A DNA stretch of 64,000 nucleotides, from contig OZ316891.1 of assembly GCA_973895155.1 (NCBI GenBank), positions 1,975,324 to 2,039,323 of the forward strand. Direction: 5' to 3'. Position 1 is the first letter of the stretch; every line of letters begins with the position of its first letter. Shown here in pieces: positions 1-64,000 of this stretch. Made by a program: the position numbers and the translations under genes. The DNA comes from Marsupella aquatica. Lineage: Eukaryota; Plantae; Marchantiophyta. The notes beneath the pieces are model-generated. The model was not told where the DNA came from. It saw only the letters and a list, made by a program, of their open reading frames with translations, and made no database searches.

Positions 1-1630
1 CGCCGCTGGTCTCATGCACGATGCTTTTGAGAACAAGCGAGACGGACTGGATTTGAGCCGGCGCAGCATGGTGCATGTTCCTGAGTTTTTTGGGCGAATT
101 GTGTCTCTCGTCAGGCTAAATCTTTCCAGCAACCAGCTCCAGGTCCGTTTGCATTGTTTTCGTGGGATATTTGGAACTCGCCGGATCATTTTCTGCATTT
201 TGCCGACATTTTTTCTCCTAGAGAGCACTGTTGACATCTGTTGTACAATTAAAACTCGGTTGCCCCAACTATCTTCAAGCGTGGGGAGTGTGAAAGCCAT
301 GGGACTAGGTTGCACACCTGTGTCGTGCTAAAAACCTCTACCTTCGTTAGGCTCTCCTTCTTCTCTGGCTTAGATCTTGCCTAGACCACCACTGGATGCA
401 AGGCCACTTTCTGTAAGCATAATCTGGACATTAGCAAATTTGGACATTGAGAGCTGTCAATTCGTTGGATTGGGTCTCGGTTCTCCATTGTAATCTTGTG
501 ACAGGGCTTTCATCACTGATTGAAACTCTCCTACTTTGGTTCTCGTGTGGGCAGGTCCTACCGGACTCTATTGCCGGCCTTGTGAACCTCGTGGAGCTGA
601 ATCTTCATTCAAATAACTTGAAGGCTTTGCCGGACTCAATCGGGCTGCTGACAAAGTTGAAATATTTGGATATATCCAGCAATGTGATGAAACGTCTACC
701 TGACAGTCTTGGACGGTGCAGGTAAACCGGGCAGTCCCCATATTTTCGTAAGCGACTGTTTATTCGTCCTTCAAATTATAGTTTAAACCTGTTAGTAGCC
801 TCGAGTCAAGCTAGAAACTGCCAACTAATCAGCTGCCGTTGGTCACGTTTCCGAACTACTTCAAAGGCAATTCTTTTGGTTGTACCGTGGAATATTTTGA
901 TGATGGATTTGTCTGATATCGTGTGGTTTGATGTTTTCACAGCTCATTGATGGAGTTCGATGCTAACTTCAATCAAATCGACTTCATATCCACCGATTTT
1001 GGGTTGCTCTTAGTAAACTTACAGAAGTTGGATCTTCATCTGAACAAGTTGAGCTCTGTGCCGTCCTCATTCTGTGAACTCTGGTCCCTCAAATATCTTG
1101 ATCTGCATATGAATAAGCTGAGGGGCCTTCCTTCAGCCATTGGCAACCTATCTCGGCTAGAGTACTTGGACGTGAGCAGCAACTTCAACGACTTGGTTGC
1201 CCTGCCAGAATCCATCGGCGACCTCGTTTCTCTCGAACATTGCAATTTGAGCTTCAACCAGATTAGGGAGCTGCCGGACTCCATGGGAAGGCTCGAGAAG
1301 CTTAAGAAGTTGAATTTGGATGGCAACCCCATGGTTGTTCCACCAATGGAGGTGGCGGAGAAGAGTCTCGAGGCTGTGATGGAATACATGCGGGAAAGGT
1401 GGAGAAGAAGCATCGAAGTTGACGATCAGGTATCTGACGGTGGCAATGCTGCCCCCCCGGCAGGTGCCTACGACTACAATGCATGGCTTCCTACCTGGGC
1501 TGCAGCATCGGTCAGCTCATGGTTTGATGGTTGGTGGGGCAACACTGAAGCTGCGCCTGATGGAAGACCCGGGAACCGTGTTGAATCTCAGCCCGGTCGG
1601 AGGAATGACTTCTTAGAGCAACAATTGTAG
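1..1630 (+). CDS. Plant intracellular Ras-group-related LRR protein (PIRL-like), 5'-partial; exons <1-142, 555-721, 943-1630
   Basis: Tandem LxxLxLxxNxLxxLPxSIG repeats over three ORF segments; GT-AG junctions at 142/555 (phase 0) and 721/943 join in frame; C-terminal [11 protein letters not shown] motif is typical of PIRLs. Confidence 0.85.
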
Positions 1631-2402
1631 GTCTCACTTGAAGTGTAGACATAGTGTGAAGAGATGTTGTGATAGATTTTTTACATATTTAGATCAAGGG
1701 AATGAGGCAGTTCGGGCTACCAACGTAAATCATGTTCTCACTATCCTATATTGTGCAAGTCTTCCTTGAAGCAGGTGCCTAGCTCCTTGGACGGGTTCTC
1801 GATGTGTATTTTGTTGGAGATTTTCTTTCCTCTGCGTCCGTGGAGGCTCTGCATCTACGGTTTGAAGCTTTTACGTGTACAGTTAAGAAATGATGATCTC
1901 TGTCCCCAGAAAGGATCAAATCATATGAATTTACAGATGCAAAGTTTCGTAAAGAATACGCGTTGATGGGTGACTGTTGTGATGCTCAGAAACCTTCTTG
2001 TTGTGTACTCGTATTGGATTGTGGCTGGTTTCAACCGTTAAAATTCAGTAATTTCGCGAATTAGGACACAAGACTTCGTCAATTTTCTTCATCCGTCTCA
2101 TCCTGACAAAAGAAAGGCTATCTTGTATTGACGGAAGCTCCTCCTACCACGTGTGGTTCTTATAGAATAGTAGTACATCGCTGCATCTGTCCGAGGCATA
2201 GGAATCAATTGAGACTCCTTCGGTATGGATGGCTGAGTCTACTTCGAGAGCGGAAAAGCACCCATTTTAGTGACATGCGACATTGCCAAAAATTTACTGC
2301 AGCGATATGGACACCCCAACAACTCAACCTAATTTTACCAATGTGTTGCTTACATCCTTACAACTGAATTGGATCTTTCCAAATAGGAGAATTACATTGT
2401 CT

Positions 2403-2518
2403 CACTCCGGTTAGCATTGCTAAGTCACTTTACAATTGATATTCGTCGGACAAATTTAAACACTCCGGATAGTATTGCTAAGCCACTTTACAATTGATAT
2501 TCGTCGGACAAATTTAAA
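2403..2518. repeat. Tandem duplication, 2 x ~58 bp
   Basis: cactccgg...cactttacaattgatattcgtcggacaaatttaaa at 2403 and again at 2461. Confidence 0.9.
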
Positions 2519-3982
2519 CAATATACGAGGAGTGCTTCGACTTGCTACAATATCCCCCATTCGCGCACAAATCCTTGCAGTCCCCAACTATTGTAGTCAG
2601 CTTCGTCTCATGATACTTTCCTGAGACGGAGGTACGTTGATTTTCAAGCTTGAAACCTGTCGAAGCTCGCAGGCTGAACTACAGGTGATTGAAGGTTGCT
2701 GCTGCACTGGATTGATAATTCCCGACGTTGGAGTGCATGTCAGCGCGAAGAATAACAATCATATACCCGATTATCATCAAAATTGCGCCATCGTGACGTC
2801 GAGAACTCCCCAGACTAGAAATATAGAGATGCTTGCCATGAACACCTTATCAACCTCTTAACAGTCTCTCCATACAATCGCTGGTACCGGCGATCCCATT
2901 CAAATCTCAAATTCTCTGCGCAATACTTGCTCGGATAGACCCTAAACCTGCACCCGAGAGGACTTACTTTGATCAAAACGAGAGTAGCAACCTAGCGCTG
3001 GTAATTCCTTCACGTAGGTCTTGGGGGCACAGTTCTGAGTATCCATTTCAATTCCAAGGAATTTTGAACCTCCAACAAAGTAAGGTTGTCTCGATGGTCT
3101 TGTGTGGATGGTCTCGATGGTCCGATGTCTAAAGTTTGGCTGTCTCGACCATCGAGAGAAGTTCCCTTGAAGCTTTGTTTCGTGGCCTTCAATAGATAGA
3201 CAACCAAATGCAAAAGAACAGCATACAGACCTTCCATCCATTTTACAAGGAGGTCGAGACGATGACCAGATTCTCCACAAGGGATCCACACGCTAGTCAT
3301 GATCATGTACTCCAATGATCATATTCTTTCGCATCGCCTGGATAAAATTATGTGCCTCGAAGATCACTATATTGCCCAAGTAGCTGCAAACCTGCCTACT
3401 GCAGCAACCCACGACAGCAAAAGTACTCATAGATCTATTAAACCCAGTTATTTCTTATCATTCTGGCTGAGGTAAGGGGAGAAAACTGTGTTATACATTT
3501 TTAATTCTAGATAAGAAACCCGAGATAGTGAATGATTTGATGACATCTTGAAAATCGACCTGAACTGGGCATGCATGCAAATCTGGCTCTGCAACGAGAA
3601 AGCTTAACCCATAAACTAAATTGCCACCTGAGTAGAAGTTCTGTAAGTTTGCTGTCTCGAATCTGAAATATCTAACGTCCTCAACAGTGTAGTTGTAGAG
3701 ACAGGCGTCTGTTTCTGCAATCCTCACTCAGGCACCGAAAAGTTCAGTGAGAAGGCTGCACTGAGTTGTGGTAATCTGGAAGGTCTCCATTGTTCCGCTC
3801 CTTCGTCTGCTTAGTTCATCCACCTAATTGTTCCATTGCCCTTCCAGAAGGGCACTGCACATTGAAAGACAACAGACCTGTTTCTTTTTATAGGATTCGT
3901 TGATGAGTCCATGATTCGGAAACAGTCTCCTCCCTGAAAGTCACAATCGCATGCGTTTCTTCCAGTTGCTCTTAGTGCGGTA

Positions 3983-4129
3983 CACATTCTTAATACGTGC
4001 CGTGTGAGAAAATTCAGGACTCGTGGATGTGCACATTCTTACTACAAGCCGTGTGAGAAAATTCAGGACTCGTGGAGGTGCACATTCTTAGTACGTGCTC
4101 TGTGAGAAAATTCAGGACTCGTGGATGTG
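3983..4129. repeat. Minisatellite, 3 x 49 bp
   Basis: cacattctt...gtgagaaaattcaggactcgtgga units start at 3983, 4032 and 4081. Confidence 0.9.
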
Positions 4130-4374
4130 AACACGGCGGGGGCCTGGGAACTGTCCAAGTAAGGAAAGTGCCGTTTCGGTTCATTAATTACGGAAACGTG
4201 AACAAACGTTTTTCCCAGAATTTTGCGCGAAAGTTAAGAAGACCATAGAGAACGAGACAGCCACTTAGCCAGGACTCGATCATGGAGCTTGCTGTAGCTC
4301 CAAAAGCAACGAGACACGTTTTTCACTGTCATGTACTGCCCAAGATGTTTGTCGCTGACAGCTCCCGGAAGTTA

Positions 4375-4575
4375 GGGGTTTGGTCATGTCGCGATTTAAC
4401 CTCCTGGATTTTGAACTCTGCTAACAGCTTCGTGAAGTTAAGTGTTCAGTCATGTCGCAATTGAAGTTCCTGGATGTTGAACTCCGTGCTAACATCTTCT
4501 GAAGCTAAGTGTTTAGTCATGTCGCAATTAGAGCTCCTGGATTTCGAACTCCGTGCTAACAACTTCCTGAAGTTG
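4375..4575. repeat. Degenerate minisatellite, ~3 x 66-67 bp
   Basis: gtcatgtcgc...tcctggat...gaactc...gctaaca recurs at about 4383, 4449 and 4516. Confidence 0.8.
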
Positions 4576-5352
4576 AAGTGCTCCTAGTGAGTTTGCATCC
4601 ATAACCTACGTTGACGCAAAACGACCATCGTAACCAACAAGAGGTGAGAGTCGACCCAATGTCATGATGATGCTGGATACTGGAGGTCCTACGCCGAGTT
4701 TGGCGACAAAGAAGTTGACGTAATGTAAAGACCGACCGGTCGAATGGGATACGAGGTACAATAAATTTTGTCGCTCTTCTGTTGCTATCAATCCACCGGC
4801 AGATTAGACTAGACAGACTAGACCGTGACAAAAATCTGACACCCAGACGAAACCCACATCCATGAGATTGACAGTCCAATCTTCACTGAAAAAACTCAAC
4901 AATAGGATTACGCCTGAAGAATCTAGAGAGTACTTGGAAGTTCTCTATCAAAGTTCTCCATCGTCCCCAGTTGACGTTCTAGAGTTTATTGAACTACACG
5001 AGAGGACCACAATGGGGATGAGAGCACAATAAGCTCCCAATACGGTTCCAAGCAGCCCCCAATACGATGGACAACCTCACCCAGCCAATGTTGCAGATGG
5101 CGTCGGTGGTGTTGCCGTTCACCTCAACACTTATTAAGGCAATTAAAGTCAATAGATACAAGAGAGGATTGCGCAATCCACCGAACTTGCCGGGAGAGGT
5201 AGGATGAATTGCAGTGGCCTTATATTTCACAAAACGAGAAGCCCCCTATTCACGCGGCCTGCCAGGGCCTAACATGATAACTAATGATTGAAGTGTTTTA
5301 CATGGTTTTATTTCTACTCAAAGAATGATTGGACCCAACTACTAGTTCTACA

Positions 5353-8300
5353 CTATTCTCTCATTCTACTTATTCCAGCACCTAGAGCTCCCATCTGCCG
5401 TTCTCTCATTCTATTCAACACATCAGTTGAGGACAAAGCTTTCCCTGCAGCGCTTCCTGCCCCAGTCCCTGGTAGCTGTCGAGCAGTGCTTGGAAGATCA
5501 GAACGAACCTCCTGTACACTCCTCGATTGTACATTTGAAATACTGGTGGTTTGTACAGCTGAAACTGACACCAATCGTGTGTTTGTTGTGGATCCGAACC
5601 TCCTCCGAACACTAGTAGGCGCTCCAGCTTCTCCTGACCTCCCAGTCCACGTTGGAACTGCGATGTTGTCACTAGACCGGAGCATCCTAGACCTTCTCAG
5701 TTCATCAACAGCACGCTGGGCGACACGCCCGGCCTCTTGATCCACCAAAACTTTTTCTTTCTCGCTCACAGCCAAAATAGCATCATGGTCCATTGCAGAC
5801 TGTCACAAACAAACGTACAGTGTTAATATCTAATACCTTTCTAATTCCACGAAGAAAGAAAGATAGACTAGCTAACCAGGATCTTAGAAAGTTCATAATT
5901 TAGGTAGAGGCTCAGAGTATTTGTGCCGGCCATGAGTAAACACTTACATGGATACCATTTGCTTCGAAAAGGTTTTTCAGGATGCGTGATTCCTCCTCAA
6001 GGGTGTCCTCATCTCCATTTTCCGTATTCTTGCCCTTCGAGACAGCTGTCTCTGATGATATTCGGTGTTCTACAATGACTGGATTTCGTCTACCAGATTT
6101 TCTCCTGCCATTGCTAGTTTTACTTAAATCGATTTCTTCGCCTGACTGGGTGTTCGGATGACCAGAAAGTATATCCGCTACGTCTTCAAAGAGGTTGGCT
6201 GTCTCAGTTTTGATACTACCATGTGTATCTTCCTGCAACGTAAAAAGGTCACGCATGTCCCTGGCCTTGAAAATACGGCGTTGTTGAGGATCTTTCAGTA
6301 TTTTGTTCGTTAAGAAGTGCTTGTAAATCTGGCGATGATAGACTTTCTCCTCTATGGTGCCCCTCGTAATGAGGCGGTAAATAGTGACATCCTTTTTCTG
6401 ACCAATTCGCCAAGCACGTTCCCTAGCCTGCAAGAGATAAGTCATGACCCGCCGAGAGACATACTGCGTCAGATCCTTTCATTGAAAACATCATTGCTAT
6501 TATGTTTCCTTCAAATTGCTGCAGTCATTCAAAAGAATGATGGCGAAATTAACTTTCTCCTCAAGTTCGCACATACCAACAAAGAAAAGACCTTTTAGAA
6601 CTGAAGACGTGAGAAGACAGATAAGAAAGCTACCTGCATATCAGTAGAAGGATTCCAGTCTGGGTCGAAGATGATAACCCGGTTGGCTCCCGTCAAGTTA
6701 GTACCGAGCCCTCCAACTTTCGTAGTCAAAATGAACAAAAAGACGTGCTCTGATTCGTTGAACTCATCTATTAGTGCCATACGTTGCCTCACGGCAGTAG
6801 AGCCATCCATTCGCCGGTACTCATAGTCTTGAGATTCAGCAAAATTCTGTAAGATATCCAGCATTTGCTGAGTTTGAGTGAATATAAGCACGCGATGTCC
6901 TTGGCTCTTCCACAGACTCAAAATCTGCGTAACCAGTTTGAGCTTTCCACTGCGTTCTGGATTTCCATAATCAGGATTTCCTCCACAATGCTCCCTCTCT
7001 AGTAAGTCCGGGTGATTACAGATCTTTCGCAATATATCGATACCGTATAACGAATTTCTGTTTCCTTCCATGATCTGCTCCACCTCAGAGCTTCCCAAAA
7101 ATGCACGATATGCAGCACGTTGCTCTGTTGAGAGACTGCAGAACAGCACGTGCTCCGTCTTTTTCGTGAGATTCGCATTGACGTCCACTTTCATCCTTCG
7201 GAGAAGATAAGGGAGTATCAAGTCTCGTAGAACTACGGCACACTTGTAAGCCGTGGAAACTTGAAGTGGCGTCGCATTTGCATACCCACCAATTTGGATA
7301 GGTAGCGCAAATTGTGCATGAAAAACTGGAAGCACTCCTAACTTACCAGGGAACACAAAGTCAAATAGTGACCAGAGCTCAGTCAGCCTGTTTTGTATGG
7401 GAGCTCCCGTCATGATCAACCTGTGAACTGTCTGTAGTTGCTTACAAACAAGAGTTACCTCCGCATCTGGATTCCGTATCCTGTGACCTTCATCGAGAAC
7501 GGCATAACCCCAATTAATGTCAAGCAGCTTTTCACGATGAACTCGGAGCTGTTCATAAGTCGTGATCAAAAGCCCCGACTCAGATTCAACTACCTTTTTT
7601 ATCATTGCATCCCATCTGTTGCCTTTTGTTGGTTTAGTTTCCATCTCACTTTCACTGTCGTTACCGTCCTTATCATTCTCACTCCCACTGCTTTTAGCCT
7701 CCTCTGAAGACCCTGCCTTTTTCTTGTTAAATTTCTTGACCCGGCCCCCCTTGAGTGCTGAATCATGTAAAATCACTGCTTTGAAGTATGGATACCACTT
7801 TTTCACCTCCCGCTTCCACTGTCGCAGCAGAGTGACAGGGCAAATAACAACACTAGGGCTATAGAGACCACTATAATGCAATGCTGCCAAAAAAGCAATG
7901 ACCTGAATCGTCTTTCCAAGACCCATCTCGTCGCCTATAATACCTCCTGCCTTCTGACAATGTAGTTCCCACATCCACTTTACCCCAGTTTGCTGATAGG
8001 AGAACAGCTTATCATAGATAGCACCTGGAATTTTCAGACCCCCTTCTAAAACCACATCCAACTCCTCCTTTGCTTCGTCCTCTTCGTCATCTTCCAGATT
8101 CTCCCCCTCTAAAGGCTCCTTCCCCAATCCGTTGTCTAGAATTTCATTTGACATATGCGCTAATCTCAACCGCCTTCTCTTGCCATTGGTCTGTCTTCCG
8201 GATGCATCATCATCTGATCGAGCCTTTGCATCTTCTAGCGAGTCACTCTCACTGTCACTAGATGCATCAACCTTTCTTCTCCACTTCTTGTCAGCTTGCG

Positions 8301-9958
8301 GTCTCTTCCTCTTCGGCTGAGGTTTGGCACGGCTCTTCACTGGCTTTTCATCGCCTTCGTCAGCGGTAACTCGTTTGAAGGGGGTCCGCAGATGACGAAA
8401 CTCGCGAGTTGGGCCATCCAGTTTGGGTAACTCTGAGCTCTCCAGCAGCCTTGTTGTAGGCCTTGCTTTATTGATAGCAGACATTGATGCTGCTGCATTC
8501 GCAATGGAGCTCCTAACGAGATCATTTTCAACTTCATTATTCGGTGGAGGTCTCTCGGCAGGCCTTGATTGCACCCGCCGCTCAAAGCCACCAACCTTAG
8601 TAAAAGGTGTAATGACACCCTTCCGAATGAGCTTCTCGCGTTCCTGATCCCAAAAGAAAACAATTCGAATCAACAGCCTTTCCCAAGAGAGAGTGGAACA
8701 TATTTCAGTTACCAACGCCAATAATACAAAACCTTACCAACTACCTGCGAGTTTTGCCTATTATCTTCGCAACAGAGACTTGTCCGGCTACTTTATGTCA
8801 AACTTGTAATGCCCAAGCTGACCAAATCTCAAACCTGTTGGCAAAGTGGAAATGAAACAGATAAGGTTTTCACAGAAATTTACAGTCTCAACAGACCCGG
8901 AAGCTGCATCCAAAGCTGCATCAAAATCATCATCTTCTACGAAAGAGATGACCCGAGGTTTAGAGACGGCTTTAGCGGCTTGTTCTTTCCCTCTACTGAT
9001 TCCTGATGAAGAACCCGGTCCTTTTTGTATCCCCGGTTGAAGAGGTTTCGACCCAGTTTCCAGAGAAGTCTTGGATTTCTCCACCTTCTTCAATTTCAAT
9101 GTGAGATTCTTCCGCTTCGTCTTCAGGCTGTCCAGACGCTCATCCAGAAGCGCCAGGTGCATTGCTTCACCACCATCCTTAAGACTGATAGGAACCCCCT
9201 TCCTCTTCCGTTTCTTTGCACTTCCTTCCGCTGTGTCGGCTTTCTCACCTCCGGACTCTGACCCATTGAAAGCCTCGCGGGCTGCTGTGACAGCTGCAAT
9301 TTCCTTCTCCAGAGTGCCCAGAACCGATCGGATCCGAGTTGTCCCTGTCCTAACTTCAGTGAATTCAGGGTCATTGTCCCGCAAAAAGTCCTGAGCAGCT
9401 GCCACATCTTCGCCTCCTTGCTCTCCCAATTCCTCACCAGAAGCCTCCTTTGCCCGCTCCTCAACCTGAACGATTCCCAGGGCCTGTTATTAGCACCCTT
9501 CAACGCCATACACACTTCGCACCAGTCCTTCGTCACTAAATCTAGTGAAATTACCAACTACAATAATGCAAATCGTACCCAACCACATTCTGAACTGAAC
9601 TTCAGCTTGTCCAGCAAAACAGAAACCATGTCGGTGAACGAAAAATACAGAAAAAGTAACCAGCTGACAAGCTCCATCAATTCAATCTGAAAGTGCTGAT
9701 GTAACTGTCTCTCAAGAACAGATATTAGCCTCAAATTCAACCTGAATCTATGCGGTGTCGCGTAAGACGAGACATCGCTTCACGAAAAGGTCTGCGACCG
9801 ATTTGTACAAAGACATGGTAAGGAATCTCAAAACCACAAAGGCATCAGTGGGCAAACAGATAGCAAACCTGTTCTAGTAGAACCCTCTCGTAGTCACTCG
9901 GATTGGCAGTGACTACGCCCAACCGCGCCAGCAACTCTTCATCCGCATCACCGGCCAT
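5353..9958 (-). CDS. CHR8: Chromatin remodeling 8 / CSB-ERCC6-RAD26-like SNF2 ATPase; exons 9958-9869, 9465-8884, 8643-6634, 6427-5948, 5799-5353
   Basis: [51 protein letters not shown] and [18 protein letters not shown] motifs; PTWTGRSG in the C-terminus; all four GT-AG introns are phase 0 and join in frame. Confidence 0.95.
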
Positions 9959-10457
9959 TGAGCACTCCTCTGCTCGGGCCTTCCGATGTGGCAGCCCTAA
10001 AATCCCGCCCCAGCCGGAGCACCAAATACCAATCCCACCGAATTTCTCCACTGTCAGCTTCTCATCGTCCCGACTCCATCCAACAAACCTGTTCCACTTC
10101 TTCCATCATGGGATCCATCGCTCAAAATCAGCGACAAATCTATCCATCCATCGAAATCAGGAAACCATAATCACCTTTCCACCGTGACCTTTCACAGGTT
10201 CATTTCCGGAAAGACCTTTCCCCGTTCTACAATTTATGGAGCGAGCGAAGACCCCGATCGTCCGAATCTCCATCGCGCGATTATCTCGTCAGGCTTCTTC
10301 GTCACTCATCAGTGTGACACGCCGACCGCTCTGCCATTATTCTCGACCAAATGTTGCGACTTGAGGAACGAGAGTTTCTCGTGTGAAGAGAGGAGACGTG
10401 TTCTTCTCTGGAGCCTGAAGATTAGTAGAGTGCACTGACTAATAATAATTATGATTA

Positions 10458-10915
10458 CAGTCGGCTCTCTCTAAGTGCAAACTCCATAAGTGCAAAACCT
10501 GGATAAATGCAAGGAATTATGTTCTGCCCTTTTATTTTACAAGGAGTTTGCACTTTTTTGCACCTTTATAAGTGCAAAGAGGCCTGGAATCATTTTACTG
10601 AAAGACAACTTTATGAGTGCAAAACCCTTGATAAGTGTATGTTTGCACTTATTGGTAAGCTCACAATCCCTTAAAATTGCATTTACTGATAAGTGCATGC
10701 CATTTTTTAATAGAGTACAGAATGCAAGTATGTACCATTTGTGTTCCGAGCCATTAGACTGCCCACTAGCAGATAACGCATCTACATTTAAATAATGCAC
10801 ACATATGGACAAGAGCAAAATTTAGGGGCTTTGCACTTATTAAGTGATAAAAACCCTGGTTTAGTGCACACTGGGTCTGTCTTCCCGAGAGTGTGAACTT
10901 AGAGAAAGTTAACTA
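10458..10915. mobile_element. Old non-autonomous Tc1/mariner-pogo-like MITE (~460 bp)
   Basis: Left end TA|CAGTCGGCTCTCTCTAAGTGCAAACT; right end AGTGTGAACTTAGAGAAAGTTAACTA|TA is a degenerate reverse complement; internal repeated ATAAGTGCA/TGCACTTAT motifs. Confidence 0.6.
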
Positions 10916-11190
10916 TACAGTGCATCATTTGACAGAACATGATGCTCCCATGGACCGAGCCCATGAACCATAGAACCCTCATGGACCATGACACCTTTTA
11001 TACCTACAGCCATAAATTGACACCTTGTTGGTTTCCAAAAACATGCTTTCACACCTTCACTCATTGACACCCTATTAGTTTCCAAGCTCCTACTGATCAT
11101 ATCTATAATTATAATAAGGGATCCTGCCTTTTTTAGTCCTTCATCCCAATACAAAAAAGGCTCCTGGACAGGAAAGATCCACAACCATTG

Positions 11191-11534
11191 TGTTAGATAT
11201 TGGTCTAGTCTTGTGACTCATGAGCTAACTATAATTAAGCTAACTCGGGTTAGGACTTAGCTAATGTTAGCGGTAGTGCTGTTGTGCATATAGCCAGGGC
11301 TGATGCCAGACCCTGGTGGAACAAAGGCTCATTGTTACGGAGCTAGTTGAGAGATAGGGAGAGCTTGTGCTGTGGATGCTTGGTATGGCCGGTCGGCCTA
11401 GAGTGCAGTAAAGCTCTTGTGTGTTCCCGTGGACGTAGCCTCATGTGGAGGTGAACCACGTATCTCTCTGTGTCGACTATTGTGCGCTGGATGGTTCATG
11501 GGCTTGCCGTTACGAATGTCGTCTATGCTCAACA
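11191..11534 (+). repeat. Copia 5' LTR (344 bp)
   Basis: Direct repeat of 25075-25418; I count 6 substitutions by eye. Confidence 0.95.
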
Positions 11535-12291
11535 AGTGATATCAGAGCATGCCTGGGAGGTGACGAGGTTTTTTCGTGACAGGTTTTTTCCAGCGTTCAT
11601 TGTCGATGGTACATTCAGAGTTTCGTCGCATGAAACTTGAATGTGTGTGGCTGTGCGGATAGGTTAGTGAGAGGGCTTTCTAACGGTGGTTAGAACTCGC
11701 TGATCGGTATCCGTGGTGCGGAGGAATCGAAGTTTGCGTCGTTCAGGTTTTATTCGTGTTCGACGGTTTTTCGGGGGAGAGACCAGAGTTTGTGTTTTCA
11801 ACAGTGTGAGCTGTGCGGTGCGGGAGGCATCGCATGTTGTAGCTCAAGTTGAAGGTTGAAGCAAGCTGATCGTTTTGGTAGTTGATTTGTTGCCGCGTTG
11901 TTACCGAGTGCGACGTGACGAGTGACGGAGGCGTTCAGGTTTTTTCACAAGCTATGGAGCTTGTTCTCATCTAAACCGGGTTTCTCTTCGTGACGTCTGA
12001 CTCGGTGGAAGAAACGCGAAGTGCTACGGCTCAATGGTTTGATCGCGGCGAAGCGGTCGTTTTGAGTCCGGGATTGGCACTTGACGCGGAGTGAGTGTGA
12101 CACAGCAAAATTTTTTTTCTCTGCTAGAGCTGCAGACTATGCTGGTGCAATTTGGCAACATTTCCCGTCGGCGGCGTTCACTTTTCTCGTTGGAAACAGC
12201 AGTTGTTAAGCTTCGTGGGCTACGCGGCGGTGTTGAGTTTTGAGTTTTATGAGAAGTTTCGAAAAAAGATGTTTTTTCGTGATTGTTTCAT

Positions 12292-15200
12292 ATGAGTGAC
12301 TCGGAGGATACTGGAAAAATTGGCGTCGGTGGAGATTCAAGATCGCGATGGTCAGACAGAGAGTCTGAGGAGGAGCTGCTACCGTTTGAGGAAGAACTAG
12401 TGACACCGGTACGATCACCGGTGCGGCGTGCAGTGGAGGAAGCTGTGTTACTACCAGAGTTGTCGGTAGTAGGGAAGAAGAGGGAGATGGCTAGATTCGG
12501 AGGAGTAAAGTTTGAGGTGGAGAAGTACGATGGTCGTACTGACTACTTGCTGTGGGAGAAGCAAGTGAAGGGTGTTCTACGGGCCATGGGCTTAGCTCAT
12601 CTGCTCTCTTCGTGAGAGCAGTATGATGGAGAGGAGGAGATTTCTTTGAGACAATGGAGACAGGAGCAGGTGATTGTTGTCAATGCAGTGATGCTATATC
12701 TCAAGCCGCACATCATCAAGCAGCTGGATGATTATGCGGATTGCACGTCACTGTTCAAGGCTCTAAGAGAGAAGTACTACCTGGAAGATGCGTCAGACCG
12801 GCTGTACAAGAAGTCTCTCTTGATGAGCCTTAGGCTCAAGGAAGGGAGCAAGATGCAGGATCACCTGGATGAATTTGACAGTCTAGCGATGGATCTGTCA
12901 AACTTGGGAAAAGGAGTTGAAGATGAGGATAAGGCCTTGCTTCTGCTAAGCTCCTTACCGCCGTCTTATCAGGGCTTGAAACAGGTGCTCTTGTATAGAG
13001 ATCTGAAGTCCATTTCGTATAATGAGGTGGTGAGCTCATTATTGTCTGATGATGCTCAGAAGAAGCTAGGTCAATCACAGACAGCATCTTCTTCTGGCAC
13101 TGCGCTCAATGTGAACAGGGGAAGAGCAGCGCAGCGCACGAATGGGCAGAACAGGTTTAGATCTACATCACGAGGGAGATCTAAATCCAGAGGGAAATCG
13201 TAAAAGAGGAAGCCTCTTGCATGTTGGAATTGTGGCAAGCCTGGCCACATGAAAAGGGATTGTCCAGTAAAGGTCCCTGCTGCCTCTGCTAATACGGCAT
13301 CGAGCTCGCATGAGGTAGATTTACTCGATGATGATAACATATTGTGATGTCAAAGTTATGCTCTCAACGTAGTGTCAAATCTAGGTAAAGATGACTGGAT
13401 TCTAGATAGTGCATGTACTTTTCATATTTGCTCTAGAAGAGATTGTTTCAGTTCTTACACGGTTTCCAACGGGTCAGCGTTGATGGGAAATGGAATCCCA
13501 TGTCAAGTTGTTGGACTTGGATCTGTAAGATTTCAGATGTTTGATGGTGTTGTGAGAACGTTGAGGAATGTGAGACATATTCCCAGCATGAAGAAAAATC
13601 TCATTTCACTTGGAGCTTTAGAAGCAAATGGCCATCAGTGGAGCTCTGCTAATGGTGTCCTTCATGTTTCAACTGGTACTAAAGTTGTATTGAAGGGAAA
13701 GAGACATAGCAATCTATACGTTTTGGAGGGCAGTGTAGTCTGTGATGAAGCCAATATAACCTTATCTCATGAGGAGACGGCCCGGTTGTGGCACTTCCAT
13801 TTGGGCCACATGAGTGAAAAAAGTTTGGTTATTCTTCAGAAGAAAGGATTACTTTCTAATTTGAAATCTTGTAAGTTGGAATTTTGTGAGCACTGTGTGC
13901 TAGGGAAACAGCACAGGAAACCCTTCGGAGTTGGAACTCACACCAGCAAGGAGGTACTTGAGTATGTACATAGTGATGTGTGGGGTCCAGCCCCTACTCC
14001 CTCACATTCTGGACGGTTATACTATGTCACGTTCATAGACGATTACTCAAGGTATGTGTGGATATACTTTCTACACAATAAGTCTGATGTTTTTGTCACT
14101 TTTAAGGAGTGGAAAGCCCAAGTAGAGAATCAGACTGGTAATAAGGTGAGATATCTTTGATCGGATAATGGCGATGAATACAGTTCCGGGGAATCTGGAA
14201 CGTATTGTAAGGAGCAGGGGATTACCCGTCATCTCACAACAAGTTATACTCCTCAGCAGAATGGTGTTTCTGAGAGACTCAACCGAACACTATTGGACCG
14301 CTCGAGAGTATGTTGAGTCAATCATGCTTACCACATGAGTTTTGGGCTGAAGCTGTCAACACTACAACTTATTTGGTAAATTTTTCTCCATCCAGTTCTA
14401 TTGGATTCAAGACGCCATTTGAAATGAGGTACGGGCGTCCAGCAGATTACTCACATCTGAGGATTTTTGGATGTGATGCTTATGTGCTTACACCTTCCCA
14501 GCTTCGATCCAAGCTGGAGTCCAAGTCAAAGAAGTGCATTTTCCTTGGCTATCAGAAAGGTGTTAAGGGTTATAGGTTATGGGATCCAGTAACCTGTAAA
14601 CTAATTGTCAGTAGAGATGTGTCCTTTAATGAATCCAGATCATCAAAGGAGGGGGAGAGTTCTCAGGACTCCCATACTGACAAGGGGAAATCTCCCATCC
14701 CGGACCGGGTTGAGGGGGAGATTAGTCATGATGCAGTTCATGACAGGAGAGATGGAGAAGCTTCGGGCTTGGAGCTGGTTCTTGTGATGGAACAAGAGGA
14801 GCAGATTGTTGCTGGGGTACCTCAAATTCAACCAGCAGCAATAGCAGATCAGCCTGAGTCATCTACTAGAAGAACTTCCAGTCGTTCTACTAGAGCTCCT
14901 ACCAGGTATGGTCAATGGGCAGACTCATCTAAGCTAGATGATATTGACATTGCACCTGATGAAGATGATATGGCTTTGATCTTGGAAGAAGGAGAGCCTT
15001 CTTCGTATAGTGAGGCTTGTGCTTCAGAGCAGAAGCAAGAGTGGAATGCAGCAATGCAGAGGGAGTTGCAATCTTTGAGTGACAACAAGACATGGGAGCT
15101 GGTGGAGCTTCCAAGAGGTCAGCAAGTGGTGGACAGCAAGTGGATTTACAAGTTGAAGAACAGTCCTTCAGAGGGTGGAGATAAGATCTACAAGGCACGG

Positions 15201-15429
15201 CTTGTTGCCAAGGGATTCACTCAGGAGAAAGGAGTGGATTACAATGAGGTCTTTTCACCGGTAGCTAAGTATTCCACAATTCGGATCTTGTGTCAGCTTG
15301 TTGTGTTTTTTGGTCTGGTGATGGATCAGATGGATGTTGTTACTGCTTTTCTCTATGGCAACTTGGAAGAGATGATCTTCATGAGACAACCACTAGGCTT
15401 TATGAAGAAGGGCCAAGAGAACTTAGTTT
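12292..15429 (+). pseudogene. Copia gag-protease-integrase-RT (5' part), with in-frame stops and a frameshift
   Basis: VEKYDGRTDYLLW (gag), CWNCGKPGHMKRDC zinc knuckle, WILDSACTFHIC (protease), HSDVWGP and FIDDYSRY (integrase), YKARLVAKGFTQ and QMDVVTAFLYG (RT); stops at about 12613, 13201, 13346 and 14158. Confidence 0.93.
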
Positions 15430-16074
15430 CACTACAACACTACCGACCCCTTTTGCGAACCCCGTCCCATCGCAACTAACAAAGGACCAAATTATGAAAT
15501 TCCGGCGTTTGCGAAACGCTACGCATCGCAACCCTTTCGCATTCTTTGAAACCCACAGCTTCGCAATCGGACTTTCGCAACCCCTTCGCAACACCTTCGC
15601 ACACTGCGAAACTTATTTTATCGCACATAAATCACATTTATGCGATCTCGACAGACTCTTTATCGGTTTGCGACGCGCTCTGAACTATAACTTATTTGCG
15701 AAGCTGTTTTCTTGACAATTCCGTTGCCATTCATATGGTATCGCATAACTGCGTCAGTCAGGGTGTCGCACAATTGCGGAACCAAAAGTATTGCAATATT
15801 CCAATACTCAATGTATGGCACGTTTGCGATAGTATGGCGTTCGCATGTGTTTTGCAAGGATAGTTTGAGGGCTGGGTTTTGTATATTTGGGTTCATAATT
15901 GGGTTGGGGTCTTATTGCTCCACATGAAGATACCAAAGCAAAACTTTATATATGCCAAAAATCCCTAAATGTACAAAAATTAGGGTTTTTGAAAACCCTA
16001 TGGGGTATCAAATACCAAGACACTGTCCTTTGACTAATCCATATGCCATATGGAGTGAACTACATCTGCATCCT

Positions 16075-18122
16075 CTAGAATGGAGCCCGCCTACTCCTCT
16101 TTGCTGGCCTCTTCCCCTTGTCCTTCTTGCTTTGGGCGGGACGAGCTGGACGGGAGGGGGTTGGTGGTGGTGGTGGTGGCGGTGGTGCCTACTGCTCCTC
16201 CCCATCTGGCTCATCCTCATCATCGTCATCATCCTCATCATCATCCTCCTGGTCTCTTGGTGTGCTAGGTGTGGCAGCACTCCCTGCCCCTCTGGACCCA
16301 CTCGTGGTGGCCCCGGTAGTGTCCCCATCATCAGCGCCGCTATCCTCCTCACTGCTATCCTCACTCCCCTCCTGCTCCTCCTTATCCTGCTTCCATGTCA
16401 CAAGGTTAATTTGGGTTTAGGGTTAATAGGAAAAATGTATAAACCTTATAAATGGAATGGGTGCGGGTTTAGAAAGGGTACTACAAATCACTCACACTAG
16501 CCAACTCTGCATCAACCAACTCAAAGAGATGTCTGGCCCCATGCTCTGCCCCTATCTCCATCTCCTTTGTTGTTATCTTGTGGTGGTACCTCTTATACTA
16601 CCACAAAAAAATGAAACACCAAAACATAAGGGGCCCGGGTTAGTAACTAAGGGTACTTAAGCAAAAAACGAATCCTAAAAAGGGTAAAAAGGGTACCCTA
16701 ACCAGAAAAAAACCCCATTACCCTAACAAACATTTGTCACTCGACACTAAACAGTTTTCAAAATGAAACAAGCTTTGCGAAACTCCCACCTTCGCAAATT
16801 CAAATATATTTAAGTTTGCGAAATAGACTGCGAATCGGATTGCTTCGCAATGGCTTCGCAAACCTTACGGGAAAAAGGTTATAATAGAGTTTGTGAAACA
16901 ATTGCGAGGCAACCCGCTTCGCAATTGTTTCGCAAACTGTGCTTTTAAAAAAATCCGAGAAATGGCTAAGGCACGCAATGTGTCAGGGTGACCTAAAACG
17001 AAAGTGGAGGCCATAAGGGGTAAAGCAGAGGTCTGCGAGGGGCATTGCAGGCAAGCAAACAACAATTGAAGGCGAAGGAAAAGAAGCAGGGGAGGAGGGG
17101 AGAGGACTTCAGGCCGGGAAGTCCACCTTGCCCCATCTTGTGTGTGGTCTTGGGGCGTTTGCTGACTCGGTCTGCTGCAAGGATGAACTTCTGGGGTGGT
17201 GTCCCCACTTCATCCACGATGTGCTGCAGCTGAGAGACCTTCTCAGCCAATGCCTTGAGGTCTTTGTCTGACTTCCCGGCCTGAAGTGCCTGGCCTCCTT
17301 CTCCTTCCAGAATTGGAGGTCCTTGGCTGCTTTCAGCTGCACCTCGACCTTATAGAACGCGTTCCACACATCCTCTATGAATTGCACTAGCCTCCTCACG
17401 TTCCTGTACTCCTGCAAGCTTGCCAGGTAGGCCCTCACCTTCCTCCTATCATGGTATCGTGCTTGAGACATTGAATTCGAAATTCTATCTGCAAGCCACT
17501 GGTCATCAATCTCTGCTCCATTTATGAATGAATCTTTGACCTAAGTCATTACTTTCCTCTGCTCTGCTCTGCTTAGTTTCCCCCACTCAACACCTCGTGC
17601 AAAGCTAGTCCTCACAGCAAGTCTGATAGTGCTCTTTGCCCCAGTGTAGGCCAACTCAGTAGGAATGCCCTCAACCAAGGCAATCAATGGCAGCTTCTTC
17701 CTCTCTTCCTCCTTTTTCCGCTGCGCCTCACGTTGTGCTCGAATCTCATCTCGTTCCTCCCTTCTCCTCTTCTTTTCGAGGGCTGCAGGAGAGAGTACTC
17801 CTGCCTTAGCCCTCTCCTCCTTCTTTCGTTTCTTCTCTCTGGCCTTCTCCTCAGCTACAGCCTTTGCCTCTTTCTCCCTCTGAGCCTGCCCTGCTGCAAC
17901 CCCGGTTTGCAAAGCTTGCCCTAGAATTGCACTCAAAGAAGCAATCCCAACTGGTGTACTCAAATCCAAATGGCTCAGCTGTGTGGCATTGAGATGCTCG
18001 GCCATCAAATTCGTCCATTGATTACTCTCCTCATTCCTGTTCCCTCCATTGCCATTGCCACTCCCACTCCCACTCCCACTTGCCCCTGCCCCATCCCCTC
18101 CACGCCCTCCACTAGAATCCAT
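16075..18122 (-). pseudogene. CACTA-1 TnpA/Ptta-like accessory gene (multi-exon; stops and a frameshift)
   Basis: ORF 18122-17541 reads through a TAG into FINGAEIDDQWLADRISNSMSQARYHDRRKVR and HKMGQGGLPG, homologous to the 54026-52833 ORF; small exon at about 16598-16497 (YKRYHHKITTKEMEIGAEHG); acidic/Pro-rich last exon. Confidence 0.65.
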
Positions 18123-18456
18123 AGCTATCCAACACCAAGCGCGCGCAAGCTCTCCTCCTGCCCTCCCTCACTTCAAAAAACGTCGAATGGGCCTCGTAAC
18201 CCGGCGGGAAGGTCCGAATGCCCAGACAAAACACATTTGCGACGCAGTCCGCATCGCAATTTGCGAATCAGCCCGCTTCCAAAACAAGAACCCCCCATAT
18301 TGAGAGATATGGACGTTACGGACGTCATACAATAGGGGCTTCCTCATCCCATGTGGTAAGTGTTTACGCCTTAGTTTCTACCCTATTTCCACATCGCAAT
18401 GGTGAAGGTTTTTAATTTCACACCTCTTGTTGTTTGTTTTGGTTTGGGTGGAATAG

Positions 18457-19272
18457 GTATCTAGTAGGCCTAGACCTGCGGCATCAGCACCTTATGTCCC
18501 ATCACAAGGTGTTCTAGATGCTATAGGCAATGCATTCTCACAAGCCTTGGGTCTAGCAACAGCCCCCTCCAGTCCTAGGGCAGTTGGGGGTGAGCCTGTT
18601 GTCCCAAGAGGGAGAAAGCGTTCCAAGAGACGGCCCCGAGGGGATACTGATTTGTACAAGGCAGTGGTTACCGATAGGTGGGGTGATTGTGAGTTTACTG
18701 GCAGATGTGTTCCTATCATCAATGACTGGGATCCCCAAACTCTTGGTTTGCCACAAGAGCTTTCCTATGGTGAGGAGGTAGAGGTTTGGGGAAGACGTTG
18801 GGTTATCAAACCTTCCACACTTGGGGATAGACATGGCTATGGAGTTTTTGCTTGTGAAGACATCATTGTGGATACCGAGAGTGGTAGTGGTGGACGCGGT
18901 CGAGAAGGACCTACGTTGTTTCCTTATGGTGGACCCATCTACAAGAGAAGACATTGGAACATGATCCTTGCACAACATCCTGAGTGGAAGACTTATGCCT
19001 TGGAGTTAGATACTTTTGATGGAAACACTAGGAGGTATAGTGAGCAGCGGGTGATAGATGGGGACCCCATACGAACTGGGAATATAGCTGGTTTCATAAA
19101 CAGTACTGTGGGGACTCGCCCCAAGCGTAGGCAAAATTCTGAGTGGGTTTTCATTGAGGGTCCTCCACCAGCCCCTTATGGCCAGACATATCATCATGAC
19201 CATTGTCTGGTTGTAGCTACTAGGACCATTCACTCAGGTGATGAGTTGTCTACTCACTATGTGTGGGATTAG
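18457..19272 (+). CDS. CACTA-1-encoded SET-domain protein (terminal exon nested in TnpD intron 1)
   Basis: HGYGVFACEDI (motif I), FPYGG (motif II), IDGDPIRTGNIAGFINST...QNSEW (motif III-like), VATRTIHSGDELSTHY (motif IV); phase-0 acceptor ...gaatag|GTA at 18456/18457; uninterrupted frame. Confidence 0.85.
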   Translation, partial: VSSRPRPAASAPYVPSQGVLDAIGNAFSQALGLATAPSSPRAVGGEPVVPRGRKRSKRRPRGDTDLYKAVVTDRWGDCEFTGRCVPIINDWDPQTLGLPQELSYGEEVEVWGRRWVIKPSTLGDRHGYGVFACEDIIVDTESGSGGRGREGPTLFPYGGPIYKRRHWNMILAQHPEWKTYALELDTFDGNTRRYSEQRVIDGDPIRTGNIAGFINSTVGTRPKRRQNSEWVFIEGPPPAPYGQTYHHDHCLVVATRTIHSGDELSTHYVWD

Positions 19273-19415
19273 AAAATGACCATACACATGGCGTTTGGCC
19301 ACATTTTGTATTTACACCAGTACCGATATTATTTCATGTTTGCACACCCCCATATATTCTTCTACATGTTGTAACTATTTGCTTTGTAACTTTCAATTGT
19401 TTGCATTGTTTTTAG

Positions 19416-22400
19416 AATGTGCGACCCTCTCAAAATATGTTATCGCGGAGATTGAGAGCAGCATATCGGGAAATGGGTATGCCGGAAGAAGGACAAGGCT
19501 CTGAGTCACATTCCTCATCAAGTGATAGTGGAAGCAACAACCCTGATCGCAATGTACCCAAAACATATGAACAGGTTATTGATGACCAAGATAGAGCCAT
19601 GGATGATTTTATGGTTGATTGGTTTGGTGTTGACGTCCCTGGTGATGATGCTGAGGTGTCTGCTGATCAAGGAGGTCATGTGCCCCCCAATGATCCACAA
19701 CCAAGACATACCCCCGAGGGACAGCGCCAATGGGAGGAAGCAGAGGAACATGCCCGAACTCCTATTTATGAGGGTGCTCGTTTGAGTCGTCTTTCTGCTA
19801 TCTTGGGGTTGATGAATCTACAGGCCAAACACAAGGCAAGCAATGCCTTGTTATCTGATATGTTTGCACTTTGCCATGACCTTATGTTACCTTCTGGCAA
19901 TGTGTTGCCAGGAACTTGGAAGGAGGCCAAGCATGTTCTCTCATCAATTGGCATGGAATATCATATCATTCATGCATGTGTGAATGATTGCATGTTATTT
20001 CATGGGGCCGATGAGAAGAAGACACAGTGTACTGAATGTCATGAGCCACGGTATGACCCCAACATGATTACAAAGAAGGTGCCAAGAAAAGTTGTTTGTT
20101 GGTTTCCCATCATTCCTCGATTGTTGCACATGTACAGGTGTTCTGATTTGGCAGAGTTGATGGTATGGCATAAGACTCATCGATCAGAGCCTGGTGTTAT
20201 GCGGTTGCCAATTGACTCTCCTGTAGTCAAACATATTGAGGAAACATGGCCAGACTTTGCACATGATCCTCGTCATGTGAGGTTGGGATTGGCATCTGAT
20301 GGGGTTAGTCCTCATGCCCTTGGAGGCAAGGGAAGACCTACATCAGTTTGGCCTGTGGTTGTGATGAATTACAACCTTCCACCATGGCTATCCATGAAGA
20401 AGGGGTTCCTCTTGTTGTCTTTGATTATTCCAGGTCCAAAAAAGGTGAAGAACTTTGACACTTATTTGGCACTATTGATTGGAGAACTCCAAAAACTGTG
20501 GGGTGGAGTGTGGGCATATGATGGCAAGAAAAATACAGGAGACATTCCACGTGTATTTAAATTGAGAGGGGTAGTTTGTTGGACAATGCATGACTATCCT
20601 GGTAAGATGACTTTTTGACCATATGCCACCCTTCTTTGATATGCTCTTTAATATACTTGTTTGTCATGTGACAACCCTAACATTTAGTCTGGTTTTATTT
20701 TTGGTGTAACCAGGGTTTGGCTTTGTCTCTGGATTGCAAACTCAGGGGTACAAAGCTTGCTCCACCTGTGGTCCACAATTGCAAGATATGGCAATTTGGT
20801 CCCCATGGCTTAGGAAGATTGTTTACATTGGGCATACAAAGTTTCTTCCGATGGGGCATGAGATGAGGTCTGACCCACTTTTATTTTCCTCCTTTGACAT
20901 GCCCCTTGGTGATATGCGGGAAATTCCGGAACCAACAACTTTTGGGCATTGGAAGTCACTAGCTGATAGGGTGGCAGACCCTGATGATCCCCTCACCTTT
21001 GATGGTACTGGGTTGACGAGGTGGAGTATACTAGCCAGTTTGCCCTATTGGTCAGAGTTGAAGATCCGCCATCTTTTAGACCCCATGCACATAGAGGGAA
21101 ATGTGGGGAAGGCGTTGATAGCTCATTTTTATGGGGAGAAGGACACTAACTTCAGGGAGGCATGTGAAGAGTTGGAAATGCATCCAGATGTATGGGTACA
21201 AGTTGATCCTGCCACAGGTTTGGAACATCGTCCTTCTGCTCCTTGGGTGCTTAGTGTTGGCCAAAGACGTGAATTCCGGAATCGTATAGGGGAGATGCGG
21301 TTTCCTACAGGCTATGGTGCCAATTTGAGGAAAGCTTTTGGGATGGAGGACAATCACAAATGGCCACGGTATCTCAAGACACATGACTATCACCGCTTAT
21401 TGCAGCATATATTGCCAGTGGCAATTATAGGGTTGGGGACCAAAGAAGTGCAAGATGCCATTTGGTCATTGGGTCGTTTGTTGAGATGGATATGCTCAAA
21501 GGAGATATATGTGGAAGAGATTCCTGGAATGGAGGTATTGGCTGCTGAGGTGGTTTGCAAGTTGGAGAAGGCCCTCCCTCCTTCCTTCTTTGATTGTCAG
21601 GTTCATTTACTTGTGCATCTTGTGAGGGAGGTTGCCATTGCTGGTCCAGTTCATTGTCGATGGATGTACTGGCTTGAGCGTTACATGTCAGTCTTGAAGG
21701 CTTATGTACGTAACCGTGCACGAGTGGAGGGAAGCATAGCTATAGGATACTTGGCTGCAGAGAGCATGTTTTATTGTAGTAACATCTTGGCCACCATTGA
21801 TCGGACTTTACCACGTACTTGGATGGAGGAGAGGCAAGAGGAGGACCGTTTAACAGGAGCAACAAAAACACGCATGCTTACATCAATAGAGTGGACACAG
21901 TTGAATACATTCATGTTGAGTAATAGCAATGTCATGGATGAATGGAGGGAGTTTTATGACAATGCCAAAAGAATGAGTCAAAGGGCAAGGATTTTTCCTA
22001 AGTTGCATGAGTTTATGAAGGAAAAGTTGGTTGAGTTGGATGGCATTTTGGCACAAGGAGGAGATGTCTCACAGTTTCCTACTATGACAAATGACATTCG
22101 GACCATTGTTCATGGCCCTTTGAGAGTGGTAACATCCAAGACGGCCATGTGGACCCAAGGGAGACACTTCAGGTTTCACTAGTTCCTAACCTTGTTTTCC
22201 ATATTCATGTACTACTACTTAAGATATAGTAATCATTTTACTTAAGATAAGTGTGTTTTTCTCTTTTGGTATGAAAGGTTCCTCATAACATGATTAGTGT
22301 TTTTTGTGTAGTAGTAATAATATATGGGTCTTGTTAATTTCAGGATTTCTTCCCTTGATGAGAAGAGGGCTCGTACTTTTGATTGTGGAGTTCAAGGGCA

Positions 22401-22830
22401 GTTTTGTCAGGACTCCCGGAGTAGCCGACATGACAGGAATATTGTTCGTGATGTTGTGCCACACTATGGGAAGATAGAGGAGATTTTGGTGGTCTTATAT
22501 GACAACCAATCTAAGTTTGAGGAGTATGTCTTCAAGTGCAAGTGGTTCAAAGTGAACCTTGTTGGTAATAATCGCACTGTACTCCAAGATGAGAGTGGGT
22601 TTACACGGTTGAGGACAAGTGCCACTAGTTTTCAAGCATCTCATTGGCAAACGTCAGAGCCATTTACTTTCCCATCTCACTTGGAGCAATGTTTCTACGT
22701 TCCATACCCCTTAGACCCAGAGTGGTCACTTGTCATCACATATGTGCCACGGTCTCGTTCCATTGTTTCAGACAAGCCAGACACTATTTTTGTGTCAGAT
22801 GTAGAGGACATTGAAGGTGACCAAGTGTGA
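19416..22830 (+). CDS. CACTA-1 TnpD-type transposase; exons 19416-20601, 20714-22172, 22344-22830 (plus an upstream exon ending at 18355)
   Basis: IHACVNDCMLF, RLGLASDGVSP, WPVVVMNYNLPPW, WTMHDYPG, LDPMHIEGNV, LKTHDYH, PPSFFDCQVHLLVHL, GPVHCRWMYWLER, YGKIEEI and FKCKWF; GT-AG introns join in frame with no stops. Confidence 0.95.
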
Positions 22831-23729
22831 GAGACACTTATGGATATTTAAACCAAAAATCTATATCATGGATTGTTCATGTTGTTTCTTAATTAATATT
22901 TCATACACCATTAGTGTGGTAGGTATTTTCATTTTGGACTCCTACTTCAAAAGAGGTCATGCATATAAGTGACATGGGTACTCCCTCCCTTATCCCTCCT
23001 CCCTCTTTGAACCCAAACTCTCCTTCCTCTTCCAAAAACTCCATAGCTTTTTCTCCTCCCTCCCTCTTCGCTAAAGTCTCTCCTATTTTTAGTAAACCCT
23101 CTTTGGACTCCCTTCTTCCTCCGTCCCTCATCCACCTTCCAACTCCCTTCCTCCCTCTTTCACCTTTCACCTCCCTCCCTCCTCCTCCCCCATTCAAACT
23201 CTAACCTAGATGCACACATAAGTCTAACATAAACGTTTGCGAACTGTTTGCGAAACTAAACAAATCCCAACCAAATCGCAATTCTGCCATTTAAATCGTT
23301 TCTCAATTATTCCATACTATACGCTTCACTATTTTGCGATATCCAGACCATCCCACCTTTACCATCCACATCGTTTCGCATATTTGCCATACAAACCCAT
23401 CGCAAATTGTTTGAAGCTAACCTTTTCGCAAACATCCTCCAATACTAATTGTTTCGCATCATTAATGTTACCGTGGTTTCGGACTTTCAGAGTGGTCACG
23501 GAGCCTTCGTTATGTGTTTTGTAATCTCTGTAGTTTCGCAAACTATTGTGATACAATAAAGTTCGCAAAATGTTTGCGATGCAAATCGCATGGAAGACCA
23601 AAGTTGCGATACCACAAGTATCGCAAATTGCGATGCGTATTGAGTCATCAACGGTTTGAAGCATCTGGAATCGCAAACGTGTGTCCGGACTCAAATGAGC
23701 TTCGCAAAAGGGCAAAATATGTTGTAGTG

Positions 23730-24867
23730 TTTGCAGATTGCTCAAGTCCTTGTATGGATTGAAGCAGTCTCCCAGACAATGGAACAAGCGGTTTGATGAT
23801 TTCATGCTTGCTCAAGGTTTTACAAGGATGGTGTATGATCCTTGTGTGTATACGAAATCAATCAAGAATGATGTATTTGGTTTCATCATTCTGGTGATCT
23901 ATGTGGATGACATGCTGATTGTGGCTAAAGATCAATCTGAGGTTGACAGTCTCAAGGCGAAACTGAGTGCTGAATTCAGGATGAAGGATCTTGGTAAGGC
24001 CAAGAGGATCTTAGGGATGGAGATTTTTAGGAACTCTGAGACTGGACAGTTGTGATTGAGTCAAGGCCAGTATGCGAGGAAAGTACTTGCACGATTCAAC
24101 ATGGAGAACTGTAAGCCAGTGAGTATTCCTTTAGCTTCACATTTCAAGTTATCATCGGCTTTCTCTCCTACGGATGCTGTGGAGAAAGGTCTGATGGCTA
24201 AGATTCCTTATGAGAAGGCAGTAGGCAGTCTGATGTATTTGATGACTTGTACTAGGCCTGACTTGGCCCTAGCGATGGGCAAGGTCAGCAGATTCATGTC
24301 AAATCCAGGGAAGATACATTGGGAAGCTGTGAAGTGGATTCTCAGGTATCTCAAGGGTACACAAGACTATGGATTACTATTTGATAACAGATCAGATAGA
24401 ACATTAGTTGGCTATGTAGATTCTGACTATGGAGGCTGTCTGGATACAAGGAGGTCTAAAATTGGGTTTGTTTACACTCTTGGAGGAGGATGTATCAGTT
24501 GGAAATCTACCTTGCAGAAGTGCATATCTCAGTCTACTACAAAAGCAGAGTACGTTGCAGCAGCAGGAGCAGCAAAGGAAGCAATTTGGTTGGATAAGTT
24601 GATCGCGGAGATGGGTTTAGAGCATGGAAAATGACTCTAAACTGTGATAGTCAGAGTGCTCTTCACTTGGCTGCTAACCAGGTGATGGATAGCAGGGTGA
24701 AGCACATTGATATCAGGTACCATTTTATCAGGCAAGTAGTGTCTGATAAAACTTTTGAGCTAGTCAAGATTGATGGAAAGCTCAATCCCACTGATGCCTT
24801 TACCAAAGTGATTCCTTTGGAGAGTTTCTCAAGACACCGTGCTACTTTGCAGGTTTTGCAGTTGTAG
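23730..24867 (+). pseudogene. Copia RT (3' part) and RNase H
   Basis: LYGLKQSPRQW, IYVDDMLI, GYVDSDYGG, CDSQSALHLA and KHIDIRYHFIR; stop at about 24053 and frameshift at about 24632. Confidence 0.93.
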
Positions 24868-25074
24868 TGAAAGTAGAGTTATTTAGCAATGTGTGACTAT
24901 TTGTATATGGATTACTCATTCCTGTTAGGCTACGGCTTAGTTCTAGTTAACCCTTAGTTAACCCTTGTGGTTTTTAGGGGGAGACCTGGTTTGGTGATTG
25001 TCTAGAACTTCCTGCTGAGGATTCCATATGGTAGCATTTAGTCCAGTCCCCAAGACAAGAATCAAGGGGGAGTT

Positions 25075-25418
25075 TGTTAGATATTGCTCTAGTCTTGTGA
25101 CTCATGAGCTAACTATAGTTAAGCTAACTCGGGTTAGGACTTAGCTAATGTTAGCGGTAGTGCTGTTGTGCATATAGCCAGGGCTGATGCCAGACCCTGG
25201 TGGAACAAAGGCTCATTGTTACGGAGCTAGTTGAGAGATAGGGAGAGCTTGTGTTGTGGATACTTGGTATGGCCGGTCGGCCTAGAGTGCAGTAAAGTTC
25301 TTGTGTGTTCCCGTGGACGTAGCCTCATGTGGAGGTGAACCACGTATCTCTCTGTGTCGACTATTGTGCTCTGGATGGTTCATGGGCTTGCCGTTACGAA
25401 TGTCGTCTATGCTCAACA
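25075..25418 (+). repeat. Copia 3' LTR (344 bp)
   Basis: Direct repeat of 11191-11534, followed by the CATTG TSD. Confidence 0.95.
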
Positions 25419-25759
25419 CATTGGATTCCATCTCAGATTCAATCTTGGATTCAATTGGCTGTTTTCCCTGACCATTGATGGAAGAAATGTGACAAAAATA
25501 TTGTACCTCATGTTTGAAAATTTGAAAACTTTCCCTGACCATTGATGTGACCATTGATGTTAAATTTGACAAAAATATGGTACCTCATGTTTGAAAATTT
25601 GTAGGTCTCTTAATACTCAATGAAAGTTGACCAGATCAAGCTCATTTTTGCTAATGTAGTCAGAACCGACTTTCTGGTAATTGTCGTATGGGGGAACCTG
25701 ACCCAGTGTGAAGGTACACTTGGAGGAGGTTAGCAGGGTCTAATTGTGAGCCTTCACGT

Positions 25760-26067
25760 GTTCACAACCCAATAAAGTGTAGTCTCTAGTTTTAGTATAC
25801 TCCAGTCAAGCCAACCTATATTCTCAATGGGGGTGCAACGCCATAATTAAATTAGTTTTGGGTTCACAACCCAATAAAGTGTAGTCTCCAGTTTTAGTAT
25901 ACTCCAGTCAAGCCAATCTATATACTAAAAAGGGGGTGTAAAGCCATAATTAAATTAATTTTGGGTTCACAACCCAATAAAGTGTAGTCTTCAGTTAGTA
26001 TAGTCTAGTCAAGCCAACCTATATATACTGAATTGGGGTGCAAAGTGCTCATTAATTTAGTTTTGGG
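25760..26067. repeat. Tandem repeat, 3 x ~102 bp
   Basis: gttcacaacccaataaagtgtagtct...agtcaagccaa units start at about 25760, 25862 and 25965. Confidence 0.9.
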
Positions 26068-26399
26068 GGGCAGGTTTAGGTTCATAATTTTGACACTGGG
26101 GGGACAGGATAGGAACAACAGAAACTAATTAATGTAAGCTCGGGAGCTTCTTCCAGAGTAGACTCTAAATAAATTGCTCAAATCGTCGAGGAAAGCTTTG
26201 AAATCTCATCGCAATTCCAATCTACAGGAGTCTCTCGAAGACCGGAGAAAACAAAGCCCATGAATTCAAGATCTCCTGCTTCTCCAGCTTAGGGCTCAGG
26301 GCTCCAGACTTCTCGTGCGCACCAGAAGTGAATGCGGGATGATTCGCTTGGGTTGGTACGAGAGGTGTAGTTCCATCGCAATTGCAATGTAGGCTTTCG

Positions 26400-28088
26400 A
26401 TGGCCGGAGGAGACAAGGCCCGTGCTGCGGAGCAGGGCTCTTTGCTGTTCCACACATTCAAACATCTTCTGCTTTCTCGGGTGTTGTCAAGAGTCATCAC
26501 ATTCATGCTCCGGCTGCTGGTGGCCCGCCGGCTCAATCCCGACCAGTATGCGCTCTCCGCCATCCAGTTCCATCTGCTGACGACCACAATTCTGTTCATC
26601 AGCCGTGAGGGCTTTCGAAGGGGATGCCTCCGTAGCAATTCAGGGGTTAGGCAGGGCGTCACTGAAGGAGAGAATGAGAATGAGGCGGAAAATGTGAGTG
26701 AAGGAGGACATCTCAGTGAAGGTGAAATCAACGCGAAGATTGTGACCGTGGCATGGCTGACAGTGCCAATTGGAGCTGCGCTCTCGGTGGCCACATGTGC
26801 TCTCGTTCTTTGGTGGCAAGGGGCAGATGAGGTATCCAGTGAATACTTCTTGTCCGTCTGGCTTCATGGGTTGGGTGCTTTACTTGAAATTCTGAGTGAA
26901 CCTCTCTACATTCTCTCCCAGCGGCTCCTATTTTTGAAGCTCCGGATAGTTATTGAAGGGCTGGCAACATTTTTCTGGTCGTTTACCACCTATGCTCTGC
27001 TTGTGCTTGGCATTGGAAAGGGTGGAGGCCTTGTCTTTGCCTATGCTCAAATTGCATACGGTGCCTGCCTGCTGGTTGGGTACTGGTCATATTTTGTTCT
27101 CAGGTTTCATGGCCCTCAGAACAAGGTGGTGTCATTTTTTCCTACCTGGAAAAATCGAAGGATTTTAATAGACAAGCCAATGGCGAATTTATGCTTCATC
27201 TTCACACTTCAATCTGTTCAAAAACTGGTTTTGCAAGAAGGGGAGAAGTTGGTGCTTGTGTTGTTTGACACAACCTATAATCAAGGGGTGTATGGGCTGG
27301 TAGACAACCTGGGCAGCCTTGTGGTGAGATCCTTCTTGCAACCTTTTGAAGAGAGTGTGTTCACCATGTTTGCAAAGTCCTCCTCAGGTGTCCCAAGCGG
27401 TGCAGCAATCAGGCCTTCAAGATCCTTGGTTGGGTCGGAAAACATTCTTTTATTGGCTTTGAAGCTGGTGAGCTTCATTGGTTTGATATTTGTGACTTTT
27501 GGTCCGAGCTACTCTTACTTGCTCTTACGCCTATTGTATGGTCGCACATGGAGTGACACAGAGGCTCCAACAGCACTGGGTTGCTACTGTGTTTACATCA
27601 TGGCCTTGGCAGTGAATGGTACAACAGAAGCGTTTCTCCATGCGGTTGTGACCAGGAAGCAGCTTCTATGGTCCAATGCGTGGCTCACCCTTTTTTCAGT
27701 TGTTTACATGTCCCTCAGTGTGCTTTTGATTGGTGCAGCAGGATCTACAGGCCTCATCCTGGCTAATGCTCTCAATATGGCGATGCGGATTGTATACTCG
27801 TTGGTCTTCATTCGGTCATTTTTCAAGGATTCTTCAACATTTAGTTTACAAAGGGCGCTTCCAGGCTTCCATGTCTTGGCAGTCTTGGCAGGATCAGCAT
27901 TGGTGACATATCTGTCAAATAAGTATGTTCTTGATCCTGATCGGTTCTCTTCATCAGGTATCTTACATGTCATCATTGGGACTGGATGCCTGGCGGCTGT
28001 GATCGCCTCTGTGTACAAATATGAGAGGGCCTTTCTCAGGGATCTTTCTAGACTGAAAGGAGGCGAGGCTGAAAATAAGTCAGAGTAG
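26400..28088 (+). CDS. RFT1: RFT1 homolog (Man5GlcNAc2-PP-dolichol translocation family), single coding exon
   Basis: [62 protein letters not shown] and [13 protein letters not shown]; multi-transmembrane protein; ATG at 26400. Confidence 0.95.
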
Positions 28089-28255
28089 TCTTTATGTCAG
28101 TCTTGCGAAATTTTCCAGCCCCTTTCACTCGTTTATCTGGATAACCGAGCTTGCTTGTCAGAGTCGCATTATTCCACAGGAGGTCGTATTCTCGACAGAA
28201 TCCGCACGCTTTAGCGTGATTCCTGGTAACCTAGTCAAACCTGGGCAAGGCACAG

Positions 28256-28410
28256 TTAGATCATATGGGCTAGGGGTATGCTTATTACCCTTGGAGGTCA
28301 TATTACTCTATATGTCACATATTACTCTCCATATGCTTATTACCTTGGAGTTAGATCATATGGGCTAGGGGTATGCTTATTACCTTGGAGGTCATATTAC
28401 TCTATAGGTC
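28256..28410. repeat. Short direct duplication
   Basis: gttagatcatatgggctaggggtatgcttattacc(c)ttggaggtcatattactctata at about 28256 and 28350. Confidence 0.85.
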
Positions 28411-30239
28411 ACATGACACTGCTACCCTTCACCTTCGATTTGCCAGAAGGGAATTTGCTACAATGGTTTATCTGTATAATGTGTCGATGAATGGGATAGA
28501 CGCCTCGACGATCTGTGAAGTAGATTCTTTGATCTGGAGAGTAGAAATGGACGTGGGTTACCCTTTAGAACGGAAGAAGTGAATATTTGCCCAGAGATAC
28601 ATCGGATGGGGAATCACTATCCTCGCAGGCACTCGAATAGTGATGCTTTTAAGTCATTTTTCAAGGAGGATGTGGAATGTGAAATCGTCTCCAGATGTGT
28701 CGTCGAAGAGACTCCAAGTTTCTGAAGTTGGAATACAGAACTGCTATGCCCCTGGTGCAGACAAGATTGACCAAGGTTGGATCAGGAAATTGTGCATAGC
28801 AGCGTCAAGTCTCCTTGAGAAGTTGAAGAAGGTACATCCGGAATCAGGTTTTGAAGTTTTCAAATGGAATCAAATCTTGAATGACATCTGGTAACAAGAA
28901 CGGATCTTCATGGAAAGTGTTACCCCATTTCTACTGCAATTGTTGGCATCAAACAAAAGGTGGCTCCTGTACATTTTTTAAGCCGTCAAATTCTATCCGA
29001 TATGAAGAAATCAATTTAGATAACCAGCCAAGCCTCTCTGATGGAGCCAATCCGAAGTAATTTATCCTGCAATCAACTTTCAAGAGAAACCGTGCAAGAA
29101 CATGATGATGATAAATGGAATGGCTATACGAGGAATTGAAAATATTGTAGGTTGGACCATGGGATATGAAAAGAGAAGAACTTTCAGACTGGGTTCAACC
29201 TAATGTTAAAGACCACTTTCGTTGTTGGCTTAGGCTTGTGGGAAATTTGCTTAAAAGGTTTATTTTGGTGTATATTGCAAGTCCACAATATCATTGGCCC
29301 AAAGGAGAGGTCATTGGAAGGTCCTTGTTTGGATGACAGATCGGAAATAGGCTCGATGGACGGTCTCTTTTTCTCAACCAGGCATGTTTTTGGACAATCC
29401 CTAGAACAAATCTTTCCAAGATGGACGGTCTCTTTTTCTCCTCAGGCTCTACTAAGATCATTTATTATTAGTTCATTATATAAATAAGTTTATACAAATT
29501 TGGGTTACAATATGCTTTTGCACAATCAATGACAAACTATGTTATATTGAAGAATGTAACAGAAGGTCTCATAGACCCCACTTTGGATAAGATGCTTGGA
29601 TAGATTGTAAAAACTTGCATGGACCATCTTGAAGAATTCTAATCTGTTCATCCAACACCTTTCTGTTCGTATGTGCTCATATCTTTTTGTGTCATATGTG
29701 TTTGGTTCATCATAGTCCTTAGGTCAAATATATGGCTACATATTAAACACCCCTTGTTTGCCCCTGTTTACACCTCCTGTGTGCCCAATGTGTGGTTCTG
29801 GCCCCTAAATAAATAGGTTTCTCCCCATGAACAGTAAATCACTTTCAGAGTAACTGTATAGATTAGTCAAATGGGATCCCAAAACCCTCTTTGCATTGAA
29901 GGAAAGATTTTACAGTAAATTCATGTCATCCTGGTTCAAATGGATGTTTCCATGGATCCCACAAAAACTCTAAAAATCCCATCCTAGCATAAGGTTTCAA
30001 ATAGAATTGTATCCTAGTAGAAGATTTGAAATGAATCATGTCTAAACACTAAAATATGCAACTTTGCTCTTTCTCATGGTCTATTTATCACTCTTATGGG
30101 ACCTTTCCATCTTCTTGCATTATGGTAATATTTTCCCCTAACCATGAGATGTATCTAAAGGTGATCCACTATGCATTTTTTTCATGCTCAACCTATCACT
30201 CTCCTCACAGTTTGCACACTTCTGGACATCAAGTTACCA

Positions 30240-32548
30240 GGCAGACTTGTTGACTCCTTGGAGTGTTTGCCTTCTTGGCCATTTCACTTATGCTCGCCAA
30301 CATTATTGCTCAATTATCACTTACTATTGACAAATACTAAAGTGTAATGGACAGGCATTGGACTAGTGTGGCATACATAGTTTTAGATCCCAAGGGTTTA
30401 TTTATCCCCCATTAATAGGGTCTCAAAGCTTCAAAGTTGCGGATGATGATTTTTGGCCATAGACAGATGGTTGTAACTTTTCACAGGGTAGCTGGCAAAA
30501 TGCTAATTGCAGAGCCCATGTGGTCATTGGTGCAAAGGTCTCAGGGTGTTTATCCACAAGGATCTGGATAATATGCAGCTTCAACTTTCTCAATATCTTA
30601 TTGTATGTGCCTTCTCTCCCATTGTGGAAATGAAACTTTTGTTAGTCGCATCTTTTTTGATAAGCAAGTCTCCACTCGCCACAGATATTAAAATTGAAAT
30701 AATTTCCTCTGCACTCACATCTCCTTCAAAACAACAGAAAGGGGCAGGAGTAATTGTCTTCCCTGCTCTTTTGTTTCCAGTCTCACCAGCACCATCTGGA
30801 AGGATTCCATCAAGCCACATTTGACATACCTTCTTCCAAAGACTGAAAAGATTGTCATCAGCAAGAATCAACCAATAGATCTGTTTCAATGATGCTAAGT
30901 TCAGTGTGTGCATTGCGACTTTTGCCCATTCCTGGAAACACAACAAATTGGATTGTTAGAGTTGACAACTAGATAGATCACAAAGAGGGTTGATCCCATA
31001 CAGCCCCTCCCACCAAGATTGATGAAAATATGGAGATTAATAGAAACATTCAGGTCTACAACATTTTTTTGACCTCAAGAAAGGAATGAAAACTCACATT
31101 AAATCGTGTGTTATCAGTTTTCTGATTGGAACCAACAATGGGCTTTGGAGGACAACCCATCTCCACAAACTGTCTTCTTGCATGTAAGACAGTCTCTAGG
31201 AAACATGACTTGAACTCCATGGCCTCATTGATTACATTGGATCTGCTTGAATGCTCAGCAAGTATTGCTGATGGCGTAGTGTCCGACAAAATCCTTGCTT
31301 TCCTGAGCATGAGATTCTTTGCAATATTTGTGAGCTTTGCGTCAGTCTTAGCCCATCCTTGAATCCATTGAGCCGCCCTTGCTGAATGCTGCCCACTAAT
31401 TGCAAAGAACATAATCTCCTTTTTTGCAATGGCTCCCAAAAAATCATTCCTATCTGCCTTAGTTAGTGTTCTCAAAATGAACCAACTTCTTTGTTGTTGG
31501 CAAGAAGGCAATCAAATCAGCAACATGCGGTTGATGCCCTGGCTTGTCCACCATGGAGTCGGCAATCTGTTTCACATGCTCCCTATTTATCATTCGATAG
31601 CAAAGTCGAGCTGGAGGAGGGACAATAAGATCCACAGGTACTTGGAAAATCTCATCCATACCAAATGTGTAGTATTTTTCAAGCATATCCAAAACCTCTC
31701 TACCCTCTCTAACCTTTGACTCCAAAGGTGCTGCTGTTGGACCTTCATCCTCCTCATACGTCAAAAATCATTCCTTTTGTAGCGGTAATTACAGAAGAGT
31801 TCTCCTTCTCTGATTTCTTATTTTTGGCAATCTTCTCATGTGAAGATTGTTTTTTAGTTGGGGTCTTGACCTTTGGCTCTGGCTTCTTCCTTGGCATCTT
31901 TGGCTTTGGCTCCCGCGCCTTCTTCTCTGTTGCTGGCCTCTTCTCTTTGGCAGGCCACGAAACTCTTGTTGTGGAGGGTTGACTATTTTTCTTCTTTTTC
32001 TTCTTTTTCTTTGTGTCGACTTCATCCTCCTCCTCTGAGTAATCTGATCTCGCTCGCTTTGCTTTGCGTTTTGTAGTAACTTTACCATTATCTTCACTTG
32101 CCTCCGTGTCCGAATCATCTTCCTCAGATGTGTCATCTTTATTCCCTTTCGATTTGTTGAGGCTGCCACCATCTGAATTGGTCTCATTTGATGAACTCAA
32201 AATAGTTTTTGGTTCACTCGAATGAATGCTCTTCCCCTTCCCAAGAACCAAATTAACCGCAGACTTCTTGTGATTGGGTACAGTGGAATGGATGGGCCTA
32301 AGTTCCTCTGGTTTAGATCTTTCCGGAGGAGAAGGATTGGTACCACCTGACAATTTCAGTGTTCTCCGGTTTGGGATTGAAATACTTCCTGGCTTATCCA
32401 CGACCTGTGTGCTCTTCAAAGTAGAAATCCAACGTCGAGCCTTCTTGTCATCCCAACCACAAAAAACCAACTCAACCTTGAGAAAAACCTTGAAAGCATG
32501 GTCGGCAAGATCAGCGCTATTCACCAACTTCTCCAGTGTACCACGCAC
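30240..32548 (-). pseudogene. Frameshifted, probably TE-borne ORF with a Lys/Glu-rich N-terminus and a ParB/Sulfiredoxin-like domain
   Basis: FQVPVDLIVPP...RMINREHVKQIADSM followed (after a frameshift) by FFAISGQHSARAA; GT-AG intron 31097-30932; several frameshifts and stops. Confidence 0.55.
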
Positions 32549-32879
32549 GGGTGTTGAGCTCGTTCATTCATATCCGTCAACGCAACGACCATCCTAACGA
32601 AAGGCCAACTCTACCTTATAACTGGGTTCTCGGGCTCCCACGATACAATCTTCACAAGAAGAAAGTTCAGTTCGAACTAGAGCGAGATCCTCCTCTGCGC
32701 GTTGTTCTATCAGTTTCCCAGACCTTGTTCCTCCAACCACTCATTCGTCGACTAAGACCTCTTCCTCCACTCTATTTTCAATCAAGTCATGTAAGATCCA
32801 CTTTGCAGGCAATGGAACCCCGACCCTCTCGATGCACCTCACATGTCCCCACCCATGTAGAGGTAAATAGTAGCCACTT

Positions 32880-33130
32880 TGGCTAATGTTTAAAAACAAG
32901 TAAAAATGGCTGGTGGAGAGGGAAAAGGCGGCCAGGTGAGAGAGAGGAGTAAAGTTGGCTAATGTTTAAAAAACCCACAAAAAAAAACAACTGGTGGAGA
33001 GAGAAGGCCAGGTGAGAGAGAGGAGTAAAGCTGCCAAGGAAACCCCGAGAGGAGTAAAATTGGCAATGGAACCAACCCCAATGGAACCAATCCACCCCAA
33101 TGGAACCAACCCACCCCAATGGAAGAACCA
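32880..33130. repeat. Short direct repeats upstream of the ParB-like ORF
   Basis: ggctaatgtttaaaaa...ggccaggtgagagagaggagtaaag twice; caatggaaccaa/caatggaagaa about four times. Confidence 0.75.
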
Positions 33131-33611
33131 ACCCCGAGCCTCTCGAGGCGCCTCACACGTCCCCACCAAACCCAAGAGTTGTTAGGGCTCTTCTGGTGTC
33201 TCTGGTGTCTCTGTGTACCTTAGCAGCAGTGGCGCGACTAGAGGCACCGTAGAGCGCGAGCGTACCATATGCGCCTCGACAGTCGACACGGAAGGAGCAG
33301 AACAACGAGGAGTGGTTTTGCGAACAAGCTCGTCCATTCTTCGTCTTCGTTCTTCTTCGGTGGCGGAGAGAGCGAGAGAGAGAGCAAGTGAGAAGGAGGA
33401 GGTTTGTAGTTGGCTGCACTAATAATGGAGTAGCGAGTCGCTACGGTGCTCCAGCAGTAGATCATCCCTCGCTTCTGCGCGGACGGTGTCTGGTGAGTGA
33501 GTCGAGTCGATTTGACTTGCATCGTCGGAGTTTTCTTGTCGTGCTTTGTGCGGTCGTCGATGTCGTCGTGGTGGTCTCGTAGTCAGGCGAGAGCAGGAAG
33601 GGGTTTTGGAG

Positions 33612-33680
33612 CGAGGAAAGAGAATAGAAGAGAATAGAATAGAAGAGAAGAGAAGAGAAGTGAGGAGAAGAGAAGAGGGA
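33612..33680. repeat. Purine-rich (AGAAT/AGAAG)n microsatellite
   Basis: agaatagaagagaatagaatagaagagaagagaagagaag. Confidence 0.85.
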
Positions 33681-34138
33681 CAACCAGTTGTGTCCGTGTG
33701 TCGGTTTTCTTGCTGTGCTTTTCGTCGGTCTGCATTGCTGCTGCTGCCATCGACGTTGTGTGTTGCTTTTTCGAGCTCTCTGGTCCTGGTTTGTTTATCT
33801 CTTTGGTTTGTACGGCTCTTTCTGCATCTGTCGTCCGGCGTGCACTGCGCATCGTGTGTCCCAGCCGCCCGGTGACGCCTGAGGTTCTGAGATTTGCTCT
33901 TCTTGAGCTGTTCTTGCGTCGTCTAGGGGCCGAAGGTGCTAGTTTTGTGTGTCGGCTTCTTGTGTACCGCTTTAAAGCGTCAACGTGCACGTCTGTAATT
34001 TGGTTTTCGTTGTTTGCCTTGTTTTATTCTCTTTTTGACGTTTTTTGCACTCAATGTCGTGGCAGGTCGCGGCGATCTCACCATTTTGAATTTTTGAGGT
34101 CTAAATATTTTGGAGCTTGAGAAGGCGTCCGAGTCTCC

Positions 34139-35506
34139 ATGGCTATGGCTGCCATTGAGGCCCTGCCTGTTTCCGGGCCTGGACGATGCAATGGGCCCCT
34201 ACTCGCATTTGGACGGACGTCCAGACAGAGCTCCTCCGCGCTTCCTGTGGTGCCTTGGAAGCAGCTCAAGTCTGATGCAGAACAGAGGACCATTCGAGAT
34301 CATTGTTCTCAGGGAAGGACCATAGGCAATGCTAGACGAAGAGCTGGATGTCTGAATTGCATTGCTTTGAAGAGAGGTTTGGGAGGAGAAAGGTGGAGGC
34401 AGCAGCGGCTCGGCTGTGGCCTTAGGTTTCGTCTTCCCACCTATGGAAATGGGCAATTTGAGAGATGTTCCCTCCGAGCTGTGAGCAGCGATTATGTTGG
34501 AGATGCGGAGCCATCGTCGTCATCCTCGTCAGAAGAGGAGAGTGTTGAGGCGTTGGAATCGGACACAGAGAAGAGCGAGGTGTCCTTGTCTTTTGCCGAG
34601 AAGGCTACTTTGTTCCAGAGTGCGTTTTGGAGGTTTTTGAGGCCTCACACGATCCGTGGGACACTGCTGGGCTCCTCGGCTCTCGTGGCGAGAGCGCTGA
34701 TAGAGAATCCCCAGCTCATTAATTGGGCTCTTCTGCCGAAGGCTTTGCGAGGGGTTCTCGCTCTGCTATGTGGTAACGGGTACATTGTGGGCATAAACCA
34801 AATCTATGATGTGGGAATTGACAAAATCAACAAGCCCTTCTTGCCAATTGCCGCTGGAGACCTCTCGATTCCTGCGGCGTGGGGTTTGGTTGTAGGGTTG
34901 GCAGCACTTGGAATTGCAATTGCCAGCACCAACTTTGGGCCTCTGATCACAGTGCTCTACTCGTTTGGTCTGTTCCTTGGGACCATTTATTCCGTGCCTC
35001 CATTTCACTTGAAAAGATTCGCTGTGCCAGCTTTCCTCATCATTGCTACTGTAAGGGGATTTCTTCTCAACTTTGGGGTGTACTATGCGACCAGAGTTGC
35101 CCTGGGGCTTCAGTATCAGTGGAGTCCTTCCATAGTATTTATCACATGTTTCGTGACCGTCTTTGCCACAGTTATCGCCATCACGAAGGACCTCCCAGAC
35201 ATAGAAGGCGACCGGAAATTCAACATCTCCACGTTTGCCACGAAACTTGGTGTGCGCAAGATCTCGTTTCTGGGAGCTGGTTTGCTGCTTGCCAATTACG
35301 TAGGAGCAATTATTGCAGCAATTTACCTGCCTCAGAGCTTTAACCAGAAAGTGATGATTCCAGCTCATGCTATTCTTGCTGCAGCTCTGGTGTATCAGAC
35401 ATGGTTGTTGGACTCGGCCAAGTACACAAAAGAGAGCATAGCAGGATTTTATAGGTTCATTTGGAATCTTTTCTATTCACAATATATCTTGCTACCCTTT
35501 ATTTGA
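34139..35506 (+). CDS. HST: Homogentisate solanesyltransferase (UbiA family, plastoquinone synthesis) with a transit-peptide-like N-terminus; single coding exon
   Basis: [72 protein letters not shown] and [10 protein letters not shown]. Confidence 0.95.
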
Positions 35507-36528
35507 TCTGAAACTTGTTTTGGGAGGTAGAATTAGAGACATGGAACCACCTTTCTTCGTTCATTTTTCAAAGATTCACGGAGCCGGACTTTGCCCTCCC
35601 ACTGGTGGGTTCGGGTGAGTGTGATATGCCAACGGAAGTGAATGATGTGTCCATCCTGGAAATGAGCAAGAGCGAAATTTTGTCTACTGCATTTTCTTTT
35701 GTACATCGTCGAGATATTCTGGGCCTTAACCCGCCGGTCAGCGCTGTGTTATCCCTGCTCCGGGCCACGCTAAGCTCAGCAGTTGCCGAGGCCATGTTGG
35801 GGAAGCTAGCCTAGAGTTCATATCATCGGTTCCAATTAACAGTCGGCCGGATTCCTGAGGCTCCGTTGGGGAAAGATGGCGGAAAGACCATGCAAGAGTG
35901 TGTCTCGAAGGTCGTTTATTTCGTCACGCAGGAAGCTGCGGGAATATGTAAGACTCTGGAAGACCTGCTGTGGGCAATGGAGAAATTGTGATTTGGTAAT
36001 GTGGCGCGGAAGTGGACAGTGTACAATGATGCATTGAAATGCAGTCAATGGGGTGATACTGGTAAACTTGAGTTGCCACTTACATCGTCTGGTTAGAGGG
36101 AGGGACAGGCCCCTGGAGTTTGTATCCAGGTGCAAATAGGTAGTTCTGTCGCAACAGGAGCTGAGTCCTCGACCACAACCGATCGTACGCTGAATCTCGT
36201 GAGATGCATCAACAGATGTAAATGTCCCCGGGAATTTATCCTGCAAGCTATCCAGGAAACCGACCTACAACTATCTAGAAGACTTTTCGGGATTCAGCTA
36301 TCCAGGAAACCAACCAGGAAATCAACAGTTGCAAATCTACAGTAGTTAGCATGCGGTTCTTGAGTCTAGGGATGCCATATATGCCGTTCCTTGGGTAGGA
36401 ATCTCCAGTATCTCCTGTCCAGGGGCACAGATGAATTGGTTATCGGAGGTCACTGGCTTATAGGAAAGGCGCATAAGGTAGCTCTTGTAGCAGCGCACAA
36501 GTAGAGTTGTATTGGTGCACGGAGGAGA

Positions 36529-38534
36529 ATGAGAGGGCTATGGTGGCGGAATGCGTTGAATGGAGGGGATGGAAGACCGGTTGAGGCTGTGCACAGGGCG
36601 TGGAGGTTGATGAAGGAGGCCGGGTTTACGGGGAGTAGGGAATTGGGTTCGGGAAGGGGAAGACGTCGGGGAAAGGGCACAAAGGACAGACAGCTCGGAG
36701 TGGGCACAAGCCGAGGCTTGGATTGAGGGCGGGCAAACGCCCCTCAAATCGGTTGAGGATTCCCAACGTGGCTTTACGTATACTCTTGGTTTGGCTTATC
36801 AGGTTTGTGAATTGAGCTTGTGGCATGTTCTCGCCTCTCTGTCACTGCCCAAATTAATGGATAGTATGCCATTCGGCTGTTACTCCTGCCATCTTTGACA
36901 TTTAAAAAGGATCATTTTCTCATGGCTTGTTGAAAAACTCCATCTCATACTCCCACACCCCATTGTTATTGAGTATAGTACAATTATTTTCTAAACCATG
37001 ATCAAGAGGCTGTCCCGTCAAAGATATTTTCATATCAGAAAATGAAGTGGTATCGTATTCTGTGCATCTGAGGCTTTAGTTGTTTTCGGGTGGAGTATAT
37101 ACCACTTGAGTTGCAAATTTTGCTGCACTTTCGATGATTTGAGCTGAATGTGTCACTTCAACCGAGTGTTTCCGCTATCTGACATTTGACATTGTGGCGA
37201 TGTAGCCTGTAAATTTGAACACAATTGCAGAGCTTGTAAGTCAAGGTCGTATAGATTCTTCGCAGCTGATAACCATGAAGACCCTCAAGGTTTGTACTTG
37301 TTTGATGAATGACAGTCATTTGCTGTGCCGTTTGTAAGTGAGTTGGTTTGTACGGGTACGGAGTACTATGTAAACCTGAACCTAGAAATCAATCACCTGA
37401 GGCTTGGGTGTTCTATCTTTTCGATGTCCTCAAGGCAATGGATCTCGTTTAATGGTTTCTGCATATTTTAGCATGAAGACCGACGTTAGTGATAAATTGA
37501 AAGCACAAATAGACAACTGGGAATCTTTGTTCGTGGCATTGGCTATGAAATCATAGCACGGAGGACAATGCTCTTTTGGGGCATGTGGCAAGCACAGTTT
37601 TCAGTTGATGAACCTTAGAATGTTCTCCTAGAGTAGCTGTAAATGAGATTTGCAGTACTCATTCACGTATGAGCGGTCGCAATAGATCACTGTACCGGAT
37701 TGTAACTACATTTTTTTCAATTCAGATGTACCCCTGCAATGGTAGTCTTTCGATTTGTGTGACGTATTCATCACCATGTTTATCTTCTGAATAAATCCTT
37801 TTGGCACTTTTCAAATGCTAACTATGGAATGGCTTATCTTGGCAGGATGCAGGGGCAGTTGGGAAGAAAATGAGGGATGGAATGAAGCTGCTAGGACGAG
37901 GGGCAGAAGAATTTTCATTTCCCATTCACATAGAGGTTGGTGTCGATGTCCGCAAGAGTTGTCTTACCCTGTCCATGCTACGCTATACAAGGAGTCACTG
38001 AATCTTTGTAGGAGATATCAAAGGTGGTCCACTGGGGGAACCTGGTTTTTTGCTTTAAAATCATGAATTGTGTGCTAGGGGGTAAGCACGAGTGATGGCA
38101 AAGAAGAAATCGACTACACCCTTTGAATCTCGTCCATAAGAAACCTGGTTGTTCTCATTATTTTTACATTAGTTTTGGAATGCGCTCGTTCTAGGCACAG
38201 AACTTGATTACTGGTAAGATAAGTTTCTTCGATAAATGTTATGCTGATTCTCTCTCTGATTCTTTTACAGGTGAGTAGAGTCTCGGAGCGAGCAAAGATT
38301 GCAATTGAGGCTGCTGGAGGAAGTGTGAGAAGGGTGCACTACGACCAGCTAGGCTTGCGTGCGCTACTTGATCCAGATTGGTTTTCAAGGAAAAGTCGTC
38401 TATTGCCTACACCTGCCCGTCCACCGTTGAAGTTTTTGTCTAAAGTTGATGGAACTGGACGATTGCCAGCTCCTTCTACCCCTGTTGCTTCTCCCACACT
38501 TACCGGTACGGAATCTTCTTCTCCAACTGAATAA
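36529..38534 (+). CDS. RPL15: Mitochondrial-type ribosomal protein uL15; exon 1 (~36529-36802) frameshifted, exons 37206-37289, 37846-37935 and 38271-38534 intact
   Basis: GKTSGKGHKGQTAR, (F)EGGQTPL and IP(K)RGF lie in shifting frames in exon 1; PVNLNTIAELVSQGRIDSSQLITMKTLK, DAGAVGKKMRDGMKLLGRG and AIEAAGGSVRRVHY join through phase-0 GT-AG introns. Confidence 0.8.
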
Positions 38535-41500
38535 TGGCCATCCCTGGTCCGAGCATTCTTAATACTGGATACAAGCCTTATCCCGAGGATCTCAATAATC
38601 ATCCATGAACAGATTTCGAGGAAGGGTGGGCCATCAACTATTTTCTGGAGGGTCTCCAATAGTTTTGTGCAGAGACTGTCCTGGTGGGGGACAGCAAAAC
38701 CTTGTTTTTGGGTACTTGAAGATTCTATGGAAGGACTGCCCGGTCTTAATTGGGCAGTAGTCAGAGTCAAGTTTCCAAAAGGGTAAAATGGACTCGGGGG
38801 AAGTTCTAGGTCGTAAATATCTGTTGCACAGATATTTACGCCAATTGCTAGCATGGCACAGTAGTCACTTTTGACACGGAAATTAGGAATGATTTCAGAA
38901 GCCCCCATTTCATTGTAAATCATGCTAACCATCGAGAACATGGATCAGTTTAGTGTTCGTTCAATTTGCAAAACATGAAGGGGTTGATGACGGCCATGTT
39001 TGAACTTGAACGGATTCTACTGTGGTTGAAGTGCAAAACGAGATATTGGCACGCCCTAACGAGTTCCTCAGAGCCACTTTAACATTCCAAAAATGCAAGT
39101 GTGTATAACGAGTGTAGCCCTTTAACCAGTTGGGCGGGGTTGGGCCACTTTCATACTTCTCCAGACTGGAGACTTTTGTGCAGAATATGATTATTATTCA
39201 AGCTCAGCTCCATTCTGAAGGCTCTTACATGACTCAGATGTTAACCTCTGCAGACACTTCGACGATTATTTTGCTCCATGGATTAGGTAGTGATATCTCT
39301 TCATTAGGTGCGAAAACAACTTGTTCGATTTGTAGGCGTTTGGGAAATTCCAGAGCTGATGAAGATGTATGTATATTGACCTTGGTCTCACAACTTCCAA
39401 TCCATAGCTCTTACACAAGAATTTTCAAAATCGAAACGTGTTCTACGTTGCTACCTGTTTGGGGATACTCTACGCTACGAAAAAGTTGGTGGGAGACTTC
39501 ACTAATGGCTTATGGTGGAAATTTCCACCTATATTTCGGCATAGATCCTCCTCAAAAACATTGGTTCTCCTATCTGTTTTTCTTTTAACCCCACCAGGAT
39601 GCGGATATAGTCAGGACATGGTGTGAAAGAGAAACAAACGTCATTACATTTGTAAGTACCTATCTGCTATTGTTAGGACTGGTCTCCTGGGAGGAAGGCT
39701 AAATTGACACTAGCATGAAATTAGGGTTTGTCTTCAAACGTGAAGACAACATAATAACAACAGATAAAAGTCGGAATGAAAAATCTTGGCTACTGACGTG
39801 TGTGAACTCAAGATCATCTATTTTCTACTAGCAATTTGAACAAAAGTGGAAAAGAATTAAAACACACACAAAATAGTGTTATTTGGGCTCAGAATAGTTT
39901 GTATCAAAATTAGCGGTCAACACTAATTCTTGCTAATTAAGATGAACAGTGTAAATGAGACCAAAGAGCCTAAATTAGACCAAAAAATGAACTCAAAATT
40001 GCAAAAAGAAAAATCATGAAGGGCATTAGCTTATGATGAAAGTTTAACTGCATCCTCGATGATCAATTTGGAAATCATGAAGGGAATCAAGTGATGATAA
40101 AAGTTTAATTCCTTCCTCGATGATCAATTTGGAAATCTTACATGGAGGTTGTCAACCCTCTGGCAACCAGATTGTTTCTTAACATTGTAAATTTCCAATT
40201 GAGAGAGTGAGACCTAGATTTCATATACTTGAGGACATCGAGTGCCGGAGATCGAGGAGGTCAGGAATTGCGCCCCAGAGATCCTGGATTCTTGTGTTCA
40301 TGCACATGGACGCAATGAGAAAGTGGCTTGGTGACGAGAAATGAGCAGAAGAATCGCTGCCGAGCAGCAGCTGATCCCTCATAGGTGGAAGCTATGTACA
40401 TTACTTCGATTGGCTTTCTGCAGAGATCATTTCTATCCCTTTTGATAACCGAAGAGTCCGTCTGGAATGATGAGACCAAATCAGGCTCGATCTGAAGGTT
40501 GACGTAAGAGAATGGAAAGTGTGAGGAGTTCCATAAGTATTGCACTGCATCCTTTCGAGCGCTTCGAAACTATACGTCCTCACCAAGTGTTTGCACAGAG
40601 TGGGTTGAATTGCAGTTTCGTGGGAGCCTCCGTAGTTTTCTCCTTCCTATGTAATTTTGTGCAATGTCCACCTAAGTATAGCAATATCGGTTCTCAAGCG
40701 GGTGAAGAAAAATTGTGTACAATTTAACCCCCGACGTCCGTCCTTTGCGCAGTGTGTGAAAAATACGAAGCAGCGATTGTTCTAATCAGACACTGGTCAC
40801 GATGTAAGAAATGTCGGTCATGGAAACTTTCGTAACTAGTGTCATGCCTTTGCAGGTTCTGAACGGGACTGCCTGTTGTGCAACACACCTGTGGTGCATA
40901 CTTGCCCACCGACATCGATCCCGTAGCAGTTAGTACGTCTGCAGGTCATTCAAAATTAGGAAATGAATATGCGCCAGTCTTCGCCCATTCTGGTGATCTG
41001 TTATACTTTCGGTGGTGGAAACAGATCGTAGGTAGTCTAGATTCTACTGTAGAGATTAGTCTACATGCACACCGTTCAATGTGAAAACTGGTCGGGCAAG
41101 CATTGAACGATGAGATAATTATCGAAAATCCTACGAAGGCGCACACCACCTGTGATACCAATCTTCTGCCACCACTTCGACAGAGCTTTGACCGGGAAGC
41201 AGGCGCTCTGAAGACTTACAGTCGACCAGTGTAGTTTCCTTGAAAGCACCGGAGCATGAAAGGTCCATCAAACGGCACGCATTAGTGCATTGCGCGTCCA
41301 TTACATTGCTAGACAGAGTGGAGAAGGGACCCCCGACTAGCTCTGCGCTAATCGAATTTGCATTGCACTACAGGTGTACTTCGCCAGCTCGCAACGGCCG
41401 ATAAAACAAATGAGAATGATGTATAAACTGTGGCCTAATAAATATGACTGTCACGACCAGCTGGATGCGGGGACACTTGTGGAAGAAGTCAAGAATAAGT

Positions 41501-43532
41501 TAGAGTTCGATTCTGATGAAAAAAGTACCAAAAGGTTTTTGCGGGTTCAACGATTGTACCGTGACTGGAGCAGAAGTCCCCACCGAGGAACAGCACGGGC
41601 CCACGTCTGCGAACAACGTTAACCCCAACTGTTTCCGAGCCGTCGAACTGTAGGAACGTCGACCAGTCGAGGACTTTGACTGACTGGCACATGACTGTCT
41701 TTCAGCAACCCGCAGTACAGTTTCCGAACGCATTTCATTTTTATTCGTATCGATTCGAGGAGGCCGCCAGACTGCAACGGAGAAACGTGTCTTGTGGGTC
41801 AGTGGGTACCTCGAAGCGTAACCAGTACGACATGGAGTAGGTCCACCACTTACTCAAGATTTGGTCGGAGGTCCTCATCTGCACGTATAGGGATTTCATT
41901 TCATAATATTTTGGGTCAGGTCCTCTGGGAACTGGGAAGCGTAGAGCCTACACTGCCCAGTTCCCATCAGGTCACAATCAATGGTGATGGCAATCACCTT
42001 CACGGACGTACCGCCATTTCACTTTACATCGCGGAAGATGCGGACAACATCGAGTAAGTACCACATCAAGGAAGCGTAATAGACAAGTTGAAATGAGACT
42101 TGAGTCCCGCAGAGGGGCTATTGTTTTAATTTTCCATGGGGGGCTTAGTCGCAGTACCAGGTGCACTTCAGTTCTTCCATAGATCTGAAGCAACTCCAAA
42201 CTTGTTGGGTGGGCCCCACTACAGCAGCTTCCGGGCCATCAATTTTCCGTTTTCAAAGTCTAGAACGACGGGACTATTGCGTCAGCAACGTTCACGCCTA
42301 TAAAGTATGCACATTGGGTGTTCACAAGTCCAGGGCAATAAGTACCAGTAGTGGGTGTGCAGAGAGTACACTCAAATCACATCAAGTTGGAGTACGTCAA
42401 TTTCATCAGGTGCCGGATGGAAATCTACCCTGAGGGAGACATAAAGGTTACAATTCTGTTCGTCAGGAAGACCACTGATGGCTGAAACGAAGATCGGATA
42501 TTTAGATTTAACTCGGCAAAGGAAGCGTACAGCGGAAACGTTAGGCAGTCGCTTATACCAAGACATAGACACTGTACATGAGCATCACCATTTGCCTTTT
42601 GAGGTGACCAGTGAGAACTACGGCAGTGGACAGCGACAATTTTGACGTGTAAATATTGACGACATCGTCCGTCCTTCCTCTATAAATCTAAAACATAGAT
42701 TCTGGCTTTGCAGTTCCCTCTCAGGATCGTACTATTGCTCACGGCATTGGGGTTGTAGTTCCCAACTGTAATGCTGCATTATTGTGTCAAGTAAGCGATC
42801 ACCCTAAAAATATTATATTCTAGAGATTGCTGTTATCGAAATGCTCAACCGAGTGGCTTAAAATGTGATTAAACCAAACAAATTCATTGTCAAATTCATT
42901 GTTGCCAGTCCAACATAAATCAGAGAAGCAACCGTGAATTTGATACAATTCGAAATACTAAGTATAAGTTTGCAGAAATGTCAGGCTCAAAATCTTTTGA
43001 GACAACAACTAAAAATTAGAATAATGGGACGAATCCAGGTATCACAGCACTGATTTCACAAATTCGTCTTCTAATTAATGACGAATGAAACGCAGTGACT
43101 CTTCGTGCATACCTGTCGACAATGACAGGGATGTCGTGAGCGAGAGACTCATAATCAAAATCGTCTAAACTAGGCTCCAAAAAATGTCTTCAATATCAGT
43201 TACTGAATCGACGCAGTACTTGACGCACGACCTCCATGGTCACGCGAAGCATACTGCGTGAAAGGGCGATCTACTCATCCTTTCCAGCGAGGACAGGGAT
43301 GAAATATCCCGGGCCATCCCATGCCACAACGACAAGCTCGTCCGTTCACGAATCCAGACTGCAAATTGACGAAATCCACGCTCACGCATGCCCAGACTTC
43401 TTCAATGCAAAAAGTATGCTCGCAATGGTCGTTGAAACTATTCGGCCTCCCTCGTAGGAAGAGTAAACGCCAGCACTCGCGCCAGCAAAGTAGTCGACAA
43501 ATTCGTATTCAGCCGCACCATTTTTCCCGACG

Positions 43533-44069
43533 TTATTGCGATCGCACCACCGGCCTCGATACCGAGAAGCCGTTGGCGCGTCTTGGTACTGTCATAAACG
43601 CAACGAACTCGTCGTAAGTTACCTTGTTCGGGACGGTCCGCAAACCAGGTCCCTTCAGCATTGCCAAGAAATCCGCATCTGAGAGACGACTCCCGAGAGA
43701 GTACATGACAGCATCCAAGTCCTTCTTACACACAAATCCGTCGCAATTTTTGTCCAACGCCCGAAACATGGTCTCGAGAACCTCATCAGTGTTCTCTTCC
43801 TTACTAAGCGCCGATATATCACTCATCGGCTCAAAATTCAACAACAGTAAGAACTGCTCCAAATCAACATTCCCATCCACCAGAGCGAGCATGTGCTGCA
43901 CGTCATCCTTCGATATAAGCTTGCACGCTACGCTCTCCTGTAAAAACAGCTCTAAATCCGACGTCGCAATGATACCATCACCGTCCCTGTCTAACACGGC
44001 AAACGCCTCTTGCAATCGCTCGAGATTGTTATCCAACGTCAACCCCCGATCCCTCCTCGTGGGACACAT
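43533..44069 (-). CDS. Calmodulin-like EF-hand protein (CML), single exon
   Basis: ATG at 44069 (MCPT...); EF loops DRDGDGIIATSDL and DKNCDGFVCKKDL, plus degenerate loops (NVDLEQF, KVTYDEF). Confidence 0.85.
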   Translation of the reverse strand: MCPTRRDRGLTLDNNLERLQEAFAVLDRDGDGIIATSDLELFLQESVACKLISKDDVQHMLALVDGNVDLEQFLLLLNFEPMSDISALSKEENTDEVLETMFRALDKNCDGFVCKKDLDAVMYSLGSRLSDADFLAMLKGPGLRTVPNKVTYDEFVAFMTVPRRANGFSVSRPVVRSQ

Positions 44070-44499
44070 CTCCTTATCCGGTAACTCAAACAAATCTCCC
44101 CAAGTTTTCTGAAAATCTCTGTGTGTCTCCGCCAATGAAGCAATTCCCTCCAGTTAACAAGTAAGGCAACGCCACACCACACGCAACACGTTAAATCGAC
44201 GAAAGAATCTCCACCTTCCGAACGAACTCAACAACCAGCGGAAGTCCAATCGCGCTGCTGCCACAGCATGAGGCGTCCACGCCACCCACAAACTCTCCCA
44301 AACCAAAACAAACGAGAGGCGCGCCAATCAATCGATCCTCAAGAGATCCGTAACAGAATCAAGCGAAACAGCACACAGCGTACAGGAGACGAGCGCTGTG
44401 TGGGTTCTGCTGTGTGGGTTCAGGTCGAATTACAGATCTCCAATGCGCGCTCCTCCTGCTTCTCCTCCACACACACTTAACTCTGAGCGGCAGCAGAGC

Positions 44500-44508
44500 T
44501 TTTTATAA
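44500..44508 (-). promoter_or_regulatory. Candidate TATA box for the CML gene
   Basis: TTATAAAAA on the minus strand in a GC-rich context, about 430 bp upstream of the ATG. Confidence 0.45.
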
Positions 44509-44724
44509 GTGCAGGAGTCTTGTCCTCTCGGTGCCATTCCCCGTTCGCCCAGTCGCCGTTCGCCTCCTTCCTCGCACTGTGCCTCGCGATGATCTGCGCC
44601 ACACGAGGAACCACACACTGGTACTGGAGGGTGCAGAGTACGTGCGGTGCACATCAGCCTGAGCTCGAGCAATCAGTCAAACACGAATACACTGCGCCCA
44701 TGGAGGCATGGACGGACCTTCCGT

Positions 44725-45010
44725 CTTGCTATTTGAGTCTACCCAGGAAATGAAACTTCGGCCAGCACCATTGGTTTGTTTCTTCCTCCGGCTCGACAGC
44801 CCTTTAGTAGTGCTATTTGAATCTTCTGAGAAAATGAAACTAGGCCAGTACCATTGGGTGTTTTTCCCACCGGCGAGACTGAGGTACAGTCGTGCTATTC
44901 GAATCTATTGGCAAATGAGACTTTGGCCAAAACCATTGGTTGTTTTTTTGCTCAGGCGCACCAGACCTATAGTAGAGCTATTTGAATCTATAGGAAAATG
45001 TGACTTAGGC
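44725..45010. repeat. Degenerate tandem repeat, ~4 x 80-85 bp
   Basis: gctatttgaatct...aaatgaaact...ggcca...ccattgg recurs at about 44730, 44811, 44894 and 44977. Confidence 0.7.
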
Positions 45011-46929
45011 CTGGTTGTTTTATCATCGTTGAAAACATGTATTTTTAAATTTTTTTCAAGAATTGAATTTTTATTTATATTCAAATTTATTTCAAATTTA
45101 AAAAAAAAATGTTGAATATGAATAAATACTATTCCTTTTTAATTAAGTTTTTCTTCTCATTCAGATAAGGACAGTTTGGCCAGGCATTTGTTTTAGAAGG
45201 GATCTATTAATAGATCTGATGGTGTAAAACAAATGTTTTGATGAAAGTCAATATTGATTCTCATTTTTTAAGTTTGTAAAGGGATGGGATGAGGATGATA
45301 GTGGTAGATTGTAAAAGGAGGGGTCCTTAATACTGGTGCATTGCTCTCCATTTTCTTTGTCTCTTTAGATCTCTTTTTGCTTGGAATCTTCTTGCTTGGG
45401 AAACATTATACTCCGTTTTCATTCACCCTATCATTTTATTTTTTTTAATTCTTTATGTTTGTCATTTTTTGGATACAGCAAATTGGAATAACGACCATAC
45501 TATAAAAAGACGCAACCTTGATGCATAGCTTTTGATGCATTCACTTATTGCCACTGTAGTCTACTGTTATTAATTTAATAGCACTCGTATATACGGGACC
45601 TTCCCGAAGAGTCTACGGGATCTTTCGGTATCCTATTCTGTACTAATAATTAGGTAAGTAGAGCACATTCCTGGGCTCATTCCTGTACATAGGAATAAAC
45701 ATAAAGGAGAATGTTGAGTTGGTCCAGCCCTTATGGTATTTGATTCTCAATCGACCACGTGTCCAGGTACAGTAGATCTCATTTCTTTTCAGAGCTACTA
45801 GAGTTGTCCGTAATGTAAAGGGGCCCAAAAGCTAAAGCTGGGCTAGATTCCCAATATGTGCTTTGAGGTGTTTTTCTTTAAACTCTCCCAAGGTTCCCCT
45901 TAACAGGTTAGTTTGACAAATAAACAGGTGAGTTAAGTGCTTTATCTTGGCAAGCAGCTAGATAGAGAAAGAGTCTCAGCTCAGCAATGGAGCTGGCAAC
46001 AAAGGAGCTCAGCAGCAGCTTGATGCAGGCTGTGCATTCACAATGGAGCTGAGCACCTCGTGATGGATCTCAACAGCTTGCAGCAATGGAGCTCAGCAGT
46101 GCAATGATGGAGGGGAGGGAAGTTCATGCTTAGGCAGCTATGGGAAAACATCGGGCCTGGGCAATAATGATCAATTCGTGGCAACATAATGGGAAAAAGT
46201 TGTAGATTTTAGAATATAGTAAAATCATAGGAAAACTTTGCCTTAGTCCAAATCTGGATAGTGTATCCTTCTTTGAGACGGACCCAAAGTTTCAAGAGGG
46301 ATATGCTCAATAGACCCCCTCCAGGAGAAACTTTACTTGATCAGCCCCCTCCAAACTTTTTTGCCCCAATCAGCCCCCTCATTATGGCCCGTACCCTTTT
46401 CTCCCGTGTTAGCCAGTTTCCCCCGTGTAAAGGCCATACTGCACAGTTGGGAGCCATGCCACCACACAGGGTCGCCTCCCGCAGTCGACCATGAGACTCC
46501 GCTGCAGGAGGGCGCAACTACGCGGTTTTGCGTTCTCGCACTATGGTCCCTTATGAGTGTGAATACATTGTGGTTTATGTATTCAACAAAATTTCTGTTT
46601 TAGGGCGCACATTGTCGGGGCGCGGTTTAGGGTCAAGCGCGAGAGTCATTTGTCGAGGGTGGGATCGACATTTTTTGTTGTTTTACGGAGGGGACTAAGG
46701 CATCGTTCATGGAGGTGAGGCGTCGTTTGCTGCTGGCGGCTGGCCATTTTGGGGAGGTTCATGCTTTGATCGTGTGCACATTTCATTGATCGATGCCAAA
46801 GGAGAGCTTGAGGTTTGAGTTGCGGCCCACTGCTAGGATCGAGTAGTGTTCATTCACCCCATTCTCCGAGATTTCTTTCACATTGTAGCGCCTGCCAGAT
46901 TGTTGGTGGGTTGTTTTGGTTTGGTGAGA

Positions 46930-48250
46930 GTGTCTCCCTTTGTTGTTCTTCAATTCCATAGGAGGATTGTCCGCCCGCCAATGTAGCCCAAGAAACTGTT
47001 TAGTCCTGCATACCATAACATGAATGACGTCTCCTGCATTATCTTATCTATCTGGTCGTAAGTTTTTCTACATTGTTCAGTTTTGCATTGTTCAGATTAG
47101 TTCAGATCATTTGCAGAGTCTCCTTGTTCTTGTGCATTTTTGTCACCATGAAATCCATGTCCTCTAGTTCTGCTGCATAGTTTGAATACGTGGATAACAG
47201 TGTAGGGCTAGGTTGCATTTGGGAGTTCAATCCTGTTCTTGAATTTGTGGCTTCAGCGGGGGCTTCAGTTTCCTCTCAGGATTTTGTGGTTGCCTACGAG
47301 CTTTAGGCAAAGTGGACTTCACGACAGGGATTAATCTGCGTCCCACTTGAACCCGCATGTCTTTGTTTCTTGGTCAAAGCACTAGGTATGATTTCAGCTC
47401 TTTTTGCCAAAGTATAAATCTTGTAGCACCATTGTTTGCAAAGTGCTGAAGAAGTTATTTCTGAATGCTTCATGACGTGCATTGCATCCTGAATTTTACA
47501 AACGTTGTCTAAATGTCGACAAGTTTGAATGTTGTGCATGTTTCGAATACCATGACATGAATGTCTTTGAGTTCTGCTGCCCTGTTTGAATACCAAGACA
47601 TTCGTGTGTTCTAGTTTTGCTTATATCTGAACCTGTTATCTTCTTGGTTTGGTCTAGCTATCATCATAATCGCCTCTTGTTGTGCTCTTGTTGCAAACAT
47701 TGATGGGCTGTTTTGTTTTGGTGAGAGTATTTTCCTCTGTTGTTCTTTCAGAGGAGGATTGTCCGTCAATGTAGCCCAAGATACTGTCTCCTGCATTTTT
47801 TTGCATCGTGTTGATGCGCAGAATACCATTACCTGAATGTCTCTTGCATTTTGCAATTTTTGATCACCATCACATCCATGTCTTCCGGTTCTGGCACTAC
47901 ATAGTTCCAATATTACGTGGATAACAGTGTAGGGATTGTTTCCAATGGCAGTTGAATCCTATCCTTGAATTTGTGAATGAAGTTTCCTCTCTGGATTTTG
48001 TGGTTGCCTGCAAGCTCTAGGCAAAGTGGACTTCATGACAGGGATTGATCTGCGTCTGACTTGAAGGGGGAGATTCTCGGTCGAAGCACTAGGTATGACT
48101 GACTGCATCCTGACTTTACAAACATTGTCTGCATGTCGACGAATGTTGGAGGTGCATGTTTTGAATACCATGACATGGATGTTTGCGAGTTCTTCTATTC
48201 TCTTTGAATACCATGACATTCGTGTCTTCTAAATTTGCTTATCTGTTGAA
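46930..48250. repeat. Diverged direct duplication, ~600-700 bp x 2
   Basis: Collinear shared blocks: ggaggattgtccg (46961/47753), acgtggataacagtgtaggg (~47188/47915), taggcaaagtggacttca (47304/48018), tttgaatacca.gacattcgtgt (47585/48202). Confidence 0.85.
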
Positions 48251-49584
48251 GTCGTCGGCATGAGTGTAGGGACCGCTCTGCTTCCATTAAGGAGTGGAAA
48301 GCAATACAGGCTGAAGGTCAAGGTCATAGGCTGGAGAGGTTGGGTTCGATTTTGAGCCCAACCAAGGTTCATGCTCAGTTTCCATGGCACCACGAATGAG
48401 AAGAATTCGGGTAGCAGAGGAAGAGAATCACTTCCGACATCGTGTCGATGCTGAAGGCAAGCATGTGTTTGTCTGCATAGCTGGTGATCACAAGCCTCGA
48501 TCATTTTCTTCCTTTGCTGGTTTCCAGACCCACATGGACGTCACACACAAGTTGGAGTTGCCACCTGCATTACTGGAGGCGGGCAAACCTTGGTTGTTCT
48601 CAAAATCCGACTTCTCCACTCGGATTGCCAAGAAACATAAGGCCCCTGGGCCAAATGTGAGGAAGGACAACAATCAGGCCTCTTGGAACCGGCTTCGATC
48701 CACTGTGCGACTTCGGTGGAGACAGACTAAGTTGCGGAAGAAGACAATGCTAAAGAAGAAGTATGGTGTTGCTGCAGATGAGCCGCTTGTTCCTGCAAAA
48801 TCGTTGCTTATTCGTGTCATCAAGGAAGTGCACATACGTGCAAGGCAGGCTAATGGTTGGTCATCCTTGTTGGATGACAGTGTGTACGAGATGTTGCAAG
48901 ACTCTGTGTCAGCTGCTGCAATTTCTCCTATTTTGTCTCGCTGGGTTGCTTCAATCCAAGCTTTGCCGGTACTCCTACCTAGAGATCGTAAGTTGCAGGC
49001 ACTTCAATTAGATTGTAGTGTCCTGCCATGCATTTTCCCCCGGGCAGATGTGGAGGTGCAACCTCCCGAGCTGATGCAGTTTGATACAATTCGAGAGGCT
49101 CTCATTGCAGATGCCTTGAATTACTTGACTCAAAAAAGAGCGCTTCTGTAGTGGAAGCATGGCCCCAAAGAAGTGGACTTTGATGCTGCATACCAAGATT
49201 ACAAGGAGTGGAAAGAAGAGCAAAAGCCTGTCAGCATAGCCACAGCCACTAACAATTTGCTACAGGAATACAAAGGTCAGGGCATGACCACTGAAGCTGC
49301 ACGAATAGAGGTATGACCTTTTTATTTTACTTCCTGCGATCTTTGCTTGTTGTTTGTACATTCCATTCTCATCTTGTCCCAACCATGTGCAGGCTGGACT
49401 AAATGAAGAGTGGGAGGACACTTCTGACGATAGTGACTATGAGCATGGGCCTGAGAAGTGGGGTCCGTTGCTAAATGATGCTGATCAACAGCCAGATGAG
49501 CCAGACGTTGTATCTGAACCTGTCCTCAATACTTCAGTTGAGGACCCGCCTCTTGTACAAGATCCTATTCAGGTTCCTTCTCAT

Positions 49585-49840
49585 GTTCAGGATGATGAAG
49601 ACAGTGATCATCAGAATCCTTCTCATGTTGAGGATGTTGACCATCTTATTGAGCATCCTGTTCATGATCCTATTCAGGATCCGATTGACCATCCTGTTCA
49701 GGATGATGAAGACAATAATCATCAGAATCCTTCTCATGTTGAGGATTTAGACCATCTTATTGAGCATCCTGTTCATGATCCTATTCAGGGTCCTATTGAC
49801 CATCCTGTTCAAGATCCCATTGACAATCCTATTCAGGATG
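49585..49840 (+). repeat. Coding tandem repeat, ~2 x 111 bp plus 12-bp subrepeats
   Basis: QDDED.HQNPSHVED.DHLIEHPVHDPIQ.PIDHPV appears twice. Confidence 0.85.
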
Positions 49841-51863
49841 TTTATGAACAAGGAATCAGCTTTTCACAACAACGTCACTTGGTTTCAAGCCTCCAAAATA
49901 TTCTTTACGCCTATGGAGAGGGAGAGGACGACTACCCCCTCCAGGTCAGTCTTTGTTTCTTTGCTTCAATTACTTTTGGAATTTCTTTGCAAATTGTGAA
50001 TACATGAGCCTCATCGTATTCGGATGCTCCTTGTGTTCATTGCAGGAAGGAGTAGTATCGGAGACTATCTCGGAGTTCGTAGCACCACCAACCCCTACAC
50101 CTGAGACTCTACTCCCAAACTTCATAGCGCCAGTCGCAGCAACAGCACCAGCCCCTGTATCGTGTATATTAGTCTCGGAGTCCTTACCACCACTTGCACC
50201 AGCACCACCAGCCATTGCACCACAGATTGTACTATTAGAGTCGGTACCAGTAGCAGCAGCACGACCACCACCAACAGCCCCTACACCACAGATTGTAAGT
50301 CTCTAAAGTGCAAACTTGGAAGTCATTCAATTGCAATCTAGTCTGAATACTTAAACCCCAATGTCTTTTCACTCCCCTAAGCATTCATTTCATATATTGT
50401 AGGGACAAAGACGAAGGGGAAGGGGTGTACCACTGGAGTCCCCATCCCCAGTACAGAAAGCAGCACCATCCCCTCCAATGTCAACAAACCCCTTCCAGGT
50501 TTGCCTTTGTGTTTTTTGTAAAAACATATGTTTGCAATGCTTTGCAATGTCTGAATACAGCTGCCTCATTGTCTTCGCCGTGCACTGCAATTTCTTCATT
50601 CTAGAGACGGAGCGGAAGGACAAGTGGAGGGGTCGTAGCAGTGGAATCACCAGCACCAGCCCTCGCACCATGGATTGTAAGTCTCAGAAGTGCTTACTTG
50701 GAATTCGTGCAATTGCAATGTAGTCTAAATACTTCAACCCCAATGTCTTTTCACTCCCAGGTTTGCCTTTGTGTTTTCGGTAAAAACATTTGTTTCCAAT
50801 GCTTTGCAATGTCTGACTACATCTGCCTCATTGTCTTTGGTGTGCACTGCAATGTCTTCATTCTAGAGACGAAGTGGAAGGGCTCCTGGAGGGGTTGTAG
50901 CAGTGGAATCACCAGCACCAGCCCTCGCACCACAGATTGTAAGTCTCAAAAGCGCTTACTTGGAAGTTTGAATACATCACCCTAATTGTCTTCTGCGTGC
51001 ACTACAATTTCTTCATTCTAGCCCATGCACGGGAAAGAAATTTGATATAGGTCAGCCTGGTTTGCCTTCCTGTACAAGGCCACATTCCTTTCTATTCATA
51101 TTACTTTGCAGGGGTCACAACTACATTTTGACTCAACTTACCGTTGCCTCACAACAGGCTAATCTCGACGTATGAAACTCTAAATGGAAACACGGAATCC
51201 CCAAGGTAAAATTGGCAACATTCTGGACGTCTATATTGACGTGGTTTCTTACGTCGTCTCACACAACGCACATTGCCACACCGCCAACGTGGTTCTTTGT
51301 GTGCACGACATCCTATGCATCGTTAGAGTACTGGGCTAATGTAGATTTCCATGTCCATTGAACGTCGCACGGAGTGACGTTAATACAAACAAAACGTCGT
51401 GATTGACGACGTTGACTCCCTCGTATAAGACAACGTCAGTGTTTGTAACGATGTCTGGGACACCGTTCCGTTTGATGTAATGTGAATTCGTTCATTGGTT
51501 TACGTGGTGTGATAAGACGTTGTTATCATATATCGATGTCATGAACGACGTTGTGTGAAAGTGGAAGACTACGTCTGGGTCATACCTTGTGAGATGCTTG
51601 GTAACTTTATGAATGAACGACGCCCCGTATATTATGTCGGACCCTGCCATACAACCTTATTGGAGGTTATAAACACACTTAAGCTAGGGTTACAATGGGG
51701 TGAGCATTATTTGGGTAGGCAGTTGGGGTTTAGGGATACACATTCAATATGCATATGGTATAGACGTTGTAATCCGCGAAAAGTGTCGTATTGGATAATA
51801 TTGTTATGGGCCAAATATGTACAAAATGGAGGATGAAGTCGGGCAAGTAAAATAGGCTATACC

Positions 51864-54026
51864 CTAGTCACGCTCAGTCCGCCTGGTATCACGTCCAGAC
51901 CTGCGTGTAGAAGTGGGTTGTACGCCTCTCGGGCGCAACTCGTACCTGGAGTCATCCTCCTCTAAGCTAGTGGTACTGGGGGACAACGTATCTGCCTGTG
52001 TTGCAGCCCTATGAGTAGTCACTGGCCTACTCCCCTTACTGTGTGGAGGTCGCCTAGTGTCATCCCTCCTCCTCTCCCTCTCCCTCCCCCTCTGTCTATC
52101 TGACCTATCTCTCCCTATCTCCCTCTCTCTCCCTCCCTTGGCTCTCTCTCTCTCCCTCCGGCCTTGGCCACTAGTACGCCCCCCATGAGTCTCTGCCTCC
52201 TCCTGCCCGCAATCTACGTGAGCCTCCTCCTGCAAACCCTCCTCGGGCGGTACCCTGGCTGGCAAGTGATCCTCAGGGATGGCCCGTGCAACCAAGCCCT
52301 CCGGAGGAGTCCAATCCTCCACCTGCATGATAGCATTCTGGTCAGTTAATGTCACAGAGTAGGCCTAAAGTCAACTACAACCTAGCAATCACTTTAGCTC
52401 TTACCCGGTGATCCTCCGGGACTGAGGCCAACTTGGCCCATAGCGCTGCCGGGCCATACCGTTTCGAGTACAGCCGCTCCTCCTCCGACGGCTCGGCATC
52501 GACACCAAACTTGCGTTTCTGCGAGAAAGCAAAAGAACGTCGTTCCTAAGCACGTATTCAACCCTCTCAGCATCGGTGCTAACGTCGTTCCATGCGTTGC
52601 ATATCTAGTTAACGTCGCTCTAACGACGTTTTCACTAAAGCGGTACATGTAACGTCTCAAGGACGACGTTCTTCCTAAGGTACGTCTCAGATGAAGTTAC
52701 AAATCAAAGTTAACGTTGTTATGGACAACGTTATGAATGAATCAGGCGACGTAATTTCAAAATCTCGACGTTACACTATGGTTTACACCGGAGCAACGAA
52801 ATGAAAATGTGGAAGTTGGGTCCGAGACTTACGTAGGTTGCAAGGAACCCTCGCCATCCTCCTTGCCCCCAGAAATTGGTTACTAGAAGGCGTCCGCTAT
52901 TCTTTCGAGCTGCAGTGGCTTTGTCACCCATGTGCACTCGTTTTCCTACTGGGGTGTCTGGGGGTGCTTCAAGTTCAGACACGATCAAGTTGAAGTCCGA
53001 CTTGGCCATCCCTTCAGGCTTACGGTACTGCCCTGTCTTCTCGCATTTCATTGCTCGGACCTTGCTTCTCCACCTGAATCTTCTATCAGCAAGGAAACTC
53101 ACAATCTTCTGCCTGATGTGTCGAAAATCAATCTCTCTGCCATTCTTGAATCCGGCTTGTATGTCATTGAGGAGTACTTGAAACTTCTTTGTATTGTGCA
53201 CGAGGTCCTTCCAAGTCGTCCACCCAGGGCAGTGTTTCGTACAGCAGACCTGCACTCGATTCGTTAGCGCCTTCTCATCAAGCACCTCTGGCTTCGCATC
53301 AAAAGCAGCCAGGCTGATGACCGGCAGTTGTTCTTTGCTGGCAGGAGTAGCAACGGTTCGGTGAGGAGAAGCTCGCCGATGACCTCCTCCGATTGAATGT
53401 GAATGTCGATGTGACCTTCGACCTCTCCTATCTCTGTCCACCCTCAAATCTCGTTCAGCCCTTTTTCTCTTGTGTGTGCTGCGGCTGTCTCTTTCTCTGC
53501 GCTCCTTTCCCTTCCCCTTTTTTTGTCTCCTCTCAATGCTACTATTGCTACTCAAAGAACGGGAACGACGTCGCCTTCTGTGTGTCCGCAACTCTGTACT
53601 TGAATCATCAGGCTCATATCTCTGAATCCTCACTTGGCTCTTGATGGGAGTAACACAAGGTGGTTGTGAATCCGGCTCCATCCCAGAGAATGAGGGATAG
53701 TCCCAGACTGAGTCCATCAAGGGCGGGAAGGAAGCAAGAGGATCAAGTGATGCCCCCGGAAGGTCGCGCAAGAACTCTGGTGCTTGAATGTCGGGCTCAA
53801 CGTTGGATGCTGGAGCGTTCTTTTCTATGTTCTGAAGGTATTCCAAAAATCGTGACTCCTTCATCCCAGTTCCTCCCATGAATTGCCAACTCTGATTGAA
53901 AGCATCAATCAGTGAATGTGCTGACCGCAAAGCTGTTCGAACCTTCTCCACCTCCTCTGGGTCTTCCATGGAAACTTTCACAGCATCAAAGTTGATACTG
54001 AGGGGCAGATAAGCTGGACGTGACAT
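51864..54026 (-). CDS. CACTA-2 TnpA/Ptta-like accessory protein; exons 54026-52833, 52518-52405, ~52322-51864
   Basis: WKDL...FKNGREIDFRHIRQKIVSFLADRRFRWRSKVR...KPEGM...NFWGQGGWRGF is homologous to the CACTA-1 minus-strand gene; phase-0 GT-AG introns. Confidence 0.7.
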
Positions 54027-54544
54027 TGAGGCGAGACTTGGAGCAAATGTAGATGACCTTCACAAAGATTAGAGCTTCACTAGAGCTTCACTAGAGCCAC
54101 GAACAGAACAAAACACTAGATGTGGGGTGAGGTGTGTGCGGAATGGTCGAATGACTCACATTCGACACTATGCCCCGGTATTTTCCGAATAGAATGCGGC
54201 AGAGTTCGCAACAATGTGTTTCCGCCGTTCTCTGTCTATTTACGTTGTTTTTCACGACGATGCCCTAATTGATCGATTAGTAATACGTTGTGCTAGACGA
54301 CGTTTTCATTTAAACGTTGTTCTGTACATCGTTAAAAGGTAGGGTTTACTGTAACGTCGTGTGGGGTACGGTACATGACGTAGGGTTTAAGAAATACGTC
54401 GTGTATTGTGTTCTCGGCGACGTAAAGTGAAAGTACTTTGTTTTACTTGACGTAAATATTGTGGTACTATAGTGGTCCCGACATTCCATTTCCAAGGCTG
54501 AGTTTGCAAGTTTGCGTGTATATGTGTGTGTACTATTGCAGGCC

Positions 54545-57500
54545 ATGGCCTCGTGCTCATCGGAGTGGTCATCTGATGATCGCTATGATGGAGGTGCACA
54601 TCACCGAGACAGGTACCGCTCTCATGATAGGGGGAGGGAGAGGAGGAGGGAGCACTCACCTGCGAGGTCGAGATACCACTCAGTCGAGAGGAGGAGGGAC
54701 TTATCATCTGATAGGAGCAGGCACCATTCGTCTGAGAGGAGTTGGGATCAGTCTTCAGATAGGGAGTACCGATCTAGGGATCATCGACATCGGGAGCGAC
54801 GAAGGCATAGGAGGTCCCATCGATAGTCCCACCGCCACCGCCGGTCCAGGTCTCCCTCTGATGACCACACACCCCGACACCGATCACCCATGCCGGAGGA
54901 TGAGGATAGGTTTGGAGAGGCCATGGCTGCCCTTCAGGGGATTGGCCCAGTCCGAAAGATGCCCTGCCCATGTAGTAGATGCAAGGGCGTCGTCTCCCAC
55001 GAGAGGACCACTGTCCTTAGCCATTTAGGCCTCCACGGCCGTTACGTACCCCCGACACATCAGGTAATTCATAAACCTTTATTGACACTATTCAATTCAT
55101 TAAGTCCTTATTTTTGAATATAACATGTTTGGGTTTCTTGAGTTTCTTGAGTGTTTAGTTGGAATGGTTTTTTCCCTGATTTCTGAAGTTCTCTTGTTCA
55201 CATGTGAAACAGATTTTGTGTGTGGTCTCTCCGCCCTTGGACCACATGAGACAGGTTGCACGTCGCGCGCTCACAGCACTAGTTCCCCCATCAGCACTCG
55301 ATGCCACGTTAAGGGCAATAGACCGTGTTTTTGATAGGAGGAGGAGGGTCATTCGGAGTCACCCTATTGAGAGGGGAGTAGAGGTCACCACTAGACCTCG
55401 GTCCATTACGTCTCGTACCCCTAGGACGGTGCCGCCACACTGTCCTTTTCTTGATGCCTCTTTTTCCCGAGCACCAAGAGAGTTAAGAGGGAGAGCCTTG
55501 GACATCATAAAGGACTCATTCCCAACCCAGTTTGGCCTCCCTATGGTCCTGCTTGTTCGGGAGCCTATTGTAGTTTGGGATAGGCCATGGGTCCTCCTCC
55601 CATCCACATTGGGAGACGACGTAGGTCTTGGATTATTTGCACTTGTGGATATTGTGGTGCCGGAAGGTTGTGCACCTGAGGACCTGCCCGAGTTGATTCC
55701 ATTTTATGGGCCAAAGTATTCGGCCCATAGATGGCGTATCTTGTCTCGCCAATGCCCAACCTTTGGTCGGTATGGCATGTCACTAAAGTTGGACCCTAGG
55801 TATACTCAGATGGATGGTTACTCCCCTCGTACTGGAAACTTGGCGGGTTACATCAATAGCACAGTGGGGTGTCGGCGTTTGGGGTTCCGCCCCAACGCTG
55901 AGTGGCATGAGTACCATGACCAGAGTCACCCTCGTTTGCCCTTGGGATGCAGTCACTACATCCTGACACATGCCACCCACACCATTCGAGCAGGGGATGA
56001 GATATTTGTAGACTATGATTGGCATTGAAGATTATATATGTTATTGATCACTTATTCATTACTCAGAGTGAGACTTATATTGGATTCTTTGACCTTCATT
56101 ACCTCATGCACTATTGGGAACACATTGTCTAATTTGGGGATGACCTTATCTAATATTGACGTCTTGCATAGGATGGTCCAAATATAACACCTACACCTCA
56201 TCCATCGATGATGACGGAGTCAGCCCATTCGTTCCACATGCGAGCCACATTATCTTTTTCTGACGACGAAGATGTTGAGAGTGATCATGTGCATGAGGAC
56301 GAGGATGTGGACGAGGATGTGAATGAGTACCATGATGCACATGATGACGATTTTGATGAAGATGTAGAGGATGATATGGATGCACCTATTCTTGAAGAGG
56401 ATGCTTTTGCGCACCTTGTGGACATCCACTTTGGACCTCATGTACCTGAGGGTGACCCTCCTGTCATGGAACTAGACAAAGATGATTGGGACCAATTGGA
56501 AACTGAATCCAGGACTCCGCTATTCCAGGGTTCCCCGACCTCACGGTACATTTCTCTGAGGTGCTATTATAGTTTTTCTACTGTAATGTTGCTTAAGGGT
56601 GTGCATAAACCCTAAGTCCCCAATTGGACCATCCTCAATGGCATGCCTTAAACTAATTAAAAAGCTGGTTTCTTTGTGGTTTTCAATGCAAATGCAGGTT
56701 GGGAGCCACACTCTTGATGTTGAATTTACAGGGGGTTTTCAATGGATCAGATGTCCATACAGATGCACTCTTTGCGTTGTTCCACAACAAACTCTTGCCT
56801 CAACCTAACAACCTTCCAGGAAGTGTGAGGGAGGCTAAGAAGTTGTTATCATCTATCGGACTGGCGTTAGAGACTATACATATGTGCCCTCATGGGTGCA
56901 TCTTGTATAGAGGACCGTACTTGGACCTCACCCATTGCCCAATTGAGCGATGTGGCCTTCCACGGTATCGTCCTGATACCATTGGAGACAAGATTGCTGA
57001 GAAGGTAATGACGTCCTCTCTGTACCACATCTGTATTTTAGTAATTTTTTACGTACTTTACGGCATTTTGTGTCCCTTAACGTTGCCCTCGTGAGTAGTA
57101 CGTCTTTCAACTAGAAGTAAATAACCCTAACGTCTCCCTTGTGATTTTTACGTCTTTCCATACGATGTTTTTTAGTCCAACGTCGATTTTTGCAACGTAA
57201 AAGTTTAGAGAACGTAGATCTGCTCAACATGAAACTATAACGTCGTTCTGGACAATGTTCACTTTTAGGATACGTAGTTATGTTCAATACAGAAGTAATA
57301 CGTCGTATTGAACATTGTAAAGATTTTTGGAACGTAGTTATCGTCAACGTATTTGTGATGTTAACGACGAAATGCCGCCTCATGGTTGTTGTACATTTCA
57401 GGTACTGAGGTATTTTCCAATCACACCCCGATTGCAGCATCTATACCGGCGAAGACACCTATCCTCCCTACAGACTTGGCATGCCGAGACCAAATCCCCA

Positions 57501-60462
57501 GCAGGGATAATGCGGTATCACCAAGATAGTCCAGCATGGAAGCACATTGATGCCACATGGCCAGATTTTGCTGCAGAGCCACGGAACGTTCGGTTGGGGT
57601 TGGCCATAGATGGGGTAAACCCATACAAGCAGCGACGGAAACCAAAGTCCATTTGGCCAGTTCTTTTGATAAATCAGAACATCCCTCCATGGTTGGCGAT
57701 GAAAAAAGGTCATGTTCTCCTCCTAGCTATCATTCCCGGTCCCGAGGCTTGCAAGAATCCAGATGTTTGCTTGGCCCCAGCTTATGAAGAGCTACATGAC
57801 TTGTGGGAAATTGGGGCTCCAACAACAGATGTCACCCGTGCACCGGACAATGGGAGGACATTCAACATGAGAGTCATGATCACCCATTGCACCACTGATG
57901 GGCCCGGTAATTCAAAAACCTTACAAAATGTGATTATATTGTGCTAAATGACTTTATGTCTTCATTTGGCTTCTTTTATTGTGGGAATATGATGGGGTTT
58001 CCTTGGCAGGCATGGGCACAATATCAGGCTTGAAGGTGGCTGGGTACTCAGGTTGCCCTTCATGTGGCCCTGAGTTGCATGGGAGGTACTCAGTACTATT
58101 GCACAAAACCACATATGAGGGCTGCAGGATGAGATTGTCAATGGATGACCCCATGCGATGTAACACAAGACATTGGGCACAGACTGAGTTAAGACCATGT
58201 CCTAATGCGCCTTCAGCAGAAGCTCAAATTCAAATGGCAGAGATGGTGGAGGCTAAGCTGCTGAAACCCAAAGATTGTGGAGTAAACCGACGCTCAGCAT
58301 TGTGGGACTTGCCTTATTGGAGGGTAGGTACAATACACCTATCAAATGTTGTGTATAGATTTTTTCATCAACTCTCATAATGCTAGAGTTTTTCACTTGA
58401 TTACCATGTTGTGCAAGCAGATGCTCAAGATCCGGTGGCTACTGGACCCCATGCACATTGAAGTGAATGTCGCAAAGAATTTGGTGAAGCACATGTATGG
58501 TGAGAATGATACTCGTGGAGTTCGTGTGGATGCAAAGAATGTAGGAGTTGTGAAGAGCTGTTGGATATCAGGTACATGATAAAACATCGATCAACCCTTA
58601 ATTTGTAAGAAGTTGCCCGGATTTGCCTGAAACCCCAAACCCTAACAAGTTGATTATCTTTAATTATTGGACAGCACGTACTGGGGTGACACCACCAGCC
58701 CCTTGGATTTTGCCTCGAGACATTCTGAAGGATGTGAATGGGATGATTTGTGAGATGAAGTTCCCGAGCCATTACGGAGCTGGATTCCGTGGGTGCACAA
58801 CGAGGAATGAGTACATCCCCCCGATAGGGTTGAAGTCCCACGATTATCACAAGTTGATACAGCATGTGCTCCCTGCAGTGTTGCGTTGTTGCGATGATTC
58901 TAGAGAGCGCCACCTACTCCGACTCACAGTGTACGAGTTGTGCTCCATTTTCAGGTTGGAAATATCTTACTCGTGGATTTTGTGGTGTTATGGGACCATA
59001 AATTTATGGTGTCTCAAACGACATTCTAGAGAGGATACGTAGTCTCTTAATACTTTACGTCATCTATAACTAGGTAACGTAAAAATACGACTCCACATAC
59101 GACGTATTCAAGGTCGTATAAGTCACCCCTCTTCAGGAACGTCCTGCAGAGCGACGTTTGTAGGAATCTTAGTAGAGGGAATGTTAGTAGGCATTGAATT
59201 GGTAACCATCTTAGCCCACTTTCAGATTGGGCGGTGATATTTATTCCTGTCATGTTTTTGAGTGCCTCATAGGTGGGTATGTGCCAAGGAGATCAAGGAG
59301 TCAGAGATTCCTTTGATGAGGGAGAGGACGGCGCAAGTGATGTGAAATTTGGAGCGAGTGTTCCCCCCAGCACTGTTTGACATGCAAATGCATTTGCTAT
59401 GTCACCTGGTGGATGAAGTTGCCATTGCAGGCCCAGTCCATGCCCGATGGATGTATTGGGTTGAGCGATATATGAAGGTGCTCAAGGGTTGGGTGCGTCA
59501 ACCCGCTCGACCTGAGGGAAGTATGGCAACAGGGTTCATTATGTCAGAGTGTCTTTTCTATTCCGGGGGGGTGATAGGGAGTTTGGATAGCAAAGCTCCC
59601 ACAACTTGGGAAGAGGCACAAGATGATGACAATGGTGGGCTGCGATTGATGGGTGCGGCCAAGAAGCGATCATTGGATGATGACATCTTTCGTCGACAGA
59701 TCCATAATTATGTGTTGGGGAATCGACCGGAGATGTCTGATTGGAGGGAGATGTATAGGTATGGTACTCTAAAATTTTAATCGATTGTGAATTGGATTTG
59801 AGAAGGCTACAAATCTCTAACAATCTTGTGACAACGTATTTGGCAGTGCATGGTTGGAGCTTCAAGTGGGAGTTGCGCAAGCAGGTCGTGGCATTGCATC
59901 ATTTCGTGTCTGGGCTTTGGAGCGCATGGAGAGGCTCTTGGCTGTGCATGGGTCTACATCCATTCCCATTGATGTACAAAACATCATTAGAGGGCCAGGG
60001 ATGCGGGCCACGACTCATACACACATGTATGAGTCAGGGCATCACTTTCGGACTTGGAGGACAGACCATATGAAGAAGAGTACTTGTAACTCTGGAATCT
60101 TCATGATGACTGATGTAGATGATGTAGAGGTTCCTTATTGTGGGACAGTTGTGGACATTTTAGATGTTCATTTTGGGTCATTTGTCACCACTGTACTAGA
60201 GGTGAGGTGGCACAAGTCGATCATGTCACCCCCAGCGAGAGCTACGATGGTTGCGGATGAGTGTGGTTTTTATCGCGTGGACACAACCCGAGTTGCACCC
60301 ACAGGGACTGAGTTTAGTGAGACCATAGTTTTTCCTAGCCAGGTGGATTAGTGCATTATGGTTCCGATGCAGACCATGAGAGGATGGTCCATTGTCATAC
60401 CAATTTTCCCTCGGCGAAGGAAGGGCTTCATGGCATCTGTCCTTGCAGACGATGCGGACTGA
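54545..60462 (+). pseudogene. CACTA-2 TnpD transposase; exon 1 54545-55063, then 56172-56545, 56698-57004, 57402-57906, 58010-58323, 58421-58571, 58675-58954, 59273-59758, 59847-60462; stops at 54824, 59343 and 60349
   Basis: Exon 1 has an RS-rich tract and CPCSRCK...VLSHLGLHG (transposase-associated Zn motif); IHMCPHGCILY, RLGLAIDGVNP, LDPMHIEVNV, LKSHDYH, FDMQMHLLCHL, GPVHARWMYWVER and YCGTVVDI; splice phases are consistent. Confidence 0.92.
55255..56028 (+). CDS. CACTA-2-encoded SET-domain protein (terminal exon nested in TnpD intron 1)
   Basis: STLGDDVGLGLFALVDI, IPFYG, MDGYSPRTGNLAGYINSTVG...PNAEW, HATHTIRAGDEIFVDY; phase-0 acceptors at 55254/55255 (or 55212/55213); uninterrupted frame. 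Confidence 0.85.
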   Translation, partial: VARRALTALVPPSALDATLRAIDRVFDRRRRVIRSHPIERGVEVTTRPRSITSRTPRTVPPHCPFLDASFSRAPRELRGRALDIIKDSFPTQFGLPMVLLVREPIVVWDRPWVLLPSTLGDDVGLGLFALVDIVVPEGCAPEDLPELIPFYGPKYSAHRWRILSRQCPTFGRYGMSLKLDPRYTQMDGYSPRTGNLAGYINSTVGCRRLGFRPNAEWHEYHDQSHPRLPLGCSHYILTHATHTIRAGDEIFVDYDWH

Positions 60463-61098
60463 CACTATCCTTCACACCCTCCATTTATATGTATTGGCTA
60501 TGCCCACCTTCCACATATATATTGACATATGTTTCGACGTTTGAGATCTGGCAAACTGGAGGGAGAGTTGTGCAAAGTTTCTTCTTTCCTCACTTTATAG
60601 CTAAGAACACATTAAAAAGCATTAAACCTCGGCCTTCGAACAACCTTCAATGGGTCCTAGCACGTAAACCCTTATCACGTAGGCCAATTGACACTTCGAA
60701 CTTATTAACGTCAACTTCAACGTCATTAGACAATCAAAGGTCCCTTATACCCATAATGAAGACGTTAATCTATAGTTACGTCGTAGATACGTTGTACAAA
60801 CGACGTATACATAGTACGTCCTTGGTTTACCTCGTAGTAGACGACATAGATTGTGTTACCGTGTCTTAAACGACGTAAACGTTTATTTAACCATTCTTCT
60901 GATGACGTTCAAAGTTTCAATCGACGTTACTCACAAAACACATTACAAATATAAATTGCCTGGGAGGGACTTTTTATTCATGCGCTCAAAAACATACAAC
61001 GTGCACATAAGGCATGAGTCTGACTCCAGTCTAAACTGATTCCAATCCTAGGCAAATGATGCTCCTCCGTCTCCAGCTGACCTTGGCACTAGTGTAGC

Positions 61099-61659
61099 TT
61101 AAGGGGTCCCTTCACCAGACCAGTAGTACTCCTCATCTGCCTTCCTCTTTTTGTACGAATCATGCCTATTGCTGGCGTTCCATTTCTTGCGGACCACTGC
61201 TTCACCAACCTTCAGCCTTTCAGCCTCAATCTCAGCTGCACAGCTTTCCTTGTAGTCATACATCACAATATCAAGTTTAGTCGGTGACAACTGACATTTA
61301 GCCAACTTTGGTGGACAAGCCTCACCATCATCATCCTTGGGCGTATCGTCCAGCATCAAATCGTCCCCTGGATGCAGCAAAAACTCTTCTGGGTCCAACT
61401 CCTTATTGCCCAGAATGGAGTACTGTACCCAACAAATCGAGATGAAATGCACGGACTCTGCAAAGTGCTCGATCAATCCAGGATAGTCACTGAAGTGCTC
61501 TGTGACTTGTTTCCAGGTATTGGCAAGCAAGTATTCCGTCTTTGAGTTACAAAACTTGTCTATCACACCTCCACGACAAAAAAAGCCACGAACAGTCTTG
61601 TCTTCTTCACCTAGCGGAAGAAAACAACAGTGGACATCCTTGAATATCTTACGTACCAT
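61099..61659 (-). CDS. CACTA-2-borne single BRCT-domain protein (186 aa)
   Basis: ATG at 61659; IFKDVHCCF...RGGVIDKFCNSKTEYLLA...HFISICWVQYSILGNKELDPEEFLL fits the BRCT pattern (F-x-G/D, GG turn, T-x-LI, W-V-x-x-S-I, terminal aromatic). Confidence 0.7.
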   Translation of the reverse strand: MVRKIFKDVHCCFLPLGEEDKTVRGFFCRGGVIDKFCNSKTEYLLANTWKQVTEHFSDYPGLIEHFAESVHFISICWVQYSILGNKELDPEEFLLHPGDDLMLDDTPKDDDGEACPPKLAKCQLSPTKLDIVMYDYKESCAAEIEAERLKVGEAVVRKKWNASNRHDSYKKRKADEEYYWSGEGTP

Positions 61660-63664
61660 AGCTAAAGACTTTCAATCTCACTCTGCAAATTCTGTGCACT
61701 ATCGTACCCGTAGGACATCTGAAATCACGAATGACCTGTGCAGTGAGGTCCCAGTAGCCTTGCCCCAAAAACTCCCGCAAAAAACCTTACGCATGCCAAT
61801 TGGATTCCATTAACGTCGTTTCCCACATTGGTCATATACGTCTAACATCGCCCAACATCCATTATACGTCGTCATAGCATAGTATCCGTTATAGCCACGT
61901 CAAAAACGACGTACATCTATACGTCGACCCAACCCTATTCTGCTACACCGTCTGGGACGACGTCTACATGTTTGCCTCGTTATAAAAGACGTAAATAGCC
62001 CTATTGGGAGATACGTTAAATTAAAGACCCTCTAGACGACGTAAAATGGGAAGGAAAGTCAAATGGGTAAACCCATTTTGGGTTACGACGTAGAGGGAGA
62101 TGTACTGGGGAGTAACGTCGTGTCACATGACGCGAAAGGAAGTCACGACGTAGTGAAATGTAGTTGTGGGTTAAATACACAACCCTCGGTGTATTCAAGT
62201 CACTTAATGATATTCTCCATTGTAGAGAGGAAGTAAAAGGGGAAGGGGTGTATCAGCGGTGCCCCCAAAACCAGTAGCAGCACCAGCACCGACAAGCAAC
62301 CCCTCCCAGGTATGTCTTGATGTACCAGGCTAATTTCCTTATCAAACTGCTTTGCAGGGAGTGAATACACAACCCTCACTGTCTTCTATGTCAATTAATA
62401 ATTTTGTTCATTGTAGGGAGGAAGACAAAGGGGAAGGGATGTGTCAGCAATGTCCTCAGCACCAGTGGCACTAGCAATCCCAGTACCAGCTACCAACCCC
62501 TCCAAGGTACGCCTTTGTGTCTTAGGCCACATAATTGAATTCCTTCTCATCAGCGGCGTCCAATTGTTGAGTAATGTGAATACCTCTTTGTCAATGTATT
62601 TTGATGTTGCTTTGGATTGTAGGAAGGGCAACAACGGGAAAAGGCAAGCAAAAGGCGAAAAGGAAAGGGAAATTTGGTGGAGCAATCCCTTGCACCTGCC
62701 CCAACCCCTATCCCAACAAATGAACACTCAGCCCCTGTCCCTGTAACAACACCAACACATGCACCTGCCGGTATCCCTGGACCACCACTAGCACATGCCC
62801 CTACACCAGGACCAGCAGAAGCACCAGCCCCTATACCAGTGCCAACACCAGGCCCTGCACCGGCTACGAACTCCTCACAGGTGCAGCAGCAAAATTCCTC
62901 TGCTTCATTGTGGAATGTGAATACCTCTTTGTCCATGTATTCTAATGTCTTTGTGGGTTGTAGGTACCACAAGGAGGAGCTGCTTTGTCCTTAGTACCTG
63001 TTCTTGTCTCAAGGAAGAGGAAGGAGGCCTCTAAATCAAGCAAGGGTATGAGCCAGGCATTGCAAGTTGTTCCTCTATTGGCAGTCAACCCCAAAACAAA
63101 AGTTGTGTTTTTGCACCCCGAAGATGATGACTTAGCAACATCAGAAGTTGAAGACAGAGTGAGAGGCAAGCCAAAGCGAAGTAAAATTGCGACAAGTAGA
63201 GGGGGGGCAAGGGAGAGGAAGAGGAGCACAGTCTTCTACTCAACCAACTCCCTTGCATGAAATCCAGCTAGATGATGGTGACAATGTAGACACATTTGGG
63301 CCATCACAACTTTTGCATGACTCCCAAATGACTGCTTCACAAGATACATTCAGGGAGGTTATTGACCAACTCCCGCACCCTTCCCAGTATGCTGACTGAG
63401 CGTGGACACCCTTCCCGTGTGGTACTAAGCCATTTTTGTGGTAGCTTCAATGGTCTTTAGATGCAATGTAGCTTGAGGTAGCTTCAAATACAATGTAGCT
63501 TCATTGGAAGGCAAGGAGGCCCATGATACATCTACACTGCAAGGTCACAACTCGACTTGCAACTTGTACTGGAAACATTTATGAATAAAAAGCAAGTTGC
63601 ATTCACTGTGTTCTGATGTATAAAAGTTATTCATTCTGCTGGATACTACCTTCAGTTTGCACCT

Positions 63665-64000
63665 TCAGTTTTGGAAGACATTGTCCACATTGTCGACAGG
63701 ATATTTCGCTTGAAGAAGCCATTTGAGCAGGGGTAAATGACCGTGGATGTTGTGGGTTTTGGAAGACATTGTCCATATAGTCTTCGCACCACACTTAGCC
63801 ATTTTTCCAATGATAGGATATTTTGCTTGAAGAAGCCATTTGAGCAGGGGTAAATGGTGGATGTTGTGAGTTTTGGAAGACATTGTCCATATAGTCTTCG
63901 CACCACACTTAGCCATTTTTCCAACGACAGGATATTTTGCTTGAAGAAGCCATTTGAGCAGGGGTAAATGGTGGATGTTGTGAGTTTTGGAAGACATTGT
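63665..64000. repeat. Tandem repeat of a 114-bp unit, continuing past the window end
   Basis: ggaagacattgt at 63673, 63761, 63875 and 63989 (114-bp period; first unit truncated). Confidence 0.92.

Follow-up and report, generated by a model that had tools for sequence, protein, structure and literature searches.

Genes for SET-domain proteins have been described in the Phytophthora HarbingerS and MuDR transposon families and in Helitrons (PMC12730594; bioRxiv 10.1101/2025.02.11.637652), and Plavaka of the red alga Bostrychia, a member of the EnSpm/CACTA superfamily, has a SET domain in its accessory gene PAG2, for which chromatin modulation was proposed (bioRxiv 10.1101/2025.02.11.637652). As these accounts present them, the SET genes of oomycete and red-algal transposons have been catalogued, with a functional role proposed only. 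In regard to gene layout, maize En/Spm and Arabidopsis EN/SPM3 and 7 are described as producing two proteins per gene through alternative splicing (PMC13547354). In regard to function, VANDAL VANC anti-silencing proteins and fungal TET/JBP transposons provide element-encoded modifiers of chromatin or of DNA marks that have been read as counter-silencing (PMC12730594).

We analysed a window of 64,000 nucleotides from the liverwort Marsupella aquatica that holds two CACTA elements with a SET exon inside the transposase gene (Table 1). Element 1 is like Plavaka in being a CACTA-superfamily element carrying a SET domain, and like HarbingerS, MuDR and Helitrons in being a DNA transposon with its own SET gene; a sequence-only reading of this locus had been doubtful of a precedent, not knowing SET as a standard CACTA component, and these reports, as far as they describe the elements, answer that doubt. 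PAG2 is described as an accessory gene of its own in which SET is fused to an N6-adenine methylase, whereas the 271-residue frame of element 1 holds only SET. Here the SET exon stands alone within the transposase gene of a land-plant element of 8-11 kb, with a candidate shared first exon. This comparison is one of layout and domain content, by description. HarbingerS, MuDR and Helitrons belong to other superfamilies and hosts, and in the accounts cited their SET is an accessory gene, not a nested transposase exon; membership of HarbingerS is ruled out, as the transposase of element 1 is Transposase_21. En/Spm is reported to yield TnpA and TnpD; in the present family the alternative to TnpD would be SET, and the likely TnpA-type partner has a gene of its own, placed head-to-head, unlike the head-to-tail arrangement described for split Arabidopsis families. 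VANC and TET/JBP serve as a functional model for the family described here; according to the same reports, they act on DNA methylation and lack a SET fold.

In SETMAR (Metnase), a host SET domain has been fused in frame to a mariner transposase and domesticated. Our elements are like SETMAR in having SET and transposase in one gene and unlike it in that a stop lies between them and the unit is a mobile element; a SETMAR-type fusion is ruled out by the stop at 19270-19272, which is also found in related loci. SET genes in other transposons are already known from the reports as cited; here, two deep lineages of a CACTA family with a nested SET exon stand next to each other in a liverwort. A search of full-text literature through titles and abstract starts, with Repbase Reports, subscription journals and bioRxiv supplements outside its scope, returned no bryophyte CACTA with SET, and within the same scope no publication on a land-plant CACTA with SET or with the shared-exon layout.

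Layout of two CACTA elements in a liverwort

Table 1. Features of elements 1 and 2 and of the retrotransposon around element 1 (positions in the window)
Feature	Position	Strand	Remarks
Copia retrotransposon hosting the element 1 insertion	11191..25418	+	344-bp LTRs 11191-11534, 25075-25418
Element 1, CACTA transposon, 8.3 kb	15430..23729	+	10-bp terminal inverted repeats CACTACAACA; TTT target duplication
Divergent gene	16080..18122	-	3' end approximate; premature TAG 17541-17543; frameshift near 17300
In-frame ATG and 26 codons in repeat-bearing promoter sequence	18218..18295	+	not the family start
Coding exon 1 remnant, 3' end (HIERYGR..SSSHV)	18296..18355	+	likeness to relatives from ~18296
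Intron, GTAAGT..AATAG, 101 bp	18356..18456	+	phase 0
SET exon, 271 codons and stop	18457..19272	+	basic stretch residues 51-62; folded domain from ~62
Spacer, SET stop to TnpD acceptor, 143 bp	19273..19415	+	
TnpD exon 2	19416..20601	+	Transposase_21; acidic motifs SDG and DYPG
TnpD exon 3	20714..22172	+	Transposase_21 end, HIEGN motif, DUF4218
TnpD exon 4 and stop	22344..22830	+	DUF4216
Element 2, same layout, second lineage	51116..62168	+	13-bp ends CACAACTACATTT; GGT duplication; ACGT-type repeats
Element 2 exon 1, complete CPCSRC..HLGLHG zinc ribbon	54545..55063	+	phase-0 donor; one in-frame stop
Element 2 SET exon, open	55213..56028	+	phase-0 acceptor; TnpD acceptor at 56172, phase 0

Element 1 has the CACTA-type start at its CACTACAACA termini, and the 3-bp target duplications of both elements are those of CACTA/EnSpm transposons. 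Its subterminal TTGCGA/TCGCAA repeats cluster at 15-17 kb and 23-24 kb and also occur internally. Removing element 1 restores the reverse-transcriptase frame of the surrounding Copia element (empty site), whose LTRs differ at 6 of 344 positions; this divergence sets an upper bound on the age of the insertion. The three exons of the TnpD body join into 1043 codons with the sole stop at the end, and match Transposase_21 (E 4.5e-37), DUF4218 (E 4.8e-34) and DUF4216 (E 7.3e-8) in Pfam. The divergent gene is conserved in relatives and is likely a TnpA-type partner, judging by its position and by a motif that we take to be typical of such genes; it has no Pfam match, Transposase_24 included. At the site of its premature TAG, the relatives L003 and L007 read CAA and L009 reads TAG.

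Element 2 begins CACAA and has stops in exon 1 and in TnpD. Its exon 1 matches Transpos_assoc at E 2.4e-4 (21.7 bits, against a cut-off of 27.7), and its SET is 39% identical to that of element 1 over 195 residues; in the parts compared, the divergent genes of the two elements share no likeness. A candidate element 2 end, CACTACAATT at 51000, was rejected as belonging to a local repeat.

The splice sites that had been read from the sequence of element 1 were all confirmed as sequence signals, namely a phase-0 GT donor at 18356, an AG acceptor before 18457 and a phase-0 AG acceptor before 19416, as was the open 271-codon frame with its stop ending at 19272. By this layout, one first exon could be joined in frame to SET or to TnpD, giving two products in the manner of En/Spm, and we consider it likely that the first exon is alternatively spliced in this way. 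The order exon 1-SET-TnpD with three phase-0 sites recurs in element 2 and in Sphagnum-like metagenome loci and is thus more than a coincidence; across loci that nearly all come from one family, and so are not independent cases, the donor GT was present in 20/20, the phase-0 SET acceptor AG in 17/20 and the TnpD acceptor AG in 22/23. The spacer, likely the 3' end of the SET message together with the branch region, is also 143 bp long in element 2 and 146 bp in L003. Because a stop lies upstream of the SET frame and the first Met of the element 1 exon is residue 169, this exon needs an upstream exon. In the databases, SET is attached to the zinc ribbon in gene models from Calypogeia, Sphagnum and Riccia, and the Logan protein P0053, which could be an intronless genomic copy, has both within one frame. 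Longer fused relatives were absent among 6543 candidates, a weak indication.

The claim that the first exon begins at 18218 did not hold. Only a remnant of exon 1 is left in element 1, lacking the zinc-ribbon cysteines (absent in every frame), the start codon and the leader exons. In relatives, exon 1 begins MSSSS..PPRQLCxCxxC..HIxRFGR, and by comparison of these sequences the true first exon of the family is one that encodes a putative CxCxxC..H zinc ribbon. What had escaped the sequence-only reading is that the exon in common is the one with the transposase's zinc ribbon, and that it is truncated in element 1. We tried to measure the distance from the divergent-gene ATG to the exon 1 donor at 12 loci, of which 9 were measurable and 3 were not: it is 234 bp in element 1 versus 869-1144 bp in 8/9 loci, the ninth having 3370 bp. 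About 650 bp or more has thus been lost from the 5' part of the exon 1 region, so the start at 18218 is likely accidental, its ATG having likely been juxtaposed to exon 1 through a deletion. Element 1, whose zinc ribbon and start are gone and whose divergent gene is interrupted by a stop and shifted in frame, is not an intact autonomous copy; it is a damaged family member.

Fold and catalytic residues of the SET exon

The motifs GYG, PYGG, GNIAGFINST..N and ELSTHY, which had been named as evidence for SET, are all found in the exon, the third without the histidine of the canonical NH signature. The expected match to Pfam SET (PF00856) exists (E 2.3e-4), at 21.9 bits, just below the curated cut-off of 22.4; element 2 scores 21.5 bits, and 13/42 relatives scanned pass. 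A structure model of the exon (pLDDT 91.6, pTM 0.87) was compared with known folds, and SET domains accounted for 39/39 among the Foldseek matches listed (best E 1e-6); a poor first model (pLDDT 56) had already matched SET. The predicted model and the fold search thus both yield a SET fold, whose absence the sequence-only reading had named as a refutation. Set1/COMPASS aligned at Z 12.1 (rmsd 2.6 A over 124 residues) and the SETMAR SET domain (3bo5) at Z 8.2. Matches to H3K4, H3K27, H4K20 and other enzymes lie within ~1 Z unit of each other, so neither the target lysine nor the direction of effect can be read from the fold. A Pfam scan of the 271-residue frame found no second domain beside SET.

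Conservation follows the pattern expected of SET, including the motif I glycines G127 and G129 together with E263 and the catalytic Tyr, Y268, of ELxxxY. Among 73 aligned rows, G129 is kept in 69/71, Y/F157 in 73/73, N215 in 64/73, N227 in 73/73, E263 in 64/66 and Y268 in 59/63, and the glycine motif, Asn215 and both tyrosine positions persist across proteins that are 22-45% identical. The canonical RFxNHS dipeptide is lacking, since the NH histidine is Ser in 70/73 rows, with Asn kept in 64/73. The protein ends 3 residues past the catalytic Tyr and has no post-SET zinc cage, and element 1 has Ser265 where 31/32 relatives have Phe.

Among solved structures, the single query P0001 gave 0 matches at E up to 10 and a narrow profile gave 3 unrelated ones; SET proteins were found by the broad profile only. 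The family profile ranked Legionella LegAS4 best (E 3e-7; next 2e-3), which reads YINFS at the NH site. LegAS4/RomA (PDB 5czy, 8sr6, 8swi) is, like this family, a compact SET without the NH histidine, and it has the highest identity (28%) among fold matches, yet it is bacterial and bears ankyrin repeats. By fold (Z 10.8 versus 12.1 for Set1), Set1, PRC2 and SET8 resemble the family at least as closely as LegAS4 does; no origin can be inferred. LegAS4 is reported to methylate H3K14 (10.64898/2026.05.29.728679), and because its histidine is replaced too, the replacement argues against calling the protein a canonical SET, not against its working like one. By this analogy, activity could survive without the NH histidine. 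The putative zinc-ribbon-SET protein is probably catalytically active.

Linkage, spread and selection

TnpD lies downstream of SET in 20/24 loci having at least 400 bp there, the remaining 4 being SET copies truncated by other sequence, and exon 1 lies upstream in 19/20 loci having at least 400 bp there. The left CACTACAAC end was reached in 5 of the 39 loci; nearly all 39 belong to one family and are not independent cases. Gene models of Riccia in which SET continues into Transposase_21 reveal the same adjacency in distant lineages. The family is widespread, with one Sphagnum cluster of 360 members and 131 clusters at 50% identity, and constitutes a compact, divergent SET lineage.

For the SET core, dN/dS is 0.25-0.32 (versus 9 loci; bootstrap upper bounds 0.37-0.49), far below the value near 1 that had been named as a sign of neutral capture, and between families it is 0.25-0.46. 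Among Sphagnum-like copies it is 0.41-1.09 over 15 pairs, as in dead copies. The SET exon of the family is under purifying selection and therefore not a neutral capture; as its linkage also indicates, it is an integral, selected part of a CACTA family, as the sequence-only reading had supposed. Extra constraint on the SET exon was considered (dS 0.7 for SET versus 1.0-1.4 for TnpD) and rejected, because the fourfold-site difference is equal (0.51 of 65 versus 0.52 of 233).

Scans reaching close relatives only found no relatives among 15 candidate stretches in viral contigs or 34 in prokaryote genomes. Predicted viral SET structures (TM 0.47) match no better than cellular ones, and no ordinary plant SET family was recognised among the matches inspected.

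A possible chromatin helper and its alternatives

We lean, by a little over even chances, toward an exon-sharing CACTA family in which a zinc-ribbon-SET protein is spliced off the transposase gene as a chromatin helper against silencing. The first exon would be spliced either to SET or past it to TnpD, the former yielding a small protein of zinc ribbon and SET, for which methylation of histone lysines is predicted. The shared zinc ribbon, whose targeting role is our assumption, would recruit this product to the element or its transposase, and the mark may keep the element's chromatin usable despite host silencing, with the splice choice setting the ratio of chromatin helper to transposase. That the substrate is a histone and the effect favourable to the element is plausible, at slightly under even chances.

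An active methyltransferase might instead modify non-histone proteins (TnpD, the TnpA-type partner or host silencing proteins) and tune transposition directly. The minimal SET without reader, pre-SET or post-SET zinc modules, the level scores of SET7/9 and other non-histone methylators with histone enzymes, and a first exon common to TnpD, which would suit a complex with it, make this the kind of alternative to keep in mind, if an improbable one, given that the top match of the profile acts on histone H3 and that the basic stretch ahead of the domain is a candidate for DNA or nucleosome binding. A repressive mark serving as a self-limiting brake on the element is quite unlikely: the tie in fold scores includes PRC2, G9a and SET8, and the small T266 at what we take to be the F/Y switch (Tyr in MLL1) would allow di- or trimethylation, but the family is widely spread, and published transposon chromatin genes have been interpreted, in the account cited, as anti-silencing (PMC12730594). 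The SET could also be catalytically dead and serve to bind histone tails or host silencing factors or to act as a decoy for them, as might be thought from the replaced NH histidine, the missing post-SET region, Ser265 of element 1 and the presence of PR domains among the fold matches. Several PR domains are reported inactive. The retention of the glycine motif, Asn215 and both tyrosines at such low identity, and the reported activity of LegAS4 despite a similar replacement, render a dead SET unlikely.

The exon-sharing layout itself has a rather unlikely competitor, in which SET and TnpD each have a start as separate genes, or else make up one fused protein. Met occurs at codon 8 of TnpD exon 2 in element 1 and in 16/16 loci listed, and at codon 4 or 6 of related SET exons in 19/20 loci, so separate starts are possible; yet the element 1 SET exon has no Met before residue 169, the seven codons ahead of the TnpD Met are conserved from the acceptor onward, and the zinc ribbon is a transposase-associated domain. 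A fused protein would agree with gene models P0031, P0096, P0119 and P0125, which join part of SET to TnpD, and with a phase-0 donor-like site at 19051 that also occurs in L001 and L009, but P0031, P0119 and P0125 drop or break the SET catalytic end and only P0096 retains it. It is highly improbable that a host SET gene was captured once and is decaying without function. The dN/dS among Sphagnum-like copies would fit such decay, while the between-family values speak against it, as do open SET frames, 39% identical, in the same place in two elements, and the lack of an ordinary plant SET family among the matches inspected; at the family level, this reading is already refuted.

For the chromatin-helper reading, the shared zinc-ribbon exon offers a concrete candidate mechanism for both targeting and dosage. 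Marchantia and Physcomitrium are bryophyte laboratory models, and a bryophyte host makes the question of whether a transposon writes its own histone mark directly testable. The closeness of the liverwort and Sphagnum copies suggests a candidate transposon transfer between bryophyte classes. A broader proposal, that an old, diverse bryophyte CACTA clade uses a splice switch to produce a zinc-ribbon-guided anti-silencing histone methyltransferase of its own SET lineage and has passed between leafy liverworts and peat mosses, is more speculative and less likely than not; if true, no histone writer encoded by a transposon would have been shown to work in a land plant before. Gene annotations list family members as ordinary host 'SET domain-containing proteins', so chromatin gene counts can be inflated in Sphagnum and Riccia.

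The SET exon and its transposon family

Sequence comparisons show a real, family-wide and selected SET exon nested within the transposase gene of CACTA elements. In element 1, the splice layout of the sequence-only reading (donor 18356, acceptors 18457 and 19416, all phase 0) and its 271-codon open frame with a stop were both recovered, and the TnpD body carries the Pfam domains Transposase_21, DUF4218 and DUF4216. Element 1 interrupts a Copia reverse-transcriptase frame that is continuous again when the insert is removed, and its insertion is recent because the LTRs of the host Copia element differ at 6/344 positions. The SET exon of element 2, a second lineage in the window, occupies the same position with 39% identity; the two elements have three phase-0 splice sites in common and a SET-to-TnpD spacer of 143 bp. 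The termini of element 2 are CACAA, not CACTA, and its ACGT-based repeats occur within its introns too.

Features of the window
Feature	Position	Strand	Description
SNF2-family helicase gene	5912-9486		ordinary host gene, presumably CSB/RAD26-like
Element 1	15430-23729		8.3-kb CACTA transposon; 10-bp ends CACTACAACA, TTT duplication
Inverted repeat	17106-17123/17270-17287		perfect, 18 bp, 146 bp apart; inside divergent gene, near its frameshift
TnpD body, element 1	19416-20601, 20714-22172, 22344-22830		1043 codons open
RFT1	26400-28088		read as single long exon
UbiA-family prenyltransferase	34139-35506		read as single long exon
EF-hand gene	43533-44153	minus	ordinary host gene
Two open frames	48330-50007		273 and 232 codons; no Pfam match
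Element 2	51116-62168		13-bp ends, GGT duplication
Extra frame in element 2	61099-61671	minus	no Pfam match

A protein search returned 41 relatives, those with an organism name being from Calypogeia and Sphagnum, and searching with a profile yielded 131 clusters (50% identity); the 30 proteins looked up (28 of the 131 clusters plus 2 from the protein search) comprised 11 from Riccia, 2 from Calypogeia and 17 without an organism. Among 39 metagenome loci, TnpD lies downstream of SET in 20 of the 24 with enough downstream sequence, the other four being SET copies broken off short, and exon 1 lies upstream in 19/20. Splice sites in related loci are the donor GT (20/20), the SET acceptor AG (17/20) and the TnpD acceptor AG (22/23). 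L002, L009 and L015 share 89-97% identity with a Sphagnum-named protein, and because nearly all loci come from one Sphagnum-like family, independent support amounts to about four lineages only: element 1, element 2, that family and locus L001, which represents another family. The SET exon is part of the CACTA transposon family.

Both elements are damaged; the claim is one about the family rather than about single copies. Exon 1 of relatives (MSSSS..PPRQLCxCxxC..HIxRFGR..GASSS) encodes a zinc ribbon, and that of element 2 weakly matches a transposase-associated domain (E 2.4e-4). A first exon starting at 18218, as originally read, did not hold up: the ATG at that position sits within repeat-bearing promoter sequence, likeness to relatives begins only at about 18296, and the ribbon cysteines were not found in any frame of element 1. 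The gap to the divergent gene, the likely TnpA-type partner, is 234 bp vs 869-1144 bp in relatives. The simplest reading is that about 650 bp or more was deleted from this region. In the divergent gene, a stop lies at 17541-17543 and the frame shifts near 17300, while the SET frame has Ser265 where 31/32 relatives have Phe. In element 2, both exon 1 and TnpD are interrupted by stops. Two short blocks upstream of the start codon (approximately L001:290-490 and L003:2760-2980), with splice-like flanks, are conserved between the two families and absent from element 1; they are likely non-coding leader exons.

P0106, a distant Calypogeia SET relative, has N-terminal Cys-Cys-His repeats in place of the transposase zinc ribbon, and the P0118 N-terminus likewise differs; SET domains of this kind may be carried by other elements or domesticated. 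The Logan clusters P0107, P0115, P0123 and P0057 (2-4 members each, equal in length) are candidate expressed or domesticated copies.

Fold and selection

The Pfam SET match of the element 1 exon (E 2.3e-4) falls slightly below the cut-off, which 13/42 relatives scanned pass. The predicted fold of residues 62-271, from an alignment of 73 sequences, reached pLDDT 91.6; all 39 rows listed by Foldseek are SET domains, and a second aligner matched it to Set1 (Z 12.1, rmsd 2.6 A, 124 residues). Prediction and both structure comparisons thus agree with the SET domain proposed from sequence motifs. The glycine motif, Tyr/Phe157, Asn215, Asn227, Glu263 and Tyr268 are kept across relatives; the protein departs from the usual SET pattern in ending directly after the catalytic Tyr.

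Neutral capture, for which the sequence-only reading expected dN/dS near 1, does not fit the SET core: its values are 0.25-0.32 against nine loci (bootstrap upper limits reaching 0.49), and those of TnpD are 0.12-0.15 in eight comparisons. Sphagnum-like copies give 0.41-1.09 among themselves, matching expectation for dead copies. Because dN/dS is low between families, the SET exon was kept as protein in active lineages.

Proposed mechanism and alternatives

We infer that exon 1 is joined alternatively to SET or TnpD. One promoter and one zinc-ribbon exon would supply two messages, a short one for SET that terminates in the spacer and a long one for TnpD; the common ribbon would bring the SET protein to the element or its transposase for methylation of histone lysines, which would keep the element usable. 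We give this whole scheme somewhat better than even chances. Instead, SET and TnpD may be separate or fused genes, an unlikely arrangement that partly overlaps the other alternatives: TnpD exon 2 and related SET exons have early Met codons, a donor-like site at 19051 recurs, and some gene models fuse SET to TnpD. Against this, a stop precedes the SET frame of element 1, its first Met comes only at residue 169, splice phases are conserved across relatives, and in gene models from three genera, as in one Logan protein, the zinc ribbon is joined to SET.

Other alternatives concern activity. PRC2, SET8 and SET7/9 score within about 1 Z unit of Set1 in the second aligner, and therefore the fold does not reveal the substrate; action on non-histone substrates is improbable, though the strongest of the competing readings, and a repressive mark is the least probable. 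That SET is a dead binding module seems only marginally more credible than the latter. Ser replaces the His of the NH signature in 70/73 aligned rows, but this His is also absent from LegAS4, the best solved-structure match of the family profile (E 3e-7), which methylates H3K14 (10.64898/2026.05.29.728679).

PMC13547354 confirms that TnpA and TnpD of En/Spm arise by alternative splicing. Phytophthora transposons of the HarbingerS and MuDR families are cited in PMC12730594 as carrying SET genes, and a Bostrychia preprint mentions SET in Helitrons and describes Plavaka elements (EnSpm/CACTA superfamily) whose accessory gene combines SET with a DNA methylase, whereas here the SET exon is nested in the transposase gene. 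Our literature search, which did not reach Repbase or supplements, found no bryophyte CACTA element with SET.

Possible horizontal transfer and neighboring genes

The SET core of element 1 shows 68-74% identity with Sphagnum proteins, compared with 38-46% for those of Riccia and 43% for element 2. For its TnpD, identity is 70-80% with the Sphagnum-like locus L015 and 46-52% with Riccia models. Fourfold sites differ at just 0.51. The host gene RFT1 shows the opposite pattern, with 68-69% identity to Riccia and 61% to Sphagnum in this comparison; a separate one gave 85% to Calypogeia fissa, 64-65% to Riccia and 57% to Sphagnum, which makes a leafy liverwort the likely host. A 75-row tree places element 1, Calypogeia P0004 and the Sphagnum rows in one clade (support 100/99), with Riccia and element 2 outside, and a constraint uniting eight liverwort rows, a group chosen after the first tree and excluding two long Calypogeia rows, was rejected (p-AU 0.0035). 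Horizontal transfer between liverwort and Sphagnum lineages is likely, but old paralogy would likewise break the liverwort clade.

The UbiA-family gene, which we take to be homogentisate solanesyltransferase-like, belongs to a type that has many introns in other plants, and intron loss in this lineage is possible for it and RFT1. At 48330-50007, the 273-codon frame resembles a zinc-finger-led repeat protein and the 232-codon frame contains 12- and 111-bp tandem units; together they are possibly another transposon gene.

Follow-up and report, generated by a model that had tools for sequence, protein, structure and literature searches.

Anti-silencing by an element-encoded protein has been reported for Arabidopsis Spm. 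In the available part of that account, TnpA acts through motif clusters at the termini only, TnpA-Spm1 binds CCVTCGCAAA with a specificity that comes from clusters and not from single sites, and flowering plants are given as the only source of TnpA-like proteins (bioRxiv 10.64898/2026.08.24.746577). The initial annotation of the present locus had inferred anti-silencing by a sequence-specific factor, a design that, given this account, is not new to the CACTA superfamily. As far as the available sources go, the TnpA type has been described at Spm ends of flowering plants, and motif islands along the whole element only for the Mutator-type VANDALs. VANC is MAIN-like (PMC13547354), and the words "periodic" and "nucleosome" are absent from the available text of the VANDAL paper (PMC5735166).

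We analyzed a stretch of 64,000 nucleotides from Marsupella aquatica (the window), which contains two elements, CACTA-1 and CACTA-2. What is new here is the grammar of the CACTA-2 sites, with 15-bp inverted pairs and, in the internal islands, ~10.1 bp phasing.

CACTA-2 and its genes

CACTA-2 was assigned to CACTA/EnSpm by its 3-bp target-site duplication (GGT on each side), its TnpD transposase with Transposase_21 (E-value 1.9e-38) and DUF4218 (E-value 2.9e-24), and its subterminal repeats in both orientations (17 sites on the left and 11 on the right). The 13-bp terminal repeats are perfect and start with CACAA, where the family norm is CACTA or CACTG. The termini thus differ from the CACTA of the name, and the borders given in the initial annotation (51165 and 62155) had to be moved to 51116 and 62168. 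The copy is decayed, with three in-frame stops in the exon 1-TnpD model.

Table 1 Features of CACTA-2 and of the comparison element CACTA-1 (positions in the window)
Feature	Position	Strand	Description
CACTA-2 element	51116-62168		11-kb, CACAA ends
Target-site duplication	51113..51115 (left), 62169-62171 (right)	.	GGT, 3 bp
Left terminal inverted repeat	51116..51128	+	13-bp, CACAACTACATTT
Right terminal inverted repeat	62156..62168	-	13-bp
Left subterminal WACGTCGT cluster	51164..51623	.	17 sites, five 15-bp inverted pairs
Orphan TnpA-like gene	51864..54026	-	predicted exons 54026-52833, 52518-52405, 52322-51864; 588 aa
Island 1	52533..52774	.	314-bp intron 1 of TnpA-like gene; 12 sites, phased
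Island 2	54218..54456	.	between divergent genes; 12 sites, phased
Shared exon 1	54545..55063	+	Arg/Ser-rich, Transpos_assoc-like Cys/His motif; one in-frame stop
SET-like exon	55213..56028	+	within TnpD intron 1
TnpD transposase exons 2-9	56172..60463	+	all introns GT-AG; two in-frame stops
Island 3	57007..57373	.	fills 397-bp TnpD intron 3 (57005-57401); 17 sites, strongest phasing
Island 4	59014..59160	.	318-bp TnpD intron 7 (58955-59272); 7 sites, phased
Island 5	60658..60930	.	between convergent TnpD and ORF4 3' ends; 13 sites, weakest phasing
ORF4	61099..61659	-	186 aa
Right subterminal cluster	61809..62154	.	11 sites, no 15-bp pair, phasing not significant
CACTA-1 element	15430..23729	.	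CACTACAACA ends, starts CACTA, TTT duplication
CACTA-1 internal cluster	16775-16935		non-coding part of its TnpA-like gene
CACTA-1 helical domain	17696-17400		homologous to CACTA-2 orphan domain
CACTA-1 internal cluster	18237-18400		divergent region
CACTA-1 SET-like ORF	18457-19272		

For CACTA-2, splicing was modelled from GT-AG signals together with open frames and homologues. The orphan TnpA-like gene has no internal stop; the last part of its exon 1 encodes a basic helical domain, and a Calypogeia fissa protein aligns over both of its exon junctions (45 % identity, 156 columns). The name "TnpA-like" refers to position and inferred role, not to family membership; the Pfam models Transposase_24 and Transposase_23 of the TnpA family matched 0 of 14 aligned relatives. 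The same orphan domain is encoded by CACTA-1 and CACTA-2 (E-value 3e-8), and its third helix is basic (9 K/R, 1 D/E). The domain model (pLDDT 78, and 39.7 for a single-sequence fold) has helices at 21-38, 45-50, 52-63, 74-98, 115-125 and 132-149, which form one helical bundle, and the pair of tandem tri-helical HTH units of TnpA is not clearly recognizable in it. Foldseek returned no match for the model. Its best structural Z was 5.8, for Reb1 (rmsd 3.8, 71 residues) tied with GlnRS, and thus shared by DNA-binding and unrelated folds. Homologues of the domain numbered none among longer proteins, one by alignment search and 13 among representatives; P0038 and P0040 were excluded from the alignments as short or repetitive matches. 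The only Atlas lead, to carnitine acyltransferase with a score below 0.9, was rejected, and the PDB sequence matches arise from low-complexity columns.

The shared exon 1 joins in frame to either the SET-like exon or TnpD. The SET-like exon matches Pfam SET with an E-value of 3e-4 and 21.5 bits (cut-off 22.4), and all 11 aligned relatives match SET weakly (best E-value 2e-5). Nine homologues of the exon were found; the GLGLF, GYINS and DYDW motifs are conserved, the His of the usual NHS motif is absent, and the search for PDB sequence matches gave none. For ORF4, neither a Pfam nor a PDB sequence match was obtained. Its top Atlas match (0.88) is named "BRCT domain-containing", and a BRCT-like nature is put forward as a lead only.

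One word in seven non-coding compartments

All seven motif clusters of the initial annotation were found at the positions given there. The motifs listed for them (ACGTC, GACGT, AACGT and ACGACG) are not separate and belong to a single word, WACGTCGT. When coding and non-coding compartments were drawn from the gene models, independently of the motif, non-coding DNA of CACTA-2 contained 86 ACGT in 4357 bases (19.7/kb), compared with 14 in 6696 bases (2.1/kb) of its coding DNA and 97 in 44,649 bases (2.2/kb) of the window outside both CACTAs. Seven compartments account for all but two of these 86 ACGT: the two ends, three long introns and two gaps between genes. The remaining two fall in the short introns and gaps, of which there are eight (82-152 bp each, together 918 bp). 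Of the eight TnpD introns, two carry islands.

Motif density was compared with 300 dinucleotide-preserving shuffles that kept the CpG count. The ACGT count of six of the seven compartments was matched by no shuffle, and the possibility that density was no higher than shuffled or background sequence did not hold. The divergent region (island 2) was weaker, with 9 ACGT against 5.1 expected (p 0.043), or against 6.0 expected with the borders of the initial annotation (maximum 11 in 1000 shuffles). An acceptor-like CAG site lies upstream of the ATG at 54545, and island 2 may be a promoter or a 5' UTR intron.

When every 5-mer and 6-mer was scanned without bias across the whole window, peaks of ACGTC, AACGT and ACGTA appeared only in CACTA-2. 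ACGACGT, on either strand, occurs 27 times in CACTA-2 and is absent from the remaining 53 kb of the window; exact WACGTCGT occurs 24 times in the islands and 0 times in the non-transposon part. These word and spacing patterns were picked from the same data that they describe, and the window holds one copy of each CACTA family. The observed/expected CpG ratio was 1.48 in the islands and 0.55 in coding DNA, and deamination relics of WACGTCGT were raised only mildly. No gradient of CpG retention was found in CACTA-2 coding DNA around the islands (0.64 near, 0.48 far), and in CACTA-1 the near/far difference was reversed.

Inverted pairs and helical phase

CACTA-2 has 12 inverted pairs in which the CpGs are separated by 15 bp, versus 0.8 expected (internal 7 versus 0.6, terminal 5 versus 0.2), with P at most 0.001 over all spacings (2000 random placements). 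Their spacers are all different from one another. The consensus RCGW-N11-WCGY is common to both CACTA elements. Within the window, WACGT-N11-ACGTW has nine matches, every one in the CACTA-2 non-coding clusters, and the TTGCGA-N11-TCGCAW type has eight, every one in CACTA-1.

The five internal islands are phased at ~10.1 bp, and reversed sites are shifted by half a turn. When the search was left free over periods of 6-20 bp and offsets of 0-10, the best period (10.1-10.15 bp) and offset (4-4.5) were the same under four site definitions, and for each definition 0 of 300 random placements matched the fit. Leave-one-out tests gave p < 0.05 in 20 of 20 cases, and with plain ACGTC/GACGT in untrimmed internal compartments one in 1500 random placements fitted as well. 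As the half-turn offset is tied to motif orientation, it cannot be produced by a symmetric CpG signal. Island 5 became marginal once pairs were collapsed (P 0.08). Long-range phasing at the CACTA-2 ends was not significant (264 of 1500 random placements equal or better), and the 5' end alone gave P 0.04 with pairs and 0.26 with pairs collapsed. The best fit at the ends was also near 10 bp, with the offset of the internal islands.

CACTA-1 uses a different word, TCGCAA, clustered at both ends (TCGCAAA occurs 23 times in CACTA-1 versus 4 elsewhere), and keeps the same 15-bp inverted pair. Its intron island, which is out of sample, is phased (P 0.0002; 0.004 with pairs collapsed), and its ends gave P 0.16-0.86. 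CACTA-1 also has a 4.8-kb island-free stretch, thus even cover by islands is not general. A metagenome scan reduced 437 pattern matches to three loci. The 2.2-kb relative L002 has one phased island (P 0.006), and no island was found within the 1.6 kb of L001. L003 was dropped as it appears bacterial (27 % identity). The period varies among elements, from 10.1 bp in CACTA-2 to 10.6 and 10.5 in the two relatives. Relatives were found in 0 of 16 viral contigs and 0 of 39 prokaryote genomes.

What the arrays may bind

The arrays likely, although far from certainly, bind many copies of CACTA-2's own TnpA-like protein, which would keep the non-coding stretches open and unmethylated. The initial annotation had read the clusters as docking platforms from which a factor spreads. 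That CACTA-1 combines a word of its own with an unchanged geometry supports family specificity, and docking of a protein is favoured by the constant inverted pair together with the helical phase; an indirect test for spreading along the element showed no CpG-retention gradient around the islands. In maize, TnpA acts as a dimer on paired inverted sites. A two-fold symmetric binder, here presumably the orphan TnpA-like protein, would read the 15-bp pair, and phased sites would bring the bound proteins to the same side of the helix and so permit cooperative binding. The bound protein might shield or demethylate CpGs locally, as reported for Arabidopsis TnpA at termini, and could support transcription of the divergent genes. 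Recruitment of the SET isoform to the arrays is speculative. It forms part of a broader and rather unlikely reading, in which the orphan protein of bryophyte CACTAs polymerises on phased arrays in introns and gene gaps, possibly on nucleosomes, and recruits the element's own SET protein; the element would then write its own chromatin over its whole length, the lattice of 15-bp pair and 10-bp phase being kept while the word changes between families.

The same protein could instead bind the arrays for transposition or self-repression, through looping, compaction, end pairing or an intron transcription block, with no anti-silencing. We regard this as unlikely. In the available text, excision requires TnpA bound at the subterminal repeats, and such binding can also block RNA polymerase (PMC2613891); a bridging TnpA-TnpD complex has been modelled (PMC13547354). 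Phased arrays would also fit cooperative or wrapped complexes, and the missing CpG gradient agrees with it. However, each site keeps one or two CpGs spared the decay seen in coding DNA, both elements place an island at the divergent promoter region, and phasing is strongest internally rather than at the termini, the site of transposase action. ACGT is a common core of plant transcription factor sites, including those of host bZIP proteins. The placement in introns and gene gaps would suit stress-activated enhancers for host factors with ACGT or CGT cores (bZIP, NAC), but this is improbable since the 15-bp pair is kept in CACTA-1 with a different word, which itself matches a measured TnpA site, the subterminal repeats are made of the same word as the islands, and WACGTCGT is absent from non-transposon DNA of the window. 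The inner CGT-N5-ACG spacing of the CACTA-2 pair presumably also differs from NAC spacing.

DNA wrapped on nucleosomes has a helical repeat of 10.1 bp. The islands (147-367 bp) might therefore position nucleosomes, or CpGs on one wrapped face might have escaped methylation and decay, and 10.5 bp indeed fits CACTA-2 poorly (score 6.0 versus 33.8). We hold this to be quite improbable as a full account, because no AA/TT/TA phasing was found in island spacers, the CpGs of coding and background DNA showed no 10-bp phase, the phase in the islands follows motif orientation, the two relatives depart from this period, and the word and pair are left unexplained; it may be combined with docking of the element protein, as binding on nucleosomes. 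That the islands are neutral by-products (MITEs, decayed tandem repeats or copies of element ends) is very improbable and largely refuted already. Island introns do exceed the other introns in length, and TnpD introns 3 and 7 are missing in CACTA-1. Island 2 is bracketed by a 10-bp arm pair whose flanks match over 3 bp, but these arms consist of the motif itself, and 7 of 200 random intervals also gave a hit; the other four of the five islands have no arm pair with duplication, so the MITE origin named as a refutation was not found. Within the window, the islands align neither with each other nor with the CACTA-2 ends. Their only tandem array is 3.2 x 11 bp, and no lag exceeds z 2.3 when motifs are masked.

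If the TnpA-like protein does bind as proposed, the arrays may aid escape of CACTA-2 from host silencing, and if the SET exon takes part, a transposon would write its own histone marks. Two homologous proteins, two words and one geometry make a precise, directly testable spacing code, and a clean system for specificity change of transposon regulators and for phased cooperative binding versus heterochromatin.

Comparison with described systems

The following comparisons refer to the available portions of the cited accounts. Like Spm1 and Spm3, CACTA-2 belongs to the CACTA superfamily and has dense family-specific words containing CpG, and the TnpA-like factor can be a separate gene (bioRxiv 10.64898/2026.08.24.746577). 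The CACTA-1 word TCGCAAA is the core of the Arabidopsis Spm1 site CCVTCGCAAA. Unlike Spm1 and Spm3, where binding and demethylation are limited to termini, CACTA-2 has five internal islands and carries a SET exon and ORF4; no pair spacing or helical phasing was found in that account (bioRxiv 10.64898/2026.08.24.746577). The named relatives of the orphan protein are from a liverwort, whereas that account places TnpA-like proteins in flowering plants only.

As in the VANDAL/VANC system, family-specific motifs occupy introns, intergenic and terminal non-coding DNA, which is the part of the proposed VANC-like design in a different superfamily that stood. However, VANDALs are of the Mutator superfamily and the CACTA-2 transposase is CACTA-type, VANC targets are tandem repeats and the islands are not, and the quoted VANC motifs have no CpG, in contrast to the CACTA-2 word (PMC5735166, PMC10398659). 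Nor was a VANC-like gene seen, as no CACTA-2 ORF had a Pfam match of VANC-like or MAIN-like kind. Like CACTA-2, maize En/Spm and soybean Tgm carry motif copies in direct and inverted orientation close to their termini, and they share its 13-bp ends, 3-bp duplication and motif divergence between families, but their motifs are described as subterminal only, whereas the CACTA-2 word also occurs in long introns and gaps (PMC2613891, PMC8195511). CACTA-2 further differs from them by its CACAA ends and an internal phase stricter than that at the ends.

Among the accessory genes of red-algal Plavaka (EnSpm) there is likewise one with a SET domain (PAG2), and inverted-repeat arrays lie within the element by PAG3, where they are proposed as self-binding sites; it is of another lineage with other genes, and its one tandem array by one gene contrasts with the dispersed phased intron islands of CACTA-2 (bioRxiv 10.1101/2025.02.11.637652). 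Compared with these systems, CACTA-1 and CACTA-2 appear to merge the TnpA-type and VANDAL-type designs in a bryophyte.

Organization of the element

CACTA-2 sits within a host tandem repeat and has four coding units. Both predicted junctions of the orphan gene, a minus-strand gene, were spanned by alignment to a Calypogeia fissa protein, which supports the three-exon model. Among relatives of the SET protein and of the orphan protein, the only named ones come from this liverwort, which makes a bryophyte host probable. The exon1-TnpD model contains three in-frame stops and the copy is therefore decayed. Elsewhere in the window, the long frames of four host genes suggest an intron-poor host genome.

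Features of the window and their positions
Feature	Position	Strand	Description
CACTA-2	51116-62168		CACTA-type transposon; perfect 13-bp ends CACAACTACATTT; GGT duplication
Orphan gene	51864-54026	minus	Three exons, 588 aa, open frame (gene model)
Exon 1		plus	In-frame join to either the SET-like exon or the other eight TnpD exons (GT-AG introns)
ORF4, short		minus	At best BRCT-like
Islands 1-5	52533-52774, 54218-54456, 57007-57373, 59014-59160, 60658-60930		Internal motif clusters of CACTA-2
Host repeat	50100-51115, 62169-62900		Degenerate, tandem; Pro/Ala-rich frames, splice-like signals; split by CACTA-2
CACTA-1	15430-23729		Second CACTA element, used for comparison
CACTA-1 orphan gene	17112-17700		In-frame stop within conserved domain; apparent frame change further on
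Direct repeats	11191-11490, 25075-25374		300 bp, 98% identity; probably LTRs of a retrotransposon hosting the CACTA-1 insertion
Copia-type ORFs	12616-15479, 24056-24634		Flanked by the direct repeats
Host genes	932-1630, 6595-8733, 26343-28088, 34121-35506		Uninterrupted frames; similar to LRR protein, RAD26/CSB-type ATPase, RFT1 and homogentisate prenyltransferase
TGCAA/GTGCA cluster	10430-10850		25-bp inverted repeat (10555/10829); possible MITE
EF-hand ORF	43533-44153	minus	Calmodulin-like

Motif islands and their spacing

The initial annotation placed motif clusters in the non-coding interior of CACTA-2 as well as at its ends, and this was borne out for three introns, two gene gaps and both ends. 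ACGT occurs at 19.7/kb in non-coding DNA of the element versus 2.1/kb in its coding DNA (2.2/kb in the remainder of the window). Of the 86 non-coding cores, 84 fall in these introns (all long: 314, 397 and 318 bp), gaps and ends, and the eight short non-coding segments hold two in total. Density also exceeded that of shuffled sequence: when CpG counts were preserved (300 shuffles each), the ACGT count was never matched in six of seven compartments, and the divergent region gave p 0.043. Since 42% of the non-coding CpGs lie inside ACGT, compared with 6-7% elsewhere, the enrichment is that of a word, more than of CpG richness. The consensus from the oriented alignment of 83 cores is WACGTCGT, with 4.6-5.0 sites per 100 bp in internal islands and 3.2-3.7 at the ends. 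In island 3, the first motif begins a few bases from the splice donor (57005-57020), and the array thus spans the intron almost edge to edge.

The islands could have arisen as copies of one another or of the ends, as MITEs or as tandem repeats. No alignment was found among them or to the ends. Four of the five lack inverted arms with a duplication, and the arm match of the fifth consists of the motif itself (random intervals match in 7 of 200), so independent MITE insertion, which would have undone the annotation, is not the source. Tandem Repeats Finder reported one array (11-bp unit, 3.2 copies) in a single island and motif-masked autocorrelation of the islands stayed at or below z 2.3 at every lag, which rules out tandem repeats.

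The inverted pair WACGTCGT-N5-ACGACGTW, with anchor CpGs 15 bp apart, was observed 12 times where 0.8 were expected (P at most 0.001 with all spacings considered). Seven of these pairs are internal and five lie in the left end, and their spacers are unrelated to one another. All sites of the five internal islands fall on one lattice with a period of 10.1-10.15 bp, reversed sites being shifted by 4-4.5 bp. Period and offset were searched freely, and none of 300 random placements equalled the fit in any of four site definitions. Every internal island passed when excluded from the fit, and plain ACGTC/GACGT in untrimmed compartments gave the same values (1 of 1500 placements as good). Apart from the 15-bp pairs, opposite-orientation pairs are also offset by a half turn (45 pairs, P 0.0002). 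These patterns were derived from the same data, the null being random placement inside each island. Phasing at the ends of CACTA-2 was below significance; neither AA/TT/TA phase in island spacers nor a 10-bp CpG phase in coding or background DNA was found.

Candidate binder and control elements

The orphan protein is called TnpA-like only for its position and its inferred role, and no Pfam TnpA family matched it. A search of 1.84 billion representatives gave 13 relatives of its conserved part. In the alignment-based structure model (pLDDT 78), the helices pack into a bundle, and one of them is long and basic. Structural comparison gave weak matches of mixed type (best Z 5.8): Myb, homeodomain, BEN and MADF-type DNA binders, but also FF and other bundles. 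In relatives P0029, P0031, P0034, P0036 and P0037, open-frame similarity ends at the F-V position of intron 1, which suggests that this intron site is conserved.

CACTA-1 shares 40-50% identity with CACTA-2 in the main TnpD blocks, and encodes an orphan-domain homologue (E 3e-8) and a SET-like ORF. Its word is TCGCAA; TCGCA occurs 18 and 17 times in its ends, nine times in the non-coding part of the orphan gene, four times in the divergent region and four times in all coding segments. The 15-bp inverted pair is found here too (9 versus 0.5 expected), the form common to both elements being RCGW-N11-WCGY. Its intron island is phased at 10.6 bp (P 0.0002) and its ends are not. The two TnpD introns that bear islands in CACTA-2 are absent, and a 4.8 kb stretch of CACTA-1 holds no islands. 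The 2.2-kb metagenomic relative L002, with the same exon1-SET-TnpD layout as CACTA-2, has 10 ACGWC words in the 270 bases upstream of exon 1, and these are phased with a period of 10.5 bp (P 0.006); no island was seen in the 1.6 kb covered of a second relative, L001.

Proposed function and known systems

The fixed geometry of the inverted pairs suggests a binder with two-fold symmetry, and the orientation-dependent helical phase suggests many binders on one DNA face. That two words and two homologous proteins go with a single geometry suggests that the binder is encoded by the element itself. A symmetric, element-encoded protein would thus bind the inverted pairs, and many copies would line one face of the island DNA; we consider such self-binding quite probable. 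We lean slightly towards anti-silencing or activation as its purpose, because CpG is retained in the islands (observed/expected 1.48 versus 0.55 in coding DNA), both elements carry an island between divergent genes, and the CACTA-1 word agrees with the binding site of Arabidopsis TnpA-Spm1, a protein reported to demethylate and activate its targets (bioRxiv 10.64898/2026.08.24.746577). No CpG-retention gradient was found around the islands, which counts against this purpose. Of the proposal of anti-silencing docking platforms, self-binding is supported by the shared geometry of two words, and spreading along the element is not supported. The SET exon is tied to the islands by co-occurrence only.

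In the literature covered, with most subscription papers and older maize work outside its scope, no account was found of CACTA elements with motif islands that are internal or phased, or of bryophyte CACTAs that carry SET; Spm motif maps in the figures or supplement of the preprint could bear on novelty. Its available part describes family-specific motif clusters in Spm, TnpA binding and demethylation confined to termini, and TnpA-like proteins from flowering plants only (bioRxiv 10.64898/2026.08.24.746577). As far as the available parts of the sources go, VANC binds motifs that form tandem repeats in terminal and intergenic DNA and in introns (PMC5735166, PMC10398659), and red-algal Plavaka combines a SET gene with an internal inverted-repeat array (bioRxiv 10.1101/2025.02.11.637652).

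Follow-up and report, generated by a model that had tools for sequence, protein, structure and literature searches.

Two EnSpm/CACTA elements in the window

The window, that is, the whole stretch of 64,000 nucleotides of Marsupella aquatica DNA that was analyzed, carries two DNA transposons, element 1 and element 2, whose features are the following (all positions are those of the window).

Element 1
15430..23729, CACTA transposon of 8,300 bp, terminal inverted repeat (TIR) CACTACAACA, target duplication TTT
17109..18167, minus strand, head-to-head accessory gene with a single in-frame stop at 17541
18296..18355, plus strand, remnant of exon 1 that retains the His part of the Zn motif, with its phase-0 donor at 18356
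18457..19272, plus strand, SET exon, first Met at residue 169, within the domain
19416..22830, plus strand, TnpD exons 2-4, 1,043 stop-free codons after removal of two introns

Element 2
51116..62168, EnSpm/CACTA transposon of 11,053 bp, 13-nt TIR starting CACAA, 3-bp target duplication GGT
51864..54059, minus strand, head-to-head accessory gene (frames 52776-54059 and 51864-52364)
54545..55063, plus strand, exon 1 of 519 nt, ATG at 54545, RS-rich tract, C3H Zn motif at 54965-55024, phase-0 GT donor at 55064
55064..55212, plus strand, putative short intron (149 nt) between exon 1 and the SET acceptor, GT...CAG, 69% AT
55213..56028, plus strand, SET exon of 271 aa plus stop (at 56028): helix, disordered linker and SET fold
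56029..56171, plus strand, gap of 143 nt from the SET stop to the TnpD acceptor, 66% AT, AG before 56172
56172..60462, plus strand, TnpD exons 2 onward with Transposase_21 and DUF4218, several introns, stops in this copy
61099..61671, minus strand, 190-aa frame near the 3' end, no Pfam match

Both elements are members of the EnSpm/CACTA superfamily. Their short TIRs have the 5'-CAC...GTG-3' termini that define the superfamily in the accessible text of PMC12730594, and each is flanked by a 3-bp target duplication. The strict CACTA pentamer is found in element 1 and not in element 2; a CACTA end, considered as a candidate for the latter, is not present, its true ends being CACAA. The TnpD domain set (Transpos_assoc, Transposase_21, DUF4218 and DUF4216) is present, with DUF4216 scored only in element 1 and Transpos_assoc remaining under the curated cut-off. 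In addition, each element has its own subterminal-type 7-mer, ACGACGT in element 2 (27 copies within, none in the rest of the window) and a different one in element 1 (23 copies within, 4 elsewhere in the window), many copies of both being internal and not only subterminal.

Element 1 interrupts a Copia element (11191-25418, 5-bp duplication CATTG) with 344-nt LTRs that are 98.3% identical, and therefore it moved recently. For element 2, the empty site, with 51111 joined to 62168, was found in contigs of three out of four public runs. The copy of element 2 is damaged: its exon 1 is interrupted by an in-frame TAG at 54824, and near 59345 and 60349 its TnpD contains stops at positions where three runs carry a different letter. 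In element 1, the 5' part of exon 1 is deleted in this window, together with the ATG and three Cys. The ATG and these Cys are present in sister copies, whose contigs are near-identical from 18296 and have about 1 kb of different sequence upstream, the last 30 letters of which code for VSQKSYICAQ, a motif also present in Calypogeia and Sphagnum gene models. The head-to-head genes of the two elements are weakly related (HMM E 0.002, the sole match among 378 proteins), and no credible family match was obtained for them in Pfam or Atlas; a TnpA-like role is something that we only infer.

Around element 2, a larger repeat-rich unit (46200-51115 and 62169-64000) contains tandem repeats and multi-exon, proline-rich frames (48330-49151, 49309-50007 and 62623-62994). 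A 273-aa frame of this unit has no Pfam match, and the unit is possibly another transposon. The single long intron-less frames at 26343-28088 and 34121-35506 are presumably host genes, resembling RFT1 and homogentisate solanesyltransferase, and we take the gene at 5353-9486 (minus strand) to be CSB/ERCC6-like.

A SET exon within the first transposase intron

The two elements share one layout on the plus strand: an exon 1 with the Zn motif, a phase-0 GT, a short intron, a SET frame with its stop, a gap and a phase-0 TnpD acceptor. In element 2, position 55064 is also the start of TnpD intron 1 (1,108 nt). The original prediction had located exon 1, the donor at 55064, the SET stop at 56028 and the TnpD acceptor at 56172, and all of these positions hold. 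The RS-rich tract and the CPCxxC...HL..G motif that it had read in exon 1 are both present, the latter corresponding to Pfam Transpos_assoc (E 1.8e-4, under the curated cut-off). An AG precedes both 55213 and 55255, but a SET acceptor at 55255 is less likely than one at 55213, given that 55064-55212 has 69% AT and 55213-55254 only 48%. A relative, L002 (L-numbers denote the 60 loci obtained by a metagenome scan with the SET family, P-numbers database proteins), has an exon 1-SET intron of 144 nt versus 149 nt in element 2, which also favors 55213.

As predicted, the SET proteins of the two elements can be aligned (39% identity over 195 aa, E 9e-34, BLAST). The pre-SET segment that they were said to share, though, lies outside this alignment and is in each protein a predicted helix, not a Cys-rich pre-SET domain. 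The divergence of the DNA was borne out, since only three stretches are shared, at 66-70%, all in the TnpD core, and the TnpD intron sets do differ, yet the two have in common a phase-1 intron that follows the PG motif. The gap between SET stop and TnpD acceptor indeed measures 143 nt in both elements, but the equality, used as an argument for a module, is a coincidence, because the gap is 136-147 nt in 23 Sphagnum-type loci (the L010 value is off by a codon), 189 nt in L002 and about 111-513 nt across divergent families. The stretch 56029-56171 is presumed to hold the 3' end of the SET transcript; an AATAAA, looked for in it, is absent.

Distribution of the layout

Searches retrieved 41 relatives of the element 1 SET and 9 of the element 2 SET, and a profile of the family matched 102 representatives with a threshold of E 1e-10 and 167 with one of 1e-3. 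For 20 of the 150 relatives listed the host was looked up, and among these hosts are Riccia sorocarpa (6), Calypogeia fissa (2), Adiantum nelumboides (2) and Ginkgo biloba (1), with Calypogeia as the closest named match (74%). Sphagnum species were found in searches beyond those 20, and hundreds of Sphagnum database proteins named 'SET domain-containing' (one cluster has 360 members) are explained as transposon products. The 148 pattern matches among viral contigs included none related to the SET family.

Within the metagenome loci, the Zn exon was detected in 23 of the 29 having at least 900 nt upstream and TnpD in 14 of the 21 having at least 1,200 nt downstream, 12 loci carrying both, with detection profiles that derive in part from these same loci. 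The cases in which the Zn exon (6/29) or a nearby TnpD (7/21) is missing were counted against the shared-module model. The loci concerned are the Sphagnum-type L026, L028, L046, L051 and L052 and the low-GC, divergent L040, L054, L055, L059 and L060. In the wider SET tree, full-layout loci occur in each main branch, L030 standing beside the Ginkgo protein and the L025 group beside the Adiantum proteins, the Ginkgo and Adiantum members being represented in it by their protein sequences.

Several other arrangements were observed. At L053:402-2065, a Zn exon and a SET exon lie 135 nt downstream of a TnpD C-terminus, an order unlike that of the window, which was likewise counted against the model; the pair could be a SET gene of two exons that has become independent, or else a tandem copy. 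At L059:3569-5576, a NIF-phosphatase frame (Pfam E 1e-15) lies upstream of a family SET that is close to those of Adiantum; a Zn exon was not detected there, and this SET may be carried by another element type. A low-GC SET subgroup (L037, L039, L040, L041, L047, L054, L055 and L060) showed no Zn exon or TnpD nearby, and several of its members are broken. Two divergent family SETs come from Calypogeia: P0138, in which repeated Cys/His knuckles replace the Transpos_assoc motif, and P0157, which has no terminal Tyr.

SET fold and predicted activity

The element 2 SET scores narrowly under the Pfam SET cut-off (E 3e-4). Its structural model (pLDDT 79) has Foldseek matches to solved SET domains, and the two SET models match such domains with a probability of 1.00. 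These matches are equally distant (MLL1, SETD8, ATXR5, NSD and LegAS4, at 14-23% identity), and the family profile run against solved chains gave none below E 0.28. No closeness to one host SET class (Su(var)3-9, E(z), Trx, Ash1, ATXR5, SETD8) or to its flanking domains was found when comparing by profile and by fold. PHROGs and NCBIfam searches returned nothing informative, with a weak LegAS4 SET match far under the cut-off, and the Atlas neighbors from phages and haptophytes (0.92 and 0.89), taken as leads, gained no support from these searches. Pfam assigns SET alone to the family proteins, with no N6-adenine methylase domain. In the model of the Sphagnum product, a small Zn module, predicted with confidence, is followed by a long linker and then by a helix and the SET core.

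The G-x-G, Asn, Glu and terminal Tyr are invariant in 27 aligned family members, and the terminal Tyr occurs in 67 of 89 rough pattern matches. The canonical R-x-x-N-H (ARFINHS in MLL1) reads G-x-x-N-S in 74 of 97 matched proteins and N-H in none of the 97. The proteins end directly after the terminal Tyr, without a post-SET Cys cluster. Since the residues of the pocket are retained even where identity is down to about 25%, we lean, by a small degree, towards a product that would be active as a lysine methyltransferase; the altered R-x-x-N-H, the missing post-SET Cys and the lack of a nearest host class weigh against a firm call on activity or substrate. The family-wide loss of the Arg and His from the cofactor-binding motif would also suit a Zn-SET isoform that is made but inactive as a methyltransferase, serving as a histone-tail binder, or as a decoy or brake that diverts transcripts or partners from TnpD, the more so as a proximal acceptor followed by a stop would alone reduce TnpD output. 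We consider this unlikely, since the invariant G-x-G, Asn, Glu and terminal Tyr exceed the needs of a splice brake and since PRDM9 is active without the His.

Proposed splicing model and alternatives

In nine divergent loci, exon 1 ends in a phase-0 GT in all nine and the open SET frame starts right at a TAG acceptor in eight, with introns of 76-117 nt (76-149 nt when the window elements are included). The first Met of the SET exon, the position of which varies between close relatives, comes only at residue 169 in element 1, 80 in L031 and 81 in L034. In P0102, the Zn motif and the SET lie in one unbroken frame on a 2,141-nt Logan contig, which may be an intron-less genomic copy. The SET isoform carrying the Zn motif, as originally predicted, is well supported by gene anatomy and also by this single frame, while the splice itself we infer. 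Read contigs at both elements have no intron skipping and look genomic, hence they say nothing about expression, and the NCBI gene models used are predictions.

Ordinary TnpD proteins have the Zn motif as their N-terminal domain; therefore, TnpD needs exon 1. As the TnpD exon of element 2 begins at a bare acceptor, a TnpD mRNA would have to skip the SET exon. The exon 1 donor would accordingly have two partners: spliced to the near acceptor it would give a Zn-SET protein, and spliced to the far one, TnpD. Judging from the sequence features, it is likely that splicing makes this choice and that a transcript ends in the SET-TnpD gap. The Zn-SET protein would be a predicted lysine methyltransferase, likely acting on the chromatin of the element itself. 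Targeting to the element by the Zn motif, as originally suggested, would be one possibility: the 40-residue C3H module may bind DNA, or it may act as a tether, with TnpD or the head-to-head gene product as its partner. The latter product would be as good a candidate as the Zn module for the sequence-specific binder, each element having its own 7-mers. By analogy to VANC, TnpA and PAG2 (see below), our best guess is that the protein places a histone mark on its own element, and a histone substrate at the element with an anti-silencing effect is put forward only tentatively.

A different arrangement would be a separate nested gene, in which the SET has its own promoter and start codon and exon 1 serves TnpD only. 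The early Met at residue 12 of the SET exon in element 2 and its close relatives, and at residue 4 in the Sphagnum family, counts in this direction and against a need for exon 1. It is an improbable arrangement, even more so than an inactive isoform, given that element 1, Calypogeia P0001, L031 and L034 have no usable Met, that all families retain a phase-0 acceptor, that a promoter would hardly fit into introns of 76-149 nt, and that P0102 is one Zn and SET frame. Alternatively, a donor inside the SET exon could lead to a single Zn-SET-TnpD fusion protein, SETMAR-like, as suggested by five Riccia and Sphagnum gene models that join SET parts to TnpD (P0028, P0144, P0158, P0174 and P0257). However, these models exit the SET exon at varied points, four out of five ahead of the terminal Tyr, and every intact SET frame examined has a stop right after that Tyr, so we reject the fusion as very improbable.

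Co-inheritance and selection

The original prediction had proposed comparing the SET and TnpD phylogenies for congruence. The comparison covered 16 elements in which SET and TnpD are both present (12 loci or window elements plus four Riccia models, some SETs being partial), omitting three Sphagnum-type loci and one model that were near duplicates or too short. The two trees have 12 of 13 splits in common, whereas none of 10,000 label shuffles gave more than 4 shared splits, and the single conflicting split has 37% support; deep splits of the SET tree are weakly supported (37-58). Pairwise identities of SET and TnpD also correlate (Mantel rho 0.67, p 0.0002, 13 families). Between families, dN/dS is 0.17-0.40 for the SET exon in nine correctable pairs, four further pairs being saturated, and 0.13-0.29 for TnpD. 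Near-identical Sphagnum-type copies give SET values of 0.8-1.3 in three pairs; a fourth pair, which differs by very few changes, gives 0.58. The pattern is one of selection on active lineages and decay after insertion. That the SET exon is a neutral passenger of one gene capture, for which the values near 1 in near-identical copies could speak, is the least probable explanation and is contradicted by the 0.17-0.40 between families, by SET frames that remain open at 23-39% identity, and by near-1 values being ordinary post-insertion decay.

Element 1 (18457-20603 for the stretch compared) and the Sphagnum-type L004 and L005 are close, with a SET dS of 0.8-0.95 and TnpD 77% identical, and the same family is found in Calypogeia; because this is low for a moss-liverwort split, horizontal transfer between bryophytes is possible. 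Thirty hand-picked angiosperm-type TnpDs (23 named, of 118) form one clade separate from 13 SET-linked TnpDs (aLRT 99), in a tree without an outgroup that fits loss in angiosperms and gain in one lineage alike. The SET profile matched 2 of 120 long TnpD proteins, both from Riccia, in a scan that covered proteins and not introns.

The claim of an old, selectively kept module, as opposed to a one-off capture, is upheld by the congruent SET and TnpD trees, by purifying selection and by recurrence across families and named hosts. Taken as a whole, it is rather probable that an old land-plant EnSpm/CACTA lineage keeps a SET exon in transposase intron 1, co-inherited and under selection, and likely expressed via the shared exon 1 as a predicted lysine methyltransferase that likely acts on its own chromatin. 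A wider scenario is speculative and, in our view, doubtful: early land-plant CACTAs would have had a splice switch between the transposase and their own chromatin writer, marking element nucleosomes against silencing, and flowering-plant CACTAs would have lost the exon. If true, a plant transposon would encode a histone methyltransferase of its own, and the SET family would be a new one. Many families, including one that moved recently, retain the module, and their lineages comprise tractable liverworts and mosses; therefore, a self-written chromatin state would be directly testable.

Comparison with known systems

SET and transposase sequences are found in one gene in SETMAR/Metnase, a single domesticated host fusion in primates; unlike it, the module of the window is mobile, occurs in multiple families and has a SET exon that closes with a stop. 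SET-bearing transposons are already known, whereas a SET exon nested in a transposase intron is apparently undescribed: in titles and abstracts, we found no published SET exon nested in a land-plant CACTA transposase (TnpD) intron, although Repbase Reports, subscription journals and preprint supplements may hold one.

Among the closest cases is the accessory gene PAG2 of red-algal Plavaka, of the EnSpm lineage, which, according to the accessible text of bioRxiv 10.1101/2025.02.11.637652, has a SET domain and is proposed to be a chromatin modulator. Like PAG2, the SET described here is carried long-term by an element of the EnSpm superfamily. As far as described there, however, PAG2 is a separate gene with the SET fused to an N6-adenine methylase, while here an exon without a methylase lies inside TnpD intron 1, so that the two are set apart by layout, SET homology aside. 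HarbingerS and MuDR of Phytophthora and some Helitrons are also DNA transposons encoding SET (as cited in PMC12730594 and the Bostrychia preprint); they belong to other superfamilies and hosts and, in the parts of these sources at hand, are described as accessory genes without a shared first exon of the transposase.

Regarding the production of two proteins, maize En/Spm and Arabidopsis ENSPM3/7 make TnpA and TnpD from one alternatively spliced gene, and TnpA has sequence-specific anti-silencing activity, as stated in the accessible portions of PMC13547354 and bioRxiv 10.64898/2026.08.24.746577, the main texts of which have no occurrence of "SET domain". Similarly, one unit would give the transposase and a second protein here, as suggested by gene anatomy, but the second product described in those portions is a helix-turn-helix DNA binder, and here it has a SET fold. 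The VANC anti-silencing proteins of VANDAL elements, as presented in the partial sources consulted, are another example of element-encoded control of its own silencing; they belong to the Mutator superfamily, are encoded by a separate gene without a SET fold, and thus share only the role proposed here. If the SET is active, it would be an element-encoded writer, in contrast with the known plant anti-silencing factors VANC and TnpA, which are DNA binders.
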